64,000 bases of DNA from Candidatus Nanoarchaeia archaeon. Lineage in GTDB: Archaea > Nanobdellota > Nanobdellia > SCGC-AAA011-G17 > JACPNG01. Location: contig JAQTMY010000001.1 in NCBI GenBank assembly GCA_028714095.1, positions 2,147-66,146 on the forward strand, in the 5' to 3' direction. Positions within the stretch are counted from its first letter, which is position 1. The number at the start of each line of letters is the position of its first letter. Below are positions 1 to 64,000 of this stretch, in pieces. The position numbers and the translations under genes were made by a program. The notes under the pieces are model-generated. The model did not search any database and was not told the DNA's origin. It saw only the letters and a list, made by a program, of their open reading frames with translations.

Positions 1-662
1 CAATCCTGTTGAGATTCCGGCTAAAACTCCAAATAAAACAACCTTCCAGTTTTCCTTGCTCTTAAAACCAACAAAATAAAAGTAAAATGCCATAAACATG
101 AAAACAGTAGCTAGTCCTTCCTTGTCAGAAGACCCAAACATTCCTTTGTATAAAAATGTAGGAATAACTGTTAAAAAAGCAGAGGCAATTATCGCCAGTT
201 TAGTATTAAACAATTTCTTCATTAATAAGAAGAAAAATATCAAACCGATTCCAAACGCGATCGGAGGGTAAATATTAACAGCATATTCTAAAGTCAGGTC
301 AGGATTAAAGAAATCCAAGAACTTATACAGATAAACCATGAAATGAGTTAGAAGGCTGAATTCAACCAGGTTTGGAAATCCTAAAGGAAAATTCCTCATA
401 TAATCAACGCTCATCAAATTACCATTTTCATTCAAATACCTCGCATATCTCAGGAAAGCATGAGGATCCAAGTCAATAGTCACATAATTTCCTGTTGTAG
501 CATCTATTGTAAGAGGCATATTCAAGATTCTTACATAAAACCCAAACACAATAAGAATAATTAAGATACCATAAATAATCCAGTTCTGGTGTTTTTTAAA
601 CTTTTCAAAAATCTCTTTTTTTCTTACTTCCAGAACCTCTTTAGACTCGTTTTCCTCTGTCA
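1..662 (-). CDS. aglB: oligosaccharyltransferase AglB/STT3, N-terminal part (gene continues beyond window start)
   Basis: Minus-strand ORF starting at ATG 660-662 and running off the window. TM1 is followed by ...YVRILNMPLTIDATTGNYVTIDLDPHAFLRYARYL...VDYMRNFPLGFP. This matches the AglB/STT3 first external loop (DxD...YxxxR, then the DPF.YYPYG-like segment). Multi-pass hydrophobic continuation. Confidence 0.55.
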
Positions 663-728
663 TCAAGAAAATAACCCCAAAGATAGTTTAAATAATTATT
701 GGTTAAGAAAAACAAATTTAGAAAATAC

Positions 729-1217
729 CTATTCTAATTTAAAATCATCAGAGAAAATATTCCTTATCCCCCCATAGTCTAATCTATGAACTAGATTATA
801 ATCCTGGGCATAATAATGTTGTTTATGTTCAATTAAATTCTTCTTGAAAAGATAAATTATATCAAAAGGATAGGTTTTATCAACAGAATAAAGTCTTACT
901 GGGTCTTTCAGTGGATATCTAGCAGAAAAAGATACATCTCCCTCTTCTCTCAGAGAAAATTCTATGGCTCCATATTTAGGAAAAACAACAATAGTAGGGT
1001 TTACTATTTGAATACTACATTCGCTCCTTCTTGCCAGATCTGTAAAGAAATAGTTAAGAATGACTCCTTCTTCATCTAACGATCTAACATTCTTCAGTAT
1101 CTGTCCAAGAACTTGGGTAACCTGTTCTAATGAAGGTGCTTTTTTATAAACTGAAGATTTAATAAGTTCTTTCTGGTCTAAAGCTTCCAAATGGGATATT
1201 TGTAATACATTTTCCAT
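729..1217 (-). CDS. hypothetical protein (no signal peptide), immediately upstream of aglB
   Basis: 162-aa ORF from the track. No recognisable motif. Confidence 0.35.
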   Translation of the reverse strand: MENVLQISHLEALDQKELIKSSVYKKAPSLEQVTQVLGQILKNVRSLDEEGVILNYFFTDLARRSECSIQIVNPTIVVFPKYGAIEFSLREEGDVSFSARYPLKDPVRLYSVDKTYPFDIIYLFKKNLIEHKQHYYAQDYNLVHRLDYGGIRNIFSDDFKLE

Positions 1218-1336
1218 GCCCCAACCAAACCAAAAAGATTAATAAACGTTTCTATAACCAAGGATTATTAGCCCAAAAAAAACCAGGTAAAACTATTACA
1301 ATAATACTTATAAATAATTGTTTCAGAAACTAGCTT

Positions 1337-3130
1337 ATGAAAGCCATAATTCTAGCAGGAGGCCAGAAGATTAAGGATAAAGGCAGAGAAATTCCTAGTC
1401 CTCTTGTTGATCTTAATGGAAAAAAGTTCCTGGAATATCAGATAGAATCTTTAAAAAAAAGCTACATAAATGACATTATATTATGTGTTAGTTCAAAAAA
1501 AGAAATTGAAGAATATTTCCATGATGGCTCAAGCCATGGTGTAAAATTAACCTATTCAGAAGAATTAAACCCATTAGGAACTGCTGGGGCAATAAAAAAA
1601 ATATCCAAATTAATTGGGGATGAGACCTTTATAGTCCTTAACGGAGACGTTTATTTTGAAGATGGCCTAAAAGACCTTATTGAAAAACACAGATACAATA
1701 AGGAGAAAGAAAATATCTTACTCACAGTAGGTTATGTAAAGGTAGAAAACAGCAAAGCCCTGATTGCTGGTTTGATTGACTCAGAATATATTATTAAAAC
1801 CCTCTTAAAAGAAAAAGTAATGGACTTTAATAATTTAACAAACTCTGGAGTTTATATCCTTGAACCTATTATTTTATCTTTCATAAAAGAAAATGAAAAA
1901 GTCTCGTTGGAAAGCCAGACTTTTCCATTGCTTTATGAAAAAAATCTCGTAGCAGGAGAATTATTAGCAGCAAAATATTTTGTTGATATCGGAACAATTG
2001 AAAGACTAAAAAGTTTCAGAGTTTACTTAAAAAATCCAGTAAAGCAGATCCCTGTAGCAGAAATCTTCCTTAATGGCAAGGAATTAGATTATCTTAGCGA
2101 TTGCCTAAACACAAACTGGATATCCTCTGCAGGTGAATACATTAAGGAATTTGAGGATGGTTTTGCAAAATTCATAGGCTCTTTATATGGAGTTGCAACA
2201 AATAACGGAACATCAGCGATTCATCTTGCTCTTGCTGCAGTCGGCATAGAAAAAGGAGATGAAGTTATAGTTCCTTCCTTGACATTTATCTCAACAGCAA
2301 ATGCAGTAAAATACTGCAATGCAGTTCCTGTATTCATAGACTCAGATAGATTCTCTTGGAATATTGATCCTAAAAAAATAGAGGAAAAGATAACAAGTAA
2401 AACAAAAGCAATAATTGTTGTTCATCTCTATGGAAATCCCTGCGACATGAATCCTATAATGGAAATAGCAAGAAAACATCATCTTATTGTTATTGAGGAC
2501 GCAGCAGAAGCGCATGGAGCAGAATTCAAAAACCAAAGAGTCGGTTCTTTCGGAGACATATCCTGCTTTAGTTTTTATGGAAACAAGATAATAACAACAG
2601 GAGAAGGAGGGATGTGTCTTACAAATAATAAGGATTTGGCTGATAAAATGAAATATTTAAGAGACCATGGGATGGCTCCTGAAAAAAAATACTGGCATGA
2701 TTCAATTGGATTTAATTTCAGGATGACCAATATGCAGGCAGCAATAGGATTGGCTCAACTGGAAAAAATAGACGAATTAGTTTCTAAAAAAGTCGAGAAT
2801 GCTAACTTTTATAATAAAAATTTATGCAACGTTAAAGGAATAACTCTGCCTCCACTAACCCCAATGTCAAAAAACGTCTACTGGATGTATACAATCCTTA
2901 TAGAAAAAGAATATCCTCTTTCAAAACAAGAGCTTGAAAAAAAATTATTGGAAAATGGGATAGATACCAGACCAGCCTTTTATCCAGTCACTTTAATGCC
3001 CCCATACAAAACAAATGAAAAATTCCCAGTGGCAGAAGAAATATCAAGAAAAGGTTTAACTCTACCATCATCAATAAAACTGACAGAAGAACAAATAAAC
3101 TTTATTTGTAATATAATAAAAAATAACTAA
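1337..3130 (+). CDS. bifunctional sugar-1-phosphate nucleotidyltransferase / DegT-DnrJ-EryC1 family PLP-dependent sugar aminotransferase (fusion)
   Basis: N-terminus MKAIILAGGQ...R..PSPLVDLNGKKFLEYQIESL...LGTAGAI is NTP_transferase-like. The C-terminal ~360 aa (LSDCLNTNWISSAGEYIKEFEDGFA...GTSAIHLAL...SFYGNKIITTGEGGM with the PLP-lysine) is typical of DegT/ArnB/PglE. Confidence 0.75.
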   Translation: MKAIILAGGQKIKDKGREIPSPLVDLNGKKFLEYQIESLKKSYINDIILCVSSKKEIEEYFHDGSSHGVKLTYSEELNPLGTAGAIKKISKLIGDETFIVLNGDVYFEDGLKDLIEKHRYNKEKENILLTVGYVKVENSKALIAGLIDSEYIIKTLLKEKVMDFNNLTNSGVYILEPIILSFIKENEKVSLESQTFPLLYEKNLVAGELLAAKYFVDIGTIERLKSFRVYLKNPVKQIPVAEIFLNGKELDYLSDCLNTNWISSAGEYIKEFEDGFAKFIGSLYGVATNNGTSAIHLALAAVGIEKGDEVIVPSLTFISTANAVKYCNAVPVFIDSDRFSWNIDPKKIEEKITSKTKAIIVVHLYGNPCDMNPIMEIARKHHLIVIEDAAEAHGAEFKNQRVGSFGDISCFSFYGNKIITTGEGGMCLTNNKDLADKMKYLRDHGMAPEKKYWHDSIGFNFRMTNMQAAIGLAQLEKIDELVSKKVENANFYNKNLCNVKGITLPPLTPMSKNVYWMYTILIEKEYPLSKQELEKKLLENGIDTRPAFYPVTLMPPYKTNEKFPVAEEISRKGLTLPSSIKLTEEQINFICNIIKNN

Positions 3131-3131
3131 A

Positions 3132-4193
3132 ATGAATTTTGTAATACAAAAGTATAAACACCCTTATAGTATCGGTGACTTATTCATAGCCCTAAACGGA
3201 TTATTCAAGGACTATTCTCCCTTACTTCTTGAAGAAATTAAAAAATACTACCCAAATGATCATATCTATCTAACAGACAAGGGCCGAGAATCACTGAATA
3301 TAATTCTTAAAAATTTAAATCTAAACGAGGGAGATGAAATTGCTATCCCCTCAAACGTATGCGAAGTGGTAATTGAGACAATTCTCTATAATAAATTAAA
3401 GCCATTAATAATTGACATAACAGACAATCTAACTTTAGATCCAAAAGACTTAGTGAAGAAAAAAACAGATAAAACAAAAGCAGTTATCGTAGTCCATCAT
3501 TTTGGAAACGTAGCAGACCTGGATGAAATAAAAAAATCAGGTTTAATCCTTATCGAAGATTGTGCTCAAACAACAGATGCAAAGTATAAAAATCAAATAG
3601 TAGGAAACTTTGCAGATTATTCCTTTAATAGTTTGGACATAACAAAACCAATATCAGCAATCTCTGGTTCTATCCTAATCTCAAAAAAACCATTAAACAT
3701 GAATCTTAAAAAAAGTTATGGCCTTAAATCCTTATTTGAACTTAAATTATTCATGATTTTAAACAACAAGATAGTATATAATCTGATAACAAAAAGATTC
3801 ATAACAGAATTAAAGAGAAAAGAGGCCTTAAAATTCAGAATAAAAAACAAAGCGATGTCTAAGGCAAGTATTGCTTTAGCTTATTCCCAGTATAAAAAAT
3901 ACAATAATAAAAAAAGATACAACCCACCAGAACAACTAAAAAATATCAAGGTTTATTCAGAGATAAATAATATTAAAAAACCATCTTTTAACGTGATTCC
4001 TGTAAAATTAAATCCTAAAAAGCTTAAAAAAATAATAGATTTACCTCAGCCAACCCCTCCATTAATTTATATGCCAAAATATAAGCAATATTATTCTGAA
4101 TGTCCAAACACAGAAAAGATATATAAAGAATTAACACTTCTTCCTACTCACACAGATTTATCTAAGATAAAATGGGAAAAATATATCATCTAA
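3132..4193 (+). CDS. divergent DegT-like aminotransferase-fold protein (possibly non-canonical or inactive)
   Basis: GDEIAIPSNVCEVVIETI...KAVIVVHHFGNVADLDEI...LIEDCAQTT...KNQIVGNFADYSFNSLDITKP aligns to the DegT family. The usual ...K..TGEGG segment is replaced by ITKPISAISGSIL. Confidence 0.45.
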   Translation: MNFVIQKYKHPYSIGDLFIALNGLFKDYSPLLLEEIKKYYPNDHIYLTDKGRESLNIILKNLNLNEGDEIAIPSNVCEVVIETILYNKLKPLIIDITDNLTLDPKDLVKKKTDKTKAVIVVHHFGNVADLDEIKKSGLILIEDCAQTTDAKYKNQIVGNFADYSFNSLDITKPISAISGSILISKKPLNMNLKKSYGLKSLFELKLFMILNNKIVYNLITKRFITELKRKEALKFRIKNKAMSKASIALAYSQYKKYNNKKRYNPPEQLKNIKVYSEINNIKKPSFNVIPVKLNPKKLKKIIDLPQPTPPLIYMPKYKQYYSECPNTEKIYKELTLLPTHTDLSKIKWEKYII

Positions 4194-4645
4194 TCAAAGA
4201 AGTAGCAAGATTAATTGCAAACCATTCTATAGGCAACGGTATAAGAAAAATATTTTTTAAAATCTCAGGGGTAAAGATAGGAAAAAAAGTATTCGTTAAT
4301 CAGGGCCTTGTTATAGTCGATAATGGAAAAAAGCATATGGTTATATTGGAGGATTATGTAACATTAGCTCCAAGAATAACAATAATAACAAGATCATCCC
4401 CTTATAACATTCATCCTTCATTAAGAAAAGAAGACCTCCCAATAAAAGAAGGTAAAGTAATAATTGGAGAAGGGTCCTGGATAGGAACAAATGTAACAAT
4501 ATTGCCTAATGTTAAAATAGGAAAATGCTGTATTATTGGAGCAAATTCTTTGGTAACAAAAGACATTCCTGATTACAGTATTGCATTTGGCATTCCTGCA
4601 AAGCCAATAAGAAATCTAAAAGATGGAAATAATAAACCTAAATAA
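4172..4645 (+). CDS. left-handed beta-helix (hexapeptide-repeat) sugar N/O-acetyltransferase
   Basis: IGEGSWIGTNVTILPNVKIGKCCIIGANSLVTKDIPDYSIAFGIPAKPIR hexapeptide repeats, as in PglD/WbpD/NeuD-like enzymes. Confidence 0.7.
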   Translation: MGKIYHLIKEVARLIANHSIGNGIRKIFFKISGVKIGKKVFVNQGLVIVDNGKKHMVILEDYVTLAPRITIITRSSPYNIHPSLRKEDLPIKEGKVIIGEGSWIGTNVTILPNVKIGKCCIIGANSLVTKDIPDYSIAFGIPAKPIRNLKDGNNKPK

Positions 4646-5678
4646 GGAAAATGAAAAAGTATGGGATGATTATCTTGAAAAAAATTCCCGTTCCTCTATA
4701 TTCCATACTCTTGAATGGAAAAACATAATAGAAAAAACCTATAACTTTAAACCTCTTTATTTCTTAGCAATAAATAATAACGAGGTAAAAGGGATTATAT
4801 GCTCTTTTCTAACCTCCAGTTTAATTTTTGGAAAGAAAATAGTCTCAACCCCATTTAATTTTTACAATCAGCCTTTGTTTGAAGATGAAGAAGCAGGGAA
4901 TTTATTGATAAACAAACTAAAAGAGATTGGTTTAGAGGAAAAGGTAAAATACATTGAATTAAAAGCTCTGGAAGATCTAAAAATCCAGAATAATGAACTA
5001 AAAAAGCATCCCCATTATTTTATTTCTAATCTAAAGCTTGAAGACACAGAAGAGAAAATAGAGGCAAAATACTATGACAGATTAAGAAAAAATCTAAGAA
5101 CACTAAGAAGAAACGCTGAAAAGAACAACATTAAAGTAGATTTTTCTGACAAGGAAGAGGATCTGAAACAATTCTACAATGTTTTGGTTAAGATATACAG
5201 GGATAAGCATAACATGATTTGCCAACCCTATTCATTGTACAAGAATATGAAAGAAATTTTCAAAGAAAGGTTTAAGTTATTAACCGCAAAGGAAAATGAT
5301 AAAGTTATAGCCGGAATGATTCTTCTATTTTTCAAAGATCAGGCAGTCTACGCTTATGGAGCCTCCAACTTAAAATATAAAACATTAAGTCCAGGAACTG
5401 TTTTAATAGACTATGCAATAAAATTCTGCTCCAAGAACAATTATAAGACTCTTGATTTCGGGGTAACAAGCCAGTCTCAAACCGAATTGTTAAGCTTCAA
5501 GCAAAACTGGGGCACAACAGAGCACAAAATGCCTTATTATTATATTCCAATAACCCAGAAAGAAATCAATCCTCCTGATTACTATACCTATATGAAAAAT
5601 CTCAGAAAACCTTTTAAGTACGTTCCATTGCCAATTATCAAATTAACGTCCCCAATAATCACAAAACAACTAGGTTAA
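4623..5678 (+). CDS. FemAB-like / GNAT (Acetyltransf_6-like) acyltransferase
   Basis: About 350 aa. N-terminal ...SSIFHTLEWKNIIEKTY... resembles the S.FQS..W signature of FemAB-family GNATs. Confidence 0.45.
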   Translation: MEIINLNKENEKVWDDYLEKNSRSSIFHTLEWKNIIEKTYNFKPLYFLAINNNEVKGIICSFLTSSLIFGKKIVSTPFNFYNQPLFEDEEAGNLLINKLKEIGLEEKVKYIELKALEDLKIQNNELKKHPHYFISNLKLEDTEEKIEAKYYDRLRKNLRTLRRNAEKNNIKVDFSDKEEDLKQFYNVLVKIYRDKHNMICQPYSLYKNMKEIFKERFKLLTAKENDKVIAGMILLFFKDQAVYAYGASNLKYKTLSPGTVLIDYAIKFCSKNNYKTLDFGVTSQSQTELLSFKQNWGTTEHKMPYYYIPITQKEINPPDYYTYMKNLRKPFKYVPLPIIKLTSPIITKQLG

Positions 5679-5766
5679 ATACCTATTAAAACAAAGGGAA
5701 TACCCTTTTTTGGAATAGATTTCTATAGTTTTCTAAATTAAACAAAAATTAGGAAGGAAGGAAGAT

Positions 5767-6366
5767 ATGCCAAAACATCAAATAGTGTTTTTTGGACCAA
5801 GGATTATTTTTGAAGAAGTACTCAAAAAAATTCCAAGAGAATTAAAAAAAGAGGCAAAAATAATTCTCATCGATTCAAGAAAAAAAGCAGAAAAACTTGC
5901 AGAGAAGCATATAAAAGATGCTCTAAGAAAGATGGGGGTACTAAGAAAAATACTCGTAAGTATGACGAGTATGAAGAGGCTCTATAAACTAAGTCCTCTG
6001 GAAAGACAGTTCAGCATAAGAAAAGACCGATGGGATCTAATTATCTTCATACTAGAAAGAAAACCTCAGAAAGTACTAAAAATACCTTTCGGAACTCAAT
6101 ATGTAATAGGGTCAGAAGCAGAAGCACTTGACCTCTATGTCTATTACATGAATTTTATTGTGACTGTTGTAGAAGATAGACTTCATCTCGAATACAAAGG
6201 CGAAGATCTTTCTAAAGAAGCAAAGAAAATGAATATCCAATACACTTGGACTGTAGAAAGCTCTAATGAATTAAATCCTAATGAGAATGAATTCAAGAAG
6301 CTTTGTGATACAATTGCAAAAGATATAGAAAAAGTACTCGAAGAAGTTAGAACTTTTAAAAAATAA
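5767..6366 (+). CDS. hypothetical protein
   Basis: 199-aa ORF preceded by a GGAAGGAAGG Shine-Dalgarno-like sequence. No motif recognised. Confidence 0.4.
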   Translation: MPKHQIVFFGPRIIFEEVLKKIPRELKKEAKIILIDSRKKAEKLAEKHIKDALRKMGVLRKILVSMTSMKRLYKLSPLERQFSIRKDRWDLIIFILERKPQKVLKIPFGTQYVIGSEAEALDLYVYYMNFIVTVVEDRLHLEYKGEDLSKEAKKMNIQYTWTVESSNELNPNENEFKKLCDTIAKDIEKVLEEVRTFKK

Positions 6367-6378
6367 TTCTTAACAACC

Positions 6379-6418
6379 AATCCCGCTCCCTCTTTTTAGA
6401 AGGGAGCACTTTTTTTCA
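6379..6418 (+). terminator. hairpin plus T-tract terminator
   Basis: GCTCCCTC-ttttta-GAAGGGAGC stem-loop followed by TTTTTTT. Confidence 0.4.
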
Positions 6419-6489
6419 ATCTAAATATATACATATATAATAAATAAACCACAACTATCTTTAAATAATACTAATCCAAGAAAAATATC

Positions 6490-7197
6490 ATGAAAATTTC
6501 AGTCTTGCTTCCAACCTACAATGAATATGGAAATCTAAAGCCTTTAGTGGAATCAATAAGAAACTCTCTTTCTGAATTCAATCACGAAATAATCATTGTT
6601 GATGATCTAAGCCCGGATAATACCTGGAAACTCGCAGAAGAGCTTGAAAAAAAATACAAAAACGTAAAAGCAATAATAAGAAAAGATGAAAGAGGTTTAG
6701 CTACTGCATTAATGAGAGGCATTAAAGAATCAACAGGAACCCATATTGTTTTCATGGATACAGATTTTAATCACCCTCCAGAATTATTAAAAAAAATGGC
6801 TCATGAATTAAATTACTATGACTTGGTTATAGGCTCAAGATTTGTAAAAGGAGGAGGCGGAGGAGAAATGTCAAAGCTCCAGCATCTTTTAAGTAAAATA
6901 TTAAATTATTACATAAAAGTCATGCTCTCATTGGATGCTAAAGAATCAACTTCAGGTTATTTCATAATCAAAAAATCAATTCTGGATAAATTACCTTTGG
7001 AAAGAGTATTTACTGGTTATGGAGATTATTTCTTTAGGTTGTTATATTTAACAAAAAAACTGGGGGTTAAAACAACTGAAATCCCAGTAAGATATGGGAA
7101 AAGAACCTATGGAGAAAGCAAAACAAGAATTTTAAAGATGGGCTGGAATTATGGAACTGGAGCATTAAAGGTAAGATTGTTTGGGGTAAACAAATAA
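6490..7197 (+). CDS. GT2 polyprenyl/dolichyl-phosphate sugar synthase (DPM1/GtrB-like)
   Basis: MKISVLLPTYNEYGNL...IIIVDDLSPDNT...KAIIRKDERGLATAL...HIVFMDTDFNHPP, the classic Dol-P-Man synthase-like GT2 core. Confidence 0.8.
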   Translation: MKISVLLPTYNEYGNLKPLVESIRNSLSEFNHEIIIVDDLSPDNTWKLAEELEKKYKNVKAIIRKDERGLATALMRGIKESTGTHIVFMDTDFNHPPELLKKMAHELNYYDLVIGSRFVKGGGGGEMSKLQHLLSKILNYYIKVMLSLDAKESTSGYFIIKKSILDKLPLERVFTGYGDYFFRLLYLTKKLGVKTTEIPVRYGKRTYGESKTRILKMGWNYGTGALKVRLFGVNK

Positions 7198-7211
7198 CTT
7201 TTTCTAACGAG

Positions 7212-7610
7212 CTATTTTTGTTTATTTAATTTTTTCTTTTCTAGCCAGCCTATTAAAAACAAAATTCCTATTAAAAATGCAGGCCCTGCGATTATTAGCG
7301 ACCAAGACAACATATATATCTGGAAGGATGCACTCATTAACAATCCTGCAATGTAAAGTATTCCAGCTAAAATAAAAACAATTGAACCAACCCATTCATG
7401 CTTCCAGGATATTATTAAGATAATTAACAGGATTATTACTGGAATATTATGCATAAACAATCCTAGGATTGTCCCCCAAAACCCATAATTTCCTTCAAAT
7501 ATATCTAAAGAAAAAACAGCTAAGAATAATATAAACAAAATTGCCAATATCCTTGGGGCCCAGAATATGAATCTATTAATTTTAGTCATCTCTTCATTGA
7601 TAACATTCAA
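7212..7610 (-). CDS. small 4-TM membrane protein (GtrA-like flippase-associated protein is possible)
   Basis: 132 aa, entirely hydrophobic helices. Sits adjacent to the GtrB-like GT2. Confidence 0.35.
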   Translation of the reverse strand: MNVINEEMTKINRFIFWAPRILAILFILFLAVFSLDIFEGNYGFWGTILGLFMHNIPVIILLIILIISWKHEWVGSIVFILAGILYIAGLLMSASFQIYMLSWSLIIAGPAFLIGILFLIGWLEKKKLNKQK

Positions 7611-7645
7611 GACTTTATAATCTTAACTGCTTGTTTGTATAAACC

Positions 7646-7843
7646 TTAATCCACAAAAACAAGGAATAAACCCATAATAAATAAAAAAATGCCAACAATC
7701 CTAAACATAATTATTAAATTTTTTTCAGTATAAAATTTCCTATATATTTTACAGGCCCCTTTGCCAATATTTTTATTTTTAAAAAAGAATAGCAGTCCAA
7801 TTAAGGATAAGACTATCCCAATAACTAATTGTGAGGTTTCCAT
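7646..7843 (-). CDS. small membrane protein
   Basis: 65-aa hydrophobic ORF. Confidence 0.25.
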   Translation of the reverse strand: METSQLVIGIVLSLIGLLFFFKNKNIGKGACKIYRKFYTEKNLIIMFRIVGIFLFIMGLFLVFVD

Positions 7844-7884
7844 TATGTTAACAACTAATCTCAGTATATAATCTTTTCTAAAAA

Positions 7885-8238
7885 TCAGGTCATTGAATTG
7901 TTGATACTCTCTGTTATTATATTCTGGATGTCAACACCGGCAATCCTTAAACCCAGGAATATAACCTGTTTTAAGAGCATGTAGATTAAGATAAAAATTG
8001 CCAGGATTATTAGTTTTCTTACCCAAGGTTTTAATTTGGAGAGAAAAGGGAATTTTTTGCTCAAAAAATTGTCTAGTTTCCCATAAAATTCCTCTTTCAA
8101 GAGGATAAACAACAAAAGAACAATTCCCATCAGGATAATAAAATATAAAGGAAGACCTAATCTATAAAACATATACAACAAGACTATCAAAAGCAAGATT
8201 CTGAGATACTCTTTCCATCTTATCCTTGCCTCTTTCAT
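7885..8238 (-). CDS. small membrane protein
   Basis: 117 aa with 3 predicted TM helices. Confidence 0.35.
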   Translation of the reverse strand: MKEARIRWKEYLRILLLIVLLYMFYRLGLPLYFIILMGIVLLLFILLKEEFYGKLDNFLSKKFPFLSKLKPWVRKLIILAIFILIYMLLKQVIFLGLRIAGVDIQNIITESINNSMT

Positions 8239-8477
8239 CTCTTCTTCAGCTTTCTAATCATGTCTATTATAGCCAATAAAACTCCAATCCCCATCAAACT
8301 GTAACTAACTAATCTACTATCTCCAAAAATAATTCCTGCAAGGACAAATGCGAAAGCAACACCTGCTAATGGAGTAAGTTTTTTCTCTTTCTTGTCCTTC
8401 CTTATAAAAAAGGCAAAAATAGCTATTATTAACAAGATGATTATTGAAAGTAAAATATAAAATTGTGATGCTTCCAT
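8235..8477 (-). CDS. small membrane protein
   Basis: 80 aa with 2 TM helices. Has a 4-nt overlap with the downstream gene. Confidence 0.35.
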   Translation of the reverse strand: MEASQFYILLSIIILLIIAIFAFFIRKDKKEKKLTPLAGVAFAFVLAGIIFGDSRLVSYSLMGIGVLLAIIDMIRKLKKR

Positions 8478-8521
8478 TAGACTAACAATAATTCTTAGTT
8501 TATATTCCTATCTAAATATAA

Positions 8522-10003
8522 TCATTCAGCATAAAACAAACAATAATTTCCTTTTTCTTTGATTAAAGTTAATCCACAGCCTTCAACTTGTTCACAAGAT
8601 TTATCATAAGCAATAATAGAAGAAATATTCAAGGATTTAATAATCTCCTTGAATTCATCGCATTCATTCTCATTCAGATGTTTTTTAGGATCCATTAATT
8701 TATTCCAGTATTCTTCACTTGGAATCTGAGGATAAAATCCAAACGCACTTTCAACATCATAATAAACCGGAAGATAGGCATCATAACTTCTTGGATGAGA
8801 GGTTATAGGAGCAGTCTCTAGAACAATAAACTTGCTTGTAACATAAGGAAATAATTCTAATGCATCATATTCATCCTGAGTATATTCAGTAAAATAAGGA
8901 GTTTTAAAGTGGCTAATTAAGATGCTTGCAATAATAATTAAAATTAAAACAACAGGAATTGATTTTTTTAATAAATTAGAACAACTCTCCCAATCTAATC
9001 TCAAGAATACAAGCAGTATTATCATCAGGAAAAACATAATATATGGATCCTGTGAAATATTTTTTAATAAAGGAACTAAAGGAGTAACTCTAAATAAGAA
9101 TAATATTCCCAATAAAACAGAAGGCAGGAAAAATAAGAACTCTTTCTTGGACTTTTTCTGTTTTAAGTAAATAAAGATTAAAACCAAAAAGACTAGAGCA
9201 ACAATAAAAGCGGTAATATTAGTCAATAACTCTCTGTTAATTCCAAGCCATAACCATTCTCCCTGTACCTGTTCTAATAATCTGGAGTTTTTCAGGTTTA
9301 ACAAAAAAGGAACCCACCAAAACGAAGTTATTGCCAGAGCTATTAATCCAGAAATTCCTATTTTGATTATATCCTTAAACCTCCTAGCTAAAATAAATCC
9401 TAAAACAAGGAATTGGGCTAAGAACATTTCCTGCTGATGTGACAATATTATTGGTATCTCAAGTAATATAAAATAAACAAAAAATTTCAGGTTAAGCTCT
9501 CTCTTGAGATAATAAAGCAACAAGACAAATAACCCCAAAGTAAAGACAATCCCAAACATTGTAGGCATTCTTCCCTGTCTAATCAGATTTCCAATAGCTA
9601 CAGCATTTCCAAAATACAATAAAAAGTAAAATAATATCTCAGAAAATTTCCATTTCTCATTCTTTCCTAGAATATAAATAAAGATAAATGCTACAACAAA
9701 CATCAGTATCCACGAAATCCAGGTAGCAGTCAAAACATTATTGGTTAAAACATACCAGGGATAGGCAAAAAACTGCCATCCAGGCGTATAACTGTGAAAA
9801 GACATAAACCCATTAAACCAATAAGGACATAGGTTGTTAAAACCGCACTTGCCCAGGAAAAACAAAGATGCCATGTAGGAAGCTACATCGTTTGTATAAT
9901 TCAAAGGAAATATTTTTAATAATTTAGATTGGTCTACAATCCTATATAAGAAATATCCACCTAGCATAAAGTTCAAAATCCAAAAAAATTTATCCCTTCT
10001 CAC
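8522..10003 (-). CDS. polytopic membrane protein, GT-C-like glycosyltransferase candidate
   Basis: 493 aa with more than 10 TM helices. Lies in the glycosylation locus. Confidence 0.4.
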   Translation of the reverse strand: MRRDKFFWILNFMLGGYFLYRIVDQSKLLKIFPLNYTNDVASYMASLFFLGKCGFNNLCPYWFNGFMSFHSYTPGWQFFAYPWYVLTNNVLTATWISWILMFVVAFIFIYILGKNEKWKFSEILFYFLLYFGNAVAIGNLIRQGRMPTMFGIVFTLGLFVLLLYYLKRELNLKFFVYFILLEIPIILSHQQEMFLAQFLVLGFILARRFKDIIKIGISGLIALAITSFWWVPFLLNLKNSRLLEQVQGEWLWLGINRELLTNITAFIVALVFLVLIFIYLKQKKSKKEFLFFLPSVLLGILFLFRVTPLVPLLKNISQDPYIMFFLMIILLVFLRLDWESCSNLLKKSIPVVLILIIIASILISHFKTPYFTEYTQDEYDALELFPYVTSKFIVLETAPITSHPRSYDAYLPVYYDVESAFGFYPQIPSEEYWNKLMDPKKHLNENECDEFKEIIKSLNISSIIAYDKSCEQVEGCGLTLIKEKGNYCLFYAE

Positions 10004-10059
10004 TCACTAAAACCTACTAACAAAATTTATAAACATTTAGGTAACAAACAACAAGGAAA

Positions 10060-11421
10060 ATGGACAAGATAGACTCCCTGCTTAACAATAAAAGAATATC
10101 TATTTACCTGTTAATTTTCTTCACAATTGTAATAATAACTTTAGCAATGTTTTCAAATAGGTTGTCATTTCATGACACTCAGGAGTATATTGTAGTTTCA
10201 AAATATCTTGCTGGGATAGATAACATCAAGCCTTTTAGTGCCCATTCAATTGTTTATCCTGTAATTATCTCTTTTTTTCTTAAAATTCTAACTATAGAAT
10301 TAACTTTAAAACTGGCAAATGCCTTATGGATAATTTTAATAGGGTTTTTATTGTTAAATTTCAAATCAAAAAAATTGATTCTTTTATATATCTTCTCGCC
10401 AATGGTTTATATTTTATTTCCGCAGGTAACTCCCACTCTGCCAGCAGCATTCTTCTTCCTTTTAGCCTATTTATTCATAAAAAAATACGAAGAAACAAAC
10501 AAAAAACAATTTTTCATATTTTCAGGTCTATCTCTTGGAATGTGCTTTGCATTATACACTCCAATGATAATCCTTATGGCATTATTTATCCTTGCTTATT
10601 TCTACGATAAAAAACTAACAAATGTAATTTATTATTTGTTGCTTTTAATTCCGGGCTTATTGATAGAATTAGTAGTAGATCAAATCTACTTTGGATTCCC
10701 TTTCTATTCAATAATAAGATATCTTGGCTCTAATGTTTTAGTTGCTTTAGGCTTAAACCAGAATATTTCATTTGATCAAACCTATCACTTCATTAATTCA
10801 ATTCCTTTATTGATATTTGGAATCTCTCCCCTGCTTGTCCTTATCTTCAAGGCAAAATTCAAGGAATTTAAGAGAGAATTTATATTTATTATTCCTTTTG
10901 TTTTATTCTTCTTATACAGGGGAGGTGCCCAGTTAAAGTACATTTTCTTGGTTGCCCCAATTTTATTATTAATTTTATCTAAGATATTAACAAAAAAATT
11001 AGTGATAGTAAGCATAATAATTTCCATAATAATTACTCCATTCTTAATCTCTGATTACTTTGGTGAAACAACTGATAAAATAATAAAAGATGATATAAAT
11101 TCTATAAAACAGGATTTTAATCCAAAAGAAGTATTAGCTGGAAAAAATCTTGCTTTAGTTTTAGCCGGGTTACAATTTAAAGATTCTATCTATATAGTCT
11201 GGCCAGAGGAAATAGGCAATAAAACAACAAGGAGTTATAAATTTGTGATGGACTCAAAGATAGATGTCCTTAATTCAATAGAATTCACAGCAGACATGAA
11301 GATAAACAATCCAGAAAAATATGACAATTTATTATTAGTTGAAAGAAAAGACCAGACCTCTAAGGATTACAAGGAGCTTAAATGCTACAAAGAACTTTGT
11401 GTATATGAAAAACTAGACTAA
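10060..11421 (+). CDS. GT-C fold membrane glycosyltransferase (PMT/ArnT/STT3-like) candidate
   Basis: 453 aa. The first loop carries SFHDTQEYIVVSKY (D/E-x-x-EY...K/R, like the GT-C EL1 motif). Many TM helices and a ~100-aa soluble C-terminal domain. Confidence 0.45.
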   Translation: MDKIDSLLNNKRISIYLLIFFTIVIITLAMFSNRLSFHDTQEYIVVSKYLAGIDNIKPFSAHSIVYPVIISFFLKILTIELTLKLANALWIILIGFLLLNFKSKKLILLYIFSPMVYILFPQVTPTLPAAFFFLLAYLFIKKYEETNKKQFFIFSGLSLGMCFALYTPMIILMALFILAYFYDKKLTNVIYYLLLLIPGLLIELVVDQIYFGFPFYSIIRYLGSNVLVALGLNQNISFDQTYHFINSIPLLIFGISPLLVLIFKAKFKEFKREFIFIIPFVLFFLYRGGAQLKYIFLVAPILLLILSKILTKKLVIVSIIISIIITPFLISDYFGETTDKIIKDDINSIKQDFNPKEVLAGKNLALVLAGLQFKDSIYIVWPEEIGNKTTRSYKFVMDSKIDVLNSIEFTADMKINNPEKYDNLLLVERKDQTSKDYKELKCYKELCVYEKLD

Positions 11422-11491
11422 AAATATTATATTATAGAATATAATTCCATCTGTCGGCAACTTTATAAATTCATTATAGCCAATTCTAAAA

Positions 11492-12877
11492 ATGAAGATT
11501 TTGCTTTTAACCGCAATGGCCAATACTCATTATGTAGTGCCTCCTACTAGCCTAGGCTATCTTGCCAGCGCAGTTCGTAATTCAGGCAATGAAGTCATTA
11601 TAATAGATGGGACAAAAGAAAAATTAACACCTGGAAAACTGTCAAATTCATTAAACAAAATTAATCCAGACCTAGTCGGAATAACAGTATTTTCATGCGA
11701 TATAAATGTTGTAAAAAATTATATTAATGTAATCAAGAAATTTAACAATAATATTCATGTAATTCTTGGCGGCCCTCACGTTTCAGGCGTAGAAACTGAA
11801 ATCTTTGAAAACTTTCCAGGGATAGATTATGCAATAACTGGAGAAGCAGAAAAAGGATTCCCGATGTTGTTAAATCAGATATCAAAGAAGACAAAGAACT
11901 TCAAGGACATTCCTGGATTGATATGGAAAGAAAATTCCAAGATAAATCATAATCCTTCTTATTTTGAGTGTGATTTGGATAAATTAGACTTCCCTGCATG
12001 GGATCTAATAGATCCAAGAACCTATCCAAAAGCACCACAAGGAGCAGTATTTAGAAATTATCCTATAGCCCCAATGATAATGAGCAGGGGCTGTCCATTT
12101 CAGTGTACTTACTGTGCAAGCAAGGTTGTCACAGGACAGAAATTCAGGAAAAGAAGCGTTGATAATATAATGAAGGAAGTTGAATTATTATATAATAAGT
12201 TTAAGATAAAGGAGATTCATATTGTTGATGACACATTTACCTTAGACAGGCAAAGAGTAATTGATTTTTGTAATGAATTGATAAAAAGAAAGATAAGAAT
12301 AACCTATACATTCCCAAACGGAGTAAGATTAGATACCCTAGATGAAGAGCTTCTTAGATTATTGAAGAAAACAGGATGTTATGCAATGTCTGTAGGTATA
12401 GAATCAGGAAGCCAGGAAATCTTGAATGACATGAAAAAGAATCTAAACCTAAAATTAATCAAGGAAAAAATAGATTTAATCAATAAAATCGGAATCGATG
12501 TCAATGGATTCTTTATTGTAGGTTATCCTGGAGAAACAAGAAAAACAATACTAAAAACAATTAAATTTGCTAAAAAACTAAAAATAAAAAGAGCTCACTT
12601 TAGTGCTTTCTTACCTCTGCCTGGAACAGAATCAACCAAAAAGCTAAAAGACAATGGAAAGATAAATAAGATAGACTATAGTAAGTTATTTTATTCAGAC
12701 GTTCCTTACTCACCAGACGGAATGACCAGAAAGGAACTTAAACAACTGCAAAGAAGGGCCTTTTTGGAATTTTACTTAAGGCCAAGGATAATATGGTACA
12801 TGATACTGGAAATAAAAACTTTTGATCATTTATTATCTCTACTAAAAAGAGCAAGAGATTATGCATTTGGAAGATGA
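11492..12877 (+). CDS. B12-binding domain radical SAM enzyme (class B)
   Basis: N-terminal B12-binding Rossmann region (VGITVFS...ILGGPHVSG), then SRGCPFQCTYCAS as the CxxxCxxC cluster. Confidence 0.75.
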   Translation: MKILLLTAMANTHYVVPPTSLGYLASAVRNSGNEVIIIDGTKEKLTPGKLSNSLNKINPDLVGITVFSCDINVVKNYINVIKKFNNNIHVILGGPHVSGVETEIFENFPGIDYAITGEAEKGFPMLLNQISKKTKNFKDIPGLIWKENSKINHNPSYFECDLDKLDFPAWDLIDPRTYPKAPQGAVFRNYPIAPMIMSRGCPFQCTYCASKVVTGQKFRKRSVDNIMKEVELLYNKFKIKEIHIVDDTFTLDRQRVIDFCNELIKRKIRITYTFPNGVRLDTLDEELLRLLKKTGCYAMSVGIESGSQEILNDMKKNLNLKLIKEKIDLINKIGIDVNGFFIVGYPGETRKTILKTIKFAKKLKIKRAHFSAFLPLPGTESTKKLKDNGKINKIDYSKLFYSDVPYSPDGMTRKELKQLQRRAFLEFYLRPRIIWYMILEIKTFDHLLSLLKRARDYAFGR

Positions 12878-14121
12878 AAAAAATAATAATCCTAGGAGCA
12901 GGCCTTTCAGGATTGGCTGCAGCAATAGAATTATCCCCTGAAAATAAAGTTCTGGTTCTTGAAAAAAACAAGTTTATTGGTGGTTTGGCTGCCTCTTTTG
13001 AATATAAAAAGTACAAAATCCCTTTCTATTACCATCATATTTTTAGCCATGATTCAATAACATTGTCTTTTCTTAAAAGATTCAATAACTCAGAATTAAT
13101 ATGGAAAAAGATAAAAATGGCGGTCCTAGTAAACAATAAAATATACAATTTCACAAATCCTCTTGCATTATTGAGGTTTAATTATCTAACCTTCAAAGAG
13201 AAAATAAGATATGGTTTATTTGGTTTCTATGTTTTTTATATCCTAAATCCTGAAAAAATTCCTGATAGATTAAATGCAGAAGAATGGTTAAAAAAACATG
13301 CAGGAAGAGGAGTAACTAAAAAATTATTCTATGAATTGTATGCAAAAAATAAATTCAATATCCCTTTAAGCGAGATTTCAGCAAAGCAATTCGCTCATAG
13401 GTTAAAAGCAAAAGAAGCCTTAGGCATTTTTGGCTATCCAAAAAACGGACTTGATTTACTAATAGAAAATATGAAAAAACAAATTGGGGAAAATAAATCC
13501 GAGATTTTAACAGATCAGAAAATCCAATCAATTGACTTAATCAAAAAAGAAATTAAAGTTAATAATAAAAAAATAAGATATGATATTTTAATCAATACGA
13601 TTCCCATTCCAGAATTCCTGAAAATAGCAAAAGGTCTTCCAAAATCTTATGAGGAAAAAATCTCAAAGATAAGATATTGCCCCGCAGTCTCAATTGCAAT
13701 AGGAACAGACAAGTTCCTATCAAATCATTACTGGCTTAATGTTTTGAAAGAGCCTAAACTGCAGATGATAATGCAGCATTCTTGGTTATACAACAATTAC
13801 CCTGAAAAAATAACCTGGTTGTTGAGGTATGGCGGATCTGAAGAGGATTTGAATCTCAGCGACGAAGAAATATTCAAGGAGTATTCAAGTTCATTAAAAA
13901 AATATTTTCCAAATGTAAATATAGATTGGTACAAAGTTTTCAGGGAAAAATACGCAGAGCCAGTTTATGATAAGAATTATTCTTTATACAAACCAGACTA
14001 CAAAACACCAATACCTTCTTTGTATCATGCAGGCATTCAAATTACCTATCCTTTAATAAGAAACATGAACTCCGCTCTGATTTCTGGATTGGAGGTTGCT
14101 AAACTGATCAAGGAAACCTAG
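12874..14121 (+). CDS. FAD/NAD(P)-binding oxidoreductase of the amine-oxidase / UDP-galactopyranose-mutase superfamily
   Basis: MKKIIILGAGLSGLAAAIEL...VLVLEKNKFIGGLAASFEY....YHHIF, a Rossmann GxGxxG plus the EKxxxxGG pattern shared by Glf and PPO-like flavoenzymes. Confidence 0.55.
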   Translation: MKKIIILGAGLSGLAAAIELSPENKVLVLEKNKFIGGLAASFEYKKYKIPFYYHHIFSHDSITLSFLKRFNNSELIWKKIKMAVLVNNKIYNFTNPLALLRFNYLTFKEKIRYGLFGFYVFYILNPEKIPDRLNAEEWLKKHAGRGVTKKLFYELYAKNKFNIPLSEISAKQFAHRLKAKEALGIFGYPKNGLDLLIENMKKQIGENKSEILTDQKIQSIDLIKKEIKVNNKKIRYDILINTIPIPEFLKIAKGLPKSYEEKISKIRYCPAVSIAIGTDKFLSNHYWLNVLKEPKLQMIMQHSWLYNNYPEKITWLLRYGGSEEDLNLSDEEIFKEYSSSLKKYFPNVNIDWYKVFREKYAEPVYDKNYSLYKPDYKTPIPSLYHAGIQITYPLIRNMNSALISGLEVAKLIKET

Positions 14122-14776
14122 AATTAATCTTGGCATAAATTCTTGTCGTAGTCAACAAAACCAGATTTCCTTTTTTAATCATGAACAATTTTCCATCCTT
14201 GAGATTTTTAAGAAATTCTTTTGGGTTATCTCTGTCAAATTCATTAACTTCAGCATAAGATCTGCCAATTTCAATTGGCCAGTGAGCATCGCTCCCAGCC
14301 CCTTTAACTGCGTTTATTTTGTCTGAATAAGAAATAGCCTTTCTCATATCCTTCATCCCAAAAATTCTTGAATTATAAATCTCAACTATATCAATTTTAT
14401 TTTTTAAATCAAACTCACCGTTTTTCTCAAAAAAAGCACTTCTCTTCCTGAACCTATCATAAGGATGGGGAAAATAAACCAAAGCTCCCTGCGCCTTTAT
14501 TTTATCTATTGCTTCAAAAATATCTAAATCTCTTTTAATCTCCTCATTAACAAACAAACCAGTTATGTCCCCAAATCTTCCATTATAAACAGCTTTAATT
14601 TCCTCACCAACAACACAATCTTTATATTTTTCTCTATAAGCCAAAGCTCCCTTGATTGTATTGTGGTCAGTTATAAAAGGAAAAATATTTTTCTTTAAGC
14701 AAATCTTCCTCAGTCTGTCTATAGTAATAGGTCCTTCTCTGCTAACATTTGTATGAATGTGCATGTCAACTTTCAT
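14108..14776 (-). CDS. PHP-domain metal-dependent phosphoesterase
   Basis: MKVDMHIHTNVSREG... N-terminal HxH motif, with later GSDAHW. Confidence 0.65.
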   Translation of the reverse strand: MKVDMHIHTNVSREGPITIDRLRKICLKKNIFPFITDHNTIKGALAYREKYKDCVVGEEIKAVYNGRFGDITGLFVNEEIKRDLDIFEAIDKIKAQGALVYFPHPYDRFRKRSAFFEKNGEFDLKNKIDIVEIYNSRIFGMKDMRKAISYSDKINAVKGAGSDAHWPIEIGRSYAEVNEFDRDNPKEFLKNLKDGKLFMIKKGNLVLLTTTRIYAKINSRFP

Positions 14777-15836
14777 ATTCTCTAAATTTCTCTCCCCATC
14801 CAGTTTTCATAAATTTATTTATTCTATGTTTTCCAACAGAGTTATACCATATTTTATCATGATAAAAATAACTTCCAAAAATAGCTAGATTAAACAAACC
14901 AGTATGAAACAGCATAGGCTCAACAAACTTCAAAGAACCTTTCCTGAAAGTTTGGTCCCAATAGATTACAGGGCTTTTTCCTGTATTAAATCTAAGATTT
15001 ATTTTTTTAATATCTAATCCTTCTATGTCAAGACTGTCAACATCCCCATTTCCAAGTCCATAATCATGAGCCATCTTGATAAATTTAATCTTCATAGGAT
15101 CAAAACCCATTAACTTGGCAGCAACAGCATCAATAGCTACCTGGTCTTCAGAAGCCAAGATCATATTGGTAATAACCGGTTTCATTGTTCTCGGACCGTT
15201 TCCATTTCCAGCTACACTTCCATCCATTACAGCTAACATTTTAGGATGTATCTTTTTCTGTATTTTAAGCAAGTCAACTAAAATTTCATGTATCATTTTA
15301 TGACAATGATGTCTTCTTTCAGTTATTAACCCTCCAAAGGCATTTTTCATAGCACCAGTCATTGTTGTATGCCCGTGTGTTTTCAAAGTAGGCAGATGAA
15401 CAATAGGCTTGTTATAAAACATTTCAGGAATCTTTAATCCATCAGGGAATATGTAAGGGATTGCATCAAAATCAAAATTATCCTTTAATCTAACCCATTT
15501 TGCCTCAGTCAAAGGTTTATAATCTAGATTATATTTATCCAAAATAGGCAGCCATTTATTTCCCTTAGCTCCTTTCCAGACATCAGTCACAACAGTCCTG
15601 TTCTCAACAGGAATTAAATTATTAAAACCTCTGTCCTTTAATCCTCTAACAACCCCCTCTAACTGCCAGGGCTCTGTAGAACAGGCAGGATAATATAAAC
15701 TCCAGGATAGATTTAATTTTAATAATATTTCATCTTTTTTGTTAAAGATCTTAGAAACATTAACTCTTTCAAGTAAATCCTCATAGTCTTTTAGCACATT
15801 TTCAGGGCTTGTCTTGAGAATAACTACTTTTGACAT
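14766..15836 (-). CDS. DUF362-family protein
   Basis: KVVILKTSPENVLKDYEDLL...ILLKLNLS...GVVRGLKDRGF resembles a DUF362 N-terminus. Confidence 0.4.
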   Translation of the reverse strand: MSKVVILKTSPENVLKDYEDLLERVNVSKIFNKKDEILLKLNLSWSLYYPACSTEPWQLEGVVRGLKDRGFNNLIPVENRTVVTDVWKGAKGNKWLPILDKYNLDYKPLTEAKWVRLKDNFDFDAIPYIFPDGLKIPEMFYNKPIVHLPTLKTHGHTTMTGAMKNAFGGLITERRHHCHKMIHEILVDLLKIQKKIHPKMLAVMDGSVAGNGNGPRTMKPVITNMILASEDQVAIDAVAAKLMGFDPMKIKFIKMAHDYGLGNGDVDSLDIEGLDIKKINLRFNTGKSPVIYWDQTFRKGSLKFVEPMLFHTGLFNLAIFGSYFYHDKIWYNSVGKHRINKFMKTGWGEKFREYES

Positions 15837-15887
15837 ATATAACTGCCCCCTAACAATCTTTATAAATATTTTTGTGATAAAAATCCC

Positions 15888-16733
15888 ATGAATTATCTGT
15901 TTAATTTGCTTAGGATAAGGCAGTATTACAAGAACCTATTAATTTTTCTTCCTTTAATATTCGTGGGTTCTTTTTTTAATAAAAACCTTTTATTAGATAT
16001 TTTTCTTGGATTCATAGCCCTATGTTTAGTATCCTCTTCAAACTATATAATAAATGATATATTTGATATTAAAAAAGACGAGGAACATCCGGAAAAAAGG
16101 CTAAGAGCATTAGCCTCAAAAAAAATATCAATTCCTTTGGCAATTTTTATTTTCATTATTACCCTAATATCCTCCCTTGTAATCTCCTATTTACTATCTG
16201 AAAAATTCTTTTATGCTGTTTTAGCCATGTTTGTTTTAACTCAGTTTTATACTCTATTCCTAAAAAATCAACCCTTTGTGGATATTTTAATGATTTCAGT
16301 AAATTTTGTCATAAGGGCTATATCTGGAGCATTCATCATTAACGCAACTCTTTCTCCCTGGTTAATAGCCTGCACCTTTTTCCTTGCTCTATTCATAGCA
16401 ACAGGCAAAAGAGAGTCAGATTTATTATTGTTAAAGAATAATTTCCAGAATCACAAGCCAGTCCTAAAGTATTACACAAAAGAAATAACCCAGTCTTTGA
16501 TGATAATTTCTACAACATTACTAATAACAACCTATAGTCTTTATAGTTTCCTAAGCCAATACCCTAATTTAATTTTTACAATCCCTTTTGCCATTTATGT
16601 AATCTTTAGGTATTTCCTTCTTGTGAAAGAAGGCTCGATAATAGCAAGGCATCCAGAAAAAATACTAAAGGACAAATCAATAACAATAGGTTTAATATTG
16701 TGGATATTAACCATTTTCCTGATAATTTACTAA
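15888..16733 (+). CDS. UbiA-family prenyltransferase (membrane)
   Basis: NYIINDIFDIKKDEEHPEKRLRALAS, the NDxxDxxxD motif. Polytopic, 8-9 TM. Confidence 0.7.
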   Translation: MNYLFNLLRIRQYYKNLLIFLPLIFVGSFFNKNLLLDIFLGFIALCLVSSSNYIINDIFDIKKDEEHPEKRLRALASKKISIPLAIFIFIITLISSLVISYLLSEKFFYAVLAMFVLTQFYTLFLKNQPFVDILMISVNFVIRAISGAFIINATLSPWLIACTFFLALFIATGKRESDLLLLKNNFQNHKPVLKYYTKEITQSLMIISTTLLITTYSLYSFLSQYPNLIFTIPFAIYVIFRYFLLVKEGSIIARHPEKILKDKSITIGLILWILTIFLIIY

Positions 16734-16734
16734 A

Positions 16735-17814
16735 ATGAAAGTTTTGTTTATAACCCATGCAGGAACAAAGTACGAAAATATCAGTTCTATTGCTGAAATT
16801 GTTGATGAAGTAACTGTCTTAGGTTATATAAAACACAGGAATGAAATTATAAGATACCCCCCTCAACCTTCAATAAAAGAAAACATAAGGATAATCTATG
16901 CCAAAAACCTAATCTCTTTTCTTTTAAAACCAAGAAAAATAAAAGCAGATTTAGTAATAGCACATTGCCCAATCTCAGGTTTGGCAGCCTATCTCTCAGG
17001 AAAAAAATTCAAATTCTTAATGTGTCAGGATTTTTATGAATATCATGAACTAGTTAGACAGCCAAAATTAAAAAAATTAATTTCTCTTTTCCTAATAAAA
17101 GCTATGACAAGGATAAGTTGCAAAAATGCTTCTTCAGTAATATGTTTATCTACCTATATCCAAAAGAAAGCTATTGGTTATGGAGCAAAAAAAACAAATG
17201 TAATACCTATGTGGGGGATTGATATGAAACATCTATCTCCAAACAATAAAGATCCAGACTTAAAAAAGAAACTTGGAATAAAGAATCAAAAAGTATTATT
17301 TACCTTAGCAAGACTTTCTCCAGAAAAAGGTTTACAATATTTAATAAAATCTATAAAAATCCTTGAAAAGGAAAATATTTTCCTGATTATAGCAGGCAAA
17401 GGTTCAGAAGAAATTTATCTTAAAAATTTAGTAAAACAATTAAACCTAGGATCAAAAATTATTTTTATTAATTATATCCCTTTTGAAGAAGTACCCCACT
17501 ACCATAACATCGCAGATATTTGTTTATTGGTAAGTTTAAAGGAAGGGTTGGGTATTGGGGCAATAGAACCCCTAGCCTGTAAAAAACCAGTTATTGGTTC
17601 TAACACTGGAGGGATAGTAGACACAATAATACATAATAAAACAGGTTTGTTGGTAGAACCTGGAAATTCCCAGCAGATAGCAGATTCAATTATGCTTTTG
17701 TTAAAGGATAAAAAATTAAGATATAGATTAGTCCAGGAAGGATTCAAACACGTTTCTAAAAACTTTGAACAGAAAAAGGTAATCAAAAGATATCAGGAAG
17801 AAATTCTCAATTAA
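16735..17814 (+). CDS. GT4 (GT-B) glycosyltransferase
   Basis: LARLSPEKGLQYLIKS...FLIIAGKGSEE...EGLGIGAIEPLACKKPVIGSNTGGIVDTIIHNKTGLLVEP. Confidence 0.8.
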   Translation: MKVLFITHAGTKYENISSIAEIVDEVTVLGYIKHRNEIIRYPPQPSIKENIRIIYAKNLISFLLKPRKIKADLVIAHCPISGLAAYLSGKKFKFLMCQDFYEYHELVRQPKLKKLISLFLIKAMTRISCKNASSVICLSTYIQKKAIGYGAKKTNVIPMWGIDMKHLSPNNKDPDLKKKLGIKNQKVLFTLARLSPEKGLQYLIKSIKILEKENIFLIIAGKGSEEIYLKNLVKQLNLGSKIIFINYIPFEEVPHYHNIADICLLVSLKEGLGIGAIEPLACKKPVIGSNTGGIVDTIIHNKTGLLVEPGNSQQIADSIMLLLKDKKLRYRLVQEGFKHVSKNFEQKKVIKRYQEEILN

Positions 17815-17837
17815 AAATTTTTAAAAGAAAAAAAAGA

Positions 17838-17862
17838 AAAAAAGGTTAAATTTAACCTTTTA
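17838..17862. terminator. perfect palindrome between convergent genes (candidate bidirectional terminator)
   Basis: AAAGGTTAAATTTAACCTTT flanked by an A-run. It overlaps the stop codon of the S-layer-like gene. Confidence 0.35.
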
Positions 17863-20104
17863 CTACAGTCATGTCGCTTAAAGTTGTACCTTTAACAACA
17901 ACTGAGGTTCCAGCTAAGCTATAGTCTTTGAAGTTTTGCAAGACTTTAGCAGCTCTTCTGGTATCCATTGCGTTGTATCCAGCAACAACCATAGCTACTT
18001 TATCGCCGTTAGCAACTAATTTGATAAGTGCCTCACCAGCTGAATAAGTTGCTCTGAAGTCGTCAGCAGATCCTACGAACTGCTCAGCTACTGAGTTAAT
18101 AGCTGGTCCACCTACTACAATTAAATTGTAGTTAGCTGGGTTTGTAACTTCAGTGTCCAACATACTCTTGGTTTCGATAGCAGTTACCTCACAGTTACTA
18201 CCTGAAGTAGATGTTGTTGCACTTGTACCCTTTATTACGACGTTTGCAAATACCTGGTCTCCTGGAATATCTAAGACAACTTCATCACTTGCACCATGTG
18301 ACTTTGGATTTCTGATGATTACACCATATTCTGTTCTATGGTCTTCATCCTTGGTTCCAACGTTTGTTGCTTGCCATACCAATTCACCTGCTTCTTCAGA
18401 TGACAATGTGTCACCAAGTGAAGTAAAGATTACTGATGTAGCAGCAACTTGTGTAGCGTCCCAAGTTGTGTTTATGTACTCTGAGTTTGCCAAGTAAGTT
18501 GCATCATACAACTGTAAGTCAATAGATACGTTACCGGCAGCTCCTCCATCCTCATTGTGGATGTAGAATCTTGCATCAGTTCCTTTTGTGTTGTCATATT
18601 CTATGTGACCAAAGTTTGTGTATGTTGCATCAGCTGTTGTAGCATTTCCTGCATAAACTACCTTATTGTTATTGTCTTCATAGTAAATGCTGTATGCATC
18701 TACTGCAGCGCCTGCTCCAGCATAAACACCTGAAATCCAGATTTTGTCTGTTCTCCAGTCTGCAGCTGTTCCATTAGAGTTTGACAAATCTGCTCCGTCA
18801 ACAACCAATGCTTCATCTTTGTTTGCATGTATGTAAATTGATGGTGCAGCAGTTAATCCAGCACACCCACCACAGGCATCACTAAGATCAGCTGAGGTAT
18901 CAAATTCCATTGTAACAGTTGCATAATTGTCATCAGCAACACTTAAGCTGTCCAAACAAATACTTACATAGTTGTTTGGTAAGTCTAAGCACTCGCCAAC
19001 TCCAATTGGGTTATCTGAATCATCATTCCATACAAAGTCGTTTTCAATACCTAATTTTGGACCAGTTACTTCTGCAGTTGAAGTTGTTAAACTTGAAGCT
19101 GCATTGTCATTTAATCCACCTACATCCCATACCCAATTAGGATTGTCTTCGTCTTCACCAACGTAAGCATCTCCATCTTGGAAGGTTTCTTGGGAGTTTT
19201 TACCTATAACTAAAGTAGCAGATCTCTGATCCTTGTTGTCTTCATAGAATGTTTCATCGTTTGTAACTTCAATTCCATTTACTGTTTCAGTACTTGCTGA
19301 TGGAATTGTTTCTGAAACACCATCTACGTTAACAACAACTGCTCCACCTGATCCAACGTTCTCAAGTATTACCTTTTTGCCGTTTACTTCTACTTCGTCC
19401 CCAACATTCATAAAGTACTCAGTACCAACATAAGCTGTAAACTTAGTAGCTAAGGTTGTATCAATACTGGTAATTTTAAGGGTTTTGCCCAAGAATTTAA
19501 GTTCCAATGGTGTTGTACTTGAGGACAAGTTTGGCTGTATTGTCTCATCAAACAAATAGAAGTACTTTATTGCATCTCTGCCCATTTCCATTACTACACT
19601 TGTCTCATAGTCATCATCTGCGCTAGTAAGACTTGTAGCAATTGTGGCGTTTCCTGTTGCGAAAGCCAAGTTTTCTTGGACATCGTAGTCTGCACTTCTA
19701 AATGTAATTGTTGTATCTAATAAAGTTGGTATGTCGTCATCTTGTAATTCTGTATCAAATGTATAGCTGTTTGCATCAGCTACGGCTGCGCCTAATGGAA
19801 TTTGTTCGCTTTTTCCACCAGAAACAGTGATTGATCCTCCACCTGAACTACATACCTTACTTTCAAATTGCAATCCTGCTCCGATATCTAGGACTCCTAG
19901 ACTATCATCTGAAGCTGCGTTGGCACCTACAACGAATACGTTAGAGTTGTCATATTTTCCTCCAACAATAAATGGACTTGGGTACTCAGCTAAATCCAAA
20001 GCAAGTGCACCACCTGCGGTAGCTGCAAGCATACCAGCCCCGGCACCTATAGCAGCAATTTTTCTGATTGCTTTCTTTGCTTTCAGTACAAAGGTTTCTT
20101 GCAT
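17852..20104 (-). CDS. S-layer / major surface (glyco)protein candidate
   Basis: Sec signal peptide (…AAIGAGAGMLAATAGGALA). 750 aa, acidic, Thr/Ser/Gly/Ala/Asn/Asp-rich. Strong GGAGGTG SD 9 nt upstream. GC-shifted codon usage consistent with high expression. Confidence 0.55.
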   Translation of the reverse strand: MQETFVLKAKKAIRKIAAIGAGAGMLAATAGGALALDLAEYPSPFIVGGKYDNSNVFVVGANAASDDSLGVLDIGAGLQFESKVCSSGGGSITVSGGKSEQIPLGAAVADANSYTFDTELQDDDIPTLLDTTITFRSADYDVQENLAFATGNATIATSLTSADDDYETSVVMEMGRDAIKYFYLFDETIQPNLSSSTTPLELKFLGKTLKITSIDTTLATKFTAYVGTEYFMNVGDEVEVNGKKVILENVGSGGAVVVNVDGVSETIPSASTETVNGIEVTNDETFYEDNKDQRSATLVIGKNSQETFQDGDAYVGEDEDNPNWVWDVGGLNDNAASSLTTSTAEVTGPKLGIENDFVWNDDSDNPIGVGECLDLPNNYVSICLDSLSVADDNYATVTMEFDTSADLSDACGGCAGLTAAPSIYIHANKDEALVVDGADLSNSNGTAADWRTDKIWISGVYAGAGAAVDAYSIYYEDNNNKVVYAGNATTADATYTNFGHIEYDNTKGTDARFYIHNEDGGAAGNVSIDLQLYDATYLANSEYINTTWDATQVAATSVIFTSLGDTLSSEEAGELVWQATNVGTKDEDHRTEYGVIIRNPKSHGASDEVVLDIPGDQVFANVVIKGTSATTSTSGSNCEVTAIETKSMLDTEVTNPANYNLIVVGGPAINSVAEQFVGSADDFRATYSAGEALIKLVANGDKVAMVVAGYNAMDTRRAAKVLQNFKDYSLAGTSVVVKGTTLSDMTVVKG

Positions 20105-20200
20105 AATTTACACACCTCCATGTATGGTTATATTTTTTATGCGTTCTCTTTTGTTTTGTGATAGGCCTTTTTTGGTTTAAAAGACCTGATGAACCAACGG
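20105..20200 (-). promoter_or_regulatory. promoter/RBS region of the S-layer-like gene
   Basis: Minus-strand reading ...AAAAAATATAA... about 30 nt upstream of GGAGGTGTGTAAATT-ATG. Confidence 0.3.
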
Positions 20201-20402
20201 TTATAACATTCCAACTATGCCTATACCCAGACACAGTTTACAACCATTGGTAATCTTATAATTCCCGGGAAAACGCTTTATAAACATTTATAGACTCCAG
20301 TATATAATTTGTAGCTAAAACCCAAAAATTTGACCACTACAGCCCCTAAATACAAGGTTGCCCTCATTTTCATCCAGAATTTGTGTAACTACTAAATAAT
20401 TG

Positions 20403-20855
20403 TTAATTTTTGCAGATTGCAAGTGTAATTTCAAACCTATTTTCACCAAAACCCCCCGCCTGGTAGTTCTCACTAATCATATTATTACCAGTACAATTCC
20501 CAATTTCTATAAATCCTTTACCTGTTTTGGTTATACTAAATCTATATTCTTTGCCAAAGAACTCGTTTAAACTAGGCTCAAGAGTTTTTCGTATAAAATC
20601 CCTGCAATTAAGATTCTGGCATGGGGCAATTTCATCATTATTACAATCCCTTATTATCTCTTCCATCTTGACATTGGAATCCAGGCAGGGAGTATATTCT
20701 AAAAAAGCAGGCATAAACTTAGAGGTCTTAATAACATCCTTAGTTTCAGTATTTTTATTCTTTGAGGAAAACACCAAAAAGAAACTTCCAATTATAACAA
20801 ATAAAATAACAATTACAACTAATCCTATTATTTCTGTCTGTCCTTTCTTATTCAT
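20403..20855 (-). CDS. class III signal peptide (archaeal type IV pilin-like) protein
   Basis: MNKKGQ|TEIIGLVVIVILFVIIG: KKG-Q processing site followed by a hydrophobic helix. Confidence 0.6.
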   Translation of the reverse strand: MNKKGQTEIIGLVVIVILFVIIGSFFLVFSSKNKNTETKDVIKTSKFMPAFLEYTPCLDSNVKMEEIIRDCNNDEIAPCQNLNCRDFIRKTLEPSLNEFFGKEYRFSITKTGKGFIEIGNCTGNNMISENYQAGGFGENRFEITLAICKN

Positions 20856-21387
20856 AGTTCTCCCCTATCAGTTTTCCAATAAAGTACTTTCCATTTACAG
20901 GGTAATAAACTGATATAGGAACACTAAATATGCTCTTGCTCTTAAAATTAGGTTTTGGATTTTGATAAATAATAAACTCATTGCAGTTCATTGGATAGTT
21001 TCCATAGTCTACCTTAAACATTTTTATACAATCTCCTTTCTTGATCTCAAAAGGAGCCTCAATAATCTCTATCCTGAATGTTCTAAACCCAAACACATCA
21101 TAATAATCCTCTTTGTTAACTTTTTCATTAAAGGCAATTATCTTTAAACTGTCTAAACATCTTTCTTCCTTATTCCTAAAGCTGCACTGGAGTTCTGGCA
21201 TTCTTGAAACATAGCTAAGTAAAACATCTGCTCTTTGATCAGCTAAATCCTGGGTTTTACTTTCAATGTCAGATTTTTGGAACTTAAAATAAAACACAAC
21301 AGCAAGAACCATAAGAATTATAATAACTATAACTACCATAATGGTTTCAATAAGTCCAATCTGTCCTTTCCTAGAATACTGTTTCAC
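20848..21387 (-). CDS. class III signal peptide (pilin-like) protein
   Basis: MKQYSRKGQ|IGLIETIMVVIVIII. Overlaps its neighbours by 8 and 17 nt. Confidence 0.55.
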   Translation of the reverse strand: MKQYSRKGQIGLIETIMVVIVIIILMVLAVVFYFKFQKSDIESKTQDLADQRADVLLSYVSRMPELQCSFRNKEERCLDSLKIIAFNEKVNKEDYYDVFGFRTFRIEIIEAPFEIKKGDCIKMFKVDYGNYPMNCNEFIIYQNPKPNFKSKSIFSVPISVYYPVNGKYFIGKLIGENYE

Positions 21388-22357
21388 AATCTCTCTCCCT
21401 AAGTCTATTATTTTCCTTATCTAAGTTATTTGCCCTGTCAAGATACTCTTCCGGATTAGTTACCTTTTGTAATAATAAATTCTTCAATAAACTATAGTCA
21501 CATCCACTAACCTTAGATGCTAACTCTTCAGCCTTGCCAGAATAAACTTTATTTATAACATTAAACTTCTCAACAGCCCTTTCATAGCTGCATTTATAGT
21601 TTGACGAAAAGATAGCTCCATACAACAAAGGCTTGCCAAAGAAAAAATACTGTTTATTGCCCTGTAATAATGCCCCTCTGCACTCCATATCATTCTCACT
21701 TTCACAATCCTTAGTTTTAATCTCAACAACCTCAAGATTCTCATTTTCTAGATTCTTAAGAGTATTAGACGTATCAATAAAGATGACTCTTACTCTGGAA
21801 TAATCCTCCAAAACCTGAGTTAGATAATTACTATCTACAGATTTTTTATATTCTACACTAAAAACATCAGGAATACTGCCCTCATTTACCCTTCCTGTTT
21901 TTGGGTCCTTAACTCCTTTAAGGTTTTCAGCTAAACTACCTCCAACCAAAACAAAGAGTGTTTCCTTGTCAGCCAAATAAAAGATGTTTCCAATTCTGTA
22001 AGGATATTTCCAGTCAGTCCCCCATATATAAAACTCACTGTTAAGTTCCTTGGGAGCAAAAATAATCTTGCTTGTCTTTAGCCTATTATTTCCAACTATT
22101 AAACTATCACAGTTAAATGGATCTAAACTTATCTTATCCTTTGTGTAAAAATTAGCAGGAATTGTTGTTTCTCCAGATATTGAAAAAGATATCAGCATAT
22201 CCTCCAATGTCCTTGTTTCAGTAAACTCAGTTATCTTATCGCTTGTCTCAACCTGTTTGAATGCAAACCTTACAAAGAAAGTCAATAATATAACTCCAAT
22301 AATCCCAATGAATATATATTTGAATACAGGAGAAATATCACCTTTTTTGTTTATCAT
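21371..22357 (-). CDS. pilin-like / class III signal peptide-like protein
   Basis: MINKKGD|ISPVFKYIFIGIIGVILLTFFV. ATGA overlap with the upstream giant gene. Confidence 0.4.
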   Translation of the reverse strand: MINKKGDISPVFKYIFIGIIGVILLTFFVRFAFKQVETSDKITEFTETRTLEDMLISFSISGETTIPANFYTKDKISLDPFNCDSLIVGNNRLKTSKIIFAPKELNSEFYIWGTDWKYPYRIGNIFYLADKETLFVLVGGSLAENLKGVKDPKTGRVNEGSIPDVFSVEYKKSVDSNYLTQVLEDYSRVRVIFIDTSNTLKNLENENLEVVEIKTKDCESENDMECRGALLQGNKQYFFFGKPLLYGAIFSSNYKCSYERAVEKFNVINKVYSGKAEELASKVSGCDYSLLKNLLLQKVTNPEEYLDRANNLDKENNRLRERDCETVF

Positions 22358-25300
22358 ATATAAATTATAGCAGACAATTCATTATTAAATTTATCCCTGC
22401 ACTTGATATAATACTTGGCTGCTCCCTCTACTAAGGTAGCTTCCTGAATCTTGGTGTCTTCACCAGTCATTAAAGTTCCATCTCCAAACTTGAATGAATC
22501 AATTGTATCATATTCACACTTAGCTTCCTCATCTAATTCAATATGCAATACAGAACTTGTTGTGTAAATCTGGTTTAGGTTAGGAGTATAATTATCAACT
22601 GTAATTTTTATGCTTAACTTATCCTCTGCCTTGTTCCCAGCAATGTCCTGGCATTTAATATATAATATATAATTTCCATTGCTTAAGTTTAAGTCTTGAC
22701 TGTGTTTAGTCCCATCTGTAGTCTCAAACTTAATCATATTGGCTATGACGGTGTTAAGGTCGCTGTAATAACAACTTGCTTTGTTCTCAGCTCCTCCAAT
22801 AGTTTCAACCTCTAAATTAATCTCTCCATTGTAGAAAGTTCCCTCAGGTCCGATATCGGTTATGTTTAATGGCTCTGTCTCCCTTGTCTCAAATACATAA
22901 CTCTCTGAATTATAATTTCTTGATTTTTCCCCTGGCTGATCAGCACATCTTATGTAGAATTTCCTGTATTGATGTACTGATTTTAAAATGGTTTTACATT
23001 CATAGCTTCCAGAAGCATAGCTGCTTACAGCCAATCCAGATTGTACACATGAAAATATATTGTTCATGTCATCATACTCAATGTCATTAGTGCTCCACTT
23101 GCATGTACTTGGCTCTGAAACAAATACTGACAAAGGCATGTCAACTATATTGGATGCAATATAAGCATTGTTTATTGGGCTTGTTCCATAGATTATTGGA
23201 GCGGTTAAATCAGGTCCAGTACCTATCTTGAATTTAATGTAATAATCTTTTTCATTAGCATTTCCCTTCCCGTCCTTACACCTTACATAAATTGTGTATT
23301 TCCCTCCATTGCTGAACTTTAGTGCTTTAGCATCAGTAAGCTCATCTGGAAGATTTAATGTTGTTTCATGCTCATATCTCAATAATGAATCCTGGAAATT
23401 GCTTGCCATACTATCAAATTCTTTTCCCTGCTCCATATCTATCTTACATTGACCTGGCTCATTAAGTTTAATTCCAATCTTTACAGCCTCATATGCTTTT
23501 ATTTCTGTTTCAACCTCATAGCCGTTTGCATCTTTCTTGTATTTTATTGTCTTGTCTTTTATTAATGGCTCAATTATAGGAGAATTAACATCTCTAGGAT
23601 TAAGGTCAACGCATTTTTCCTCTGTTGTTCCCTTGTTTACTAGCTCGCACGTTTTTCCCAAAGACTTGCATTTATACTCACTACATCCTAACTTTTCATC
23701 ATTGCATTTCTCGCAATTATCTCCGCCGTCAGGAGCACTCCACAGATTACATGAAATAGTATAAGTTTTTTCTTGTTGTTCTGAAGCAACAATATCAATT
23801 AACTTTAAGATTTGATAATAAGTCATTATTGTATTTACAGTCCCCATTATGTTTCCAAGAATTGTTTTCTGGACATAATTTTCTCCAACTTTTTCAATAC
23901 CTTTTTCAGCTAACTCTTCAGAAACTGCTTTCTCAATAAACTGTTTCTTAAGTTCTGGATTTGAAGCAATAGATAAAAGTCTCATATCACTAGTTAGAGC
24001 TAATTCTGCATTCTTTCTTATTCCTTCAATAACACTGTTTTCAACTACAGTTCCAAAAGCACTATATCCACTCAATATTTGTAAAGGATTTAATCCACCC
24101 TGAGCAGCTTTTTCTAAATTCTTTGAACCAAAAATCCCTCCATAAGCTGTAGTTCCAATCTGTAATCCTAAAGCTAACCAGTTACCCCAGTTCCATCTCT
24201 TGCTAAACTCAGAAACTCTCTCTCTGTTAGAGCTTCCAGAAACTAAAGCATTGACATTTCCTAAATCACTTTCTTTTAATTTGTAACCATTAAAGTATAG
24301 ATCATCATTTTCCTTTTCAGCGCTTGCTGTGTTTACATAACCATCAAAAGTAGCATCGCCATTGAAATTATAATAAGCTCCGCAATCTCCTAAACTTCTG
24401 CAATAATTATTTCCAGAAATAACCCAATCCTCAGCCATACACTGGCAGTTTTTTACGCAATCATATCCCTGATCCTGGTCAGTTATGAATCCCCAAACCC
24501 TTGCAAATCCTCCCCTTATCCACTCAACCTTGCATTCTTGATTCCCCTTGCTGCATTCTGAAGTTGAATCAGTGCTCACAGAAGAATTGCCTCCAGAATT
24601 ATAACTTACAGTCCAGAATTTCATTCCAGGAGGGATATTAGGAACACATTTTCCATTAGCGCTTTTCTCCCAGTCTTTATAAAATTTCTGTTCATCACCA
24701 TCTAAATATTGATTGTATTCATCTTCGCTTAAGAAAGAAAATATACTTCCGCTTCCTTCAGACCAATAACAATCCTTATTTACATTATCATTACAGCATT
24801 CTTTTGCAGCACATAATATCTGTGCTTCATTAACATTAGTGGATTCCTCAGTTGAGTCTAAACCACTAACCAGACTTCCTGCCTCTGCATCAGGGACAGG
24901 ATCCTCTAATCCAGAACATTTTCCCCCATAAAGATTTTTTAAAATATTAGCATCATTACAAGCACTGCATAACTGATATCTATTAGGAACACATCCAGCC
25001 TCAATATATCCTTTTTTCAAGCCAAAAGATTCAAGCAGAGAAGAAATATTACTTCCCTGGGTTTGCTGTATGCAAAACTCTTCCCTATAATCCTTGCATT
25101 GTTCAATAATTTCCTCGCCATTAATGCATAAAGCTCTGTACTGTCTGCTCCCAACCAAATCCTGCCCTTTTCCAACAGTACCTTCATAGATACACCATGA
25201 TTCCCCATTCTTTCTTTTCTCTCCTGCGTTTGGAGAACTTTCATATTCAGTGGTTACCTCACAGTTTACATCTTTGCATATATAATCTCCATACATAGGT

Positions 25301-26106
25301 TTAATCTCAGAAGAATTCCCGCATATTGTTCCAAAAGCATAATCACAATTTCCGCATGATTTGTCATTTAAAGTTGCTTTACAGTTTACTTCTGTAATAT
25401 ATCCTTTGTTATAGCTTGTGTCTTTGTTAGAAGAATAAACATTTTCCCTGTTGCCACAAGAATCATACCAGTAAACTTTTCCTTGATAACAGTCTGTATG
25501 GTGTTGTTTAGAACATCCGCAGCTTAACTTATCGTTGCTGCATAGCATATCTTTAAAAAATCCTTCCCTGGTTTCATTATTCCCCTCTGCCATGTTGCAT
25601 GCGCTTCTTGTTGTGAATGAACAGGAATTTCCATTTACACAGCATCCAGTTTCCTGGCTTCTAGATTTAGCCAGACATGTTTTTTCATCAGTTATAGAGC
25701 TGTCAAAAACAGTGCCAACTCCAGTATATTTCGAGCCTGTTTCCTTGCATTTTACCTCTGTAACAAAAAATGCCTCTGTTCCAATCATACAGCATCCATT
25801 ACTGCATTGAGGAACGCTACAAGAAGCATCAGAACTAAAAGTTCCTTTTTTATTATCGCATGTAGCTTGTGGAGTATTCTTAAAACATCTTCCATCGTCC
25901 TGCGAAAAACAGCAACCTAAATTGCAATAGCTTGTCTGTTCGCATGTTGCATAATTTTTTCTGAATCCATTCATGCAATATTTTTCATCAGTATACTGGC
26001 AGTATTCTCCAGAAGTAGTTTTTTCACAGCATGCATCAGTAGCCATAACAATGTTTACTAAACTAAGCAAAACCATTCCAAAAATAAAAAATTTAAACGC
26101 TTTCAT
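22354..26106 (-). CDS. giant (1250 aa) cysteine-rich secreted surface protein, paralog A
   Basis: Sec signal peptide MKAFKFFIFGMVLLSLVNIVMA. More than 90 Cys. Conserved blocks shared with 26957..30286 (RKNGESWCIYEG...VGSRQYRALCINGEEI, CNLWSAPDGGDNCEKC, GPDLTAPII). Four C-terminal ~100-aa modules each ending in Y.Y(V/I)(R/K)C.D..GN. Confidence 0.6.
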   Translation of the reverse strand: MKAFKFFIFGMVLLSLVNIVMATDACCEKTTSGEYCQYTDEKYCMNGFRKNYATCEQTSYCNLGCCFSQDDGRCFKNTPQATCDNKKGTFSSDASCSVPQCSNGCCMIGTEAFFVTEVKCKETGSKYTGVGTVFDSSITDEKTCLAKSRSQETGCCVNGNSCSFTTRSACNMAEGNNETREGFFKDMLCSNDKLSCGCSKQHHTDCYQGKVYWYDSCGNRENVYSSNKDTSYNKGYITEVNCKATLNDKSCGNCDYAFGTICGNSSEIKPMYGDYICKDVNCEVTTEYESSPNAGEKRKNGESWCIYEGTVGKGQDLVGSRQYRALCINGEEIIEQCKDYREEFCIQQTQGSNISSLLESFGLKKGYIEAGCVPNRYQLCSACNDANILKNLYGGKCSGLEDPVPDAEAGSLVSGLDSTEESTNVNEAQILCAAKECCNDNVNKDCYWSEGSGSIFSFLSEDEYNQYLDGDEQKFYKDWEKSANGKCVPNIPPGMKFWTVSYNSGGNSSVSTDSTSECSKGNQECKVEWIRGGFARVWGFITDQDQGYDCVKNCQCMAEDWVISGNNYCRSLGDCGAYYNFNGDATFDGYVNTASAEKENDDLYFNGYKLKESDLGNVNALVSGSSNRERVSEFSKRWNWGNWLALGLQIGTTAYGGIFGSKNLEKAAQGGLNPLQILSGYSAFGTVVENSVIEGIRKNAELALTSDMRLLSIASNPELKKQFIEKAVSEELAEKGIEKVGENYVQKTILGNIMGTVNTIMTYYQILKLIDIVASEQQEKTYTISCNLWSAPDGGDNCEKCNDEKLGCSEYKCKSLGKTCELVNKGTTEEKCVDLNPRDVNSPIIEPLIKDKTIKYKKDANGYEVETEIKAYEAVKIGIKLNEPGQCKIDMEQGKEFDSMASNFQDSLLRYEHETTLNLPDELTDAKALKFSNGGKYTIYVRCKDGKGNANEKDYYIKFKIGTGPDLTAPIIYGTSPINNAYIASNIVDMPLSVFVSEPSTCKWSTNDIEYDDMNNIFSCVQSGLAVSSYASGSYECKTILKSVHQYRKFYIRCADQPGEKSRNYNSESYVFETRETEPLNITDIGPEGTFYNGEINLEVETIGGAENKASCYYSDLNTVIANMIKFETTDGTKHSQDLNLSNGNYILYIKCQDIAGNKAEDKLSIKITVDNYTPNLNQIYTTSSVLHIELDEEAKCEYDTIDSFKFGDGTLMTGEDTKIQEATLVEGAAKYYIKCRDKFNNELSAIIYI

Positions 26107-26909
26107 GCAAACCTATTCTCTCCCTGAATAGCAAACTGGAAAATATACTCATTTCCTTCTTTGGTTATTGTATAAACCTTGTCAGGATATGGTTTTTTCA
26201 GATAAAGTTTATATTCTCCTTTCTTGGCCAGCATATAAGTTAATGTATCAAAGTTTCCGCTTACAGCCTCTCCGCTAAATACATCCCATCCGTTTATTAC
26301 TTCCTGAGAAACATCATATAAATTTCCAAGGGGATAATCAAACATAACTTCAAATTTATCTTCAGATACACTTATATCTTTAGATTTTCCCTTAAGAGTA
26401 ACCAACCAGTTAACATTAAGAACAACACTATCAGGTCTTATAACAAATTGATAGTTTGGTTTATCTTGTACAATTATATTATAAGATTTAAGATTTCCAG
26501 TATTTTTTATCTCATTTAAACAAGAATCCATAAAATACCCTACATTTTCATTAAGCTGATCTTCCATATTCTTAAGAGTTAGCATCCTATTACTGCAGCT
26601 TTCTTTGTCAGGAATATTATAACATAAATAACTTATTTTATTGTCAGCATAAAGAATATAGGTTCCTTCGGGAGTCTCTAGATATCCTCCTTGCTTGCCA
26701 ATAGCCTGCAATAACGAATTAGGGCTGTTTAAACTATTATCATACCCGCAGCTTATTATTGCCTCTTTGATAGACTCCATCTCACCTTCAAGACTTTCAG
26801 TAGTAACAGGCATGAATATTGTCTTTCTACCAATTAAAAACAAAGCAACTAAAACAACTATAACTATTCCTAATATAACAAATAAAGTTACCTGACCTCT
26901 TTTTCCCAT
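26103..26909 (-). CDS. class III signal peptide (pilin-like) protein, 268 aa
   Basis: MGKRGQ|VTLFVILGIVIVVLVALFLIG. Homologous N-terminus to 62792..63535. ATGA overlap with the downstream giant gene. Confidence 0.6.
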   Translation of the reverse strand: MGKRGQVTLFVILGIVIVVLVALFLIGRKTIFMPVTTESLEGEMESIKEAIISCGYDNSLNSPNSLLQAIGKQGGYLETPEGTYILYADNKISYLCYNIPDKESCSNRMLTLKNMEDQLNENVGYFMDSCLNEIKNTGNLKSYNIIVQDKPNYQFVIRPDSVVLNVNWLVTLKGKSKDISVSEDKFEVMFDYPLGNLYDVSQEVINGWDVFSGEAVSGNFDTLTYMLAKKGEYKLYLKKPYPDKVYTITKEGNEYIFQFAIQGENRFA

Positions 26910-26956
26910 TTTATCTCTCCTTTGATTTATTTTTATATTTTAAAAAATTTTGCTTT

Positions 26957-29900
26957 TCAAACATTTATACTATAGGCGGGGTTTATGTTCCCTTCACTAT
27001 CATTACATATAAAATAATACCTTCCCCCCTCCACAATAAATAAATGTTCCCCAACAACTTTCTCAGTTTCAGTTCCCTTACCAAAACCAAAATCACTCCT
27101 TGAATATTCGCAATCCGCATCCTCATCCAGTACAACATGTACAGTATTATCCTGCCTATATAACTGGGTTATTATTGGATAATAAACATCCTTGATAATA
27201 TTAAGATTAATAATCTGACTTGCTTTATTCCCAGCAACATCAATACATTCTATATTATAATTATAATTTCCCAATGCTAAATCTTCAAATTCCTGGCTAT
27301 GTATTATATTATCAGTTTCCTTAAATTCTATTCCATTATAGCTACATATTGCTTTTCCGTTCTCGGCCCCGCCGGAAGTTGCAACATTAAGGGTAAACGA
27401 ATTACTGTATAATGTTCCAGACTTTGGGGAATAATCCTCAATGACTAAAGTATCAGATTGTTTTAATGTTAATGGATAAGCATCCTCATTTACATTTTCA
27501 GCATTGTCAGAACATTTAAAATAATAATTAACTAACTTATCTTCAAACTTTAAATTAACATTAAAGCTGCATATAAATTTATTTTCTCTGCTTATACAAT
27601 TAGTTTCCTCTTTCATACCATCATAGTCCTCATTCTCACTAGAATATTTACATTTAGTTGGTTCATTTGTATAAATATTAATTAATATTTTAGTTAAATC
27701 TGCCTGGATATAACTCCCATCAAGAGGATCGCTTGTCTCAATAATTGGAGCAGTCAAATCTGGCCCTTCTTTTGTGTTAAATCTTATTAAATAAGAAGCT
27801 TCGTTGGCATTAGAAGTCTTTCCCTTACATCTTACATATAAATTATATTTTTTGTTTGGTTCAGTAAGAATATTTAATGAATGTTTTGTTTCATAATAAC
27901 CTTCTCCAAAATAACTTACCATTTCATTGTAATTATCATCTACATTTTCAGAAAACTTACATTGTGCAACTTTATCTGTTTTAATCCCTAAACTTAGTCT
28001 TGTATAAGCAGGAACATCTGGATTTATTTTATATCCTTTGGTTTCTTCATTTAACTTAAATCCCTTAGTTAAATTCTCAGGCCATGCAGAAATTATTGGA
28101 GAGCTTACATCTCTAGATTCTACCTTAACACAGGCAGGTCTGTCAGTTCCAGCATTCTCTTCTATAAACTCACACAAAGTTCCTAAACTTTCACATTTAT
28201 ATTTTGAACATTCTTTGAATTTTCCATATTCATTATCTACCTTTCCGCAATCTTCGCAATTATCCCCATTGTTTGGAATGTTCCACATATTGCATTCAGT
28301 GGAAACTACTCTTGATTCCTTTGTTGTTGCAAAAATATTTAAGATTGTAAACACAGCAAACACAACCAAAGCAACAGTAACAATTGTTCCAATCGTTCCA
28401 GAGCTAAATAAAGTTCCTAACCATCCCCCCCCAGACTCACTAGCAGTTCCTCCGGCCTGTATAATATTTCCAAATAAGATATTACCAAACGTAGTATCCG
28501 CTCCAGTAAATAAAGTAGCAACTTCAGCGGCAGCAATTCCTGCTGTCCCCAAAACCCCCAAAGTATCAGCACTCACATCAAAAAATCCGCCAGTAAATAT
28601 TCCAGTATTAATTTTATTATAATCTAAACCTTGATTTTTATTAATATCCTCATAATTTATTTTTCCAGCATACAATCCAGAATTAAGTTCAGCTAATTTT
28701 TCCTTGTTAATCAATAAAAGAGCTTCTGTAATTTTAGTCAAAGGCATATTTTTCAGTTCAGGATATTGATCCAAAAAATCACCAAAATCATCCTCAGGAT
28801 CTTCAATTACACTATCCCATTTTCTTGAAAAACCATCATTATTAAATTCATTCTTCCAGTTATATTTAGCTCCGCAATCCCCAGCAGCATTACACAAATA
28901 ATTGCTTAACTGCAGCCATTTATTTGAATAAGCTTCACATCCGCTTGAACAATCATTTGTATCTATGACAGAATCCTGGCTCCAAACCGTCAAAGCACTA
29001 TTAACTCCGTTTTCACAAATCTTAGAATTCTCTCCAAGATTGCCAGGAACAACCAAAGGCAAACATCGTCCATTGACTTCATTTAATTTTAATTGTTCTT
29101 TCTCCATATCTTCGGTCTTTGTCGTATTCAAGGGCAGCCAGTAACAGTCATTATTTTTAGACAAACAGCATTTAAGATCATTTTCCATTGCATTTGCATA
29201 ATCTATAACTTCTCCTTTGTACAAATCATCATCGTCATAAGTCATAGGGATTAATTCATAAGCAGAGTTGCATTCAGTCATACATTTTTCATAATTATTT
29301 ATTTTGCAGGAAGCCTCTCTAAAAGTTTCACCATTAACAGTAACGTCTGCATAAACACAAAATTCATTTCTGTAATCTTCACATGGCTCCTCAATCTCCT
29401 CGCCATTAATGCATATATGTCTGTAATGCCTGCTTCCAACAGAATCTAAACCAGGACCAGTAGCAGAATCATAAATACACCAGGACTCTCCATTCTTCCT
29501 GAAAACTCCAGTACCTTTAGTATTTTCATCCTTATAAGTACTCTCACAGTTTATGCTATAGCAGTCAACTTTATTTTTTTCCTCTCTGCATTTAAGCCCT
29601 TTCTGATAATCACATTTCTTGACTAAACTTTCTTTATTTCCGCAGCTGTCAAAAGAATAAACATCTCCCTCATAACATTGGTTATAGCTGTTCTTAGTGC
29701 ATCCACAAAAACCTACATCAGAACATAATTTATTTTCATAAAATTCTCCAGAACATGAATTGGAAGTTGTATACTTACATCCTTCATCCAAACAACAACC
29801 ATAAATTCCTTCTTGGCAGCTTAAACTGCATGAACTTTCTCCAGTTCCTTCCTGAAAAGTAAAATCTAAATTATTATAATCATTTGCTGTTTGCTCACAT

Positions 29901-30286
29901 TTAAACTTATTGACATAACTGCACTCAGTTCCTATCTTACAGCAACCCTCCTGGCATTTGGAATAAGCACTACAGTCAGGACTTGAAAAAAATTCTCCGC
30001 CTTTTTCAGTGCATTCCTGTTTAGAAGTATTGTCAAAACATGAACCTTCAGATTTTAAAAAACAGCAGCCATACTCCTCTGCCTTGACATCCTTAAAATT
30101 TAATAAAGAAATTGAGAAAATAGCAACAATTATGATTATAATTTCAAATAAAGCCTTAGCTCTCGCAAACCTCTCTTTCATAACATAAACAACAATAAAA
30201 CTTATTTTAAATAGTTTACTAATGAACATAATCATCCAGATTGGAGGGATTAACAACTCTTTTTGGATCACAATAACTCTTCTCAA
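26957..30286 (-). CDS. giant cysteine-rich secreted/membrane surface protein, paralog B
   Basis: The likely true start is the internal Met at 30181 (MKERFARAKALFEIIIIIVAIFSISLL... signal peptide), giving about 1074 aa. Same conserved blocks as paralog A. Internal Gly/Ala/Thr-rich hydrophobic region with one clear 22-aa hydrophobic helix. Confidence 0.6.
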   Translation of the reverse strand: MRRVIVIQKELLIPPIWMIMFISKLFKISFIVVYVMKERFARAKALFEIIIIIVAIFSISLLNFKDVKAEEYGCCFLKSEGSCFDNTSKQECTEKGGEFFSSPDCSAYSKCQEGCCKIGTECSYVNKFKCEQTANDYNNLDFTFQEGTGESSCSLSCQEGIYGCCLDEGCKYTTSNSCSGEFYENKLCSDVGFCGCTKNSYNQCYEGDVYSFDSCGNKESLVKKCDYQKGLKCREEKNKVDCYSINCESTYKDENTKGTGVFRKNGESWCIYDSATGPGLDSVGSRHYRHICINGEEIEEPCEDYRNEFCVYADVTVNGETFREASCKINNYEKCMTECNSAYELIPMTYDDDDLYKGEVIDYANAMENDLKCCLSKNNDCYWLPLNTTKTEDMEKEQLKLNEVNGRCLPLVVPGNLGENSKICENGVNSALTVWSQDSVIDTNDCSSGCEAYSNKWLQLSNYLCNAAGDCGAKYNWKNEFNNDGFSRKWDSVIEDPEDDFGDFLDQYPELKNMPLTKITEALLLINKEKLAELNSGLYAGKINYEDINKNQGLDYNKINTGIFTGGFFDVSADTLGVLGTAGIAAAEVATLFTGADTTFGNILFGNIIQAGGTASESGGGWLGTLFSSGTIGTIVTVALVVFAVFTILNIFATTKESRVVSTECNMWNIPNNGDNCEDCGKVDNEYGKFKECSKYKCESLGTLCEFIEENAGTDRPACVKVESRDVSSPIISAWPENLTKGFKLNEETKGYKINPDVPAYTRLSLGIKTDKVAQCKFSENVDDNYNEMVSYFGEGYYETKHSLNILTEPNKKYNLYVRCKGKTSNANEASYLIRFNTKEGPDLTAPIIETSDPLDGSYIQADLTKILINIYTNEPTKCKYSSENEDYDGMKEETNCISRENKFICSFNVNLKFEDKLVNYYFKCSDNAENVNEDAYPLTLKQSDTLVIEDYSPKSGTLYSNSFTLNVATSGGAENGKAICSYNGIEFKETDNIIHSQEFEDLALGNYNYNIECIDVAGNKASQIINLNIIKDVYYPIITQLYRQDNTVHVVLDEDADCEYSRSDFGFGKGTETEKVVGEHLFIVEGGRYYFICNDSEGNINPAYSINV

Positions 30287-30704
30287 TATCGCAGGGGTTT
30301 ATTACCTCTGGTTTGATCTTATCAGAAACTTTTGAATTTAAAAAATCCTGATAGTTAAAAACTGCCTTCATTAACTCTCCTCTAAGATCATAAGGATTAA
30401 GTTCTTCGATACCTAGGTACTCTTTTAGTTTATCAACTAAATCCGGGAACAAGGGATTCTCGAAAAAGTTAGAATCCATTAAAAAGTCTAAATCGTTCCT
30501 TAAAAAAGATCTATTCAAAAATAAAGCATCTTTTCCTGAATCTTCAAAAAGTCTCCCAGCAATACAATATCTTCCATCTCTCCATTTATGGATATATAAT
30601 AAATGAGTTCCTGCAGGCTCACCACGAACAGATCTTTTTAAAGAATGAGGGGGTTCAATAAACCTAGGATTTAAGTTGTTCATCCTAAAAATAAAGTGAC
30701 TCAA
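30219..30704 (-). CDS. hypothetical protein
   Basis: 161-aa ORF upstream of paralog B. No motif recognised. Confidence 0.3.
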   Translation of the reverse strand: MSHFIFRMNNLNPRFIEPPHSLKRSVRGEPAGTHLLYIHKWRDGRYCIAGRLFEDSGKDALFLNRSFLRNDLDFLMDSNFFENPLFPDLVDKLKEYLGIEELNPYDLRGELMKAVFNYQDFLNSKVSDKIKPEVINPCDIEKSYCDPKRVVNPSNLDDYVH

Positions 30705-30795
30705 AGGGAGTATATAAAGATTATTGTAATAAAAAGAACAGCAACGTATTTAAGTATCCAGAACACTTCTTTTATAGATATTTTCTCAGGAGAAA

Positions 30796-31236
30796 ATGGA
30801 AGAGCTAGAACTATTAAAAAAAATTTTGGACCAGGAATTGGGAGCAGAAAACAGGTATGTAGAACATATAAATAAAATAAAAACCCCCATAATCAGAAAA
30901 CTTTTGAAAGATTTAAAGGCAGAAGAATCAAAACACAAAAGACAAATTCTGAAAATAATAAAAAATTTAGACAGGAAATTTGATGATAAAAAATATGCTG
31001 AAAGTGATAAGATAGAAGAAGAGCGACCCGGTACAGAAGATTTTATACTTGTTCAGGCTCTATTGGAAACCGATAAGGAAGCAGAGGAAGAAGCGATGAA
31101 TTCTTATAAAGAAGCAGCAGAACTAACAAATTATTCAGAGCTGAAAACACTTTTTATAGAATTCAAAAACGATGAGGAAATTCACTTAAAGAAAATAAAA
31201 AATCTAATTGATCAGTTAAGCTTGTTTAACAGATAA
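30796..31236 (+). CDS. ferritin-like / rubrerythrin-like four-helix protein
   Basis: Two E...ExxH pairs (AEESKHK and NDEEIHLKK) in a 146-aa helical protein. Confidence 0.45.
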   Translation: MEELELLKKILDQELGAENRYVEHINKIKTPIIRKLLKDLKAEESKHKRQILKIIKNLDRKFDDKKYAESDKIEEERPGTEDFILVQALLETDKEAEEEAMNSYKEAAELTNYSELKTLFIEFKNDEEIHLKKIKNLIDQLSLFNR

Positions 31237-31782
31237 TTATTTATTAAAACATCCATAAAATCCTCTTGTGTAATCTCCAAACTCAACCCCATAAGCTCTT
31301 GCCCAAGCATCAATATAAACATTACCTCCATTCTTTAGGTTTACACTTAAATACTGGTGAGGGGAAATGATACAAACCATACTTATTCTTTGTTCAATAT
31401 CTTTATCATCAAAGCAGCCAGATTTAACCAATAAAGTTCTTAAGATATAATTAAAGGTCATACAATACATATACTTGCTTTTCTGGTGCCATATCTTATC
31501 CAAGTTAGAAACAAAAAGCCAGTTAAATCTTGAATAAGTTTTATATTTTCCTCCAGTCCATTTGGTTGTTACTAAATCATATGCCTTGTACAAACATTCT
31601 TCCTGGTCCTTGGTTTTACTTAGTTCTTCAATCCATACATTCATTCCAGCAGGAACCTTGTCTGGAATTGGTTTTTTCCATAAAAGATTAGGGATACTTA
31701 ACAAAATAAGTCCTACTAACAGGATTACTACTAAAATTTTTATTTTATTTTTTTTAACTCTTAAGATTATTCTCCTCATCAT
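31237..31782 (-). CDS. transglutaminase-like cysteine protease-fold protein, membrane-anchored
   Basis: N-terminal TM, then a Cys (YCMTFNYIL) ... His (ISPHQYL) ... Asp (YIDAW) arrangement. Confidence 0.45.
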   Translation of the reverse strand: MMRRIILRVKKNKIKILVVILLVGLILLSIPNLLWKKPIPDKVPAGMNVWIEELSKTKDQEECLYKAYDLVTTKWTGGKYKTYSRFNWLFVSNLDKIWHQKSKYMYCMTFNYILRTLLVKSGCFDDKDIEQRISMVCIISPHQYLSVNLKNGGNVYIDAWARAYGVEFGDYTRGFYGCFNK

Positions 31783-31810
31783 TCAAAAAACAATAAAAAT
31801 ATATAAAAAA

Positions 31811-32386
31811 TTAACGTTTTTTATTAATTATATACAAACCGGCAGTCATCGCTCCCAATAGACCAAACACTAAGTCTAGGGCATTATTTAGATAATCTCC
31901 AACCTGATTTTTAGCCCCAAGCCATATCGAAGGAACTAATTCTAGAATTTCATAAAATCCAGCAACGCCCAAAGACATTAAAATAATGTAAAAAAACCAG
32001 GTAGATTTCTTCAGGTTGTTCTTTAGGTGTGGCTTTATTATATGATTAATCATAAAAGCAACAGTAAAAATCCCAAAGAAATGAACTGGATTGTCATATT
32101 TCAGAACTCCAGGGATAATCCAGAAATCATAAAGTCTAGTATTTCCTATATTTATATGCCCCCCTAGAATATGCAGAGTTAATAAGATTGTTAAACCCAA
32201 CATTGATAAAACAGGAAAATTGAATTTTTTATAGAAAATAACAAAGAATAATATAACAAAAGACATCAGGGCAGTATAATAAAGAAATTCATAATTGCCT
32301 TTCAATACAAAAAAAATCGTAAAAATTAACATGAATAATATTGAGTAAATCAACATTAAGTTTAACGCAGTCTTTTTCTCCATCAA
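31811..32386 (-). CDS. polytopic membrane protein
   Basis: 191 aa with 5-6 TM helices. Confidence 0.4.
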   Translation of the reverse strand: MMEKKTALNLMLIYSILFMLIFTIFFVLKGNYEFLYYTALMSFVILFFVIFYKKFNFPVLSMLGLTILLTLHILGGHINIGNTRLYDFWIIPGVLKYDNPVHFFGIFTVAFMINHIIKPHLKNNLKKSTWFFYIILMSLGVAGFYEILELVPSIWLGAKNQVGDYLNNALDLVFGLLGAMTAGLYIINKKR

Positions 32387-32424
32387 TACTTAACTATAAA
32401 ATTAAAATATAAATCTTTCTAAGC

Positions 32425-33573
32425 TTAAGAAATAAAATCTATCTCAACTTCCAGACAGTCCTGAGTAGGATATTCCTCAACAACCGCAGCCATGAACTCT
32501 TCTCTCTTAAGCTTGCCTCTTAAAGACAAGATAATATTTTTCGACGTCAAAAGTCTAAGATTTAGCTCATCAATATCAATAAAATCTTCTTTGATACCAT
32601 ATTTATTAATTAAATAATCACGTAGTTTTAATAATTTTTTCAGATAATCTTTTTTATTTTTAAGGCCGTCAAGTTTTTTTCTGTAATCAAAACCGGGACT
32701 TAGTTCTTTAAGGTAAAAAACTCCTCTTATCAAGGTGCCTTCATCAGTAATTATGTCAAAGTTATTGGCAACATTTTTTGCTCTTCTCTTTATTCTATTG
32801 GTTAATTGCACTCTGTCTTTAAGTTTAGAGGTGCAATAATGAATATTAAATTTAATTTTTTCCTTGGCAGCAAATCTTAACAGTTCTAGAGCATATTCCT
32901 CAGAGCTTTTTACAGCATAGGAAATATCATCCTTAGTTGTAAATCCTTTTTCCAACAATTTATTTTGTTTATTATCAGAAACTTCCAGTTCATTTAGGTT
33001 GAGAAATTTAATCTTATCATTTTCCTTAATAAAAAGTATTATATCTTTAAGAAATTTCTCTTCTGGGATGACAGGTAATTCAACCCCAACATCCCATTCA
33101 AAATCAAAAGCCAGTTTAATCCTGCCCCAGTATTTTTTATCATTTAAATCCAAATGGAATCTTATTTCATCTAATCCAGCCTCATATAGTCTAGCTAAAT
33201 TTTCCTTATTTACTAAATCCAAAGAAGTATATAGATGAATATGAAAAGATTTTCCAAATTCTTTTTTTAATAATTTTATGTATTTAATAGTTCTGTCCAA
33301 TTTGCATAAAGGATCTCCTCCAGTAATCCCTGCACCTTCTGCATTAATCAGTTTAGCTTCAGCAATTAAATCTTTAACATCCTCAATTTTCCACTCGTCA
33401 GCATAGATAATATCTTTATTGTATTTCTCATCAGAGATTGGGCAGAAATAACAATTTCTAGGACATAATCCAGTTATAAAAACAACTAATTTAGACCCCT
33501 TTACACACAACTTGCATCCTTTAGGTAATTCTCCTAATTTATAAGAATAATATCTTGTTTTTTCTACTCTCAT
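32425..33573 (-). CDS. radical SAM protein (PflA/activase-related archaeal family)
   Basis: GLCPRNCYFCP CxxxCxxC cluster near the N-terminus, with GAGITGGDP downstream. Confidence 0.7.
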   Translation of the reverse strand: MRVEKTRYYSYKLGELPKGCKLCVKGSKLVVFITGLCPRNCYFCPISDEKYNKDIIYADEWKIEDVKDLIAEAKLINAEGAGITGGDPLCKLDRTIKYIKLLKKEFGKSFHIHLYTSLDLVNKENLARLYEAGLDEIRFHLDLNDKKYWGRIKLAFDFEWDVGVELPVIPEEKFLKDIILFIKENDKIKFLNLNELEVSDNKQNKLLEKGFTTKDDISYAVKSSEEYALELLRFAAKEKIKFNIHYCTSKLKDRVQLTNRIKRRAKNVANNFDIITDEGTLIRGVFYLKELSPGFDYRKKLDGLKNKKDYLKKLLKLRDYLINKYGIKEDFIDIDELNLRLLTSKNIILSLRGKLKREEFMAAVVEEYPTQDCLEVEIDFIS

Positions 33574-33603
33574 AGATTTAACAAAAAAAGCTGATTTAAA
33601 AAC

Positions 33604-34350
33604 TTAATCACTGCTTACCCTAGGGGCTAAGATAAAAGACAAGTCCATCTTGTCCAGAACTCTAAACTCTGCCTTTAATGGGTATTCATTATCAAAATTC
33701 AAAATAACCTTGTCAGCTAATCTACTGGCCTTAGATATTTTCTTTAGATATTCAATAGAATATCTTGCATTAACTTCTTCATCAGGGCAGTGTATTGTTG
33801 TATCATCATCTTTTGATATTTCAACCTTGGCAGCATGCAACTTACTTTCTGATCTAATAGTAAAGTTTCCTTTGCTGGTCATCAAGGCAACAGATTCGGA
33901 AATAACACTCATGTCCTCTATTGCTTCATCAAATATGATGGTTGGCATCTCAATCTTAACTCCAAAGTTTAAATCCGGAATTTTCTGTTCCATCTCTTCG
34001 TTATCAATCAAGCTTAGATGGAAAGTTCTTGTGGATTCTCCTTTTAATTGAATTTTTAGTCTGTTCTTGCTCTCATCTAATTCTAATTTTAAAGTATCAC
34101 TGGGTTTTGCTCTCCTTAATACCTGTTTTAAATTATCTAAGCTCAAAGATAAACGAACTGGCTTCTTGACTTCGTATTCAACAAAAGCGCTACTCAACAA
34201 CTTAAAGATGACCATTGCAACATTGGCTGGATCCATAGCAATAATTTCTATCTTTGTTTCATCAACTTTAAATGTAACTTCATTAACCAATTCAGAAATA
34301 ATAGATATGCTTTCTCTTAGGTATTTTGGTTCAGCTAAAACTAATTTCAT
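33604..34350 (-). CDS. pcnA: DNA polymerase sliding clamp PCNA
   Basis: 248 aa. Full-length similarity to archaeal PCNA (…IIAMDPANVAMV…, …LAPRV C-terminus). Confidence 0.9.
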   Translation of the reverse strand: MKLVLAEPKYLRESISIISELVNEVTFKVDETKIEIIAMDPANVAMVIFKLLSSAFVEYEVKKPVRLSLSLDNLKQVLRRAKPSDTLKLELDESKNRLKIQLKGESTRTFHLSLIDNEEMEQKIPDLNFGVKIEMPTIIFDEAIEDMSVISESVALMTSKGNFTIRSESKLHAAKVEISKDDDTTIHCPDEEVNARYSIEYLKKISKASRLADKVILNFDNEYPLKAEFRVLDKMDLSFILAPRVSSD

Positions 34351-34391
34351 ACTACAAAAATCTGGATTCTAATTTATATTGTTTTTGGTGA

Positions 34392-34811
34392 TTAAATATA
34401 TTGTTTTCTAAGGAAATCTGCAATGCAATACCCGGCATATAACAAGCCTATCAAAGCCAATACCCATATCTGAATGTCAAGGACTAAAGTAACGTTCAAG
34501 AACTTAAGTAAATCATATTTTATAAGCGTAGGCAATAAAGCCAGGATTATTACTAATAAATCAAGTAATAATTTCTTGAAGAAAACAAAAAATTTGAATC
34601 TCTTGAAAGAAAAGAATATATGATACAAAGCAGTCAAAGTAATAATTATCCCAAGTATTAAATTAGTAAAAAGAAAACCAAAATCCTGTAATTTGCCAAA
34701 ATAAAAAAACAAAGCTCCAATAGAAATAATTCCTAAAATAATTGAAAAAATAATAAGCCCTGTTCTCCTTTTCACTAGAAAATTATTTAACGGTTTTGTT
34801 TTATCAAACAT
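34392..34811 (-). CDS. small membrane protein
   Basis: 139 aa with 4 TM helices. Confidence 0.35.
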   Translation of the reverse strand: MFDKTKPLNNFLVKRRTGLIIFSIILGIISIGALFFYFGKLQDFGFLFTNLILGIIITLTALYHIFFSFKRFKFFVFFKKLLLDLLVIILALLPTLIKYDLLKFLNVTLVLDIQIWVLALIGLLYAGYCIADFLRKQYI

Positions 34812-34812
34812 T

Positions 34813-35124
34813 TTATCTTACTAACTCTTTGATTTTTGAGTATAAAACCTTATCGATTTTACTGAATTCCTGGACAACAATAGCATTTATTTGTAATTCT
34901 TCTTCATAAGGAATAACTCTCCCAAAAACCCTTACATATTCATGATTATTCTCTTCAGGACTATTAACTTGTATCTGCCCTGTCCCATCATCAACAATAA
35001 AAGTTCCGGAATTTCTAAGGATGACTAAACCAGAAATACATACATTGCTATCATTCTTTGTCAAATCCCTTATGAATTTTTCCTTATGATATTCCATCAA
35101 TATGCCCTCCACCTGTGTTTGCAT
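34813..35124 (-). CDS. OB-fold nucleic-acid-binding protein (RPA-like, small)
   Basis: CISGLVILRNSGTFIVDDGTGQIQV, an OB-fold-like anticodon/ssDNA-binding pattern. Confidence 0.4.
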   Translation of the reverse strand: MQTQVEGILMEYHKEKFIRDLTKNDSNVCISGLVILRNSGTFIVDDGTGQIQVNSPEENNHEYVRVFGRVIPYEEELQINAIVVQEFSKIDKVLYSKIKELVR

Positions 35125-35414
35125 TTAACACACTCAAAAAACCTTGTTTCTGCTTCATCAGAAGCTCTGGTCTGCAAAGTCCAGAAATAAGCTGTGTTAT
35201 GCCCGCATTTAGGACATTCCTCTTTTGTTTTTGGTAGGGTTTCAATCTTTTTATCAACAACCTCGATAATGTCCTCTCTTTTTAATTTTACTTCTTCTTT
35301 TATCATAACATTTTTTCTCGCTCTTGAATTATATCCGCAGTTGCATTTTAATACAACTCCTTTTTTGTCCCTTGTCGGAATTAGTACAGACCCGCATTTT
35401 GCACAAAACATCAT
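35097..35414 (-). CDS. tfs: transcription factor S / RNAP subunit M (TFIIS-type zinc ribbon)
   Basis: CAKCG...CNCG N-terminal ribbon and a C-terminal CPKCGH...TRASDEAETRFFECVKCKHRW with the acidic RSADE-like loop. Confidence 0.85.
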   Translation of the reverse strand: MMFCAKCGSVLIPTRDKKGVVLKCNCGYNSRARKNVMIKEEVKLKREDIIEVVDKKIETLPKTKEECPKCGHNTAYFWTLQTRASDEAETRFFECVKCKHRWRAY

Positions 35415-35415
35415 T

Positions 35416-36006
35416 TTAAAATAACCCCCCTATAAACTGAATTATATTTACAAACCATATCTTTATCCATCCAAGCAATGGAATCTTAAACACTGCTTTT
35501 CCTATAATCTGACTCTCACTAACCTCTTTAGGATCATTAACCTGATTATTATCTCCTTTTGTAATATAAGGATCTACATGAACAACTCTATGTATTATTG
35601 GATAATAAACCATCGATGTTTGATAAACGATTACATCTCCCACTTTTAAGTTTTTAGCTCTAAATATAAAAATTATATCTCCCTTATTAAATCCATTTTT
35701 GAATATAAAATCTGAAAATTGTTCTTTGGTTATTCCTTTATCTAAATACCATTCCTTATTTTTATCCCACCAGACATCAAATCCTTGATGAGTTAATGCA
35801 CAGTCTCCCTTAATTTCAGAATGTTCCATACTGCATGAAACAACAGCAACAATTGGGAGTCCAGTTCCAAAAATTAAACCCAGAACAGGATAAATAACAA
35901 ACTTAACAATAATAAAAGCAATAATCAGATTAACCAACCATGACCATATGGAATTATCCTTCCACAGAAAATACCAAACCTTCCTAAGAGTCTGTTTTAA
36001 CTCCAT
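35416..36006 (-). CDS. archaeal-type signal peptidase I (S26B)
   Basis: N-terminal TM, then VVSCSMEHS (SGSMEP-like Ser box) and ...HRVVHV (His box). Confidence 0.55.
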   Translation of the reverse strand: MELKQTLRKVWYFLWKDNSIWSWLVNLIIAFIIVKFVIYPVLGLIFGTGLPIVAVVSCSMEHSEIKGDCALTHQGFDVWWDKNKEWYLDKGITKEQFSDFIFKNGFNKGDIIFIFRAKNLKVGDVIVYQTSMVYYPIIHRVVHVDPYITKGDNNQVNDPKEVSESQIIGKAVFKIPLLGWIKIWFVNIIQFIGGLF

Positions 36007-36110
36007 TTGAACTTTCCTGTTGTATCTAAAACCTTAAAAAGGTTTCTATAGATACAAATATATACTAAGACCGAGCTAAAAATAAAAATTTAATCCTATA
36101 ATTGATGAAA

Positions 36111-36253
36111 CGCCCCCGTACTTAGGAAAAAGGGATAATCCACGGAAAAATCCACTTTTATTTGGCCGCCACAAGGAGCTCCACAAGGAAGATTTTCTCC
36201 ATAAGTAATCTAAACCAATAATAAAATTTATCCATCCTTAGTTGACGGGGGCG
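36111..36253. ncRNA. structured element closed by a 16-18 bp long-range stem, with internal direct repeats
   Basis: CGCCCCCGTACTTAGG (36111-36126) pairs with CCTTAGTTGACGGGGGCG (36235-36252). Inside it are 2x AATCCAC and 2x CCACAAGGA direct repeats. Confidence 0.3.
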
Positions 36254-36302
36254 CGAATATAATTAAATAATTTCATTATAAATCATAAATAATAATTGGG
36301 GG

Positions 36303-36348
36303 GGGGTTGTCCATGATGAAAATATTATCTGAAATTCTGGACAACCCC
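36303..36348. ncRNA. perfect 11-bp hairpin with C-box/D-box-like (K-turn-like) loop
   Basis: GGGGTTGTCCA-TGATGAaaatattatCTGAaattc-TGGACAACCCC, preceded by a G9 run. Confidence 0.3.
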
Positions 36349-36419
36349 AACCTTCTCCGCGCCTGTTCAATAAGTTCTCAAGTAAATTCGATTTACCTTG
36401 AGATTAGATTGAACAAAGA

Positions 36420-37150
36420 GAACTGTTATTTATCTCATGCGCGGGACGGAACTGAAGTCTAAAGAGGAACCATTTTTCCGCGACAGCGGAATTTTTCGCC
36501 ACCCAACGATAAAACTCCGTCTGGCTTCCTGGTTTATGTAGTTATTGTTAAACATCGGGGATCGTTCGTCGAACGGGTGAGATCCTAACACAGAGGAAAA
36601 TACTGCATTCATATATGGGTTCCCTTCCATTGTGTTGTTAAAACTCCTGCAAAAAAACATCCCAGGATTTTAACATTTGTTGTTAATATGGACCTTGGAT
36701 GCGAAGGTCGGGTTCCGAATCAAAGTAATGGAAAAAAATTTAAAAATCCTTGCAGGTCAGGTCAGATTTTTTCCTACTGACATTCCTCTCCAGTTACCTG
36801 GGGCAAGGCCTGTCTCCTTAACCCTCTGAGTACAGGACAGGGTTTTAATAAGGCCCAGAGAGAGTCTTAAGTTGCAACACATCAGGGTCTTATAACGAAC
36901 TCAGCTTTTTGAGTTCAATCAAGATAGCAAGAACTAAAGAAACCTCTTAGTTGAAAAATACTTGCTACTGCTACTTTTTTAGACGACTGCAACCTGCAAG
37001 GATTAATGGACTGTGGCCAACTATATTTTAATAGTCGAGAATCCAATGGAGCTCCGAGTTCCGCTTTGCTCAATAAGGCACTAAGAGCTCTGTCATTCTT
37101 TCCAATTACTATACTAATCATTACAGATTGGATCCATATAGCCTAACAGT
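36420..37150. ncRNA. GC-rich structured non-coding region, unassigned RNA gene candidate(s) (RNase P RNA / SRP RNA / other)
   Basis: GC content is far above the flanking DNA. Multiple GC-rich hairpins (TTCCGC-GACA-GCGGAA, GACCTT-GGATGCG-AAGGTC, CCTGTC...GACAGG, CCTTGC...GCAAGG). Includes GAAGGTCGGGTTCC, which loosely resembles the RNase P P4 strand. Only short, probably spurious ORFs. Confidence 0.3.
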
Positions 37151-37311
37151 CCAATTTTATTCTAAATAGGTTTTCCATCTTTTTCCACATAACGTAGAAA
37201 GAGAATAATAGAAAAAACTAATATAGATTCTTAATCCAAAGACACTTAAGCCAAAAAAGGCTTATAATTTTTAATAATTAATAAATTCTAAAAAATCCTA
37301 GTTTATAAATT

Positions 37312-37881
37312 TTATTCTTCAATAACAGTTCTATCAGGCCTTTCTTTAAAAACCTGTGCCTGAAAAGTATAAACCTCACATTTTTTTTCTTTCCAGGTAT
37401 TTTCCAATAATCCAGCTTTTATGCAAGTTTGTTTTAAAAATTCTTCACTATCCCAATTATGTTCTTTAGCCACTTGCGGCAATAATAATCCAGAAAATCC
37501 CTGACATCCAACAATTAAACCATCTTTTCCTATTTTTATTTTTTCTTTATATCTTTCAGGTCTTACTTCTAATAAATCAGGAACAGTCAAAACAGAAATC
37601 TCAATTGTCAAATCTTTTAATTCTTTTTCTGTTATTTTTTTAAATCTGGAGTCATGAAATGCGGCTTGTCTTGCCATATCAATTATTACTTTCCCTAAGT
37701 TCTCATAAGGTAAAACCAATCCGATGCATCCTCTTAACTCTTCCTTAACATAAACCGTAACAAAAGAACCTTTTTTTTCCTTAAACAAATTAGTATCTAG
37801 TTCTTTGCCTTTAAAATAAAACTCAATGGACTTTCTTGCAATATCAATTAATTGTTTTCCTTGATCTAAGGTATATTTCAT
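37312..37881 (-). CDS. AMMECR1-domain protein
   Basis: …KGSFVTVYVKEELRGCIGLVLPYE…, the AMMECR1 signature. Confidence 0.8.
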   Translation of the reverse strand: MKYTLDQGKQLIDIARKSIEFYFKGKELDTNLFKEKKGSFVTVYVKEELRGCIGLVLPYENLGKVIIDMARQAAFHDSRFKKITEKELKDLTIEISVLTVPDLLEVRPERYKEKIKIGKDGLIVGCQGFSGLLLPQVAKEHNWDSEEFLKQTCIKAGLLENTWKEKKCEVYTFQAQVFKERPDRTVIEE

Positions 37882-38150
37882 TTCATTATAGCATCGAACT
37901 TACTATTAAATTCTTTGATTCTATCTTTCAATCTAGAAACAGCATCTTTAAGTGCCTTTTCAGGCCCTTTTGAATCAACAATAAAAATAACCTCATCTTT
38001 AAGTGTATGTGGAACATTATAACCAGCTAATTCTACATTCTTATCCATCCATAATTCCTTTCTTAATAAATTGCAGAACGTATGGGTTTCTCCCTTAATC
38101 TGAAACCTCATCCTGTCATCCTTTTTGTCTAATAGTTTAAGTTCCATCAT
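37878..38150 (-). CDS. rpoL: DNA-directed RNA polymerase subunit L (Rpo11/Rpb11 homolog)
   Basis: MELKLLDKKDDRMRFQIKGETHTFCNLLRKEL..VELAGYNVPHTL. Confidence 0.8.
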   Translation of the reverse strand: MMELKLLDKKDDRMRFQIKGETHTFCNLLRKELWMDKNVELAGYNVPHTLKDEVIFIVDSKGPEKALKDAVSRLKDRIKEFNSKFDAIMK

Positions 38151-38277
38151 CCATTTTCATAAACAACTATTTTTAAATGTTTCTATAAATACATATAGAT
38201 ACTTTATCAGGAAAAAAGAGCTAGAAGTCTAGCTCTCCAAAATTATTAAAAACAAGAAGTTTTGGTGGAACAAAATC

Positions 38278-38511
38278 TTATTTTTTTAAATTCCGGCCAG
38301 TTAGTTTGTTCAAATCTCTTTTTGCTCTAACCATAATGGGGATTAGCCCAAAGAGAATAAGGACTAACCCAAAAACAAAAGGAATAGAGAAAGGAAGTTT
38401 ATCATAAGGATGGGGTTCAGCTATAAAACAGACTATCCCTCCAATCACAAACATTAGGAAATAGATCCAATCCCTATAAGCCCTCCATAGAACCTTGAAT
38501 ATTTTAAACAA
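38278..38511 (-). CDS. small membrane protein
   Basis: 77 aa with 2 TM helices. Followed by the AGAGCTAGA-AG-TCTAGCTCT hairpin at 38219-38238. Confidence 0.3.
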   Translation of the reverse strand: MFKIFKVLWRAYRDWIYFLMFVIGGIVCFIAEPHPYDKLPFSIPFVFGLVLILFGLIPIMVRAKRDLNKLTGRNLKK

Positions 38512-38624
38512 AATTCACCTCCTCTGAGGTTTTCCTTTATCAAAAGAAAAAGTTGCATATATGTAGCTAAAGGATCACCCCATTAAATTTAAGATTTAAA
38601 ACAAAAAAACAATCAATTAGGAAT

Positions 38625-39251
38625 TTATAAGGTTTCCTTAACTAGTTTCCAGACACAAACGTCAACAAAATAGCTGTTTTTTCTGTGAAATCCAAACATC
38701 TTCTTTAAGGGAAATTTGACACAATAAACAGAACTAATCCTAAACTTATTATCTCTTGAAAAAGCATCCACAAACGTTCCAGAAGTAGACTTATGAAAGC
38801 TGTAAATAATCTTGCTTAGCTTCATTGCTCTACTTAAAAATTCCTTGTCAATATGTTTAGTCTTAGTCCCAAAAGGAGGATTCTCAATAACAACATCAAC
38901 CCTTTCATTAAAATCATTAATATCCTTATTGACAAAAACACAGTTCAACTTAAAATCCTTTAACCGTTTTTTATTTTCCTTTGCAGTCTTTATTGCTTCT
39001 TTGTCTTTGTCAACTAAGTAAACTTTCTTTGCTTCTAATAATAAACAGCCAAAACCCAAGATTCCATTTCCGCATCCAAAATCCCCAATGACTTTATTTT
39101 TAATGTCCCCATTCATATAAGCTTCCCATAAAATTCTAGCCGCAATCTCAGAATTAGTTTGGTATTGTTCTAAAGAAATATCAGGATTTTCAAAAGTTTT
39201 TAGTTTAGAGAGAATGATTTCAAGGTCCTTCTTGTTTTTTATTTTTTGCAT
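38625..39251 (-). CDS. SAM-dependent methyltransferase (small N6-adenine/RNA methylase-like, NPPF motif)
   Basis: VIGDFGCGNGILG (motif I) ... VVIENPPFG. Confidence 0.7.
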   Translation of the reverse strand: MQKIKNKKDLEIILSKLKTFENPDISLEQYQTNSEIAARILWEAYMNGDIKNKVIGDFGCGNGILGFGCLLLEAKKVYLVDKDKEAIKTAKENKKRLKDFKLNCVFVNKDINDFNERVDVVIENPPFGTKTKHIDKEFLSRAMKLSKIIYSFHKSTSGTFVDAFSRDNKFRISSVYCVKFPLKKMFGFHRKNSYFVDVCVWKLVKETL

Positions 39252-39708
39252 CTAAGATATCACCAATAGTCAGCCCCTTATCCCTGAAATTAATATCTTC
39301 TTTTGTTTTATTAATCTTTTTCTTATCCTTATTTTCCTCTTTAAGATTAATCTGCAAAAATTGTTCGAGTTTCCTTAGTAAAACATCAGAAGGCTTTAAC
39401 TGCCCGCTTTCTAATCTATGAATTGTTCCCTCCTTTTCAGCCAAGGCCAAAGCAAGTCTCTCCTGTGTTAATCCTTTTTTCTCCCTTGCTTTCTTTATCC
39501 TAAAACTAAAATCCTCAGCCAGGGTTTCTCCCTTATTATCTTCTTCATCAATGTAAAGAGAATCAATCTTCCTAATGACCTCTTTCTTCTTTGGAGCCTC
39601 TATAACAGTTCCATATTTGCTGCAGGATTCACAAACTTCTATAACAGAACCCTCAACAATAACCTTGTATAATTCTGAATCCCTGCCACACATATCACAG
39701 ATTCCCAT
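39220..39708 (-). CDS. mbf1: archaeal multiprotein-bridging factor 1 (Zn-ribbon + XRE HTH)
   Basis: MGICDMCGR...CESCSKYG ribbon, then a C-terminal LTQERLALALAEKEGTIHRLESGQ HTH. Confidence 0.8.
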   Translation of the reverse strand: MGICDMCGRDSELYKVIVEGSVIEVCESCSKYGTVIEAPKKKEVIRKIDSLYIDEEDNKGETLAEDFSFRIKKAREKKGLTQERLALALAEKEGTIHRLESGQLKPSDVLLRKLEQFLQINLKEENKDKKKINKTKEDINFRDKGLTIGDILDAKNKKQEGP

Positions 39709-39761
39709 ATTTCATTGTTATTAATCAAATTTTAAATAATTTACTATGCTGTTTAATATAT

Positions 39762-40445
39762 TTAACAAACACTAGGCTTTTCCTTGAAGTGATTACATAT
39801 AATAGGCATAACCTTGTCTGAATCCATCAATTCTGGAAATACATCGTTTCCAACCACCACAGTGGGATATTCCTTAATATTGTAGGTTCTTGTTAAGATC
39901 CCTACTAGGGGTTCATCCTGAAATTCAGAATCTATGGAAAATACCAGTAATTTTTCTCCAAACAAAGTCTTTAAGTAAGTTAAAACATAAGACTGGGTTG
40001 AACAGTCTTTGCACACATCATCATTAGCATAAAAGTATAAAACAGACACAGTGTCTTCATTACATACTTTTTCAGATTGCTTGTTCAAAAGCCAGTACTT
40101 AATTTGGGCCAATAAATAATCTCTTTTAAGAATTTTATAATTTGCCACACTAAAATCATCATCACCTGTATAATCTTCGATCTTGACTCTTAATTCTTCA
40201 AGGTCAGAGACACTCTTTGATAAAGCTTGGGTGATTCCTTCGCATACTCCCTCTGTTTTCATAACATCAATGAAAGCATATTGTAATTGCAGACTATCAT
40301 AATCTAATCTTTGATTATCCATGATATCAGACAGATAAACCTCTCTTTGTTTATTAAAGGAGAATCCAACCAGTAATCCAAGCAAAAAAACAGACAAGGT
40401 AATTACAAATGCAATAAGATATCTTCTTCTTTTTATGTGTCTCAT
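39762..40445 (-). CDS. membrane-anchored hypothetical protein (single N-terminal TM, Cys pairs)
   Basis: 227 aa with CEGITQ...CNEDT...CKDCS. Confidence 0.35.
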   Translation of the reverse strand: MRHIKRRRYLIAFVITLSVFLLGLLVGFSFNKQREVYLSDIMDNQRLDYDSLQLQYAFIDVMKTEGVCEGITQALSKSVSDLEELRVKIEDYTGDDDFSVANYKILKRDYLLAQIKYWLLNKQSEKVCNEDTVSVLYFYANDDVCKDCSTQSYVLTYLKTLFGEKLLVFSIDSEFQDEPLVGILTRTYNIKEYPTVVVGNDVFPELMDSDKVMPIICNHFKEKPSVC

Positions 40446-40449
40446 TTTC

Positions 40450-41706
40450 TCACCATTTCTGTACTTTCCCGGTCATTAAATCGAAAAATACCCACGCCCA
40501 TGACATTAATAACAAAAATGCATATATAAAAAAGTATCCAATCAAGGGGATGTAGTTAAAAGCAGATAGTTTCTCATCATGACTTTTGTATGAAAAGTAA
40601 ACCATCCCCATTAATATTAACATCATGGCAACAATCAAGAAAAGATTCATAAAATCAAGGTCTAAAATGGATTTTCCCTTAAATATTGTATTCATAACAG
40701 CAGGAACATCATAATTTATCGCTCCAATATTCTTAAGCTCCTTTGCAACTGGTATCAATACATAATTATAAAGAGAAATTATCAAAACAACCAGGGAAAT
40801 TATTGCTGCAAATAAAACAGTAGGTAGGTGAAATAATCCTAAATCTCCATAGTCCAGATTAAATAACATTTTTCTATATTTAAGAACATTTAACACCGAT
40901 CCTTTATACCATCTGTTTCTTTGCTTAAAAAAAGTCTTAAGGTTGGGCGGAACTTTTGTATAAACAACAGCAGTCAAAACCTGGACAATTTTGTAATGTT
41001 TTTCCTGTAGCCTTAAGGCCATCTCCAAATCCTCAGTAAGATTATTCTCGCTAAACCCGCCAACAACATCAAAAAATTTTTTCTTGTAAACACTAAATGG
41101 ACCAGGAGCAACGTGACAGCAATCCAGATGAGTGATTAGTTTTTTTGCAAAATTATTTGTTATGTATTCGCACCACTGCAGTTTTTCTAAGAAATTATTT
41201 GTATTTTTTACCCTCATTAAAGGCAAGACAACAGCTATTCTTTCGTCTCTTGAAAAGACAGGGAGTATCTTTTTAAGAGCATCAGGTGAAACTGTACTGT
41301 CAGCATCAAGAACAACAAAAAATTCCCCCCTTGCCCTGCTGAGGGCATTATTCAAGGCAGAGCCTTTTCCAGCATTTTTCTGATTTATTAAATAAATGTT
41401 ATACCCTTTAGCTCTCTCAATAATCTTTTTCATAACCTCTTCAGTTCTGTCCTTTGAGCCGTCATTAACAACAAAAATCTCAAAACAATTTTTTGGATAA
41501 TGCAGATTTAACAATGAATTCACCGTTTCTTCTAGAGTATCCTCTTCATTATAAGCAGGGACAGCAATGGAAACAAACGGATAACTCTTAAGTTTGCCAT
41601 TCTCTTCTTCTATCCCTTTCTCAAAGAAAATAATAAGCCAGAAAACAATAATAAACAACCCTATGAAATAGGTAATCCACAAGATTAAGGTAATCACTGA
41701 AATCAT
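40450..41706 (-). CDS. GT2 processive beta-glycosyltransferase (NodC/HAS/CesA-like)
   Basis: VSIAVPAYNEE...VVNDGSKD...VLDADS...QRNRWYKG (QxxRW), with flanking TM helices. Confidence 0.75.
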   Translation of the reverse strand: MISVITLILWITYFIGLFIIVFWLIIFFEKGIEEENGKLKSYPFVSIAVPAYNEEDTLEETVNSLLNLHYPKNCFEIFVVNDGSKDRTEEVMKKIIERAKGYNIYLINQKNAGKGSALNNALSRARGEFFVVLDADSTVSPDALKKILPVFSRDERIAVVLPLMRVKNTNNFLEKLQWCEYITNNFAKKLITHLDCCHVAPGPFSVYKKKFFDVVGGFSENNLTEDLEMALRLQEKHYKIVQVLTAVVYTKVPPNLKTFFKQRNRWYKGSVLNVLKYRKMLFNLDYGDLGLFHLPTVLFAAIISLVVLIISLYNYVLIPVAKELKNIGAINYDVPAVMNTIFKGKSILDLDFMNLFLIVAMMLILMGMVYFSYKSHDEKLSAFNYIPLIGYFFIYAFLLLMSWAWVFFDLMTGKVQKW

Positions 41707-41708
41707 AT

Positions 41709-43172
41709 CTACTCCCTTATAACTTTCCAGACCTCAAGCCCATTATCATTGTAAACCTTCTTAAATCTCTCGCTGTATTTTAACAAAAATAATAATCCTT
41801 CTTCATCTCCCTCCCAAAGAGTCTCTTTAATGGCTTGGTCAAATAAAATATAATCAACATTATATTTATCCAGAAGCTTCATGGCAGCATTTAAGTCCCT
41901 TGTATTAAACAAAGTTTCAGAATCTTTGTATCTTTCTTTTGAATCTGGGGCAAATATAAAATCCGCATCCATAACAACCGCCCTATTAGCTAATCCAGAA
42001 ATCCAGAATCCTCTCGAGTAATGTGAAAAAACAATGACTTCAGGGTCACTTAAACTTTCAAAATCATCAAGTCCTTTAAGCATACCCTCATTAGGCAAAT
42101 AAGTTCTTATCTCATTGACATATGATAACCCTGAAAAAAACAAACCCATGATTAAAACAAAAATTGAAAATTGTTTTATGAATTTACTTTCAAAATTAAG
42201 TTCAAATAAGTAAAATATTCCTGACGCAACAAGGAATGAGAACATAAATATAAAATAAAATAAGGTTCTTATTTCAAAGAAAGAAAGAATTAATAATAAA
42301 AATACTGCAGAATAAACAATCAGATTATTGTATTTCTCCCTCCAGAGTCTTATCATCCCCAAAACAGATAATATTATTGCAAATATCCCTAATCCAAACT
42401 TTCCTCCAAGGTCAGAGACAAAGTTCTGCATGCTGTACCTTATTCCTTCCTGCTGTATGAAAAATTCAAGACCAAATGGAAAAATTCCTTTTATCAAGTA
42501 TAATACTATTGAAACCAGTATTATTATTGGGATTATAAACCACCTTGTCTTGCTCTCCCTAAACAAGTATAATAAATATAAAAGCAATAAGGCAATTCCA
42601 GGGACTATGCTGAAGAAAAAAGACAGCAAAATAAAAATTAAAGATAATATTTTCTTGTCATACAAAAGCAACAAAAAAGCAATCAATCCAAAAACAACAG
42701 GGAATACATAAAGATTTGATGTTGAAAACAGATAAATAAATGTAGGTGAAAAAATTAAGATCAAACCAACAATTAATGAATCTCTTACCCTTAATTTTAA
42801 TTTTCTCAAGATAATATAAAACAAAAGCACAGATACCAATCCAAGAACAAAGGGCAACATCTTTGATGACAAAAAATAAGTAAATCCAAAAACATGGCTG
42901 AATAAGTAAATTATACTGGGATATAAATTAAATATTATGGTTCTGCCAGCATAGCTTAAATTATCATGAATATTTAAGGGAGTTTCAGCCAGTCTCATAT
43001 AGTGATAAGCCTCCCCTCCAATTAGCAGATTACTTTCTCTTAAAAAATTAGGCAGAGCAATCATTAAGGAAGCAAATACCAGCAACAAAAAAACTAAAAG
43101 TATCTCAACATTTTTTAGTTTTGTATACGGCGGTTTCTCCTTCACTCCATGCCTTTCTGAAACATCTTTCAT
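41709..43172 (-). CDS. GT-C-like polytopic membrane glycosyltransferase candidate
   Basis: 487 aa. First loop LIGGEAYHYMRLAE, more than 10 TM, and a ~100-aa C-terminal soluble domain. Confidence 0.4.
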   Translation of the reverse strand: MKDVSERHGVKEKPPYTKLKNVEILLVFLLLVFASLMIALPNFLRESNLLIGGEAYHYMRLAETPLNIHDNLSYAGRTIIFNLYPSIIYLFSHVFGFTYFLSSKMLPFVLGLVSVLLFYIILRKLKLRVRDSLIVGLILIFSPTFIYLFSTSNLYVFPVVFGLIAFLLLLYDKKILSLIFILLSFFFSIVPGIALLLLYLLYLFRESKTRWFIIPIIILVSIVLYLIKGIFPFGLEFFIQQEGIRYSMQNFVSDLGGKFGLGIFAIILSVLGMIRLWREKYNNLIVYSAVFLLLILSFFEIRTLFYFIFMFSFLVASGIFYLFELNFESKFIKQFSIFVLIMGLFFSGLSYVNEIRTYLPNEGMLKGLDDFESLSDPEVIVFSHYSRGFWISGLANRAVVMDADFIFAPDSKERYKDSETLFNTRDLNAAMKLLDKYNVDYILFDQAIKETLWEGDEEGLLFLLKYSERFKKVYNDNGLEVWKVIRE

Positions 43173-44622
43173 CTTTTGTAAATTCCACCTCCTCTAAATT
43201 ATATAATTCTTTTGTTCTTCTGGTAACATAGATATAGCTAACAAAATACTTGTCTGCAAGTGTTTTTGCCTTAACATCAGACTTTGTTGTATAAATCTCC
43301 ATTAGTTCATCAAATCTTTTATTGATGTTCTTTGCATATAAGAAATTTGTATCAATTAAATTTTTCCGTTCTGCAATAGATGATATATAATCCCCCTCTT
43401 CATATGAACTTAAAATTTCCCCTGTGTCTGCTTCGCTCCTTAACCATAACAAAGCATTGTATTCCTCGTCGGTTATCGTATGGTCCAGCGTATTGTTTAC
43501 AGCTATCAAACTTGGAATAACTATGCTAAGGAACAGTAAAATAAACAACCCTTTCTTGATTAACTCAAAATTGCTTGAAAATTTTGTTATATCAAGATAC
43601 TCAAAGAAAAGACTGTATCCTACAGAAGAAAATATTATTATTGAAATTCCAAACAAAACCAATCCAAAGTCAGGCCTTACAAGCCTTAATATTAACAATA
43701 TCAAAAGAGTCAATCCAAAGCTTGAAAATAAAAATATATTCTCATCTTTTTTCTTCGCTATCCCATGATATATTCCATATATCCCAAACAGAATCGGAAT
43801 AAGCCCTAAGCCGAATATAACCTCGATGACGCTGAACTCTGCAAAGTAGGAATTTAAAAGCGTTGTTGGAGTATTCTGCCAGAAAACACTCAATCCTAAG
43901 TTAAGCAATGGCTTCTTGAATATAATAAAACTCATCAAAAAACCAAGGAGTATAGAAAATACCAAAATTTCTTTTTTTACTCTTGCTATTTTTAATGATT
44001 CAGATCTTGCCAATAACAAATAAATTACAAACAAAAAGATTACAGCAAAATAATAAAGATTTATTAAAGGCAATAAGAACGCCAGTAAAATAAACTGGTT
44101 AAAGTAAATGCTTTCATTAATTCTCATAAAGCAGTAAAGCATATATAAAATTAAAATTATGAAAAACAAGCTCTGAGATAGATTATTAAAAAAAGTGCTG
44201 AATAACAAAGGCATAAATCCTGCTGAAAAAGCAGCAAACAAAGAAGATCTGTCATCATTGCAGACTCTCTTTGATATTAAAAAAACTAAAATAACCAAAA
44301 AGCTTGCAAGTATTTCTGGTATTACTTTAAATGCAAAATCCCCGATTACAAAACTCAATCCGGCAAATATGAAATGAAAAACAGGCAGTGCATACAAGCT
44401 TCTCCCTGAAAACGATAAGTCATCTGTAAAACTAAAATCTCCTGACTTTATGTCTTCAATATTTCTTATGTTTAGGTAAGCTTCAGAATCAGAATAATAT
44501 GGTGTCTGATAGGCAAAATACAATCTGAACGCCAAAGTTAAAATAAAAATAATTAATAAAAGAGTCTTAACTCTCGGCTTTAATTTCTGGATTTCCTCCC
44601 TCATTTTCCTTTGTTTTTTCAA
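43105..44622 (-). CDS. GT-C-like polytopic membrane glycosyltransferase candidate
   Basis: 505 aa. First loop YYSDSEAYLNIRNIED, many TM, soluble C-terminal domain. Confidence 0.4.
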   Translation of the reverse strand: MKKQRKMREEIQKLKPRVKTLLLIIFILTLAFRLYFAYQTPYYSDSEAYLNIRNIEDIKSGDFSFTDDLSFSGRSLYALPVFHFIFAGLSFVIGDFAFKVIPEILASFLVILVFLISKRVCNDDRSSLFAAFSAGFMPLLFSTFFNNLSQSLFFIILILYMLYCFMRINESIYFNQFILLAFLLPLINLYYFAVIFLFVIYLLLARSESLKIARVKKEILVFSILLGFLMSFIIFKKPLLNLGLSVFWQNTPTTLLNSYFAEFSVIEVIFGLGLIPILFGIYGIYHGIAKKKDENIFLFSSFGLTLLILLILRLVRPDFGLVLFGISIIIFSSVGYSLFFEYLDITKFSSNFELIKKGLFILLFLSIVIPSLIAVNNTLDHTITDEEYNALLWLRSEADTGEILSSYEEGDYISSIAERKNLIDTNFLYAKNINKRFDELMEIYTTKSDVKAKTLADKYFVSYIYVTRRTKELYNLEEVEFTKDERCFRKAWSEGETAVYKTKKC

Positions 44623-45106
44623 GTTCCTTTATCTTTGATACTAATTGATCTTCAACAATGTCAAAATAATCATAAAATTTTGGTGCTAAATCTATTATCC
44701 TTGTTCTCCCTTTTTTCTCAGTCAGGATAAATCCCTGGTCCTTTAAGAGTTTAATATGGTCATAACCTCCATTGCCCCTCATCTTTATAATATCTGACTG
44801 CAAAACCGGCCTTTGGTAGGCAATCAAAGCTAATGTATTCATTGTGGAATTATCAATTTCTGTAGTGTCCAGTAATTTTACAGTTAAATAATTAAACTCT
44901 TTTTTTATGCTTAATTTGAATTTTCCGTTTTCTTCTAAGATTGTCAAAGAGCCTTCGTTGTTTTCATATTTCTTTTTTAATTCTTCAATAGCATCCTTAA
45001 CAAATCCTATACTCCCTAACTCAGCTAATTTTGCTATTTCTTCTATGTCCATAAACCTTCCAGTTGTGAATAAAATAGCTTCTATTCTCTTTACATAATC
45101 TTCCAT
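44567..45106 (-). CDS. scpB: segregation and condensation protein B
   Basis: EAILFTTGRFMDIEEIAKL...TLALIAYQRPVLQSDIIKMRG. Confidence 0.75.
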   Translation of the reverse strand: MEDYVKRIEAILFTTGRFMDIEEIAKLAELGSIGFVKDAIEELKKKYENNEGSLTILEENGKFKLSIKKEFNYLTVKLLDTTEIDNSTMNTLALIAYQRPVLQSDIIKMRGNGGYDHIKLLKDQGFILTEKKGRTRIIDLAPKFYDYFDIVEDQLVSKIKELEKTKENEGGNPEIKAES

Positions 45107-45202
45107 AAGAACAAGATAAGGAGAGATTATTTAAAGTTTTCTAAGGTAAATTGTTAAGGTTAAACACTCTGAGGGCATAACACCAACTATATCCAATTAA
45201 CT

Positions 45203-45745
45203 TCATTCTTTTAGGAATAATTTGGCCGCTTCATATTTTGGTAAAATAATTTCTTTTGCTTCAGGAATAAGTTTATTCCAACTTCTTTCAAGTTTATTCC
45301 TTACCGAAATTCTGCCTTCTTCAATACTCATTTGTTTTTTAACATACGCAACGTATAAAAGAGTCGGAAGGTTATCAAAATGATCCATCGCATCAGCACT
45401 TGCTACACACTCTGCCTCAAGAGTTTCCCGTTTTATGCTTTGGCTACCCCTATGGGCATTAATGCAATGTTTAACTTTATCAATCCTATCTTGGGGATAG
45501 TTCAGTTCTCTTAAGATCCTCTCTGCCTCAATTGGACCAGAAATATGATGATTTTCTGGATTTCCCTTAATTCTCGTAATGTCATGCAGCCAAGCAGAAA
45601 TTTCAACAATCTCTTTATCAGCTCCTAACTTTTCAGCAAGTTGATTAGCATATTTTACAACTGAAACCATATGAGAGTAGCTCCAACTATCCCCCCCACA
45701 TTCTTTTTTGACAATGTCCTTTATTTTTTCAATCATAATATGCAA
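45203..45745 (-). CDS. HD-domain phosphohydrolase
   Basis: …AWLHDITR… H..HD motif plus downstream His/Asp residues. Confidence 0.75.
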   Translation of the reverse strand: MHIMIEKIKDIVKKECGGDSWSYSHMVSVVKYANQLAEKLGADKEIVEISAWLHDITRIKGNPENHHISGPIEAERILRELNYPQDRIDKVKHCINAHRGSQSIKRETLEAECVASADAMDHFDNLPTLLYVAYVKKQMSIEEGRISVRNKLERSWNKLIPEAKEIILPKYEAAKLFLKE

Positions 45746-45927
45746 AAGAAATCACAACTTTATATATTTAATGGAAAATAAAAATAACTCTTGTTTCCCT
45801 TCGGGACGTTGCACTAAAATCCAACCTCTCCAAGTATTCGGGGGAAACTAACAGGAATTATGTGTAATATTACTCAGGGCCTTTTTTAACGAAAGTATTA
45901 TAAAACTGATGATTCCCTAGATTTATT

Positions 45928-46098
45928 ATGAATAAAAAAAATTTCTGTTTAAGTAGATTTATAGGTGGAGTTATATTTTGTTTAAGCAGTGCAATTCTAA
46001 TATTTTTTGAGAATAATATTCCTGTACCAGTTAAAATTAGTTTATTAGTTGTAGGAATGGCACTGATTGCAACATCAAAACAGAAATTGCTAAAATAA
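45928..46098 (+). CDS. small (56 aa) membrane protein, not in ORF track
   Basis: MNKKNFCLSRFIGGVIFCLSSAILIFFENNIPVPVKISLLVVGMALIATSKQKLLK, with 2 TM helices. Confidence 0.2.
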   Translation: MNKKNFCLSRFIGGVIFCLSSAILIFFENNIPVPVKISLLVVGMALIATSKQKLLK

Positions 46099-46199
46099 AA
46101 AAAGCTCTGAAACTAGACTAGACTACGTTTCGCCTGTAAGAGTCAGTTCGGATAACCACTCTTAATCCTATAAATAAAGATTATAAAAAAAGAAAAAAA

Positions 46200-46370
46200 C
46201 TACTCGGTAGTTTCTTCTTCTGTAGATTCTTCAGTAGATTGACTTTCTTCCGATTCTTCAGGTTCAGATGTCTCCTCTGCAACAGAACAAGTGCATTCTT
46301 CTGGGGGAAGATTACATCCTTCACATTTCCCTTCTTCAGTTAAATTTTTCTTACATTTTTCACAAATCAT
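46200..46370 (-). CDS. small (56 aa) zinc-ribbon protein with acidic tail, not in ORF track
   Basis: MICEKCKKNLTEEGKCEGCNLPPEECTCSVAEETSEPEESEESQSTEESTEEETTE. Followed by the AAGAGT...ACTCTT hairpin. Confidence 0.4.
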   Translation of the reverse strand: MICEKCKKNLTEEGKCEGCNLPPEECTCSVAEETSEPEESEESQSTEESTEEETTE

Positions 46371-46459
46371 TTTTTTACCTCACATAGTTTATAAAAAAAA
46401 CCAATCCATTAATCTTATAAAAGCGTTTCGGTTTTAGGTATTATAAATATTTTAGTATC

Positions 46460-47545
46460 TTAATTAATCCCATACCTTAGAATAGCAGCTAATCCACCAA
46501 AGTCTCTTAACTGAACTCCTTCCCTTGTTTCAGTGGAAATAATAAAAACAGTTGTTCCCAAAGCTTCAGCCTTTTCCTCTAATCTCTCAATCTCAATTTC
46601 ATCCAAACTATCAGAAATTAATAATTTCTCAACAGCACCCATATCCAAAGCTCTCTCAACTTCCTTGCTTCCATAAGTAACTTTTTCAGGTTCCTTGACT
46701 AATCTGGTAAAAAATTCTCCAAGTATTTTTTTCTCTTCCATAATCTCTTCTTTAGCCAAAACATCCTGACTCTTGTCAACAAGTTCATGCAGTCCAGATT
46801 CATCTGTATAGGTAATGTCCTGAACAGCAATAACTTTATTTTTCAATTGCTGGTTTAGATACATCATGAAATCTTCTTTTGTTGGTCCGGGTCCGCCAAT
46901 TAAAATCCCTTTCAAGTCCTTGTTGGTTAAAAATTCCTCCTGTGCAGCATCAGCAATCCTTTTGTAGAATTCCTTTGCAGCTCCTTCTCTAAGTCTTGCA
47001 AATCTCTGGGAACTTTGACCTCCAGCCCTTGTCTTTCCAGGAACCCCTGAAGTTAAATGAAAAATAGATTCTATTAATGTACCTCTTAAATAACCGATTG
47101 TTCCCTCTCTCCTATCCATAACAATCAAACCAAAACATTCTCTTGTTTCAAGCATCTCCTTAAGTATATCTAAAACAAAAGTCTGGTCACATCTATATAA
47201 TCTTGAATTTAATGGTTCAGGAGGTTCAACACTCCATATCTTAATATCCACCTTGCTTTCATTATCAGAAGCATTGCCAGCAAAAACAGCCAATCCATTA
47301 GGAGGAGTTTGTTTAAACAATCTTAAATGTCTTATCGCCCTTTCAAGAGAATCAATAACATTTTTCCTAGTTCTTGCATCTTTAATGTTAGATGCAGTTC
47401 CCTGCTCCTGCTCTAAATGATTTATAATTTTATTTAAGTCATATCCAGCAGGAACATAAACAGAAACTAACTCTGTATGTCTCCCCCTTATCTGGCTTAA
47501 TTCCCTTAAAATTTTTTTTAAATCATGTCTTTGTTTTGAATTCAT
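46460..47545 (-). CDS. prf1: peptide chain release factor aRF1
   Basis: GGQ motif (…TRAGGQSSQRFAR…) and the NIKS-region TASNIKD. Confidence 0.85.
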   Translation of the reverse strand: MNSKQRHDLKKILRELSQIRGRHTELVSVYVPAGYDLNKIINHLEQEQGTASNIKDARTRKNVIDSLERAIRHLRLFKQTPPNGLAVFAGNASDNESKVDIKIWSVEPPEPLNSRLYRCDQTFVLDILKEMLETRECFGLIVMDRREGTIGYLRGTLIESIFHLTSGVPGKTRAGGQSSQRFARLREGAAKEFYKRIADAAQEEFLTNKDLKGILIGGPGPTKEDFMMYLNQQLKNKVIAVQDITYTDESGLHELVDKSQDVLAKEEIMEEKKILGEFFTRLVKEPEKVTYGSKEVERALDMGAVEKLLISDSLDEIEIERLEEKAEALGTTVFIISTETREGVQLRDFGGLAAILRYGIN

Positions 47546-47556
47546 TTTAAAATTAC

Positions 47557-49989
47557 CTAAAATTCGGTATTAAATTCACCTTTTTTGATTTCTTTTGCTT
47601 TTGTAACAGCCTTAAGATCATCGATAAGATCCTTCAGTAAGTCTAGAGACTTGTTATCTAATGTAAGAACAATCTCATCTTTTAAAGATTTCTTATTGTC
47701 TGTCTTGATCTTTCTTACGCTTTCAACTATCTTAACAAACAAGTCTCCTTTTTCAATTATTAGTTTCCCGTCAATTTTTTCTTCTTTAGGCCACTCAGCT
47801 GTATGTATTGATTTATTTTCTTCATTCTTTGCAAAATCAACGTGATAAATTTCTTCTGTAATGTGTGGAACAACGGGAGCAATTAATTTTAATAAATTGC
47901 TTAATATTTTATACAGAGTATATTGTGCAGATTTTCTACTTTCTCCTCCTCTCACATTAGGGTTATATAACCTATCCTTAACAATTTCCAGATAATTATC
48001 ACAAAAATCATGCCAGAAATAAGATTCAATAGCTTTATTGGCTTCGCTTGTATCATAAGTTTCATAACTTTCTGTAGCTGTTTTTATAATATCATTTAAT
48101 TTTAATAAATAATATTTATCGATGTCTTCTATTTTATTTGGTTTACTATAATCATAATTTTCAAGATGCATCAAAACAAATTTGGATGCATTCCATAACT
48201 TTGTTAAAAACTTCTTCCCATTAACTAATTCTTCTTCCTTGAACGGAATATCAGATCCCCATTTTGCTTTTCCAACCCAGTGCCTGAATGTATCAACATC
48301 ATATTTTTCTAGTAAAATATCAGCCCAGACAACATTACCTTTGCTCTTGTGCATTCCTCTTCCTTTTGCATCCAGGACAAATGTCCCCAAGGAAATATCT
48401 CTCCATGGAATTTCCTTAAAATGTAAATAAGATTTTAATATTGTATAAAATGCCCAAGTCCTTATAATGTCCTGGGCCTGGGGTCTTAAAGAACTTGGAA
48501 ATTTCTTTTTATAATTTAAAGGATCTTCTAACCATCTTGCAGTTATTTGTGGTGTCATTGAAGAAGTCATCCAGGTGTCAAATACATCTTCATCAGCCTT
48601 TAGCTCTCCATTTTTGCACTTAGTACATTTTCCCCTGTCTATCTCCAAAGGATCTAAAGGCAATTCATTTTCCTTAGCAACAACAATATTATCACATTTA
48701 TTACAGTACCATGCAGGAATCGGAACTCCAAAAAATCTTTGCCTTGAAATGCACCAGTCCCATCCTAGATTTTTTGTCCAGTCCTCATATCTTACTCTGA
48801 AAAATTCAGGATACCAGTTAATTTTTCTTCCCTGTTCAATTAATTCATTTTTATAATTTAATGCTTTAATAAACCATTGTTTTGTAACAATATACTCAAC
48901 AGGGGTATTACATCTCCAGCAGCTTCCAACAGTTTGTTCCAACTCCTCCCGATTTTTTAGTTTCCCTTCCTTTGTCAATTTTTCAATTATCTTTTCTCTT
49001 GCATCATTTAATGTTAATCCTTTATATTCCAAGGCAAGTTCATTTAACATTCCCCTTTTGTCAATAATGATTTTCAAAGGTAAATTATGTTTTTTCCACC
49101 ACTCAATGTCTGTATTATCACCAAAAGTACAAATCATTACTATCCCTGTTCCAAAATCCTTGTCAACTTTCTCATCAGTCATTATAGGAACTTTCTGGTT
49201 AAAGATTGGAACAACAGCATTTTTCCCAACCAAGTCTTCATATCTTACATCATCTGGATGAACAAATATCCCAACGCAGGCAGCCAAGAATTCAGGCCTT
49301 GTTGTAGCAACATTTATTTTTTCTCCGTTCTCCAAATCAAAATCAATATAATTTAGTTTTGTTTTTCTTTTCAAATCCTCAACCTCTGCCTGAGCCAGAG
49401 CAGTCTGATGATAAGTACACCATATTGTAGGTTCCTCTGCCCTATAACAATCTCCCTGTTTAACTAATTTAACAAAAGAAGTTTGAGCAACTTTTTGGGC
49501 TTCATTTCCTATTGTAGTATACAACAAATTCCAGTCATAGCTATGCCCCAATCGTTTAAAGACTTTATCTCTGTAAATCCTTTCAACCTCTTCATTAGCT
49601 TCAATGCATAACTTCCTGAATTCAGATCTGGATACAGTATTCTTGTTAACTCCCAGTTTTTCTTCAACATATTTTTCAGTTGGCAGACCATTATCATCAA
49701 AACAAGGAGCAAAATAAACATTAAATCCTTTCATTCTTTTATATCTTGCAATAATCTCAAACTGGGTATAATGTAAAGCATGCCCAACATGAAGATGTCC
49801 TGCAGAAGCATAAGGTGGTGGAACATCAACTGAATAAATCTTTTTCTTGCTATTTGGATCAAACTTATAAATATTTTCCTTTTCCCAGTAATCCTGCCAC
49901 TTCTTCTCTACATCAGCAGCATTGTAGTTTTTATCCAGCATTTTAATTAAATTTAACAAAATGTAGTTTATATAAGTTTTTCTTATCAT
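47557..49989 (-). CDS. valS: class Ia aminoacyl-tRNA synthetase, most likely valyl-tRNA synthetase
   Basis: PPPYASAGHLHVGHAL (HIGH), CWRCNTPVEY, GMHKSKGN (KMSKS-like). The 810-aa length fits archaeal ValRS better than LeuRS or IleRS. Confidence 0.6.
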   Translation of the reverse strand: MIRKTYINYILLNLIKMLDKNYNAADVEKKWQDYWEKENIYKFDPNSKKKIYSVDVPPPYASAGHLHVGHALHYTQFEIIARYKRMKGFNVYFAPCFDDNGLPTEKYVEEKLGVNKNTVSRSEFRKLCIEANEEVERIYRDKVFKRLGHSYDWNLLYTTIGNEAQKVAQTSFVKLVKQGDCYRAEEPTIWCTYHQTALAQAEVEDLKRKTKLNYIDFDLENGEKINVATTRPEFLAACVGIFVHPDDVRYEDLVGKNAVVPIFNQKVPIMTDEKVDKDFGTGIVMICTFGDNTDIEWWKKHNLPLKIIIDKRGMLNELALEYKGLTLNDAREKIIEKLTKEGKLKNREELEQTVGSCWRCNTPVEYIVTKQWFIKALNYKNELIEQGRKINWYPEFFRVRYEDWTKNLGWDWCISRQRFFGVPIPAWYCNKCDNIVVAKENELPLDPLEIDRGKCTKCKNGELKADEDVFDTWMTSSMTPQITARWLEDPLNYKKKFPSSLRPQAQDIIRTWAFYTILKSYLHFKEIPWRDISLGTFVLDAKGRGMHKSKGNVVWADILLEKYDVDTFRHWVGKAKWGSDIPFKEEELVNGKKFLTKLWNASKFVLMHLENYDYSKPNKIEDIDKYYLLKLNDIIKTATESYETYDTSEANKAIESYFWHDFCDNYLEIVKDRLYNPNVRGGESRKSAQYTLYKILSNLLKLIAPVVPHITEEIYHVDFAKNEENKSIHTAEWPKEEKIDGKLIIEKGDLFVKIVESVRKIKTDNKKSLKDEIVLTLDNKSLDLLKDLIDDLKAVTKAKEIKKGEFNTEF

Positions 49990-50093
49990 GCATTGTTACC
50001 TTAACGGGACTTATTCTTACAAAACATTTAAATACTAAGTAATTATTATTGATATTAATTATAAATAAATAAAAGTTATTATTAATAAGTAAA

Positions 50094-50237
50094 ATGGCAA
50101 AAAATGAAAAAGTAAAAAAATTTTTATTGGAAGTTCCGGAAGAAATCTGGAATAAATGGAAAGACAAGGTTCCTCGTTCTGTATCTTTGAATAAAGCATT
50201 AATTGAATTGCTAAAAAAAGAGGGGGAGAAAAAATGA
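50094..50237 (+). CDS. small (47 aa) ribbon-helix-helix-like protein, not in ORF track
   Basis: MAKNEKVKKFLLEVPEEIWNKWKDKVPRSVSLNKALIELLKKEGEKK. ATGA overlap with the next gene. Confidence 0.3.
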   Translation: MAKNEKVKKFLLEVPEEIWNKWKDKVPRSVSLNKALIELLKKEGEKK

Positions 50238-50992
50238 AAAAGTTCTTCTTATTTGCTCTTGTTGGAATTTTCTTTATGTTATCTTTTAGTTTTGTATCCG
50301 CAGCACGCCTCCCGACAGTCGGAGGAGATGAGGGTGTTTGGGGAACGGTGTTGAATGATTATCTAAATGTTTCATTAAATGAATCAGGAGAAATCCGTCC
50401 AGCTAATCTAACTTTCGCGCAAAAAGTAACTTTTGCTTTTGGAGAAATTATAGACAATGTTGTTGATGGATGGATTACTATCACTGGAAATTTGAAAGTA
50501 ACCGAAGATGCGGTCATTAATAAAAGTTTGAATGTTACTGAAAACATAAATGCAGAAGGAAATATGACTGCAGATTATTTTATTGGTGATGGAAGTCAAT
50601 TAACTGGAATTAGCAGTGGCGGGGGGGGCTTGATATCTGATGTTAATATTACATCCGGAACTTATACAGGAGCAATAACTTCTGGGGGGGATACTGGCTA
50701 TAAAGCTGCAGATGATATATGTGATTCTGAATTTTCAGGAAGTCATTTCTGCACAGAATTTGAAGTAGCTACCTGGAGCTCTAAATCTATTGATGGAGAA
50801 GATGCATGGGTTATTGCAGGAAGTCCAAAATATGTTCCAGCAGACATTCCGGTTAATGATTGTAATGGCTGGACTCATGGGAGTGCAGGAACTTATCTTG
50901 GAAATTACTGGCATTTTGGCTCAACAACTGGAGGTGATGGCAGAGCAATTCAGTGTGGAACATCATTGAAACTTGCCTGTTGCTCTTATTAA
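50234..50992 (+). CDS. secreted protein with tail-fibre-like GDGSQLT motif and Cys-containing C-terminal domain
   Basis: Sec signal peptide. YFIGDGSQLTGIS is shared with the downstream giant protein. Confidence 0.5.
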   Translation: MKKFFLFALVGIFFMLSFSFVSAARLPTVGGDEGVWGTVLNDYLNVSLNESGEIRPANLTFAQKVTFAFGEIIDNVVDGWITITGNLKVTEDAVINKSLNVTENINAEGNMTADYFIGDGSQLTGISSGGGGLISDVNITSGTYTGAITSGGDTGYKAADDICDSEFSGSHFCTEFEVATWSSKSIDGEDAWVIAGSPKYVPADIPVNDCNGWTHGSAGTYLGNYWHFGSTTGGDGRAIQCGTSLKLACCSY

Positions 50993-50994
50993 AC

Positions 50995-53900
50995 ATGAAA
51001 AAAATAGTTATTTTAATTTTTTTAATACTTTTCTTGGTTGAAATTGTTTCTGCATCTACATGGGTTAATAATCCCAGTGATTGCCCTACCTCTGCACAAT
51101 CACAAACCTGTTCGGGAAGTGATGTTGTATGTGGTTTAAACGGAGGAATAACTTATTGTTATAATCCTTCTTCATTAATTCCTCCTTCAAGTTCTGCAAA
51201 CAGTACAACCTCTTACTCAAGTAGTTTTGACGGAGGATATATTTTAGATTGTGATTCTTACGATGGTTCTGCTCCTAATTGTGATAATTCTGGAAATTTT
51301 TGGTGTGATAGAAGTGAAACTTGTTATTCAACAGCATATAGAAATACTTTGTGCACAGCAGACACATGGGAAACAGCTACTTGCGGAACATGTAGGACTG
51401 GATATTTTGATTGTTACGGTGACACTAACTGTGAAAGCACATCAACTTCAGATTGCCAAGGCAGTAATAATAATCATTACAGTACCGGAACATGCAATAC
51501 AGATTTAAGTGGAGGCGCTTCAGGAACCTGTGTTTGTGATACAAATTATTATGCATGCGACGGAAGTGAAACAGATTTAGATGGCTGTGAAATCCATACA
51601 GGAAGTTCATGTTCATTAGGAACAGGAACATATTCTGGGTCTTGCTATGGTTCAGTAGGTGAATGTACTTCTTCTACAAACTCTGATTGTAATAATGATG
51701 ATTCTGATAGCAACATAGGAACCTGTAACGGAGCTGACGGATGTGAGATAATTTCAGGAGCAAGTTGTGGAAATGGTACTGGAACTTATGCTTCTCATCA
51801 GTGCATTGAATCAAGTGGAAATTGTACAAGTTCTGGAACTAGGCTTGATTGTAATAATGACGATTCTGATTCTAATACTTTAACATGTAATGGGGCTGAT
51901 GGATGCGAAGTAACTGATGGAGGTGCCTGCACTGTTGGAACCTTGCAAGGAACTTATGATGGTTGCAGCTGCGTTGTTACGCAATCAAACTTCAAAACAG
52001 GAGATGAAACATCATATTCAACAGATAATGCTCTTCTTTGGGGTTCACAATATGGAACAGGTTATCTTATGAATTTCACCAATGGGACAGACATAAAATT
52101 TGGAGTAAACAATTCAGGTTGTGTTGTTTTTCCAGATGGAACAACACAATGTACAGGAACATTACTAACTGATTTCACAAATGTTGCTTATATAAACCAA
52201 TCAAATAATTTTTCAGAAAATCAAGATTTCTCTTCAAATATTACTGTGGAAGACACAGGATCTTTTGGATTTTTGGGAAGTTTGGTTAACAGAATTACTA
52301 AATTATTTGTTATTGACATTGATGCTTCAGGAAATGTTAGCATTGGTGAGGATTTAACAGTTGGTACAAATACTTTAGTTGTAGACTCCAATAATAATAG
52401 GGTAGGAATAGTGGAATCTAACCCATCAACAACATTAGATGTCAATGGAGGTGCGCGTTTTTCAGGAACAACATCTAACGTAGAAGGAGAATTAGTTTAT
52501 AATAATGTAGGGGGTTATTATCAGTATTATAATGGTACGGCATGGGTTACCTTAACAGGTGGAGACGCAACTTTTACAGGTACATTATGGTCTCAAGATG
52601 GAAACAATATTTTTTATAATGACGGCTCAGTTGGTATGGGGGTAACAGCACCAACACAAAAATTAGATGTTAATGGAAATTTAAACATCTCAGGTTATTA
52701 TTATGGAGATGGGAGTCAGCTAACAAACATTTCAACTTACAATTCAACTTATGATATCTGGGCATACAATCAGACAACTCCTGCTATGGATTATACTGAT
52801 GAAATAAATTTAAGCTTATCTTCAAGAATTGATAATATTGCCGAGGATAATTCATCATGGAATGAGAGCTATGCAGATACAAAGTATGCAAATATTTCTT
52901 GGAATTATAATCAGACAACCCCTGCTATGGATTATACTGATGAAATAAATTTAAGCTTATCTTCAAGAATTGATAATATTGCCGAGGATAATTCATCATG
53001 GAATGAGAGCTATGCAGATACAAAGTATGCAAATATTTCTTGGAATTATAATCAGACAACCCCTGCTATGGATTATTCTAATAGTCTAAATAATTCCTTG
53101 ACCACATGGGTATCCTCAAATTACTTACTCACTTCAATATTTGATTCAGAAAATATATCAATTTGGAATGCAATAAATTCAGGCTTTAATCAATCATTAG
53201 CTGATGTATTATATTATTCAGTAAATAATCCAAGTAATTATATAAATAAAACAAATCTTTCTGAATTTACAGATGACTTAGGAAGCAGGGGATATGACTC
53301 TTTGTCTAATTTTACAAATGATTTAGATTTGTCTGCATATAACCAGACAGATCTGGCACTTGAAATAAATTTAAGCTTATCTTCAAGAATTGATAATATT
53401 GCCGAGGATAATTCATCATGGAATGAGAGCTATGCAGATACAAAGTATGCAAATATTTCTTGGAATTATAATCAGACAACCCCTGCTATGGATTATATAG
53501 ACTCTGTTATCAGTGATGATAATGACAGTTGGTCCTCTACTTACAATTCAACTTATGATACAAAAGCAGATTATCAATTTACAAATAATAACTTTAATGG
53601 CTCAGGAAACATTGAAACTACAGGAAGTATTGGAATTGGAACAACAGCATCTGCAAATAGTAGAATCAAAGTGGATATAAATAATCCTTCCGGTCCTGCT
53701 TATACAATAATTGAAGGTTATACTGCTTCTACAAGAATACTGTCTTCTTTGGTTTTAACTACTAATACAAGTAGGGGAAAAGGGATATTAATGGAAGATA
53801 CTCAATATAATGAAACTTGGTATACAGGAACTCCTTATTTCTCGAGAAATTATCAAATAGGGTATTATAATGCAGCATTACTTTATGACGGAAATGGGGG

Positions 53901-56900
53901 TGGAGAAAATGCATCAGATCCTTTGAATGCATACATGACAATAACTACTTCTGGAAGTGTTGGTATTGGAACGATTTCACCAACACAAAAATTAGATGTT
54001 AATGGAAATGTAAACATCTCAGGTTATTATTATGGAGATGGGAGTCAGCTAACAAACATTTCAACTTACAATTCAACTTATGATATCTGGGCATACAATC
54101 AGACAACTCCTGCTATGGATTATATAGACTCTGTTATCAGTGATGATAATGACAGTTGGTCCTCTACTTACAATTCAACTTATGATATCTGGGCATACAA
54201 TCAGACTACTCCTACTATGGATTATATAGACTCTGTTATCAGTGATGATAATAACAGTTGGACCTCTACTTACAATTCAACTTATGATATCTGAGCATAC
54301 AATCAGACAACTCCTGCTATGGATTATATAGACTATGTTATCAGTGATGATAATGACAGTTGGTCCTCTACTTACAATTCAACTTATGATATCTGGGCAT
54401 ACAATCAGACAACTCCTGCTATGGATTATATAGACTCTGTTATCAGTGATGATAATGACAGTTGGTCCTCTACTTACAATTCAACTTATGATACAAAAGC
54501 AGATTATCAATTTACAAATAATAACTTTAATGGCTCAGGGAATATGACCACTACTGGAAGAATTGGTATCGGAACAACCAATCCAAGTCAGATGCTAACT
54601 CTTTACGAGCAGGATGGTTCTACAGATATTAGACTAGATACAGGAGCATCACAAGGGTTTTATTATTCTGACATTATGAATAATTATAATACCAACAACG
54701 CATTTCAGATTACAACCGGAGGAGGGAATATAATCTCATCAACTTCTCACGGTTACAAAACTACAATTGGGGGTGGGGACGCTATTCTTGTTGTTTCTTC
54801 GACAGATAAAAATATTCAATTAACAAGTGATGTTGGAATAGGAACTTCTTCTCCAACACAAAAACTTGATGTAAATGGAAGCATAAATGCAAGCGGGGAT
54901 TTGTTTCTTTCTAACGGCACTAATTCTAAAATAGAATTTTATGGAGGATTAATTTTTTCAGATGATTATTCCTCTACAGCAAATGCACGGATAGCAGCTT
55001 CAGGCGATAATATTTATCTTCAAAATACCAATTCTTCAGGGGGAATAGTCTTTAGTGGAACAGGAGGTACATCTATCGAAGGAGATATTATTTTAAGCAC
55101 AACTGGAAATGTCGGAATCGGAACAGCAAGTCCGACAGCAAAACTGGATGTTAATGGAAATGCGGTTGTTGAAGGAAGCTTAAATGTCACGCAGAACGCA
55201 ATTGTAAACGGAAATGTTGGAATTGGAACAGCTTCTCCGACTGCAAAACTTGAAGTTGTTGGAAATGCAGTTACAAACGATATAACAAACTGGACTGCCC
55301 AATCAGCTTCTGGAACAAGTGCTTGGGATTCTGTGACTTATGGGCATGAATTATTTGTTGCGGTTTCAACTTCTTATCCCAGGGTCATGACTTCTACTGA
55401 CGGTATAACCTGGACTAACAGAACTGCATTTTCAGCAGATCCATGGAGATCAGTAACTTATGGAAACGGATTATATGTTGCTGTTGGTGATGGCGGAGCA
55501 ATCATGACTTCCCCTGAGGGGATAGCATGGACAGGAAGAAGTGGTGGAACAGACGATTATGTTTCTATAATTTATGCAAATAATTTATTCGTCGCTGTTG
55601 GTAATCGTGGCGATCATGAATTAATAACTTCTTATGATGGAATAAGCTGGAATGTTAGAAGTCTCCCTGCAAATAATGAATGGGTCGGAGTAACGTATGG
55701 AAATGGGACGTTTGTCGCTGTCAGTAATAATACTGGTGCTGCCAATCAGGTTATGACTTCTACTAATGGTATAGACTGGACTCTAAGAAATGCATCCAAG
55801 GTTGCTACTTGGCAGTCTGTAACTTATGGAAACGGATTATTTGTAGCCGTCGCATATGATGGGGATGTCTCGAGTTCGCCAGATGGGATAACCTGGACTA
55901 ACAGAACAGCATCTTCAGCAAGTACGTGGAAATCAATAGCTTATGGAAATGGGAAATTTGTAGCGGTTTCAATTGACGGGAACATAATGACTTCCCCTGA
56001 TGGGATAAGCTGGACTGATCAAACAGCTCCAGAGGCAAACTCTTGGCAGTCTGTAACTTATGGAAATGGGAAATTTGTAGCGGTTTCATCTGATGGAACC
56101 AACCAGGTCATGACTTCAGGGGACATAGAAGGAAATCTTTTTACACTTAGTGACTCCGACGGAACCTGCATCCACAATCCAGAAGCAGGAAGTGAAACAA
56201 TTTCATGTTCTTCAGACAGAAAATTAAAAGATAATATTACAGATGCTACTCCAGTATTGGATGAACTTGAAAAAATAAAAGTCAGAGATTACACAATTAA
56301 AGCTTCAGGAGTAGAAACAACAGGAGCAATTGCACAGGAACTACAGGAAACAAATCCGGACATGGTTCATGAAGAGAATGGAGAGTTATTTGTTGAACAG
56401 CCAAACCCATGGAAATTACTGAAAGCAATTCAGGAGTTAAGTGCAAGAATTGATGCTTTGGTTGGAGGGACTTATTCTGTTCAAGTTAAAAATGTTAATC
56501 AAGATCAAATTGGGGTCGCTAAAATTGGAGTTAATGAAACTGAAGGTTATGTTGAATTTAATAAAGAGTTTTCTGAAACTCCGGTTGTGACTGCTACAGT
56601 TATTGGCTTGCCTAGTTTCTTTTATGGAGTGGATGAAATTACTGCAAAGGGATTTAAGATTTTGATTAGTTCACCACAAGATAAAGAAATAAGTTTTAAT
56701 TGGCGTGCTTCAGGAGAGACTTCAAGTAGTGAAATAGATTATAATCAAACTCTTAGTGAAAGTTTAGAATCAAATATTAATATCTCTGAGAATGAAACTC
56801 TTGAGGTTAATATAACTATTCCTGAGGAAAATGAGAATATGAGTTCTAATGAGACTATCGAAGTCCTTGAAGAGAATACTACTTTAACAAATGGAACTAA

Positions 56901-57105
56901 TTTAACTATTCCTGAAATAAATGAAAATATTACAGAGAGTAACGTGACTTTAAATGAAACTATTAAGGTTAATGAAAATGTCACTAAAAATCTAAGCGAG
57001 GGAATAATCAATCAATCAAAGTCTCCTGAAGAGAATTCAGATACAAGCATTATGGTAAACAAAAAAGATTATCTGGAGGGAGATGTTAAACATTTTAAAC
57101 AATAA
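50995..57105 (+). CDS. giant (~2050 aa) phage-tail-fibre-like surface protein: Cys-rich modules, tandem repeats, BNR propeller, S74-type intramolecular chaperone domain, sequon-rich tail. The frame is interrupted by one in-frame TGA at 54292..54294
   Basis: Signal peptide MKKIVILIFLILFLVEIVSAS from 50995. The two track ORFs (50953..54294 and 54319..57105) are in the same frame. Repeated DCNNDDSDSN.TCNGADGCE modules. 39-42-aa tandem repeats. 6x S.DG(I)(T/S)W Asp-box. SSDRKLKDNITDATPVLDELEKIKVRDYTIK, the S74 ICA hallmark. Confidence 0.6.
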
Positions 57106-58125
57106 ATGTCAATTAAAAAAAAACTTATTTTTCTTGAAATAATAACTTTGCTAATTTTAATTCCATTAGTTTATGCAAACAGTTATGGATCTAGCACCTA
57201 CGGAAATACTATTTATGGAGGAAACGAAAGCTCTGTTTTATATTGTGGTGACGGTGTATGCAATAATGGAGAAACTTGTTCTTCATGTTCTGCTGATTGT
57301 GGAATCTGCAGTGGAGGATCCAGGGGGGGTGGAGGGTCTAGTGGTGGTGGAGGAAGTTCAAATATTACAACTTACCAATGCTCTTTAGATTCAGATTGCA
57401 GAACAAATCAATATTGCTTTAATCACACCTGTTATAATGCAGAATGTTTTGATGATTCTTCCTGCAATGTAAAAAAAGGAGAAATTTGCTGGAATCATAG
57501 ATGTGTGAAATTATTTGATATGGAAATATTGAGTTTTGAGTCTCCTGTAAAGGTTGGGGAATTTTTTAATTTTACTTATTTTGTTAAAGCTGTAGCTGAA
57601 ATAAATGGTGATGTTCAGATTGATTTTTGGATTGAGAATAAAGATCAGAATAAAATTGCTTCTGGAAGAGATACAATTTATATGTCCAGTTTTGAAGAGA
57701 AAACAAAAGCCAAAGAATTATTCTTACCGAGTGATCTTTCTTCAGGAAGTTATATGTTTTATATTCAAGTAACTTACGGCACATATACTGCTGAAGCTCA
57801 CAGGAATATAGAAATAAACATTGATGAAAATGGATTAGCCACAATAAGTCTAAATTCAGAACTAAATTATTTATCTATTTATTTTCTTTCCGCACTAATC
57901 GGACTGGGAGTTTTTATTGTTTGTTTAATTTTCTATTTGGAAAGAAAGAAAATAAAAAAAGGACTAATAAAAGAAGAAAAATGGGTTAAGAAACACAAAA
58001 TCTCAATTTTGGTTTTATTTTTATTAATTATCATTGGAATTTTGATTTATTATTTTAGATGGGACCGAGTTATAGTGGACTGGATCAAGGAGGTTGTTTA
58101 TTGGATGAAGAGTAGACTCGCTTAA
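57106..58125 (+). CDS. Cys-rich secreted protein with Gly-rich linker, beta-sandwich-like domain and C-terminal TM anchor
   Basis: Signal peptide, then CGDGVCNNGETCSSCSADCG, a GGSRGGGGSSGGGGSS linker and two C-terminal hydrophobic helices. Confidence 0.5.
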   Translation: MSIKKKLIFLEIITLLILIPLVYANSYGSSTYGNTIYGGNESSVLYCGDGVCNNGETCSSCSADCGICSGGSRGGGGSSGGGGSSNITTYQCSLDSDCRTNQYCFNHTCYNAECFDDSSCNVKKGEICWNHRCVKLFDMEILSFESPVKVGEFFNFTYFVKAVAEINGDVQIDFWIENKDQNKIASGRDTIYMSSFEEKTKAKELFLPSDLSSGSYMFYIQVTYGTYTAEAHRNIEINIDENGLATISLNSELNYLSIYFLSALIGLGVFIVCLIFYLERKKIKKGLIKEEKWVKKHKISILVLFLLIIIGILIYYFRWDRVIVDWIKEVVYWMKSRLA

Positions 58126-58213
58126 TTCAATTAATTCTAATCATTTATTTTCAGAAGTTAAAACTATTCTTATCAAAACCTTTAAATAACCCTTTTCTCA
58201 CAAAAAACATTAA

Positions 58214-58287
58214 GGGATCGTAGTTCAACCTGGGAGAACACCAGACTGAAGCTCTGGACGTTGTGGGTTCAAATCCCGCCGATCCCA
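58214..58287 (+). tRNA. tRNA-Phe (anticodon GAA)
   Basis: 74-nt cloverleaf: acceptor GGGATCG/CGATCCC, D stem GTTC/GAAC, anticodon stem CCAGA/TCTGG with loop CTGAAGC, T stem GTGGG/CCCGC with loop TTCAAAT, discriminator A. No encoded CCA. Confidence 0.9.
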
Positions 58288-58340
58288 TATCAAAATATTT
58301 ATATAATAAAATAAATTCAATAATTAAGAGGTGAAACCTT

Positions 58341-58847
58341 ATGAATAAAAAAGGTGCAATTGAACTTTCAATTTCTACTATAGTTATAGTTGTAATCGGA
58401 GTTACATTATTAGTATTAGGATTAACATTTGTAAGAGGAATCTTCAAAAAAGTTGGAGGCCTTACAGATCAATCATTTCAGGCTGGAGAAAAATTAATCC
58501 AGGATCAAATGTCTTCAGATCAGAAATTCTACATATCAGGAATCACATTTGAACTTGAATCAGGAGGAAGCCAGACAATCTATACAGGAATACAAAACTT
58601 TGGCGACCCCGGAAAGACAAATTCATTTGAATTAAAAGTTGAGCCAGGACAAAATCTTGGGAAGGATTGGTTTACCTTGCCTGGGAAAATGAATGTAAAA
58701 GTAGGAGAAAGAAAAGCATTTCCTTTTGTAGTCACAGTCCCTAAAGGAACAACCCCTGGAAGCACTTATACCTTTAATATTATTGCATACAAAGATAGCC
58801 AGGAATATGACAGCCAGGCAATAATAGTTAGAGTTGCCTCAGAGTAA
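58341..58847 (+). CDS. class III signal peptide (archaeal pilin-like) protein
   Basis: MNKKGA|IELSISTIVIVVIGVTLLVLGL. AAGAGGTGA RBS upstream. Confidence 0.6.
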   Translation: MNKKGAIELSISTIVIVVIGVTLLVLGLTFVRGIFKKVGGLTDQSFQAGEKLIQDQMSSDQKFYISGITFELESGGSQTIYTGIQNFGDPGKTNSFELKVEPGQNLGKDWFTLPGKMNVKVGERKAFPFVVTVPKGTTPGSTYTFNIIAYKDSQEYDSQAIIVRVASE

Positions 58848-58923
58848 CTCTATTTCTTTTATTTTATAAAATCCAGGCTATAGAAACCTTTTTAAATGGA
58901 ATATTTTCTCTTACCATATCAAA

Positions 58924-59328
58924 ATGGTAATGTACAATAAAAACCCAAGTGAAGTTGTAAATAAAGCCTCTTTAGAATTAAAAAAAGAAATAAAAGCACC
59001 AGAATGGTCAGTATTTGTAAAGACTGGAGTTTCAAGAGAAAGGCCTCCAGAAGACCCAGATTGGTGGTATAAGAGAGCTGCCTCAATTCTAAGAAAAATA
59101 TATATGCACGGTCCTATCGGAGTTTCAAAACTAAAAACAAAATATGGTTCCAAAAAAAATAGAGGTTCTAAACCAGAAAAATTCTATAAGGCTTCAGGAA
59201 AGATAATAAGGACAATACTACAGCAGTTAGAGCAGCAAAAACTAATTGAGACAACTGCTAAAGGTGTTCACAAAGGAAGAATAATTACTCCAAAAGGAAA
59301 AAGCCTATTGGATAAGGCAGGTAAATAA
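58924..59328 (+). CDS. rps19e: 30S ribosomal protein S19e
   Basis: …APEWSVFVKTGVSRERPPEDPDWWYKRAASILRKIY…. Confidence 0.85.
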   Translation: MVMYNKNPSEVVNKASLELKKEIKAPEWSVFVKTGVSRERPPEDPDWWYKRAASILRKIYMHGPIGVSKLKTKYGSKKNRGSKPEKFYKASGKIIRTILQQLEQQKLIETTAKGVHKGRIITPKGKSLLDKAGK

Positions 59329-59329
59329 G

Positions 59330-59500
59330 ATGGCAATAAAATGGCTGGCCAAGAAAAAAAGGCTTGCAAAAAAATCAGAACAAACTAAATGGGCTCCATT
59401 CTGGACAGTCCCAAAAAAATACGGTAAAGGAAAAAGAGTTCATCCAGGCAGGCATACAGTTATAAAAAGAAGTTGGAGAAGAACAAAGACTAACGCTTAA
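59330..59500 (+). CDS. rpl39e: 50S ribosomal protein L39e (56 aa, not in ORF track)
   Basis: MAIKWLAKKKRLAKKSEQTKWAPFWTVPKKYGKGKRVHPGRHTVIKRSWRRTKTNA. Confidence 0.75.
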   Translation: MAIKWLAKKKRLAKKSEQTKWAPFWTVPKKYGKGKRVHPGRHTVIKRSWRRTKTNA

Positions 59501-59502
59501 AA

Positions 59503-60009
59503 ATGGCAAATCTAAAACGTGATTATATTATTAATTTGAGAAGAGAAATCAATAAAGTACCTAGGTATAAAAGAACCTCTAAGGCTGTTAAAGCATTAAA
59601 GGTTTTTGTAAAGCAACATATGAAAGTTGATGAAGTCAAAATTTTATTAGAGTTAAATAATCACATATTCCAGAACGGAAGGAAAAATCCTCCTCACAAA
59701 TATGAGATTACATGTTTAAAGATTGAAGATAAAGATAGATCAGTTGCAAGAGTTAACTTGAAGGGATTAAAAGTAGAACCAGAAATTAAAAAAGAAGAGA
59801 AAAAAGGTTTGGATAAAATAAAGGAAAAACTAACTGGAAAGGAAAAAGAAGAAAAATTAAAGGAAGATATTCTTGAACACAAAGAAGATAAAACAATAGA
59901 AGAGAAAATAACTAAAAAACCTCATCTAGACAAAGAAACTAAAGAACCTGAAAAAGCTCATGCTCACAGAAAACAAGAACAGGTTATTGGAACTAAGGCT
60001 GATAAATAA
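59503..60009 (+). CDS. rpl31e: 50S ribosomal protein L31e with Lys/Glu-rich C-terminal extension
   Basis: …DYIINLRREINKVPRYKRTSKAVKALKVFVKQHMK…NGRKNPPHKYEI…. Confidence 0.8.
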   Translation: MANLKRDYIINLRREINKVPRYKRTSKAVKALKVFVKQHMKVDEVKILLELNNHIFQNGRKNPPHKYEITCLKIEDKDRSVARVNLKGLKVEPEIKKEEKKGLDKIKEKLTGKEKEEKLKEDILEHKEDKTIEEKITKKPHLDKETKEPEKAHAHRKQEQVIGTKADK

Positions 60010-60020
60010 ATAATCATAAG

Positions 60021-62795
60021 TTAAAATACTCCACAATCTTCTAACCACTTTCTAGTTGTCATCCGAATTAAAGAGTTTAAGCGAGGATTTTTAAGTTCAT
60101 AACCTCCCGAATCATCTGGTTTAGGTTCTCCTCCACTCCAGGGGAAATAAACTTTTGTTCTTTGTTTCAGAAATTTCTTTCCTAGTGATTCCCCTGCATT
60201 ATAATATAATGAAGACCAAAAAAAGATTTCATCATCAGTGAGTTTATTTAGTTCCTCTTCTCCATATAAATCTTTAAAATCTGATAGAAAACTATATTTT
60301 CTTTGAGCAAAAACGCCGGCAACAGCAATAAGCCCATCTCGCAATGTCTCAAACTCTGCAGGAGTTACTCTCTCAGTGTCTGCTTGATTCATTATAGACT
60401 TGATTGATTCTATCCTCAAAGTCGAGGGGATAAACCTCCCATCCATAAGTCTCCTTTGTTCATTCTTGTCTCCCAATGTATCCAACCCAAGATAAAGATA
60501 TCCTCCCGCTGGAACATTATGCCCAAAGTAATATGTTGAAACTACAGCCCCCCCTTCAGCCATATAAGTAACAAACACCTCGGAAGGGGCCACTTTAATC
60601 CCATATTTATTATTATTAGCAGAGTCAGAAGCCTCATATATCCACCTTGCCAAATCATCTTCTACATATTTTTCATTTAAGAATCCAAAATAAGATCTTG
60701 GCCTCACCCCCCACTGCTCTTGAATATTTTTTTTAACATTTTTTATTACAATCGGATCAACATCAATACCTCGCTGGATAGTCTTTTCCCAAGGGTAACT
60801 AACATCCAAAATAACCCCTCCTTCTTTGTTAGAAAGTAAAAACTCATCAAGTACATATTGGTTATTAAGAACAAAATCATAAGAAACTAGGTCTGGGTTT
60901 TCCTTATTAAAAGAGAATAGTACATCTTCTTCACTGGAAGAAACTTTTACTCTACCATCGGTCAGTTCCACATCTCCTTCAACACTAATATCAAAAGGAT
61001 ATCCAAACAAGTATTTGGAAACCTTCTCCTGATTGTATATCGCTTCTTCATCTAACCTTGCATTATTTTCTTCATCCTCTTCCTCATCCATTCCAAGTAT
61101 ATTATAATGGAGAGTCTCCCCCACTCTCTCAGCCTCAATATTTAAAGGAAAAAAAGGCAGCATATAATCATCATCATACTTAATATTGTTTCTAACATAA
61201 TCTTCTCTTAAATCTCTCAGATTAGCAGGGACTAGCAGATTTCCGGTTTTGCTTCTTATTGAATCTCCATTCCATTCTTCCGTGATTATAGAATTTTTCA
61301 TTACATTATAATATCCTGTAAGCTGGAAATAAAAAAAGCAAGAATCTAAAATAGGGCCCACTTCTTCTGCAGATAATTTTTCCTCAAGAACGGAGTGTAT
61401 ACTTGATGCACCACCCCCCCCATACACAACCTTGATCTTTGGATAATAAACCTCTTCTACCTTTTCCAATTCCTCTTTTCCATACGTTGTCTCCAGTTTT
61501 TTAATTTCAGAATCAATAATAGATTCAAATTCTTCACGATTCTGTATTACTTTCGAATTAAGCAATTCCTCCCAAAAATTATACTGATGCAAAGCTTCTG
61601 AACCCCCAGCAACAGAAAAATCATACATAGTTTTATCCTTACCCAGGTCATTATAGGTTTCCTTTAAGGCTTCATCCAAACCTTCACCGGAATCAATATA
61701 CGTTTTTAGTTTAGCTAGCATCCAGAAAATAGGTTTTTTATCTCTCTGCTCCTGGTTTATTCCTTCTTTTTTGTTAATCTCAATTCTCCCTCCGTTAACA
61801 GACACCTCAAAGAGGGTTTTTTTAGTTAAGGGAGACGCATAAATTATGATACTATCTATGAACTCTGGGAATATTTTATTTCCCTCCACTAGATTAAAGC
61901 TAAAGCCAGAACCCCCAGCCCAAATCTTTGCAGATCCCTGTGCAAAATAGTTCTCATCTTCATGTTTTGAATAATCAAAATTATTATCATAGTACATATT
62001 TACTTCAGGGCCCTTTACCCTAAAAATAAATCCATTAAAATCAACTTTTGTATTACTTGAAATCTTATCCAATTTTCCATTTAAAATCGTAATTGAACCA
62101 GAGCCCTTCTCTAACCCCCCCACCTTAATAGAATCTTCTCCTAAAAATGCACGGAAATGTCCAGTAATCTGGTTTCCTTTTATAACTAATTTACCATCAA
62201 TAATCTCAAGGTCCTTAATTCCAAAAAGTTTTCCTTCAGGGATAACGGATAAATCTATTTTCTTACCTAACAATTCAGATTCAAGGACCTCCCCCTCTCC
62301 ATTAAGTTTTATCCAACTGTTGGGATCAAAATTTTTAGAATCATAGAGAGATTTCAAAATAATCTTTTCTTCCTTACCATCTTTTTCAACAACCTTTTCA
62401 ATATTTAATTCAATTGATCCCTCTTTTTTTAAGGTTATTTTTGTGAGTCCATCTTGTTTTTCAAATCTAACATTCCTAACAATAATCCAAGAATCTTTCA
62501 GCTTAATTCCAACCAGATTCCCAAGGGTTAAGGAATTCTTAACATCTATACTCGCATCAACAACCTTTCCTTTTTCATCAACAACCAAATTTCCAATTTT
62601 AACTCCACTTTTTAAAAATCCCTTAATCTGATTATATACCCCCACTAATTGGGTAGGAACCTCTTGCTCACCAGATTGATCTTCTAAAATAAGATTTCCA
62701 GAAGGATCAACCCTTAAAAAAAACTGGGAATCTCCAGTTACGATCGGGAGTACAATCAAAATACAAACAATCCCAAAAAGACACTTTCTTATCAT
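60021..62795 (-). CDS. giant (924 aa) secreted protein of unknown function
   Basis: Sec signal peptide MIRKCLFGIVCILIVLPIVTG. ATGA-coupled to the upstream pilin-like gene. Confidence 0.5.
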   Translation of the reverse strand: MIRKCLFGIVCILIVLPIVTGDSQFFLRVDPSGNLILEDQSGEQEVPTQLVGVYNQIKGFLKSGVKIGNLVVDEKGKVVDASIDVKNSLTLGNLVGIKLKDSWIIVRNVRFEKQDGLTKITLKKEGSIELNIEKVVEKDGKEEKIILKSLYDSKNFDPNSWIKLNGEGEVLESELLGKKIDLSVIPEGKLFGIKDLEIIDGKLVIKGNQITGHFRAFLGEDSIKVGGLEKGSGSITILNGKLDKISSNTKVDFNGFIFRVKGPEVNMYYDNNFDYSKHEDENYFAQGSAKIWAGGSGFSFNLVEGNKIFPEFIDSIIIYASPLTKKTLFEVSVNGGRIEINKKEGINQEQRDKKPIFWMLAKLKTYIDSGEGLDEALKETYNDLGKDKTMYDFSVAGGSEALHQYNFWEELLNSKVIQNREEFESIIDSEIKKLETTYGKEELEKVEEVYYPKIKVVYGGGGASSIHSVLEEKLSAEEVGPILDSCFFYFQLTGYYNVMKNSIITEEWNGDSIRSKTGNLLVPANLRDLREDYVRNNIKYDDDYMLPFFPLNIEAERVGETLHYNILGMDEEEDEENNARLDEEAIYNQEKVSKYLFGYPFDISVEGDVELTDGRVKVSSSEEDVLFSFNKENPDLVSYDFVLNNQYVLDEFLLSNKEGGVILDVSYPWEKTIQRGIDVDPIVIKNVKKNIQEQWGVRPRSYFGFLNEKYVEDDLARWIYEASDSANNNKYGIKVAPSEVFVTYMAEGGAVVSTYYFGHNVPAGGYLYLGLDTLGDKNEQRRLMDGRFIPSTLRIESIKSIMNQADTERVTPAEFETLRDGLIAVAGVFAQRKYSFLSDFKDLYGEEELNKLTDDEIFFWSSLYYNAGESLGKKFLKQRTKVYFPWSGGEPKPDDSGGYELKNPRLNSLIRMTTRKWLEDCGVF

Positions 62796-63535
62796 TTCTT
62801 AATTAAGAATCTAAACTCCTCCTTAGTTCTTTTACTAATAAGAGATAATGTTAACGAATCTGGATCTTCAAGCAAATTCAGAGAAGGGGATACTTCAATA
62901 ATAAAATTTGATTTGGATAAGTCTTCCAAGCAGGTTATACAAACCCCTTCTATATTATTTTTTGAATAATAATCTACTAAATCTTCAGATAATTTATGCA
63001 AGTCCTTAATATCCGAATCAACAAACTCCTCAGCTTCCAGATTAAATTTTTGATAAGAACTCCCATTAATAAAGAGGTTATAACCCAAAGCAAGCTTAAC
63101 CTTATCATAATCTATCTCTACGCTTACTCCCTCCGCCAGAAGTTCAAAATCCGTACTATTTCCCGCTAAAGAGATTGAACTCAAACATCCCTTAATATTT
63201 TCATTGATATACCCAGAAGTTTCATCCTCAATCCTATTAACTGAAGGGATATACTTATTCTTACTAACAGAATAATATGGAATATCCAAAAGTGCAGATT
63301 TTAGAACTTCGTTTGGAATTTTATAATAACCCCCGTGCCTAGTCACATATAGCAAAGCCTTCTCTCCTATTTCCTTCAAGCAAGATTTAACATAAGGATT
63401 AAATTTCTCAAGCATAAGAGAGTTCATATCTGATTGATTTCGGGAATTTTCCCTAAAAAACAAAAACAAACCAACCACAACCAATATTAGGATTCCAATG
63501 ATAACAAATAAAGTAATCTGCCCTCTTTTCTGCAT
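62792..63535 (-). CDS. class III signal peptide (pilin-like) protein, 247 aa, paralog of 26103..26909
   Basis: MQKRGQ|ITLFVIIGILILVVVGLFLFF. Confidence 0.6.
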   Translation of the reverse strand: MQKRGQITLFVIIGILILVVVGLFLFFRENSRNQSDMNSLMLEKFNPYVKSCLKEIGEKALLYVTRHGGYYKIPNEVLKSALLDIPYYSVSKNKYIPSVNRIEDETSGYINENIKGCLSSISLAGNSTDFELLAEGVSVEIDYDKVKLALGYNLFINGSSYQKFNLEAEEFVDSDIKDLHKLSEDLVDYYSKNNIEGVCITCLEDLSKSNFIIEVSPSLNLLEDPDSLTLSLISKRTKEEFRFLIKK

Positions 63536-63801
63536 ACACTAAACTAAATTTGGAAATATAAAAGACTTTCTATAAAGAAGACCCTATAAATGTGTAACTT
63601 ATGAGTAACAACAAAACAAAAGGTTTATAAATCTAGATTATCTATGAAATCTATTAAAAATTAACTTATTCCGTAGCATCATAAAGGAGGATTACAAATT
63701 TCCGCCATTGGGGTGGAAGACCTTCTTTTTGTTTCGATCCTAATATTTTAGACTTCTTAGCTAAAATTAAAAGCTAAGGAAGAGTTAAAAAAGGAGAAAA
63801 G

Positions 63802-64000
63802 ATGACAACTCAAATATTAATGATAATGATAGGTATTGCTATCACAATCCTGATAATCAGGGTAGTTGTAATTATACTACACCAATCCCTCTCAAGGAGA
63901 CAACGTAAGAACATCCTCAATGACCCAAGAATTGCTAACCAGATCAAAATATGGATTGAAAATGGGATGAAACCTACTGGGCGATTCCTCCCAGAACCCT
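63802..64000 (+). CDS. small membrane protein, 5' part (runs off window)
   Basis: AAGGAGA RBS, then MTTQILMIMIGIAITILIIRVVVIILHQSLSRRQRKN... Confidence 0.25.
   Translation, partial: MTTQILMIMIGIAITILIIRVVVIILHQSLSRRQRKNILNDPRIANQIKIWIENGMKPTGRFLPEP

Follow-up and report, generated by a model that had tools for sequence, protein, structure and literature searches.

Archaeal type IV pilus loci of clade 1 encode two large secreted proteins together with at least five minor pilins and S-layer-like proteins (Makarova 2016, PMC4858521), and loci of this 'system 1' or Epd type occur in Methanococcales, Methanobacteriales, Thermococcales and some DPANN archaea (PMC4858521; bioRxiv 10.64898/2026.04.22.720090). 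In Methanococcus maripaludis the pilus genes are scattered over four or more loci, the ATPase being encoded elsewhere, and the pilins processed by EppA have a short leader ending in Gly and a Gln at +1 (PMC3875500), as do proteins encoded by the locus described here. This locus lies in a window of 64 kb, the whole stretch of DNA analysed, from a Candidatus Nanoarchaeia archaeon. With the clade 1 loci it has in common a cluster pairing two large secreted proteins with about five minor-pilin-type proteins (four in the window) that have class III-type N-termini and mostly +1 Gln, the frequent association with S-layer-like genes and the possible scattering of pilus genes. It differs in that the clade 1 large proteins carry the PilY-like DUF2341, which Pfam finds in neither giant here, these forming a Cys-rich family of their own, and in that the window contains no gene for EppA, ATPase, TadC or FleN/MinD, while none of its four small proteins has a Pfam match to PF04021/DUF361 or PF07790 up to E 1. 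Natural fusions of a pilin module to a giant, found in relatives of the present proteins, are not described for the clade 1 system in PMC4858521 or bioRxiv 10.64898/2026.04.22.720090.

The bacterial FimU-PilVWX-PilY1 tip complex is likewise encoded by an operon of several minor pilins and a non-pilin protein of ~1100 aa with a Sec signal, which the minor pilins carry. However, there is no sequence relationship, the locus here has two paralogous giants of which one is membrane-anchored, and archaeal envelopes have neither outer membrane nor secretin. The GspG-H-I-J-K pseudopilins of type II secretion are also among the closest known systems. In modular type IV pilins, among them Streptococcus sanguinis PilB (PMC8179133), one polypeptide combines a pilin module with a functional, adhesive one, an architecture also seen in the fusions of relatives. 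Those fusions differ in having as passenger a Cys-rich head and Ig rod of ~800-1100 aa, the two-lobed 230-aa domain of the pilin-like protein p268 is larger than a standard pilin head, and in the window the modules are split into adjacent, coupled genes. The bindosome-type proteins of Sulfolobus (bioRxiv 10.64898/2026.04.22.720090; PMC4858521) similarly rely on a class III N-terminus to keep a large ectodomain with its function on the archaeal surface, but they are solute-binding proteins without homology to those described here, where the functional domain mostly forms a polypeptide of its own. We put forward, at about even confidence, the view that the locus encodes a clade-wide Woesearchaeota/Pacearchaeota cell-surface complex built around a split giant modular pilin.

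Gene order and its conservation

Six co-directional ORFs occupy the minus strand, namely those of giant B (26957-30181), p268 (26103-26909), giant A (22354-26106), p328 (21371-22357), p179 (20848-21387) and p150 (20403-20855). For giant B the ATG at 30181 is the most likely start (1074 aa); from the alternative TTG at 30286 (1109 aa) the gene would run into the upstream ORF. The original prediction held all six genes to be tightly coupled, and this stands for four of the junctions, where p268/giant A and giant A/p328 share 4 nt (ATGA), p328/p179 17 nt and p179/p150 8 nt, but not for giant B and p268, which are separated by a 47-nt spacer with an oligo-T/TATA-like stretch and a GGAG ribosome-binding site. 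Next downstream on the same strand is the gene for a 750-aa S-layer protein (17852-20104; 39.8 bits to Pfam S_layer_C, PF05124, cut-off 23.9), which has its own upstream region of ~300 nt. This gene had been passed over in the original prediction, as had the central transmembrane segment of giant B and a second pair of genes with a p268 paralog at 60021-63535.

In Woesearchaeota/Pacearchaeota MAGs the cluster begins with giant B, followed by p268 and giant A; after a fifth pilin-like gene (p165x) come p328, p179, p150 and the S-layer gene. The fifth gene, present in most orthologous loci, has been lost here, leaving four pilin-like genes instead of five. A survey of gene neighbourhoods found giant homologs almost always adjoining pilin-like genes: 40 of 42 loci have p268 upstream of the giant, and 33 of 37 have p328, p179 and p150 downstream. 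Another giant is also present upstream in 37/42, and an S-layer homolog follows the cluster in 34 of the 37 loci with enough flanking sequence. The cluster is found across the whole clade, in a housekeeping neighbourhood of PCNA, TFIIS and RNA-polymerase-subunit genes.

The pilin-like proteins

In all four small proteins a basic leader of 5-8 residues, the last two being [KR]G, runs into a helix of strong hydrophobicity (19-residue Kyte-Doolittle window mean 2.5-3.4). Their class III-type N-termini are MGKRG/Q in p268, MINKKG/D in p328, MKQYSRKG/QIGLIETIMVV in p179 and MNKKG/QTEIIGLVV in p150, with predicted cleavage (marked by the slash) in the contexts RG/QV, KG/DI, KG/QI and KG/QT, respectively. 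The FlaFind rule, which reportedly goes back to Szabo and colleagues in 2007, is said to call for a short basic leader ending in [KR]-[GA] and then a hydrophobic stretch of ~20 residues. When a motif scan of this type covered all start codons of the 64-kb window, in each of its six frames, only seven ORFs fitted the rule, these four among them. The motif is also conserved among orthologues, KRGQ being kept in 63 of 66 for p268, with KGQxE in p150 and KKGQIxMMETIMV in p179, so the class III-type N-termini originally proposed are borne out. Gln occupies +1 in three of the four proteins here and is dominant in four of the five families. A Glu is found at +3 in p150 and at +6 in p179; the +5 Glu is not kept.

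Beyond the N-termini the proteins are diverse. p268 consists of a transmembrane helix and a 230-aa two-lobed alpha/beta globular domain with four conserved Cys. p328 has a domain of ~300 aa after its N-terminus and no Pfam or PDB relative, its N-terminal 80 residues being related to p165x (hhalign probability 97.9), and p150, the smallest, has four conserved Cys and is related over its N-terminal 57 residues to p179 (hhalign probability 96). The N-terminus of p179 is the most bacterial-pilin-like of the four: in a PDB profile search it aligned in register with Geobacter PilA-N, non-significantly (E 0.25), and it gave sub-threshold NCBIfam matches to GspH (0.032), PilA (0.041), ComGC (0.066) and also GspG. 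No pilin model of Pfam or NCBIfam reached threshold for p268, p328, p179 or p150. Were the pilin likeness superficial, the small proteins could be type II membrane proteins with uncleaved signal-anchors, for instance serving the giants as scaffolds or as chaperones of folding or disulfide formation. We consider this improbable, as [KR]G-Q, with constant spacing to the helix, is conserved in five families and dozens of species, the helix Glu is conserved in p179 and p150, the structural neighbours of p268 show an enrichment of pilins and pseudopilins, and the same class III-type motif opens the fused giants of relatives.

The giants, their proposed anchors and their fusions to p268

Giant A (1250 aa) and giant B both have Sec-type signal peptides and are paralogs, as had been recognised from shared blocks: BLASTP aligns them with 30% identity over ~1200 aa (E 1e-141), and the alignment contains RKNGESWCIY, VGSR.YR..CINGEEI, CN[LM]W..P..GDNCE.C and GPDLTAPII. 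The figure of more than 90 Cys in each was an overcount; giant A has 68 and giant B 58 (5.4% each), in a family with a median of 66 (range 55-81) and dozens of invariant Cys. In giant A four small modules of the GCC...C type come first, and the conserved head, rich in Cys, reaches to about residue 620. Then follow a linker that is variable and disordered (residues 624-755), an amphipathic helix (751-773), a Cys knot (CNLW...CSEYKCKSLG) and, as the rod, four to five domains resembling Ig/FN3; no segment of giant A is itself transmembrane (hydrophobicity score 0.98). Giant B has a Cys-rich N-terminal ectodomain and a C-terminal Ig-like rod, separated by a hydrophobic centre (residues 588-621, Kyte-Doolittle 19-residue window mean 2.68) which we read as part of a membrane hairpin.

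Pfam gave only weak Ig-like matches for giant A (Y_Y_Y, Big_13, DUF4625) and none for giant B, and neither giant matched the S_layer_N or S_layer_C models (PF05123/PF05124). The C-terminal 450 aa align structurally with tandem Ig/FN3 ectodomains and with the rods of bacterial giant adhesins, so that structural matches place the giants among extracellular arrays and in no intracellular family, in keeping with the surface location first envisaged; no beta-propeller or vWA domain of the PilY1 type appears among the structural matches of the giant, and no homolog of the 570-aa N-terminal head was detected. A search with giant A yielded 574 homologs, and relatives are encoded on 408 stretches of species-representative genomes; the 120 matches listed come from Woesearchaeota, Nanoarchaeota and unclassified MAGs, all named 'hypothetical' bar one LysM-domain protein. 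The giant family is so far undescribed.

How giant A might be held is suggested by p268. In the window the two are separate genes joined by their ATGA overlap, with no fusion, and across the p268 family a giant-A-type gene follows within 150 nt downstream in 54 of 70 cases; in the remaining cases another large secreted protein is sometimes next (e.g. loci L049 and L063). A p268 profile search matched 9089 representative clusters. Natural p268::giant fusions make up at least 40 sequence clusters in relatives, and among the best 147 clusters retrieved 42 (at least 600 aa) are such fusions, in which a p268 module at residues 1-255 precedes a body bearing the giant motifs GESWC (33/42), SEYKCKSLG (30/42) and GDCG (38/42). 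One of them, P0245, gives E-values of 9e-23 against the window's p268 and of 9e-27, 1e-20 and 8e-13 against giant A; its fused gene can be read in the DNA of nine contigs. Because relatives carry these fusions we propose, from sequence comparison, that p268 would act as anchor or carrier of giant A; the core of the original prediction, that pilin-like proteins anchor or present the giants, gains from both the adjacency and the fusions. Nor did any of the three outcomes named in advance as refuting that prediction arise, be it N-termini at odds with the class III rule, giants apart from pilin-like genes or an intracellular family for the giants. To our knowledge no modular pilin carries a passenger as large as ~800-1100 aa. 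Anchoring appears complementary across the family. Of 27 giant-B-type orthologues, 26 have one or two strong hydrophobic segments immediately preceding the CxxW motif (two, hairpin-like, in 15 of the 27), no such central segment is present in any of 34 fused giants, and giant A has neither hairpin nor fusion.

The window holds a second pair of pilin-like carrier and large secreted protein, again on the minus strand and with an ATGA overlap. Its first gene, with no ORF upstream on the same strand, is the p268 paralog p247 (62792-63535; MQKRG/QITLFVIIG; hhalign probability 99.4 and E 5e-21 against the p268 profile), and its second encodes a 924-aa signal-peptide protein (60021-62795) that is unrelated to the giants and has no Pfam or NCBIfam family. 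The locus might also be taken for a pseudopilus-type export device, in which a short piston like that of type II secretion, made up of the four or five pilin-like proteins, would push the giants, once exported by Sec, and further large proteins (the 924-aa partner of p247, for example) through or into the S-layer lattice. This is highly improbable: the fusions argue for permanent covalent or stoichiometric attachment of the cargo and not transient pushing, no ATPase or platform gene is nearby, and we know of no type II-like secretion across the S-layer in archaea.

Proposed assembly, the S-layer and the probable role of the complex

As first noted, there are no ATPase or platform genes locally: among the 46 window ORFs scanned with Pfam, which take in every ORF of at least 300 aa, none encodes a type IV pilus or secretion ATPase, a TadC/FlaJ platform or a prepilin peptidase. 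The assembly machinery must therefore lie elsewhere, and none of these three was seen in the flanks of related loci either. The operon encodes no candidate major pilin. In the assembly we favour, the disulfide-rich giants (about 1100-1250 aa), each with a conserved head rich in Cys and a rod of four to five Ig-like domains, would be exported by Sec, giant B being held in the membrane by its central hydrophobic hairpin with both halves outside and giant A, without an anchor of its own, by p268. The class III signal peptide of p268 would be cut after [KR]G, its N-terminal helix then lying in the membrane or in the core of a type IV filament. With p268, the translationally coupled p328, p179 and p150 (and p165x in most relatives) would most probably form a minor-pilin-type tip, priming or pseudopilus bundle, assembled by the prepilin peptidase, ATPase and platform encoded elsewhere and displaying the giants at or through the S-layer. 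The genes of fused giants stand alone, and no set of minor pilins is found near them, so the pilin module may be just a membrane anchor without a filament.

The S-layer gene invites another arrangement, an S-layer anchoring or organising complex in which the giants, fixed by the hairpin of giant B and by p268 for giant A, would be pillars of the pseudo-periplasm that tether or pattern the S-layer protein, the pilin-like proteins serving as permanent membrane anchors or spacers that would stay in the membrane throughout. We regard this as somewhat unlikely. The S-layer protein has no hydrophobic segment and no transmembrane anchor, and such an arrangement would also suit the S-layer homolog directly downstream in nearly all loci, the housekeeping setting, an Ig-like rod that adjoins the membrane segment, the even conservation of both ectodomains and the ability of fused giants to do without neighbouring minor pilins. 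However, the S-layer link is one of synteny alone, to a gene with its own upstream region; adjacency is missing in three of 37 loci and for the stand-alone fusions, and the conserved [KR]GQ cleavage-type motif in five different proteins is left unexplained. Methanococcales use the same PF05124 S-layer family, and we know of no such giants there, which also counts against it.

The role inferred from these features is most likely one in adhesion or in the envelope, and for the split giant modular pilin that we favour the likeliest output would be adhesion. Conservation along both giant ectodomains is even and fairly high, which counts against this explanation because it is unusual for an adhesin recognising variable hosts. 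Together with the clade-wide housekeeping setting and the S-layer linkage (34/37), it means that a constitutive envelope component fits better than a host-specific, fast-evolving adhesin. In its boldest form, which we think unlikely, the locus would specify a previously unrecognised envelope machine of Woesearchaeota/Pacearchaeota derived from type IV filaments, a five-protein pilin-like stalk carrying a heterodimer of the giants' disulfide-rich heads through the S-layer with one giant tethered by its hairpin and the other on a pilin module; this would be a contact or attachment organelle of uncultured, presumably host-dependent archaea, whose 570-aa head may be host-binding or membrane-engaging. 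The cluster itself has been conserved in a large group of archaea that are tiny and probably depend on a host.

Gene cluster organisation and conservation

Six co-directional ORFs on the minus strand fill positions 20403-30286 and encode two giant, Cys-rich, Sec-targeted proteins and four pilin-like proteins, the latter named here by their size in residues: giant B (26957-30181, 1074 aa counted from the ATG), p268 (26103-26909), giant A (22354-26106, 1250 aa), p328 (21371-22357), p179 (20848-21387) and p150 (20403-20855). An upstream TTG at 30286 is an alternative start for giant B that would run into the preceding ORF. The tight coupling originally predicted for all six genes is seen at four junctions, which overlap (ATGA, ATGA, 17 nt and 8 nt), but not between giant B and p268, where a 47-nt spacer contains an oligo-T/TATA-like stretch and a GGAG ribosome-binding site. 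The surroundings in the window (PCNA, ScpB, eRF1, class I tRNA synthetase, DegT and glycosyltransferases) are those of housekeeping and glycan synthesis. Directly downstream of the cluster, after about 300 nt, lies the gene for a 750-aa S-layer protein (17852-20104), which scores 39.8 bits with Pfam S_layer_C, whose cut-off is 23.9. At 0.40 in the 18-20 kb bin, the G+C content of this gene region is clearly above the roughly 0.30-0.33 of the sequence around it; the six-gene cluster has 0.31-0.37.

A Pfam scan of 46 window ORFs, including all those of at least 300 aa, identified no prepilin peptidase and no ATPase or platform protein of a type IV pilus, in line with the original observation that ATPase and platform genes are absent locally. 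In Methanococcus maripaludis the pilus genes are spread over four or more loci, and the ATPase gene lies at a different place (PMC3875500). That the cluster specifies a pseudopilus-type export device seems to us very improbable.

The window derives from a 'Candidatus Nanoarchaeia archaeon' MAG. Giant A has 574 homologs; the 120 listed derive from Woesearchaeota, Nanoarchaeota or unclassified MAGs, and all are named 'hypothetical' save one given a LysM-domain name. Relatives are encoded at 408 stretches of species-representative genomes, and mapping the window proteins onto the ORFs of 77 fetched loci revealed a near-invariant order, [PCNA] - giant B - p268 - giant A - (p165x) - p328 - p179 - p150 - S-layer protein. 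Where the flanks were long enough, p268 lies upstream of the giant in 40/42, a second giant upstream in 37/42, and the three downstream pilin-like genes (p328, p179, p150) follow in 33/37. An S-layer homolog is present in 34 of 37 such loci, and no hydrophobic anchor was found in the 750-aa S-layer protein of the window; these data speak for a reading of the locus as an S-layer-tethering pillar complex, which overall we consider rather unlikely.

The fifth pilin-like gene, p165x (about 165 aa, KKGQLLxQPFxYIFALI), occurs in most orthologous clusters between giant A and p328 (e.g. L001:13676-14164, L004-L011), and its product resembles p328 over the N-terminal 80 residues. It is missing from the window and from several related loci, among them its closest relative L002 as well as L012, L043 and L069. 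Five further genes stand between PCNA and giant B in the window (30219-33573), encoding a radical SAM protein, a DUF2238 protein, a 181-aa protein, a rubrerythrin-like protein and a 161-aa unknown; in most relatives PCNA is directly upstream of giant B. Because the cluster keeps the same housekeeping neighbourhood (PCNA, TFIIS, an RNA-polymerase subunit, ScpB and GT2) in dozens of species, a mobile-element or viral origin was rejected. The cluster is among the most conserved lineage-specific loci of Woesearchaeota/Pacearchaeota.

The giant proteins and their proposed attachment

Giants A and B are paralogs, as proposed, with 30% identity over about 1200 aa (E 1e-141), and their alignment recovered every sequence block quoted in the original prediction. 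Their cysteine content had been overestimated at more than 90 per protein, the actual counts being 68 and 58 (5.4% each). Both start with an ordinary Sec-type signal peptide and have evenly conserved ectodomains, with invariant cysteines by the dozen and variation confined to two insert regions and a central linker. The predicted structure of giant A (mean pLDDT 78.8) comprises a confident, Cys-rich N-terminal part extending to about residue 620, a disordered linker (624-755), a helix (751-773) and a confident, β-rich C-terminal part. None of the six cluster proteins reached the threshold of any Pfam or NCBIfam family, a PDB sequence search with the giant profiles returned nothing significant, and fusexin-like fusogens were absent from the giants' structural matches. 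Their assignment as S-layer proteins or as DUF2341/PilY-like adhesins was rejected, neither type of model giving a match. The giants are outside every known family.

In four relatives' loci (L017, L039, L051, L056) the giant paralogs form tandem arrays of three or four, and L017 alone has a second p268 copy. A requirement for one p268 per giant was rejected on the basis of such loci, often with a single p268; this single gene is always immediately 5' of the last, giant-A-type gene.

The two giant types differ in the stretch immediately ahead of the CxxW motif. In 26 of 27 giant-B-type proteins it contains a strong hydrophobic segment or a pair of them (a pair in 15; median score 2.82), which we read as a hairpin that would place both halves outside the cell. 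The same site is only weakly hydrophobic in giant-A-type proteins (median 1.5; 0.98 in the window giant A), and the segment is absent from all 34 of 34 giants that are naturally fused to a p268 module. From these sequences each giant would therefore have one way of being held, by its own hairpin, by a covalent pilin module or by a separately encoded pilin module.

Pilin-like N-termini and natural fusions

The class III-type N-termini predicted for the four small proteins, i.e. a short basic leader ending [KR]G followed by a hydrophobic helix, proved rare in the window and conserved beyond it. A scan of all possible start codons in six frames of the 64 kb, for [KR][GA][ALIFQMVED][ILMVTAS] no more than 15 residues from the start and then a hydrophobic stretch, found seven fitting ORFs, four of them p268, p328, p179 and p150. 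The motif is kept in orthologues from dozens of species, as KRGQ in p268 (63/66), KGQxE in p150, KKGQIxMMETIMV in p179, KKGQLLxQPF in the p165x family and KKG with a variable +1 residue in p328. Profile-profile comparison indicates that the five families have only their N-terminal 30-80 residues in common; pilins are likewise alike only in their N-terminal part. A short leader ending in Gly, with Gln at +1, is the signature of the EppA-processed pilins of M. maripaludis (PMC3875500). Class III processing would leave mature proteins starting at Q6 in p268 and in p150, Q9 in p179 and D7 in p328. Curated pilin models gave no significant match to any of the four proteins, PDB sequence searches with the p179, p150 and p328 profiles found none, and among 38 scanned p328 orthologues no family was matched by more than one. 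That the N-termini are uncleaved signal-anchors, their pilin resemblance merely superficial, we regard as improbable.

A secreted-protein cluster on the plus strand of the window (50234-58847) ends with a classic-looking pilin. Its products are a 252-aa protein; one of 1113 aa that combines a Cys-rich N-terminus with tandem repeats of the YNQTTPAMDY type; a tail-fibre-like protein of 928 aa that carries EPTP repeats and a Peptidase_S74 intramolecular-chaperone domain; a Cys-rich membrane protein of 339 aa; and a protein of 168 aa. The last of these begins with MNKKGAIELSISTIVIVVIG, has a weak UpsA-pilin match (E 0.012) and could be a major pilin of the source organism.

A search of 1.84 billion proteins with the p268 profile matched 9089 representative clusters at E up to 1e-3. 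Among the best 147 of these matches, 42 are fused proteins of at least 600 aa, in which the p268 module forms residues 1-255 behind a class III-type N-terminus and is followed by a giant-type body bearing the giant signature motifs GESWC.Y[DE] (33/42), SEYKCKSLG (30/42) and GDCG (38/42). The representative P0245 (1282 aa), whose gene was seen on nine contigs, is matched by the window p268 with E 9e-23 and by giant A with E 9e-27, 1e-20 and 8e-13. The point at which the fusions join corresponds to the C-terminal face of p268 (...FQFAIQG) and the first GCC module of giant A. The named fusion proteins originate from Woesearchaeota or Nanoarchaeota MAGs. Three fusion genes that were looked up stand alone among archaeal housekeeping or glycan genes, and neither a set of minor pilins nor an S-layer gene lies near them.

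Several other genes were observed near these fusions. On archaeal contigs, two of the three have a bacterial-type LGT gene (prolipoprotein diacylglyceryl transferase, PF01790; L078/L079:5638-6417, L081:8744-9511) no more than 5 kb upstream, and the gene directly downstream of one (L081:14104-19041) encodes 1645 aa with matches to C1q and H-type lectin. Next to a fused gene in L080, and divergent from it, positions 1391-4313 hold a GT2 gene (409 aa) followed by two of 479 and 497 aa without Pfam matches, a block that resembles, by gene sizes and order alone, two adjoining minus-strand window ORFs (41709-44622, about 490-500 aa, no Pfam match) beside a GT2 glycosyltransferase.

In split loci a giant-A-type gene follows the p268-family gene within 150 nt in 54/70 cases. 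At L049 and L063 the p268-family gene is followed instead by a large secreted protein unrelated to the giants, and the window itself holds a second pair (60021-63535, minus strand) in which p247 (62792-63535), a p268 paralog (hhalign probability 99.4), overlaps by ATGA the gene for a 924-aa signal-peptide protein. This partner is secreted, unrelated to the giants and of no known family; its C-terminus contains LYYNAGES, reminiscent in sequence of the AYNAG motif of lytic transglycosylases. In Woesearchaeota/Pacearchaeota the p268 module family seems to serve generally as a carrier of large secreted proteins.

Assembly model and implications

We rate the locus as a type-IV-pilin-associated surface complex. 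The best-supported model, to which we give an even chance, is a split giant modular pilin with a minor-pilin-type bundle. In its central step, which is better supported than the model as a whole, p268 would anchor or carry giant A. Beyond this step, p328, p179 and p150 would most probably form the bundle with p268, to be assembled by a peptidase, ATPase and platform encoded elsewhere and to display the giants at or through the S-layer. The cluster resembles modular pilins and bacterial minor-pilin/PilY1 complexes, and fits the overall layout put forward for archaeal clade-1 type IV pili, in which two large secreted proteins are combined with five or more minor pilins and with S-layer-like proteins (PMC4858521), although the giants here lack DUF2341. 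The split-giant-pilin model is compatible with host attachment, but we lean toward a constitutive envelope role because the cluster is clade-wide and the giants are evenly conserved.

Full-text searches of the literature turned up neither the operon nor the giant family. The DPANN-specific family cls.004306 (NEQ255), for which PMC6393860 gives the description 'secreted protein next to S-layer-like proteins', may be related. What is new is threefold: a family of giant Cys-rich proteins, a pilin-giant architecture that occurs both split and fused, and a p268 carrier family of very large size.

Woesearchaeota and Pacearchaeota are abundant, uncultured and thought to be host-dependent, and to our knowledge almost nothing is known of their cell surface. 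For work on enrichment cultures, the cluster proteins offer targets that suit cryo-ET labelling, proteomics and complex prediction, and the split and fused forms together provide a concrete, testable model of how an archaeon may attach a protein exceeding 1000 aa to a pilin-like anchor.

Follow-up and report, generated by a model that had tools for sequence, protein, structure and literature searches.

A GC-enriched intergenic island of a Nanoarchaeia genome: probable lineage-specific insertion with new structured RNAs on the minus strand

The gap between the AMMECR1 and signal peptidase genes

The largest ORF-free gap in the window (the whole stretch of DNA that was analysed, 64 kb) extends from 36007 to 37311 (1305 nt) between the genes encoding AMMECR1 and a signal peptidase, both located on the minus strand. 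Its overall GC content of 0.365 is the highest among the gaps longer than 200 nt in the window. At 36300-37100, values of 0.41-0.45 were observed compared with approximately 0.30 in the flanks, which bears out the rise over an AT-rich background that an earlier note had described for 36420-37150 (the flagged interval); about 0.40 is also reached by some coding stretches of the window (18000-20000 and 55200-56400). The same note had reported an ORF-poor interval of about 1.3 kb with two short ORFs considered spurious. This agrees with the gap found here, in which the longest ORFs comprise 76 and 68 amino acids (aa), lack a Pfam match, and are not conserved at the protein level. All four GC-rich hairpins quoted at that time were found in the sequence. 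DPANN archaea possess very small, tightly packed genomes, and crude ORF tiling indicated that approximately 89% of the present genome is coding. Due to the fact that the island is base-identical in an independent Logan assembly, an assembly artefact is excluded; the orientation is also the same in both assemblies.

The island is present only in three congeneric Nanoarchaeia genomes, namely that of the window, L002, and L004, in which the gap between AMMECR1 and signal peptidase measures 1305, 1484, and 949 nt, respectively. Where more distant relatives share this gene order, the two genes lie only 28-91 nt apart, and no counterpart of the island was observed in L006, L007, L130, and L131. Searches for homologues of AMMECR1 and signal peptidase yielded three clade members only, followed by a drop to at most 58% identity, and a first protein scan of genome contigs for further relatives gave no match. 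From these distances the island appears to be a lineage-specific insertion, which would have split an ancestrally contiguous gene cluster of RpoL, AMMECR1, signal peptidase, and TFS, then PCNA. In L006 and L130, the short spacers between AMMECR1 and signal peptidase also contain a box similar to the putative ancestral signal peptidase promoter ATAGAAACCTTTTTAAG.

Most of the island sequence is unalignable between genomes with approximately 80% identical proteins and approximately 77% identical coding DNA, and the L004 island is unalignable to that of the window throughout. An exception is given by a stretch of 170 nt by the AMMECR1 end, which is 79% identical to L002. When the three islands were aligned globally with MAFFT, the helices came out of register, and single-sequence covariance models, with the structures checked by hand, were used instead. 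The features of the island are as follows, in the direction of the flanking genes.

37248-37263, minus strand: hairpin AAGCC-UUUUUU-GGCUU immediately after the AMMECR1 stop codon, with U-runs next
37161-37176, minus strand: BRE/TATA-like box GGAAAACCTATTTAGA, with a predicted minus-strand start near 37137
36450-37140, minus strand: fast-evolving, GC-enriched, ORF-poor body, unalignable to L002 and L004 save short blocks, and forming most of the flagged interval
36992-37004, minus strand: AAUCCUUGCAGGU, forming the 5' arm of a perfect long-range helix (13 bp) that closes a domain of approximately 260 nt; the arm is kept in L002 (9053-9061)
36742-36762, minus strand: conserved 21-nt block ACCUGACCUGCAAGGAUUUUU with the 3' arm of the 13-bp helix inside, and U5 and U7 runs after it
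36552-36642, minus strand: two adjacent hairpins, aligned to L002 by nhmmer, the first closed by AACACA/UGUGUU and carrying the conserved loop UAUGAAUGC
36351-36449, minus strand: three-way-junction module, closing helix CCGCGC/GCGCGG around two hairpins
36303-36348, minus strand: conserved hairpin with an 11-bp stem formed by the inverted-repeat pair GGGGUUGUCCA/UGGACAACCCC; stem and loop are kept in L002 (9745-9795)
36275-36282, minus strand: TATA-like box TTTATAAT; helix P1 of the rod-shaped RNA begins 22-23 nt further downstream
36110-36254, minus strand: novel rod-shaped small RNA of approximately 145 nt (model R1), with compensatory pairs relative to L002
36078-36088, minus strand: two U5 runs UUUUUAUUUUU downstream of the small RNA
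36033-36049, minus strand: putative ancestral signal peptidase promoter ATAGAAACCTTTTTAAG, conserved in all three clade genomes and marking the right-hand boundary of the insertion

Two conserved structured modules next to the signal peptidase gene

Two conserved structured modules, represented by models R1 and R2, are encoded at 36110-36449, in the quarter of the island closest to the signal peptidase gene. Comparison of two sequences, those of the window and L002, in alignments fitted to the model shows that compensatory substitutions maintain the helices of both modules. At both sites (36110-36254 and 36303-36449), the compensatory pairs exceed those of slid and shuffled controls, as expected for structured noncoding RNAs in general. 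The island carries at least two new structured RNAs without known relatives. The unannotated structured RNA genes that had been proposed for the flagged interval are supported in kind, by two modules with compensatory pairs relative to L002, but not in place, as the best ones are situated at 36110-36449, mostly left of that interval.

The rod-shaped RNA consists of a long bulged terminal helix, an asymmetric internal loop of 19-20 nt, and an apical multi-helix junction that carries the conserved motif GGAGCUCC(U/A)UGU; UGUNR-like motifs are present as well. Model R1 matches L002 at 9846-9989 with 37.4 bits (E ~3e-7). Of 39 base pairs, 97% are paired, and 13 show changes on both sides, compared with 2-4 compensatory pairs in a slid register; none of 500 shuffles matched. 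An independent fold of the L002 copy resulted in the same rod (z -4.2). Each copy contains 6-7 G·U pairs, which correspond to A·C mismatches if read on the plus strand. Since sequence and spacing of the TATA-like box TTTATAAT agree with the TTTATAAA boxes of this genome (22-27 nt from start sites), we presume that it serves as promoter of the small RNA, with a predicted start near 36253. At the other end, the two U5 runs UUUUUAUUUUU probably act as an archaeal terminator, although two U5 runs are also found inside the small RNA of the window. In L002, T6 (9981-9986) directly follows the rod RNA copy. Readings of the small RNA as SRP Alu/S-domain or 5S RNA were rejected by eye, the defining loops and covariance-model matches being absent.

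Beyond L002, searches for the small RNA were less productive. A DNA pattern recovered L002's own genome only, and a looser pattern gave at least 120 chance matches in metagenome contigs, 100 of which (L010-L109) were screened with model R1 and gave no match. In L004, no copy of any module (R1, R2, or R3, see below) was detectable.

The second module comprises the conserved hairpin and the three-way junction (model R2, 36303-36449). The loop of the hairpin, AGAWUUUCAGAUA, is conserved in sequence; a C9 tract and an AU-rich spacer come after the hairpin. R2 matches L002 at 9641-9801 with 24.8 bits (E ~1e-4); 96% of its 46 pairs are paired, with changes on both sides in 12 pairs. The controls gave 0-2 compensatory pairs with a slid register and 0 matches in 500 shuffles. 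Independent folds of the window and L002 share the three-way-junction architecture; the apical parts of the candidate junction differ entirely between them. The module at 36351-36449 has a z of -5.9. The single 150-nt window to stand out is 36300-36449 (z -5.0 and -6.5). A target search with the conserved loop motif within the 64-kb window yielded matches at chance level and no enrichment.

The assignment of the RNAs to the minus strand is based on the G·U pairs in the tested helices, the TATA-like box, and the U-runs. Furthermore, the minimum free energy (MFE) is lower for the strand in gene orientation both in L002 (-315.9 vs -301.8 kcal/mol) and in L004 (-227.6 vs -200.6 kcal/mol), and a C(UUCG)G hairpin is located on this strand in L004. 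In the L002 island (9000-9990), 9 T-runs were counted on the gene-orientation strand vs 3 A-runs.

The fast-evolving body and its predicted transcription signals

The hairpin at 37248-37263, with U-runs at 37253-37258 and 37212-37217 near the AMMECR1 stop codon, is the probable end of the RpoL-AMMECR1 transcript. The adjacent box GGAAAACCTATTTAGA agrees with the promoter pattern of this genome, which reads AGAAACCTTTTTAA, or AAAACCTTTAAATA upstream of tRNA-Phe; start codons, or the 5' end of the tRNA, follow this pattern at a distance of 22-27 nt. In L002 the box is conserved at 8702-8728, and similarity stops right after it, near 37137-37142 of the window. We infer minus-strand transcription from this box. 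From there, one or several short, fast-evolving, hairpin-rich RNAs would cover 36450-37140, and U5-U7 runs break up any long minus-strand transcript (U-runs of at least five at 36954-36958, 36742-36746, 36732-36738, and 36651-36657). The body probably holds several short transcription units. As predicted from such signals, each RNA unit of the island would possess an AT-rich BRE/TATA box approximately 23 nt upstream and oligo-U runs at its end.

Whole-region dinucleotide shuffles resulted in z-scores of -5.7 and -7.5, which were judged inflated by uneven composition along the region; for this reason, block shuffles and coding controls were used instead. With shuffling in 60-nt blocks, the flagged interval gave z -4.4 on the plus and -2.6 on the minus strand, while two GC-matched coding controls ranged from +2.2 to -4.0 and one of them overlaps with these values. 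The excess structure of the flagged interval is only moderate. Windows of 150 nt with starts at 36375-37050 yielded z +0.5 to -2.5, mostly +0.5 to -1.8. All three island bodies fold better than shuffles.

Conserved elements in the body are limited to the 21-nt block, both arms of the 13-bp helix, and one hairpin loop. The 21-nt block ACCUGACCUGCAAGGAUUUUU recurs in L002 at 9160-9180, where T6 (9176-9181) follows; the two island bodies share no exact match that is longer, and no other copy was found in the 64-kb window. The block resembles a terminator, the TATA box of a following unit, or both at once. The 13-bp inverted repeat (36745-36757/36992-37004) was equalled or bettered in 7 of 300 shuffles, and for the minus-strand fold of the domain at 36740-37010 (z -3.4) 1 of 200 shuffles was as good. 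The two adjacent hairpins at 36552-36642 appear in independent MFE folds of both the window and L002. Their model R3 matches the syntenic L002 site at only 11.2 bits (E ~0.9), which is not significant. The covariation that had been suggested as a check is found for R1 (13 of 39 pairs) and R2 (12 of 46). Within 36450-37140, constraint seems confined to a few loops and to the helix that closes the domain, together with its U-run.

The single-stranded motifs AGAWUUUCAGAUA, GGAGCUCC(U/A)UGU, and UAUGAAUGC are constant. It may be speculated, with low confidence, that the stable RNAs would act through these unpaired motifs as binding sites for proteins or other RNAs, with the helices mainly serving as a scaffold. 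Such a role of the helices would explain that structure and GC content are kept while the sequence drifts.

Known RNA families and alternative readings

Structural RNA genes in AT-rich archaeal genomes are classically recognised as GC islands. Rfam models were applied with gathering thresholds to the whole 64-kb window and with E<=10 to 35950-37350 and the L002 and L004 islands. In the three islands, the permissive search returned only noise far below gathering (snoRNA-like, miRNA, CRISPR-DR52, U6atac, and others). RNase P, SRP, 5S, and intron-containing tRNA, the candidates named in the earlier note, are excluded by Rfam (E<=10, three genomes) and ARAGORN. In detail, no match to RNaseP_arch, Archaea_SRP, or 5S rRNA was obtained, and the only tRNA that ARAGORN and Rfam predicted in the window is tRNA-Phe at 58214-58287. 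The loose likeness of segments to the RNase P P4 5' strand and to 5S loop C finds no counterpart either, since no such Rfam model matches at E<=10. Like RNase P RNA, the locus is GC-rich, structured, and intergenic, and GAAGGUCGGGUUCC briefly resembles the P4 5' strand; unlike in RNase P RNA, this putative strand is part of a local hairpin (GACCUU...AAGGUC) without a conserved counterpart in L002. For the most part the sequence is unalignable, and the island is absent from relatives. As for 5S rRNA, the small RNA has a bulged rod of approximately 22 bp before any junction instead of a junction at helix I.

The Rfam check that had been advised included C/D box sRNAs and gave noise only; a regular-expression scan of both strands likewise found no C/D'/C'/D arrangement in the window. 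Some likeness exists, as the plus strand of the hairpin at 36303-36348 shows AUGAUGA and CUGA in the stem (SNORD70, E=3). In contrast to C/D sRNAs, the D box is located away from the stem, the C-box-like AUGAUGA at 36314 reads UUGUUGC in L002, and the adjacent covarying helices belong to the opposite strand. Models of snoRNAs score 17-21 bits on the island vs gathering scores of 42-50. Group I/II introns, hammerhead, twister, and other small ribozymes gave no match at E<=10 in the three islands. The rule that a GC island marks a known structural RNA has thus led to a real RNA locus, yet to none of the expected families.

The reading that we consider fairly probable is a lineage-specific insertion that carries a cluster of novel noncoding RNA genes on the minus strand, in the direction of the flanking genes. 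Its most serious competitor, unlikely though it is in our estimation, restricts functional RNA to the signal-peptidase end and regards approximately 36450-37140 as decaying DNA of old or independent hotspot insertions, with hairpins and GC content as residual or chance features. This would fit a body that is unalignable at approximately 77% coding-DNA identity, a wholly unrelated L004 island, sizes varying from 949 to 1484 nt, local-composition z-scores that overlap with one coding control (150-nt z mostly +0.5 to -1.8), and the many U-runs on both strands. However, it requires that three lineages with a streamlined, approximately 89% coding genome retained approximately 0.7 kb of junk, and that this DNA stayed at 40-45% GC against an AT-rich background. 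Nor does it account for the promoter-like box conserved right at the start of the body, for both long-range helix arms and the 21-nt block kept amid scrambled sequence, or for three bodies that all fold better than shuffles. A DNA-level element, i.e., an invertible segment or recombinase site at the 13-bp inverted repeats or the remnants of a MITE or IS, is very improbable. Its repeat arms are conserved without covariation in the window and L002 around inserts of 234 vs approximately 105 nt, the locus is a clade-specific insertion, and a third partial motif copy permits alternative pairings; but neither a second copy of the repeat or of the island (64 kb and related loci), nor a transposase or recombinase ORF, terminal inverted repeats at the borders, or a target-site duplication was found. 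Phage and plasmid (blastn) and IMG/VR (motif) searches gave no match, both assemblies share one orientation, and the covarying helices of R1 and R2 are a signature at the RNA level.

Rated slightly lower still is the possibility of one or more fast-evolving small proteins encoded by the ORFs of 68 aa (36915-37121, minus strand) or 76 aa (36430-36660, minus strand). The former begins approximately 40 nt after the promoter-like box and is called as a gene in the L001 assembly, and an ATG-initiated ORF of approximately 66 aa is found in L002 at a similar distance from the same box. The two peptides share no similarity, though, the ORFs of the window lack Pfam matches, and L004 has no counterpart. 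Moreover, genes in this genome have practically no leader, their ATG following the TATA box at 22-27 nt, and the ATG at that position opens a frame of 7 codons only. A protein gene or pseudogene was rejected, as was the hidden ORF after frameshift correction that had been raised before: none of the three islands contains an ORF of more than 76 aa, six-frame blastp between them matched only the edges conserved at the DNA level, equally in all frames, Pfam gave nothing credible for the ten longest frames (a Carla_C4 match in L002 was judged spurious), and a stop-codon census for recoding found nothing. Hardly conceivable, finally, is a highly divergent RNase P, SRP, or 5S RNA missed by Rfam models in a DPANN lineage. 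It has in its favour the GC island as such, the likeness of GAAGGUCGGGUUCC to P4, the UGUNR-like motifs, and the fact that the search for the genuine genes covered the 64-kb window of a 509-kb contig. The absence of matches at E<=10 is joined by the absence of the locus from relatives that must own such RNAs and by the rod with its apical junction, which is not of the 5S type. Catalytic and SRP54-binding cores are near-invariant, and an island that is mostly unalignable at approximately 80% protein identity does not behave like a housekeeping RNA.

Returning to the cluster of novel RNA genes, noncoding RNA of DPANN archaea beyond rRNA, tRNA, RNase P, and SRP is, to our knowledge, almost unexplored, and a gene-free stretch of over 1 kb that breaks up a gene cluster universally contiguous elsewhere, is retained in three congeneric genomes, and contains RNAs with helices under selection is a concrete candidate for lineage-specific RNA biology. 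As an orphan cluster in two to three metagenome-assembled genomes it is of moderate importance. A more far-reaching and rather doubtful proposal is that the island represents domesticated cargo of an element that invaded a conserved information-processing operon in one DPANN genus, and that its RNAs form a new RNP class or are guide-like, with the body providing variable specificity. The conserved unpaired motifs, the fast body behind a fixed promoter, and the non-homologous L004 island are compatible with this proposal. An example of a new RNP class would be a rod RNA of the 6S or Y type with the transcription or RNA-quality-control machinery as its binding partner; we know of no 6S-like or Y-like RNA established in archaea.

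Klein, Misulovin and Eddy reportedly screened AT-rich archaeal genomes for GC-rich noncoding RNA islands in 2002. Like the Hgc and sscA type of island, the present one is ORF-free with GC above an AT-rich background and stable helices, and shows an AT-rich promoter and oligo-T signals at its flanks. It differs by lacking an Rfam match, also to the Hgc and sscA models, and by its host, a metagenome DPANN archaeon instead of a known hyperthermophile. Compared with known GC-island families it evolves at a much higher rate, and only three congeneric genomes possess it. By functional analogy only, the rod RNA may be compared with 6S RNA, Y RNA, and the 4.5S/SRP helix 5-8 rod: unlike 6S, Y_RNA, and SRP, it has no Rfam match, GGAA/GNAR tetraloop, or SRP54-binding loop, but it shares with these rods a long terminal helix formed by the 5' and 3' ends, bulges, a large asymmetric internal loop, conserved unpaired motifs, and covarying stems.

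Position and origin of the island

In this DPANN archaeon, a gap of 1305 nt separates two genes:

35416-36006, minus strand, signal peptidase gene, left flank of the island
37312-37881, minus strand, AMMECR1, right flank of the island

No other ORF-free gap of the window is as large, and among the gaps longer than 200 nt none has a higher GC content. The earlier note's description as GC-rich and ORF-poor was borne out, with a GC content of 0.41-0.45 over 36300-37100 compared to ~0.30 in the surroundings and longest ORFs of 76 and 68 aa. Due to the base identity of an independent Logan assembly over 35001-38200, an assembly artefact is excluded.

A long, ORF-free, GC-elevated gap occurs at the same position in all three genomes of the clade, namely the window genome (1305 nt), GCA_028713535.1 (locus L002, 1484 nt), and GCA_028714375.1 (locus L004, 949 nt). 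These genomes are approximately equidistant: most of their flanking proteins are ~75-84% identical in amino acid sequence (65-76% in case of the signal peptidase), and their coding DNA is ~77% identical. In the next relatives (proteins 48-58% identical, same gene order), AMMECR1, or RpoL in case of L131, is situated 28-91 nt from the following gene, which is the signal peptidase gene in L006, L130, and L131, and the signal peptidase promoter box is already present in this short spacer. Considering both observations, the island is an insertion confined to this genus-level clade, situated past the AMMECR1 stop codon and ahead of the ancestral promoter of the signal peptidase gene. Nothing similar was found among phages, plasmids, or IMG/VR contigs, and the available sequence contained no further copies.

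The islands of the window and L002 resemble each other only in the first 170 nt past AMMECR1 (79% identity), at the promoter of the signal peptidase gene, in a part from 36638 down to 36008 that aligns weakly, in an exact 21-nt block (36742-36762), and in the partner arm of a 13-bp long-range helix. The promoter is the only aligning part of the L004 island.

Three congeneric Nanoarchaeia populations with ~77% coding-DNA identity (L001, L003, and L005) share the single run SRR22315509. Logan and NCBI MAG contigs are base-identical, and the L003 contig breaks at L002 position 9387, within the island.

Two structured modules next to the signal peptidase gene

36110-36254, minus strand, small RNA (covariance model R1, compensatory pairs)
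36296-36460, minus strand, three-way-junction module (covariance model R2, same procedure)
36275-36282, minus strand, TTTATAAT, putative signal preceding helix P1 of the small RNA by 22-23 nt
36078-36088, minus strand, UUUUUAUUUUU, putative signal after the small RNA, with T6 at the same place in L002
37161-37176, minus strand, GGAAAACCTATTTAGA, putative signal, conserved in L002

The structure of the small RNA was worked out by hand for the minus strand, every pair being checked as canonical, and R1 was trained on the window copy alone. R1 matched the syntenic L002 sequence with 37.4 bits (E ~3e-7) and 97% of cells paired. In the model-fitted alignment of these two sequences, 13 of 39 pairs carry two-sided changes (2-4 in controls with a slid partner column; 0 of 500 shuffles). 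Most positions of the terminal helix differ (GCGCCCCCGU/ACGGGGGCG in the window versus ACAAGGUG/CACCUUGU in L002), and the L002 copy, folded independently, forms the same rod (z -4.2, folding energy relative to shuffled sequence).

For the three-way-junction module (z -5.9), R2 reached 24.8 bits (E ~1e-4) in L002, and 12 of 46 pairs are compensatory versus 0-2 in slid controls, again for two sequences in a model-fitted alignment. The architectures agree when both copies are folded independently, and in the hairpin 36303-36348 both the stem and the sequence of the loop, AGAWUUUCAGAUA, are preserved. Each copy contains six or seven G·U pairs, which would be A·C mismatches if read on the plus strand; thus both RNAs are assigned to the minus strand. 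L004 lacks a detectable copy of either module. That 36110-36449 is RNA is well supported. Since the stems covary and the unpaired motifs keep their sequence, both modules may serve as scaffolds binding a protein or RNA, a role proposed with low confidence.

The conserved hairpin is immediately followed on its 3' side by a C9 tract of the minus strand (G9 on the plus strand, 36298-36306), where L002 has CCUCACC; such homopolymer tracts can vary in length. On the plus strand, 36303-36348 resembles a snoRNA, but this likeness is not kept in L002, where AUGAUGA reads UUGUUGC.

In this genome, a BRE/TATA-like box (AGAAACCTTTTTAA or TTTATAAA) is located 22-27 nt upstream of start codons, and genes appear to be essentially leaderless. 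For tRNA-Phe, the box is AAAACCTTTAAATA, and its distance to the 5' end of the tRNA is 23 nt. Boxes of this kind, which read ATAGAAAC(C)TTTTTAA or TTTATAAA ahead of start codons, lie in 36033-36049 (minus), 58878-58895 (plus), and 58150-58213 (plus) and precede many genes. Judged by its sequence, the GGAAAACCTATTTAGA box predicts a transcript start near 37137, where window-L002 similarity ends.

The fast-evolving body and its interpretation

Behind the GGAAAACCTATTTAGA box, 36450-37140 forms a fast-evolving body with few conserved features:

36745-36757 with 36992-37004, 13-bp helix with both arms conserved, closing a 260-nt domain (z -3.4)
36742-36762, 21-nt block holding the 3' arm of this helix, with U5 and U7 runs after it (T6 in L002)
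36587-36636, hairpin with the conserved loop UAUGAAUGC
36954-36958, 36732-36746, and 36651-36657, U-runs of 5-7

Model R3 of the middle hairpin pair located the syntenic L002 site with a weak match (11.2 bits, E ~0.9). The U5-U7 runs favour several short units over one RNA of ~1 kb.

Whole-region dinucleotide shuffling of 36290-37160, which evens out a composition varying along the region, gave z -5.7 (plus) and -7.5 (minus). The many stable hairpins of the earlier note are real, every quoted one being found in the sequence, but their excess within 36420-37150 is only moderate: 60-nt-block shuffles gave z -4.4 (plus) and -2.6 (minus), compared to +2.2 to -4.0 for two GC-matched coding controls. 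Among 150-nt windows, solely 36300-36449 stands out (z -5.0 and -6.5). The perfect 13-bp inverted repeat was equalled or exceeded in 7 of 300 shuffles. All three island bodies show raised GC and more stable folds than block shuffles, those of L002 and L004 folding better on the gene-orientation strand, on which L004 also carries a C(UUCG)G hairpin.

Taken together, the island is probably a clade-specific cluster of novel minus-strand ncRNA genes, with RNA in 36450-37140 plausible but unproven. The main rival, for which we see a minor chance, regards this body as decaying insertion DNA, in agreement with its lack of alignability and modest structure statistics; however, it persists with raised GC in three streamlined genomes, and the promoter-like box and the helix arms are conserved. 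Among 36745-36757, 36801-36811, and 36992-37004, the motif CCUUGCAGG can pair locally with GGGGCAAGGCC or with ACCUGCAAGGAUU 234 nt away, so alternative domain folds or an action of the repeats at the DNA level are conceivable, yet an inverted-repeat DNA element as such is very unlikely.

Small proteins are slightly less probable still. A conserved protein ORF, which the earlier note had named as contrary evidence, did not emerge: none of the three islands contains an ORF above 76 aa, their six-frame similarity is confined to stretches conserved at the DNA level, and Pfam gave no credible match, so the island seems to hide no protein. A 76-aa frame of L002 (8731-8958, plus) scored above the Pfam cut-off for PF01623 (24.2 versus 20.9 bits, E 3e-5), which represents a nucleic-acid-binding protein of carlaviruses; the frame is not conserved in the window, and this Cys/Arg-rich match is almost certainly due to chance.

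Least probable of all is a divergent housekeeping RNA, and the known RNA families can be set aside. At gathering thresholds, tRNA-Phe at 58214 is the sole Rfam match of the whole window; at E<=10, the island and its L002 and L004 homologs yielded sub-threshold noise only. ARAGORN detected no tRNA in the island, nor was a canonical C/D sRNA arrangement found. The earlier note correctly recognised an RNA locus, but it misidentified the RNAs present and largely misplaced the best evidence. The island RNAs, known so far from two to three MAGs of one sample, are a new orphan within the structured archaeal ncRNAs.

The neighbourhood is variable outside the island too. In L004, genes of 77 and 207 aa were called between those for the methyltransferase and RpoL (6764-7633), and both are missing from L002; at the matching place in the window, the gap 38151-38624 is poor in ORFs and includes one of 77 aa. 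By crude tiling, this gap and 30287-30795, 41707-42327, and 45746-46459 exceed 450 nt without an ORF of at least 80 aa; all have ~30% GC and may contain small genes or AT-rich RNAs.

Follow-up and report, generated by a model that had tools for sequence, protein, structure and literature searches.

We analysed a 64,000-nucleotide stretch of DNA (the window, to which all positions refer) from a short-read metagenome-assembled genome (MAG) of Candidatus Nanoarchaeia, a DPANN archaeon. The archaeal origin given by the initial annotation was borne out, as the window encodes aRF1, S19e and L31e. Four genes lie next to each other and code, in this order, for a 47-aa ORF, a 252-aa secreted protein, a fibre and a 339-aa membrane protein with two transmembrane (TM) segments (Table 1). 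The rest of the window is ordinary archaeal chromosome, with genes for aminoacyl-tRNA synthetases, aRF1, ScpB, PCNA, an S-layer protein and ribosomal proteins. Surface genes are plentiful around the cassette; besides the one for the S-layer protein, they include pilin-like ORFs and genes for giant secreted proteins.

Table 1. Features of the four-gene cassette and its downstream boundary.
Feature	Position	Strand	Accession	Remarks
47-aa ORF, first cassette gene	50094..50237	+	MDD5253523.1 (PHG05_00255)	possible small DNA-binding (RHH-like) protein
252-aa secreted companion	50234..50992	+	MDD5253524.1	signal-like N-terminus, conserved 'RLPTVGGD.D.WGT.LN.YLN' module, GDGSQLTGIS, Cys-rich C-terminal domain
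Fibre gene, upstream part (1,099 aa)	50995..54294	+	MDD5253525.1	signal-like segment, Cys-rich and beta-rich regions, repeat shaft; ends at TGA
141-bp (47-aa) shaft repeats	52765..53466	+		tandem pair 52765-53046, third dispersed copy 53326-53466; period 141, 99% matches; family D2
102-bp (34-aa) tandem array	54061..54570	+		4.2 copies, 95-97% identity; holds the nonsense codon
In-frame TGA, codon 1100	54292..54294	+		sister repeat copies have TGG (Trp); single G-to-A difference
Fibre gene, downstream part (928 aa)	54319..57105	+	MDD5253526.1	GenBank/PGAP name 'tail fiber domain-containing protein'
Seven-bladed beta-propeller head, EPTP/DUF6242 type	55288..56118	+		aa ~1432-1708; AlphaFold model residues 25-301, pLDDT >90
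Peptidase_S74 intramolecular chaperone auto-processing domain	56188..56466	+		Pfam PF13884, 35.2 bits (cutoff 22); AlphaFold model residues 333-417
H-type-lectin-fold beta-sandwich	56500..56715	+		follows S74; AlphaFold pLDDT ~95 and 89
Disordered acidic N-x-S/T-rich C-terminal tail	56716..57102	+		pLDDT <50; no hydrophobic/TM segment
339-aa membrane protein	57106..58125	+		signal-like N-terminus, Cys-rich ectodomain, C-terminal TM 253-281 and 293-324
tRNA-Phe (GAA)	58214..58287	+		downstream boundary of cassette

Fibre residues were numbered from the Met at 50995, with the TGA counted as codon 1100. Apart from this TGA, the frame 50995..57105 (+) gives the translation described initially, and the read-through product has 2,036 residues. 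Hydropathy and sequence agree with the N-terminal signal peptide claimed earlier, in that residues 1-26 form a hydrophobic signal-like segment; the 252-aa and 339-aa proteins also start with such segments. A Cys-rich region spans aa ~22-345, and 36 of the 38 cysteines lie within the first 400 aa. This region had been described as three copies of DCNNDDSDSN..TCNGADGCE; the region is real, but the full motif was found twice, and only the core GCE(I/V)..G..C occurs three times. The first 490 aa are 74% identical to an orthologue (P0022).

The shaft units are 47 and 34 aa long, and not 39-42 aa as first reported; the latter period belongs to the propeller blades. The 34-aa unit has one further dispersed copy besides the array, and the shaft repeats had TRF scores of 611 and 818. 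The collar-like segments are present as five strict (V)G(I/M)G(T/V)..P(T/S).KL(D/E)V.G motifs, at 52630, 53959, 54832, 55111 and 55216. The repeats and motifs of the fibre are far beyond chance. The fibre holds 88 N-x-S/T sequons, compared to 50 +/- 6 in composition-matched shuffles (0 of 2000 shuffles reached 88), an enrichment that would be typical of glycosylated surface proteins. A sequence scan of the fibre for an anchor detected neither a known archaeal sorting signal nor any TM segment besides the signal-like N-terminus.

The gene had been taken to encode a single intact protein of ~2050 aa. An in-frame TGA splits it, however, and GenBank lists two CDSs (1,099 and 928 aa). The TGA sits in copy 3 of the 102-bp (34-codon) tandem repeat, and TGA is a normal stop in the window, where it ends 13 of 50 long ORFs. 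The full-length protein therefore cannot be made from the gene as sequenced, and the TGG-to-TGA change cuts the product to 1,099 aa, without head and chaperone. The downstream ORF, which continues in the same frame, lacks its own signal peptide. Read under the standard genetic code, the interruption, the split annotation and the missing signal peptide are what would be expected of a dead gene, the remnant of a once-functional fibre that yields at most a truncated shaft. This is possible, but we regard it as doubtful, since all 928 codons past the TGA are open in a genome of 33% GC, and the dN/dS against an intact orthologue is on a par in the downstream (0.20) and upstream (0.16) halves, which indicates purifying selection on both. 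Moreover, the sole lesion is one transition within a 95-97% identical tandem repeat, and near-identical repeats of short-read MAGs often contain consensus errors or mixed strains. Dropping one 102-bp unit in frame, namely the copy with the TGA, would restore the gene. The sole independent assembly found (Logan SRR22315509, L004) ends within the fibre, before the TGA, and intact relatives of the fibre reach 3,102-5,501 aa. The fibre gene thus appears to be off in this assembly, either switched off or mis-assembled, and the TGA may represent either a very recent, possibly reversible change or an assembly or consensus artefact.

The AlphaFold model of the C-terminal part of the fibre, computed as a monomer, contained the predicted beta-propeller, with seven blades, directly upstream of S74. 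All six S/T-x-D/N/E-G-I-x-W motifs could be located, five by regular expression and the sixth as SYDGISW in the translation. The W.SVTYGNG.FVAV strands also number six, and together with a degenerate seventh copy (YVSIIYANNLFVAV) they account for the seven blades. Membership of the BNR family, in contrast, did not survive the profile check: no BNR, sialidase or glycosyl-hydrolase family matched even at E<=10, and the canonical Asp box (S-x-D-x-G-x-x-W) occurs nowhere in the fibre, where the motif present is one residue shorter; the seven blades, too, count against BNR. The Pfam families that matched above cutoff were EPTP (45.4 bits) and DUF6242 (34 bits), which are propellers of binding or unknown function. 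The best natural Foldseek match was Ycf48 (TM 0.70), which we take to be an Asp-box-related propeller, and WD40 propellers were nearly as good. Some phage homologues carry the label 'BNR repeat', and the idea of a BNR propeller was thus not absurd.

Sialidases are Asp-box propellers with six blades, and endosialidases are the proteins in which S74 chaperones were originally described. Along with the similarity to Ycf48 and the labels of the phage homologues, this would fit a secreted or surface enzyme with a catalytic propeller, such as a sialidase- or glycosidase-like depolymerase comparable to the endosialidase tailspikes. Given seven blades, the missing Asp box, the lack of any enzyme family match, the kind of families that did match and the structural closeness of WD40 propellers, we consider an enzyme highly improbable. 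The propeller is found in phage baseplate and host-specificity proteins, and is missing from every archaeal cassette relative examined, including the 68-74%-identical orthologue P0022.

The profile search returned Peptidase_S74 as expected, and the S-D-R-x-L-K-x-N-I motif is present as SSDRKLKDNI at 56209-56238. Profile matches to a tail fibre (8jov, 6e-11), T5 pb1 (6f45, 1e-10) and MYRF (7dc3, 1e-5) aligned the SSD..LK segment, and with it the Ser-Lys dyad, to solved chaperone domains, and each of the 10 family members with coverage of the site retains S-D-x-x-L-K. By homology, Ser1740 (56212-56214) is the predicted nucleophile, Lys1745 (56227-56229) the predicted general base and Ser1739-Ser1740 the predicted scissile bond. 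The S74 mechanism has been described for phage T5 (PMC4690869).

Four features had been overlooked initially, namely the internal position of S74, the H-type-lectin-fold domain, the sequon-rich tail and the downstream two-TM protein. The top Foldseek matches of the post-S74 sandwich were SLL-2 (7e-4), Helix agglutinins, discoidin II, an R-pyocin fibre and a phage tailspike tip, while the Pfam H_lectin match was weak (E=0.62). The domain is conserved across about 20 representative clusters. In the tail (aa 1916-2036; 56740-57102) we counted 15 sequons, against 4.4 +/- 1.7 expected, and 24 D+E against 7 K+R. Heavy sequon enrichment, an acidic tail, neighbouring surface genes and a lectin fold that could bind the cell's own glycans may all point to a structural or self-directed surface component without host recognition, for example an S-layer-associated glycoprotein, a matrix or biofilm fibre or a shed soluble lectin. 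We find this unlikely. The head position appears to be swappable, because relatives carry FG-GAP, LVIVD or lactonase-type propellers or Laminin_G there; rapid head swapping among close relatives, with variation in repeat length, is a signature of receptor binding under diversifying pressure, and the architecture matches that of receptor-binding fibres.

Among the companion genes, the small ORF overlaps the start of the 252-aa gene by 4 nt, as first noted. Its RHH-like nature is unproven, with no Pfam match and E=0.1 against Arc in hhalign; the ORF belongs to a cluster at >=90% identity with 17 members from many samples, and is conserved at 87% in one related locus (L001). The 252-aa protein has no Pfam domain or PDB relative that we could find, and none of its 79 family matches has a Pfam domain; all organism names given for these are DPANN. 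Its N-terminal module recurs at the N-termini of other fibres, and the motif it was said to have in common with the fibre occurs once in the 252-aa protein (GDGSQLTGIS) and twice in the fibre (GDGSQLTNIS). In L001, L005, L014, L017 and L018, the gene for an S74 fibre is followed immediately by one for a homologue of the 339-aa protein, making the latter a candidate membrane anchor or assembly factor.

The claimed phage tail-fibre architecture was evident in matches to the PHROG tail-fibre families phrog_5668 (4e-16, across propeller and S74) and phrog_9942, and in the top BFVD match, a phage 'intramolecular chaperone auto-processing domain' protein (E 3e-38, 37% identity over propeller and chaperone). 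A catalogue of fibres of extracellular contractile injection systems (eCIS) includes S74, H-lectin/SLL-2 and propeller-lectin modules (PMC12923769). The same four-gene cassette recurs in Woesearchaeota and Pacearchaeota genomes. All five genome matches of the S74-lectin module were to Woesearchaeota, Pacearchaeota or an uncultured archaeon, suggesting that this module is restricted to DPANN. Related cassettes in L001, L003, L005, L007, L015 and L016 have housekeeping neighbours, with genes for r-proteins, GTPase, TFIIE, rhomboid and Cache sensors, and those in L001 and L003 are flanked by transposases.

C-terminal modules that are all typical phage and eCIS fibre parts, the PGAP name of the downstream half, the transposases and a cassette GC3 of 0.17-0.28, below the window average of 0.32, could indicate the receptor-binding protein of an archaeal virus, tailocin or contractile injection system and not a cell-surface protein. 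However, the ORFs of at least 120 aa from ~17.8 kb to the end of the window (that is, beyond the first ~17 kb) included none for a capsid, portal, terminase, sheath, tube or baseplate, and no viral or particle structural genes were seen at the six related loci for which we looked at neighbouring genes. The signal-like segments on all three larger proteins and the two TM helices of the partner also fit Sec export better than cytoplasmic virion assembly. A particle-borne fibre is thus, in our judgement, quite unlikely.

Taken together, the evidence favours, by our estimate somewhat more than evenly, a DPANN surface-fibre cassette of four chromosomal genes that encodes a Sec-exported, trimeric, self-processing adhesin fibre built from phage tail-fibre modules. 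These are arranged as signal peptide, Cys-rich base, repeat shaft with 'VGIGT..P..KLDVNG' collars, propeller, S74, H-type-lectin fold and acidic tail. From homology to phage T5 pb1, K1F endosialidase and MYRF, we infer that the fibre would first be exported via Sec. Three S74 domains would then nucleate trimerisation from the C-terminal end, perhaps with help from the lectin fold; lectins of the H type are trimeric. Correct folding would bring Ser1740 beside Lys1745, so that the Ser1739-Ser1740 bond is cut and an S74-lectin-tail fragment of about 297 aa is split off. The three propellers would remain as the exposed distal tip and bind a surface ligand. Given the episymbiotic lifestyle of DPANN archaea, this ligand would most likely be a protein or glycan displayed by a host or partner cell. 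The adjacent two-TM protein may serve as membrane anchor or assembly partner.

All the individual modules are known. We found no description in the literature of such fibre modules as cellular genes in DPANN archaea. In classical S74 proteins the chaperone lies at the extreme C-terminus, whereas in this fibre it is internal and is followed by about 290 residues.

The fibre gene had initially been annotated as a single continuous ORF of ~2050 aa. The forward-strand frame at 50995..57105 translates as described, but a TGA at 54292-54294 breaks it into two ORFs in the same frame, with one TGA between them. The TGA lies in copy 3 of a 102-bp (34-codon) tandem repeat present in 4.2 copies, and the sister copies have TGG (Trp) at this position ('STYDIWAYNQTTP'), the difference being a single G-to-A change. 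An alternative genetic code, in which TGA would be read as Trp or Gly, was ruled out in favour of the standard code because TGA terminates 13 of the 50 long ORFs in the window. Since the downstream ORF lacks a signal peptide, the only exportable product of the gene as sequenced would be a truncated shaft. There is a lesson for annotation here, as one stop codon inside a repeat has left the fibre in GenBank as two unrelated-looking proteins.

Positions of the fibre cassette and of surface-type ORFs in the window
Feature	Position	Strand	Description
47-aa ORF	50094..50237	+	cluster at at least 90% identity, 17 members
252-aa secreted protein	50234..50992	+	gene before the fibre
Fibre, upstream piece	50953/50995..54294	+	GenBank MDD5253525.1, 'hypothetical protein', 1,099 aa
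Fibre, downstream piece	54319..57105	+	GenBank MDD5253526.1, 'tail fiber domain-containing protein', 928 aa (PGAP)
339-aa protein	57106..58125	+	signal-like N-terminus, Cys-rich ectodomain, two C-terminal TM helices
Class III signal ORF	58341..58847	+	
Class III signal ORF	20403..20855	-	
Class III signal ORF	20848..21387	-	
Class III signal ORF	21371..22357	-	
Class III signal ORF	26103..26909	-	
Class III signal ORF	62792..63535	-	
Large ORF (924-1,250 aa)	22354..26106	-	little or no Pfam annotation
Large ORF (924-1,250 aa)	26957..30286	-	little or no Pfam annotation
Large ORF (924-1,250 aa)	60021..62795	-	little or no Pfam annotation

All 928 codons downstream of the TGA are open, and dN/dS against the intact orthologue at L001, a related locus, is 0.20 downstream of the stop and 0.16 upstream. 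It follows that the lesion is very recent or polymorphic, or else that short-read assembly of repeat copies 95-97% identical produced it as an artefact. The sole independent assembly found through exact look-ups, a 3,004-bp Logan contig from SRR22315509, is 100% identical and ends inside the fibre gene before the repeat, and no match to the TGR form of the repeat unit came from a scan of metagenomes. Fibres at related loci with a complete mappable ORF are all intact (3,102 aa in locus L007, for example), so that the interrupted state seen here is the exception. A plain pseudogene, to which the stop codon itself would point, is possible but on balance doubtful. The best-supported reading is that a single nonsense codon turns the fibre off in this genome, or that the fibre is mis-assembled. 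The repeat unit has 34 codons, so that deletion of the TGA-bearing unit would leave the frame intact and restore the gene.

The N-terminal signal described initially corresponds to a hydrophobic, signal-like segment at aa 1-26 (residues are numbered from the Met at 50995, with the TGA counted as codon 1100). The base of the fibre is rich in cysteine, the first 400 aa holding 36 of its 38 Cys residues. The Cys module DCNNDDSDSN..TCNGADGCE, thought to occur in three copies, was found in two, and the tandem repeats of the shaft have unit lengths of 47 aa and 34 aa rather than 39-42 aa. The collar segments were seen as five strict 'VGIGT..P..KLDVNG' motifs. N-x-S/T sequons are enriched in the shaft and tail and not in the propeller, numbering 88 where shuffles give 50 +/- 6. 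The final ~120 residues form a disordered, acidic stretch with 15 sequons; no C-terminal TM segment was found in the fibre.

The head had been described as a BNR propeller with six Asp-box repeats. The propeller is real, with seven blades modelled by AlphaFold at a pLDDT >90, but BNR membership fails on both profiles and motif. The W.SVTYGNG.FVAV strands were recovered, seven of this type with one degenerate. Six S/T-x-D/N/E-G-I-x-W turns are also present, but they are one residue shorter than the canonical Asp box (S-x-D-x-G-x-T/x-W), which has zero matches. No BNR, BNR_2 or sialidase family matched the propeller segment at E<=10, a search in which HMMER filters can hide very weak matches, and BNR/sialidase identity was ruled out at the level of profile and motif. 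The segment instead passes the cutoffs of EPTP (45.4 bits; cutoff 21) and DUF6242 (34 bits; cutoff 29), and its best solved natural fold match is Ycf48 (TM 0.70, ~15% identity), with WD40 propellers close behind. That the fibre is a sialidase-like enzyme, as a BNR head would have suggested, is very improbable on these results. The propeller repeat is very common, with 4,147 homologue matches that come mostly from bacterial multidomain surface proteins, and PF03736 is carried by most of the matches listed. GC content is 42% in the propeller segment and 28-37% elsewhere in the gene, a difference that fits a recent module swap, though weakly. As an argument for a foreign origin of the propeller, composition is suggestive only, because a Gly/Ala/Trp-rich composition also raises GC.

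A Peptidase_S74 domain, as anticipated in the initial annotation, was detected by profile (PF13884, 35.2 bits against a cutoff of 22, E 1.5e-8), and its motif SSDRKLKDNI starts at 56209. The family profile matches solved chaperone domains, namely those of the tail fibre 8jov (6e-11), T5 pb1 (6f45, 1e-10) and MYRF (7dc3, 1e-5), with the SSD..LK motif aligned in each. A Ser-Lys pair five residues apart, S1740-D-R-K-L-K1745, lies at the N-terminal edge of the domain and aligns with SSDRRIK of T5 pb1 chain 6f45, and the S-D-x-x-L/I-K motif is kept in all 10 relatives whose sequence extends over this site. In T5 the nucleophile is Ser1264, activated by Lys1269, and cutting of the Thr1263-Ser1264 bond exposes the receptor-binding tip (PMC4690869). 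By alignment, the predicted equivalents in the fibre are Ser1740, Lys1745 and the Ser1739-Ser1740 bond, at which cleavage would occur. The AlphaFold model is that of a monomer, and the fibre would be expected to trimerise.

AlphaFold places a confident beta-sandwich (pLDDT 89) after the S74 helices. This is the six-stranded sandwich of HPA, SLL-2 and discoidin II, with Foldseek matches to 3wmp (7e-4), 4q56, 2cgy, 2ccv and 2vme at a probability of 1.0 and TM of 0.6-0.73. H-type lectins (SLL-2, Helix agglutinins, discoidin II) rank first, followed by R-pyocin fibre and phage tailspike tips. The Pfam H_lectin profile (PF09458) fell below its cutoff, with E 0.62 and 10.7 bits against 24. We consider a self-directed structural or lectin role of the fibre unlikely, and favour one in which it may serve host attachment.

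The fibre gene stands third in a block of co-oriented genes, and a tRNA-Phe gene lies after the cassette. The 47-aa ORF, initially called RHH-like, matched no RHH Pfam profile at E<=10; hhalign against P22 Arc gave E 0.1 and 32% identity in the expected register. The 15 sequences of its cluster (P0244-P0258), drawn from many samples, share 78-96% identity, and the ORF is far better conserved than the fibre genes after it. One of them comes from a 22-kb contig assigned to 'Candidatus Omnitrophota bacterium', possibly through mis-binning. For the 252-aa protein, neither a related sequence in the PDB nor a consistent Pfam signal turned up from which to assign a fold, and a sub-threshold match to a Chlorovirus glycoprotein repeat falls at its GDGSQLT motif. 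A diversity-generating retroelement with the Cys-rich C-terminus of this protein as its target was considered and rejected, as no template-like or inverted repeat is present in 49900-58300; no reverse transcriptase was found among the ORFs scanned. GC3 of the cassette genes (50234..58125) is 0.17-0.28, compared to a window average of 0.32 and 0.41 in the adjacent aaRS gene, and this suggests a compositionally distinct block, possibly mobile or lowly expressed.

Homology to tail-fibre families is clear, with a match to phrog_5668 (4e-16) that extends across propeller and S74, further matches to phrog_9942 and phrog_18345, and phage proteins as the top BFVD matches. This would be expected of a fibre that belongs to a particle. 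However, no viral or contractile-injection structural or hallmark gene was found among the scanned ORFs of the window (~17.8-64 kb) or around the related loci examined, which led us to reject a prophage or eCIS context and to regard a particle fibre as quite improbable. The window is part of a 509-kb contig from a MAG labelled 'Candidatus Nanoarchaeia archaeon'. The neighbours in the window are cellular, and include genes for a class I aaRS, aRF1, ScpB, an HD protein, S19e, L31e, PCNA, rubrerythrin, a GT2 glycosyltransferase and an S-layer protein; at the related loci examined, the neighbours are cellular genes as well.

Surface genes are unusually dense in the window, judging from the large ORFs and the S-layer protein (17852..20104). 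Six ORFs have an archaeal class III (type IV pilin-like) signal motif at the start, examples being MNKKGA/IELS, KKGQ/TEII, RKGQ/IGLI, KRGQ/VTLF and KRGQ/ITLF, and those at 26103..26909 and 62792..63535 look paralogous, each being directly upstream of a giant secreted protein. The large ORFs 22354..26106 and 60021..62795 have signal-like hydrophobic N-termini, and the first has a Cys-rich start with weak Y_Y_Y and Big_13 matches only. A 168-aa ORF at 59503..60009 (+), hypothetical in GenBank (PHG05_00300), has an L31e domain at residues 5-70 only, and the C-terminal ~100 residues of its product carry no annotation.

The closest relative of the fibre is P0022 (1,357 aa), encoded at L001 in the same four-gene cassette, which there adjoins archaeal ribosomal protein genes and an IS element. 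The L001 proteins are 87% (47-aa ORF), 85% (252-aa protein) and 63% (membrane protein) identical to those of the window, and P0022 is 74% identical to the fibre at the N-terminus, 84% in S74 and 70% in lectin and tail; it lacks the propeller. Other relatives carry FG-GAP, LVIVD or lactonase-type propellers, or Laminin_G_3, as heads upstream of S74. Five GTDB genomes contain the 'S74 + lectin' module, and each of them is DPANN (three from Woesearchaeota, one from Pacearchaeota, the fifth an uncultured archaeon); six metagenome contigs contain it as well. The whole module is covered by ~20 of 1.84 billion representative clusters, with proteins of up to 5,501 aa; the S74 superfamily overall accounts for 42,472 clusters. 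At five related loci (L001, L005, L014, L017 and L018), the S74 fibre gene is followed directly by one for a homologue of the 339-aa protein. The family of the 252-aa protein has 79 matches, no Pfam domain and, where the source names an organism, DPANN names only, and its N-terminal module is reused at the start of other fibres.

The chromosomal site of the cassette differs from genome to genome. DDE transposase genes (IS240-type; DDE_Tnp_1) are present just downstream of it at L001 (5939-6925) and L003 (4760-5902), at the position held by tRNA-Phe in the window. The Woesearchaeota locus L005 (69-12208) is an expanded version, with two proteins (529 and 932 aa) that have the N-terminal module of the 252-aa protein, one S74 + lectin fibre of 1,028 aa and two homologues of the 339-aa protein.

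With the domains, their interruption, the cellular setting and the distribution of the family shown, the best-supported reading is that the fibre is an adhesin-type protein of a DPANN archaeon, composed of phage tail-fibre modules, which would be exported by the Sec pathway, trimerise, process itself and probably be anchored at one end. The same reading takes in a swappable head, a conserved membrane partner and the unusual arrangement of an internal S74 domain followed by a lectin fold. We further propose, tentatively, that Woesearchaeales- and Pacearchaeales-type DPANN have domesticated phage receptor-binding modules into a chromosomal, Sec-exported host-recognition system. Interchangeable propeller and lectin heads would set partner specificity, and an internal S74 would fold and then cut the fibre in the manner of MYRF, the cut either discarding a trimeric H-type-lectin 'foldon' or deploying a separate lectin. 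A dedicated two-TM protein would anchor the fibre, in-frame repeats would provide length variation and a reversible ON/OFF switch of which the TGA unit is a snapshot, and bacteria with the same propeller-S74 genes among their core genes would have a parallel system. These five features holding jointly is an outcome we consider rather unlikely.

Little is known about how DPANN archaea recognise and hold their hosts, and candidate adhesins with a testable mechanism are few. The cassette offers parts that can be tested recombinantly, namely the predicted cleavage site (Ser1740/Lys1745), the swappable head and the lectin-fold domain, and would be a clear case of phage receptor-binding modules used by cells and not by particles. 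If the head sets partner specificity, the type of head seen in a metagenome could serve to predict host range. Every module is already known, and PGAP already labels the downstream half as a tail-fibre-domain protein. Our literature search returned nothing relevant on S74 domains in DPANN or CPR organisms and no description of a DPANN-restricted cassette. We also found no description of the combination of an internal S74, an H-type-lectin fold and a sequon-rich, putatively glycosylated tail with interchangeable propeller heads and a dedicated two-TM partner.

Among phage proteins, the T5 pb1 L-shaped fibre, K1F endosialidase and phi29 gp12 resemble the fibre in having an S74 domain, here above the Pfam cutoff, with the Ser-Lys motif. 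Phage S74 fibres also share the upstream 'VGIGT' collar and a head directly N-terminal of the cleavage site. Here, however, the gene is archaeal and chromosomal, has no virion genes nearby and encodes a signal-like N-terminus, the head is a propeller where phage fibres have a beta-helix or bullet domain, and the chaperone, C-terminal in phage fibres, is internal and followed by the lectin-fold domain and a long tail. The order of propeller then S74 is shared with an ICD protein of an uncultured tailed phage (BFVD A0A6J7WX40; 37% identity over 433 columns, E 3e-38). Such phage proteins (A0A6J7WX40, phrog_5668) differ in being viral, and no post-S74 lectin, Cys-rich base or cassette partner was detected in them. 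Proteins of jumbo phages and cyanophages that contain the propeller are labelled baseplate wedge, Ycf48-like or host-specificity proteins. The fibres of eCIS draw on the same toolbox, and their catalogue includes Peptidase_S74, H-lectin/SLL-2-like lectins and beta-propeller lectins on shafts (PMC12923769). Unlike eCIS fibres, the protein described here begins with a signal-like segment and a Cys-rich region, and neither sheath, tube and baseplate genes nor an N-terminal baseplate-attachment domain was detected.

Bacterial proteins P0090, P0087, P0075, P0078 and P0157 are products of cellular, non-prophage genes and have one or two of the same propellers followed by a CSSD..LK S74. They differ in that S74 lies near the C-terminus, followed by low-complexity sequence, without the lectin fold or the 252-aa and 339-aa partners. 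The P0090 gene (contig L010, 10001-14209) sits between EF-G and EF-Tu of the str/S10 ribosomal operon, and that of P0087 (contig L012, 10001-14704) between PheT and GyrB; both encode fibres of 1,400-1,570 aa inserted in core gene arrays on metagenome contigs. The propeller itself, seven-bladed and with an S-x-D-G-x-x-W turn per blade, comes closest to the Ycf48/HCF136, BNR/Asp-box, EPTP (LGI1) and DUF6242 propellers, but has no BNR Pfam match, and its Asp-box-like motif is one residue short. The lectin-fold domain matches the fold of H-type lectins (Helix pomatia and H. aspersa agglutinins, SLL-2, discoidin II) and of R-pyocin tips, but has no significant sequence similarity to H-type lectins and lies downstream of the predicted cleavage site. 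An internal S74-type domain is shared with the ICA of MYRF (7dc3, E 1e-5). In MYRF the C-terminal part is membrane-anchored and the N-terminal part is a transcription factor, whereas the fibre has no TM after S74 and both of its parts would be extracellular once exported. Since S74 is internal, cleavage of the fibre would, as in MYRF, part an N-terminal trimer from a substantial C-terminal part.

Follow-up and report, generated by a model that had tools for sequence, protein, structure and literature searches.

PL, a family of type-IV-pilin-like proteins in Woesearchaeota and Nanoarchaeia, is previously undescribed, and its members are almost always encoded immediately upstream of a large protein with a Sec signal. 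The family is conserved and its partners are variable, and we infer that the arrangement serves the modular mounting or display of secreted proteins on the cell surface. Two such pairs lie in the window, the whole 64,000-nucleotide stretch of DNA from a tiny archaeon of symbiotic type that was analyzed, and ORF calls placed both where the original prediction had located them (Table 1). The means by which DPANN archaea such as Woesearchaeota attach to other cells and exploit them are largely obscure, and most of their lineage-specific proteins are unannotated. A family of hypothetical proteins hereby gains a testable role as the obligatory companion of adhesin-like giants and wall-hydrolase-like enzymes. 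PL is also tied in this way to the large extracellular lytic proteins suspected in predation or episymbiosis.

Table 1. Features of the two PL loci, in positions of the window.
Feature	Position	Strand	Basis or remark
PL-A, 247-aa pilin-like protein, divergent A-type PL member	62792..63535	-	ORF call
Giant A, 924-aa partner of PL-A	60021..62795	-	ORF call
TATA-box-like archaeal element TTTTATAT	63556..63563	-	Read directly from sequence; ~21-28 nt upstream of the PL-A ATG
Class III (prepilin-type) signal-like N-terminus of PL-A, MQKRG followed by QITLFVIIGILILVVVGLFLFF	63455..63535	-	Family logo
Giant A N-domain, ~residues 45-350	61746..62663	-	In 47/141 representative relatives
Giant A insert, ~residues 351-599	60999..61745	-	phmmer
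Giant A C-domain, ~residues 600-924	60024..60998	-	Conservation and AF2 model
PL-B, 268-aa B-type PL member	26103..26909	-	ORF call
Giant B2, 1250-aa partner of PL-B	22354..26106	-	ORF call
Giant B1, giant B2 paralog upstream of PL-B	26957..30286	-	ORF call
p328, pilin-like, separate family	21371..22357	-	ORF call
p179, pilin-like, separate family	20848..21387	-	ORF call
p150, pilin-like, separate family	20403..20855	-	ORF call
S-layer protein, last gene of the B cluster	17852..20104	-	Pfam PF05124 (S_layer_C), 4.9e-10

Homology and distribution of the PL family

Full-length PL-A and PL-B match in BLASTP with E=1e-11 (24% identity over 210 residues). Without the first 30 residues, the pairwise E-value is 0.005, weak but above chance, and the mature sequences align with a Smith-Waterman z-score of 5.7, a level reached by 0 of 1000 shuffles. 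A profile of 45 PL-B relatives from which the N-terminal 30 residues had been cut off matched mature PL-A at 41 bits (E 5e-15 as a single comparison), and hhalign gave 95.7% for the mature protein against the PL-B profile. C52, GGY at 68-70, and C117 are common to both proteins. The homology claimed to extend past the signal peptide is thus real though distant, at ~18-22% identity.

PL-B has 73 detected relatives. The family as a whole counts 175 non-redundant members across 169 Woesearchaeota/Nanoarchaeia loci and is present in 78 sampled species genomes (78 loci), so that the number of related species with PL is at least 78. All 110 partnered PL proteins belong to one family connected by BLAST matches of at least 40 bits. 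A-type members conserve the Cys pairs C52/C117 and C199/C202, and B-type members conserve C54, C96, C105, and C130. PL-A has no match in Pfam, NCBIfam, PHROGs, or PADLOC, and the family has none in Pfam, NCBIfam, or the PDB. A literature search found no published description of PL, in agreement with the original prediction, which had not recognized a described system.

Adjacency to large secreted proteins

A same-strand ORF of at least 500 aa directly follows 100 of the 114 non-redundant PL members that have at least 2.5 kb of downstream sequence, against a background of 57/954 (6%) for the other genes in the same loci. For the other 14 members a large ORF lies no more than 2 kb away, and toxin-antitoxin insertions, split or masked ORFs, or tandem PL genes account for these exceptions. 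The commonest junction between PL and its partner is -4 (ATGA; 38 of 110 pairs). Both pairs in the window have the predicted ATGA overlap, in which the upstream TGA shares bases with the downstream ATG, and PL-A is translationally coupled to giant A through it. The position of PL upstream of and adjacent to a Sec-signal protein of 450-2150 aa is obligatory, and the two genes usually overlap. The reverse test agrees, as a PL gene lies immediately upstream of all five giant A relatives that have upstream sequence, and A-type PL relatives directly precede giant A homologs at loci L086, L087, and L089. Similarity between the mature PL proteins and proximity of their homologs to large secreted genes, the two points on which the original prediction had been staked in advance, were both tested and found.

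The adjacency could have been inherited from an ancestral surface-protein island beside PCNA and spread by tandem duplication, so that it would not mark a working pair. Many PL loci do lie just downstream of PCNA, A-type and B-type pairs often adjoin each other, and tandem [PL+giant] modules occur at loci L069, L078, L082, L049, and L007. This account is nevertheless very improbable. The partner families are mutually unrelated, so duplication alone cannot make the pairs, and the pair at 60-63.5 kb has left the PCNA island with its two genes still together. Overlapping stop and start codons are also maintained across very divergent PL/partner pairs.

The locus at 60021-63535 is the minimal two-gene form of the module. 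It has a divergent gene on one side and a ribosomal protein gene on the other. The gene downstream of giant A is L31e, at other loci it is NAGPA, and the genes that follow the partners are generally unrelated housekeeping or convergent genes. The operon would start at PL-A, as the genes upstream of PL-A are divergent (locus L002), and the spacing of TTTTATAT would be consistent with a leaderless or near-leaderless PL-A transcript. The sole example found of a PL fused to its partner, P0092, resembles a deletion product.

Partner families and their co-variation with PL

The partners form 11 sequence-unrelated clusters, while PL is a single family; locus sampling was seeded with two PL subtypes, which biases the relative sizes of the partner families. 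PL subclusters correspond to partner clusters with an ARI of 0.84. The original description of a conserved ~250-aa pilin-like protein paired with variable large secreted proteins is borne out by the adjacency count and by these clusters. Partners begin with Sec-type signals, including giants A and B2, for which secretion by Sec had been claimed, and these two are unrelated to each other (best BLASTP E=0.48), also as claimed. Reading of the sequences found no C-terminal TM segment in giants A, B1, and B2. The C-termini of the partners are interchangeable, and they often target the cell wall, with PG_binding_1, Gamma_PGA_hydro (9e-38), and DUF4846, which is predicted to be NlpC/P60-like (PMC10318531). 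Trypsin domains also occur, and some partners are adhesin-like giants with Ig and fn3 repeats.

All 21 A-type PL partners (cluster 1) carry the N-domain of giant A, and their C-termini differ. The C-domain of giant A is present in only six of them, and the rest have PG_binding_1, Gamma_PGA_hydro, DUF4846, or unknown domains. PL tracks the common N-domain and not the C-domain. The N-domain is likely the PL-binding or scaffold part.

A conserved N-terminal region with swappable C-terminal enzyme domains is also found in polymorphic toxins and contact-dependent effectors. This architecture and the tight two-gene linkage would suit PL as an immunity protein or inhibitor that neutralizes its hydrolytic partner and protects the producer, as in polymorphic toxin-immunity pairs. 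We consider such a role extremely unlikely. Immunity proteins differ from one toxin domain to the next, and their genes usually lie downstream, whereas one conserved PL family stands upstream of partners that have a common N-domain and differing C-terminal enzymes. Unlike polymorphic toxins, the PL loci have no recognizable immunity gene, and the upstream companion is an exported, membrane-anchored protein with a pilin-type N-terminus. PL also pairs with non-enzymatic Ig/fn3 giants. Archaeal envelopes contain no murein, and a producer without murein needs no protection from muralytic domains.

Domains and candidate activity of giant A

Giant A comprises a Sec signal peptide (MIRKCLFGIVCILIVLPIVTG, followed by DSQ), the N-domain, a unique insert, and the C-domain. 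The domain map comes from a full HMMER search with giant A that recovered 142 relatives; a word-index search returned nothing beyond giant A itself. Calling this 924-aa protein a giant, a label retained here, was an overstatement, and its relatives are mostly 570-980 aa long. The insert matched 0 of 141 relatives in phmmer and explains why giant A is longer than its usual relatives of 627-690 aa.

Across 95 sequences of the C-domain, E747/G748, G770-x-D772, and Y864-x-N866-x-G868 are invariant or nearly so. The AF2 model of the C-domain is all-alpha (pLDDT 89.9). The best-superposing PDB entries in Foldseek are those of E. coli MltE (6ghy, 6ghz, 3t36), with TM 0.36-0.39 and E 1.5-3.9, which is not significant. 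Comparison with five E. coli SLT domains in hhalign gave P 0.02-0.03 and a probability below 2%, and MltE alone gave 0.3%. The weak hhalign alignment pairs E747-G, G770-L-D772, and Y864-Y-N866-A-G868 with the SLT motifs ES, GLMQ, and YNxG, and their order is kept. Pfam SLT has no match in giant A or in 32 C-domain relatives, even at E<=5, and a PDB profile search with the C-domain found nothing. The C-domain is a candidate lysozyme-like or lytic-transglycosylase-like hydrolase. Giant A would be a modular secreted enzyme whose C-domain is a putative cell-wall glycan hydrolase, although this assignment is weak. It would most likely attack the wall of a host or prey cell.

Three reports describe murein-lytic proteins of Woesearchaeota and Pacearchaeota that are large and extracellular (PMC8204110, PMC9723730, PMC12352652). 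PL partners are comparable in being large modular secreted proteins of the same lineages with wall-binding or wall-degrading domains, such as those listed above for the sister partners of giant A. Giant A itself differs from the proteins described there, as its C-domain resembles GH23 weakly and without a Pfam SLT match. In the passages of these reports on pilins and pili, no pilin-like partner gene is described upstream.

The N-terminus and fold of PL

The logo of the 175 PL members reads K(.95)-[RK]-G(.90)-Q(.99)-[VI]-T(.95)-x-F(.97)-[IV]-I(.91), followed by ~20 hydrophobic residues. The FlaFind-type pattern attributed to Szabo et al. in 2007 reportedly consists of a short positive leader ending in [KR]-[GA] and then a ~20-residue hydrophobic helix. 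The archaeal class III signal pattern fits 161 of the 175 members, and the N-terminus of PL-A fits the FlaFind-type pattern. Cleavage of PL-A is predicted after G5, with the hydrophobic helix kept.

The AF2 model of PL-B (pLDDT 93.4) has helices at 4-31 and 37-55 and then beta-sheets, an alpha/beta fold behind an N-terminal TM helix. Neither pilins nor any other structures in the PDB or BFVD match this fold significantly, so the label "pilin-like" refers to the N-terminus and the helix-then-sheet topology. Pfam-annotated neighborhoods reaching up to 10 kb on either side of the inspected loci contain no T2SSE/T2SSF-type gene, and genes for a TFF ATPase, platform, or prepilin peptidase are absent within ~10 kb of any inspected locus. 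Pilin genes standing alone are common in archaea (PMC4858521).

The original prediction had likened the arrangement to chaperone-usher systems, and this comparison found no support. There is no PapD-like or usher Pfam match, the PL model is alpha/beta with an N-terminal TM helix, and the two-gene PL-A/giant A operon contains no usher-like gene. An outer membrane is not known from this group of archaea.

A chaperone of a different kind can be envisaged, in which signal-anchored PL would aid folding or disulfide formation of the partner after Sec export and would be absent from the final structure. The upstream position and translational coupling would deliver PL first, PL has conserved Cys pairs, the B giants are Cys-rich, and PL subfamilies co-vary with their partners. 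We find this membrane-tethered chaperone improbable, as PL has no similarity to known foldases and K-R-G-Q-V-T-x-F is near-invariant (95-99%) in a family that outside the N-terminus is only 18-25% identical. Such near-invariance exceeds the need of a simple anchor and argues for recognition by processing or assembly machinery.

A proposed model for surface mounting

The role that we prefer for PL, with about an even chance of being correct, is that of an adaptor or anchor dedicated to the large secreted product of the gene directly downstream. PL and its partner would be made from one transcript and both exported by Sec. PL would probably be trimmed after the conserved K-R-G by prepilin peptidase and would keep its hydrophobic N-terminal helix. 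Its alpha/beta globular domain would bind a conserved region of the partner, which at locus A would be the N-domain common to A-type partners. The helix would either keep the complex in the membrane or insert it into a type IV filament or its tip, and the anchorless partner would thereby be displayed outside the S-layer. If true, the adaptor model adds to the known uses of type-IV-pilin-like proteins the modular, non-covalent display of cargo in archaea. Additionally, the PL profile is a candidate genomic marker for surface effectors missed by domain databases, for example giant A and its C-domain.

The smaller, membrane-anchored SlaB of Sulfolobales tethers the co-transcribed, large, anchorless SlaA outside the membrane. 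SlaB has a C-terminal TM anchor, is encoded downstream of slaA, and has one partner. The proposed tethering of a large anchorless secreted protein by a smaller anchored PL is similar, but the anchor of PL is N-terminal and of pilin type, its partners are of many kinds, and no homology between the two systems was detected. [quoted passage not shown] In those systems one polypeptide carries both the pilin N-terminus and the functional module, whereas in the PL pairs the function belongs to a second protein, exported by Sec, to which PL would be a non-covalent adaptor.

A more specific and tentative proposal, which we think rather unlikely, is plug-and-play display of weapons and adhesins on the cell surface, specific to the Woesearchaeota/Nanoarchaeia lineage. 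PL would load interchangeable Sec-exported effectors (murein-directed hydrolases, proteases, and Ig-repeat adhesins) onto the tip of an S-layer-crossing type IV filament or pseudopilus. If this is true, these tiny archaea could attach to, and locally breach, bacterial or archaeal host walls, which would provide a mechanistic basis for DPANN episymbiosis or predation. PL would then be a new fold coupling non-pilin cargo to type IV filaments.

The B cluster

The predicted two-gene cassette recurs widely, but its copy at 26 kb is not a simple two-gene unit, as PL-B and giant B2 sit within a conserved cluster of 7-8 genes. Giant B2 starts with a Sec signal, its N-terminal half is rich in Cys, and its C-terminal domains are Ig-like (Pfam Y_Y_Y, Big_13, and DUF4625); it is kept downstream of PL-B in 69 non-redundant pairs. 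The order of p328, p179, and p150 is conserved in ~78 species. The globular parts of these three proteins have no relation to PL, and p179 has weak N-terminal matches to GspH, PilA, and ComGC. The position of the S-layer gene is also conserved. Alongside this gene and the large non-pilin proteins, the cluster encodes pilin-like proteins of four distinct families.

This make-up resembles the minor-pilin/PilY-type loci of archaeal and bacterial T4P (PMC4858521). PilY1-type systems encode a large adhesin with minor pilins, as in the bacterial fimU-pilVWXY1E operon, and PilY/DUF2341-like adhesins occur in archaeal T4P loci (Makarova et al. 2016, PMC4858521). Their small class-III-signal proteins are thought to carry the large protein on the filament (PMC4858521). 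PL loci likewise place a large non-pilin protein with a Sec signal in an operon with small class-III-signal proteins. They show no sequence or domain similarity to PilY1 systems, and giants A, B1, and B2 have no Pfam match to DUF2341, vWA, or beta-propeller domains. The PL family is new and its fold unmatched, strictly one PL accompanies each partner, the interchangeable partner families include enzymes, and PL loci do not adjoin TFF assembly genes.

The composition of the B cluster could also point to an export piston, in which PL would transiently polymerize like a type II secretion pseudopilin and push the folded partner through the S-layer, releasing it into the medium instead of displaying it. 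The four pilin-like families recall GspH-K, an S-layer gene closes the cluster, PL has a class-III-like N-terminus, and the partners are Sec-exported enzymes without anchors, like T2SS substrates. There is little probability that PL works in this way. The one-to-one, co-varying pairing of PL and cargo is unlike that of T2SS pseudopilins, which have many substrates, and no secretion ATPase or platform gene lies near the inspected loci. Ig/fn3 adhesin-like giants also make more sense if kept on the cell.

Giant B1 has its own PL gene in some genomes. Its ORF in the window is probably over-extended, with the true start near 30181 (MKERFARAK...).

A family of paired pilin-like proteins

PL proteins form a pilin-like family of about 250 aa whose genes mostly lie directly before those of diverse large secreted proteins, the partners, with which they co-vary. 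In the window, the four ORFs of the original prediction are present where described: PL-A with its partner giant A (locus A) and PL-B with its partner giant B2 (locus B). The stop/start overlap at each PL/giant junction is ATGA in both pairs, and giants A and B2 are unrelated. PL-A and PL-B align with E=1e-11. After removal of the first 30 residues, the pairwise E is 0.005, and the Smith-Waterman score lies 5.7 SD above 1000 shuffles. There are 73 relatives of PL-B, with lengths of about 250-260 aa. Mature PL-A scores 41 bits against a profile of 45 of them lacking the N-terminal 30 residues, and hhalign of the equally trimmed profile of PL-B relatives with mature PL-A gives 95.7%. C52, GGY at 68-70, and C117 are common to both proteins. 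This mature-domain match and the shared motifs establish the predicted homology beyond the signal peptide, and the profile match rules out a likeness of signal peptides alone.

The PL N-terminus, which is conserved far above the rest of the protein, reads M-x-K(95%)-[RK]-G(90%)-Q(99%)-[VI]-T(95%)-x-F(97%)-[IV]-I(91%) and leads into a stretch of about 20 hydrophobic residues. Of the 175 members, 161 fit the archaeal class III (prepilin) pattern, reportedly that of Szabo et al. 2007. A confident AF2 model of PL-B (pLDDT 93.4, pTM 0.83) has an N-terminal helix at residues 4-31, continuing at 37-55, and then two helix-plus-sheet units. Foldseek found no match to this model in the PDB or BFVD. PL-A, PL-B, and giant A match nothing in Pfam, NCBIfam, PHROGs, or PADLOC, and sequence searches of the PDB gave no significant match for giant A, its C-domain profile, or the PL profile. 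PL is a new protein family, and its fold, as modeled, is unmatched. A viral origin is unlikely because PL is absent from the IMG/VR viral contigs searched. Kinship with the three other pilin-like families of locus B was rejected (hhalign at most 1.4% for the globular part).

Features of the window and of related loci (L, related locus; P, metagenomic protein representative)
Feature	Position	Strand	Size	Remarks
PL-A	62792..63535	-	247 aa ORF	
Giant A	60021..62795	-	924 aa ORF	
Giant A, part 1				Sec signal peptide
Giant A, N-domain	about residues 45-350			common to all A-type PL partners
Giant A, insert			~250 aa	without relatives
Giant A, C-domain	about residues 600-924			
PL-B	26103..26909	-	268 aa ORF	
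Giant B2	22354..26106	-	1250 aa ORF	
Giant B1 (B2 paralog)	26957..30286	-		TTG start
Cluster B	17852..30286	-		giant B1 – PL-B – giant B2 – p328 – p179 – p150 – S-layer protein
Surface-protein run	50234..58847	+	252, 1113, 928, 339 aa	Sec signals
UpsA-like pilin gene	58341..58847	+		after the surface-protein run
Partners, Cys-rich B type			512-1445 aa	69 partners
Partners, giant-A type			573-983 aa	21 partners
Partners, huge Ig/fn3 type			1536-2151 aa	9 partners, always with a long PL variant (624-690 aa)
Partners, remaining clusters				one of four members, seven singletons
PG_binding_1 C-terminus	L125; also L105			L105 in a separate partner cluster
Gamma_PGA_hydro C-terminus	L158			9e-38
DUF4846 C-terminus	L100, P0096, P0098, others			
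NAGPA-type genes	L086 3509-4468; L087 7871-8797; L089 2688-3632; L090; L091; L177 6073-7068			
Tandem PL-giant modules	L069, L078, L082, L049, L007			
Inserted toxin-antitoxin genes	L007 10756-11250, 16249-17585			PIN; HEPN, nucleotidyltransferase, HepT

Recurrence of the gene pair

Word-index homology searches with PL-A and giant A recovered no protein besides the query. In a full HMMER scan against 1.84 billion representatives, giant A had 142 relatives. The three closest (627-647 aa) are each directly preceded, with overlapping codons, by a clearly PL-A-like gene of 251-256 aa. A metagenome scan seeded with A-type PL from the loci of giant A relatives added 80 further loci. All related loci belong to Woesearchaeota, Nanoarchaeota, or Nanoarchaeia MAGs. 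PL calls in the 169 pooled loci used globular-domain HMMs only (first 30 residues removed, E<1e-5) and gave 175 non-redundant ORFs.

Adjacency was counted for the 114 PL genes that have 2.5 kb or more of sequence downstream. After 100 of them (88%), an ORF of 500 aa or longer begins on the same strand within -70 to +120 nt, compared with 57 of 954 other genes in the same loci (6%). The other 14 still have a large ORF no more than 2 kb away, and these exceptions are explained by inserted toxin-antitoxin genes, frameshift-split or N-masked giants, tandem PL, or a 453-aa partner. The commonest junction is -4 (38 of 110 pairs). In the reverse direction, all five partners picked solely by similarity to giant A (P0076, P0078, P0079, P0083, and P0098) have PL directly upstream; P0114, a bacterial-looking protein with only the C-domain, does not. 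The counts in both directions support and generalize the proposed recurring cassette, and mere synteny fits the data poorly.

P0092, a metagenomic representative of 381 aa, consists of A-type PL residues 1-178 joined to the second half of the giant A C-domain. It was rejected as a clean 'Rosetta stone' fusion, the PL being truncated and the C-domain halved. P0092 is probably an in-frame deletion across a PL/partner pair or an assembly chimera.

The pair stands by itself at locus A; at locus B, it belongs to a larger cluster. Locus A is a self-contained operon with divergent genes upstream and the convergent gene for ribosomal protein L31e next downstream. About 21-28 nt ahead of the PL-A ATG is a TATA-like TTTTATAT. 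The window has a G+C content of 32.7%. A sigma-70 promoter and terminator scan did no better than on shuffled sequence; such scans do not apply to archaea. Elsewhere, A-type and B-type pairs adjoin in the order PCNA – [PL-A + partner] – NAGPA(-) – [PL-B + giant] (L090, L091, L108, L109, L120, and L177). In the window, the A-type pair is shifted about 34 kb away with its two-gene unit intact.

Partner diversity and the giant A C-domain

The partners fall into 11 BLAST-unlinked clusters, and nearly all open with a Sec-type signal. The paired PL proteins, by contrast, all connect into a single family at 40 bits or more. PL subclusters (at least 80 bits) agree with the partner clusters at an adjusted Rand index of 0.84, as expected if each PL evolves together with the protein that it contacts.

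Long PL variants, of about 620-690 aa, have an N-terminal PL domain plus an extension. They always lie upstream of 1536-2151-aa proteins with fn3, Big_13, and Ig-like domains (L098, L118, L124, L129, L134, L141, L147, L160, L166, and L169).

The giant A C-domain is present in only 6 of 21 A-type partners; the others, and many N-domain relatives, have different C-termini. Among these, DUF4846 is a predicted NlpC/P60-like wall hydrolase (PMC10318531). In L140, a further unlinked singleton, the partner has a trypsin-like protease domain at its end. Some proteins of about 250-330 aa, bacterial-looking ones among them, consist of the C-domain only.

Invariant or nearly invariant C-domain residues are E747-G748, G770-x-D772, and Y864-x-N866-x-G868. 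The AF2 model is all-alpha (pLDDT 89.9), and its best-superposing PDB entries in Foldseek are E. coli MltE, at TM 0.36-0.39 and an E of only 1.5-3.9. When aligned by hhalign with five E. coli SLT domains, the three motifs pair in order with E-S, GLMQ, and YNxG, at a P of only 0.02-0.03. Pfam SLT models do not match the C-domain, and tblastn of it against phage genomes found nothing. Every C-domain partner outside the window is directly followed by a convergent NAGPA-type gene (PF09992, phosphodiester glycosidase); in the window, L31e takes that place. A lysozyme- or lytic-transglycosylase-like activity is the likely prediction for the C-domain. It is supported by weak similarities in structure and motifs, by known wall-directed domains at the same position in sister proteins, and by the convergent NAGPA-type genes.

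Possible role of PL and related systems

The arrangement suggests a display mechanism. PL and its partner would be co-translated and then exported by Sec. Prepilin-type trimming of PL would leave its hydrophobic helix in place, and PL would bind the conserved part of the partner, keeping it outside the S-layer, either at the membrane or on a type IV filament. The partners lack an anchor of their own: giant A ends in ...WLEDCGVF, and giants B1 and B2 have no C-terminal TM segment. Instead of displaying its partner, PL may act as a T2SS-like export piston or as a membrane-tethered folding chaperone; an immunity protein fits the data poorly. The chaperone-usher analogy first drawn for the pair fails, as no defining feature of such a system is present.

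The closest analogues of the proposed display, none of them homologous to PL or the partners, are minor pilins that carry adhesins of the PilY1 type, the bindosome and modular pilins, and the stalk-canopy pair SlaB/SlaA. Other archaeal T4P loci have been proposed to follow a comparable logic (PMC4858521; bioRxiv 10.64898/2026.04.22.720090). Woesearchaeota, Pacearchaeota, and Nanoarchaeota are known to have peptidoglycan hydrolases and large extracellular proteins that lyse murein (PMC8204110, PMC9723730, PMC12352652). Neither the PL family nor its link to large secreted proteins is described in the open-access literature searched. Pilin-like proteins presenting non-pilin cargo are a known theme, which the PL cassette would vary; the PL family is new, and its predicted fold is unmatched.

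Cluster B and other surface genes

The gene order of cluster B, which surrounds PL-B, is kept across about 78 species genomes, and an additional gene of about 165 aa is often present. The cluster usually lies just downstream of PCNA. Its four mutually unrelated pilin-like families recall the four core minor pilins of bacterial T4P/T2SS. Giant B1 comes with a PL gene of its own in several genomes, so that two or three PL-giant modules stand in tandem. In L007, on the same contig as L059, toxin-antitoxin genes sit exactly between PL and giant, breaking the overlap and keeping the gene order.

The giant B1 ORF is probably over-extended by about 35 codons. Its homologs have 1019-1080 aa, and the start of a signal-like MKERFARAKALFEIIIIIVAIF lies near 30181. 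Giants B1 and B2 (22354..30286, minus strand) contain a Gly-rich, TM-like hydrophobic stretch in mid-protein, such as IGTIVTVALVVFAVFTILNIFATT in B1, between a Cys-rich N-terminal half and an Ig-like C-terminal half.

The window holds a further run of Sec-signal surface proteins, followed by an UpsA-like pilin gene. In this run, the 928-aa protein shows EPTP matches and carries Peptidase_S74, the intramolecular chaperone domain of endosialidases, which is typical of phage tail fibers.
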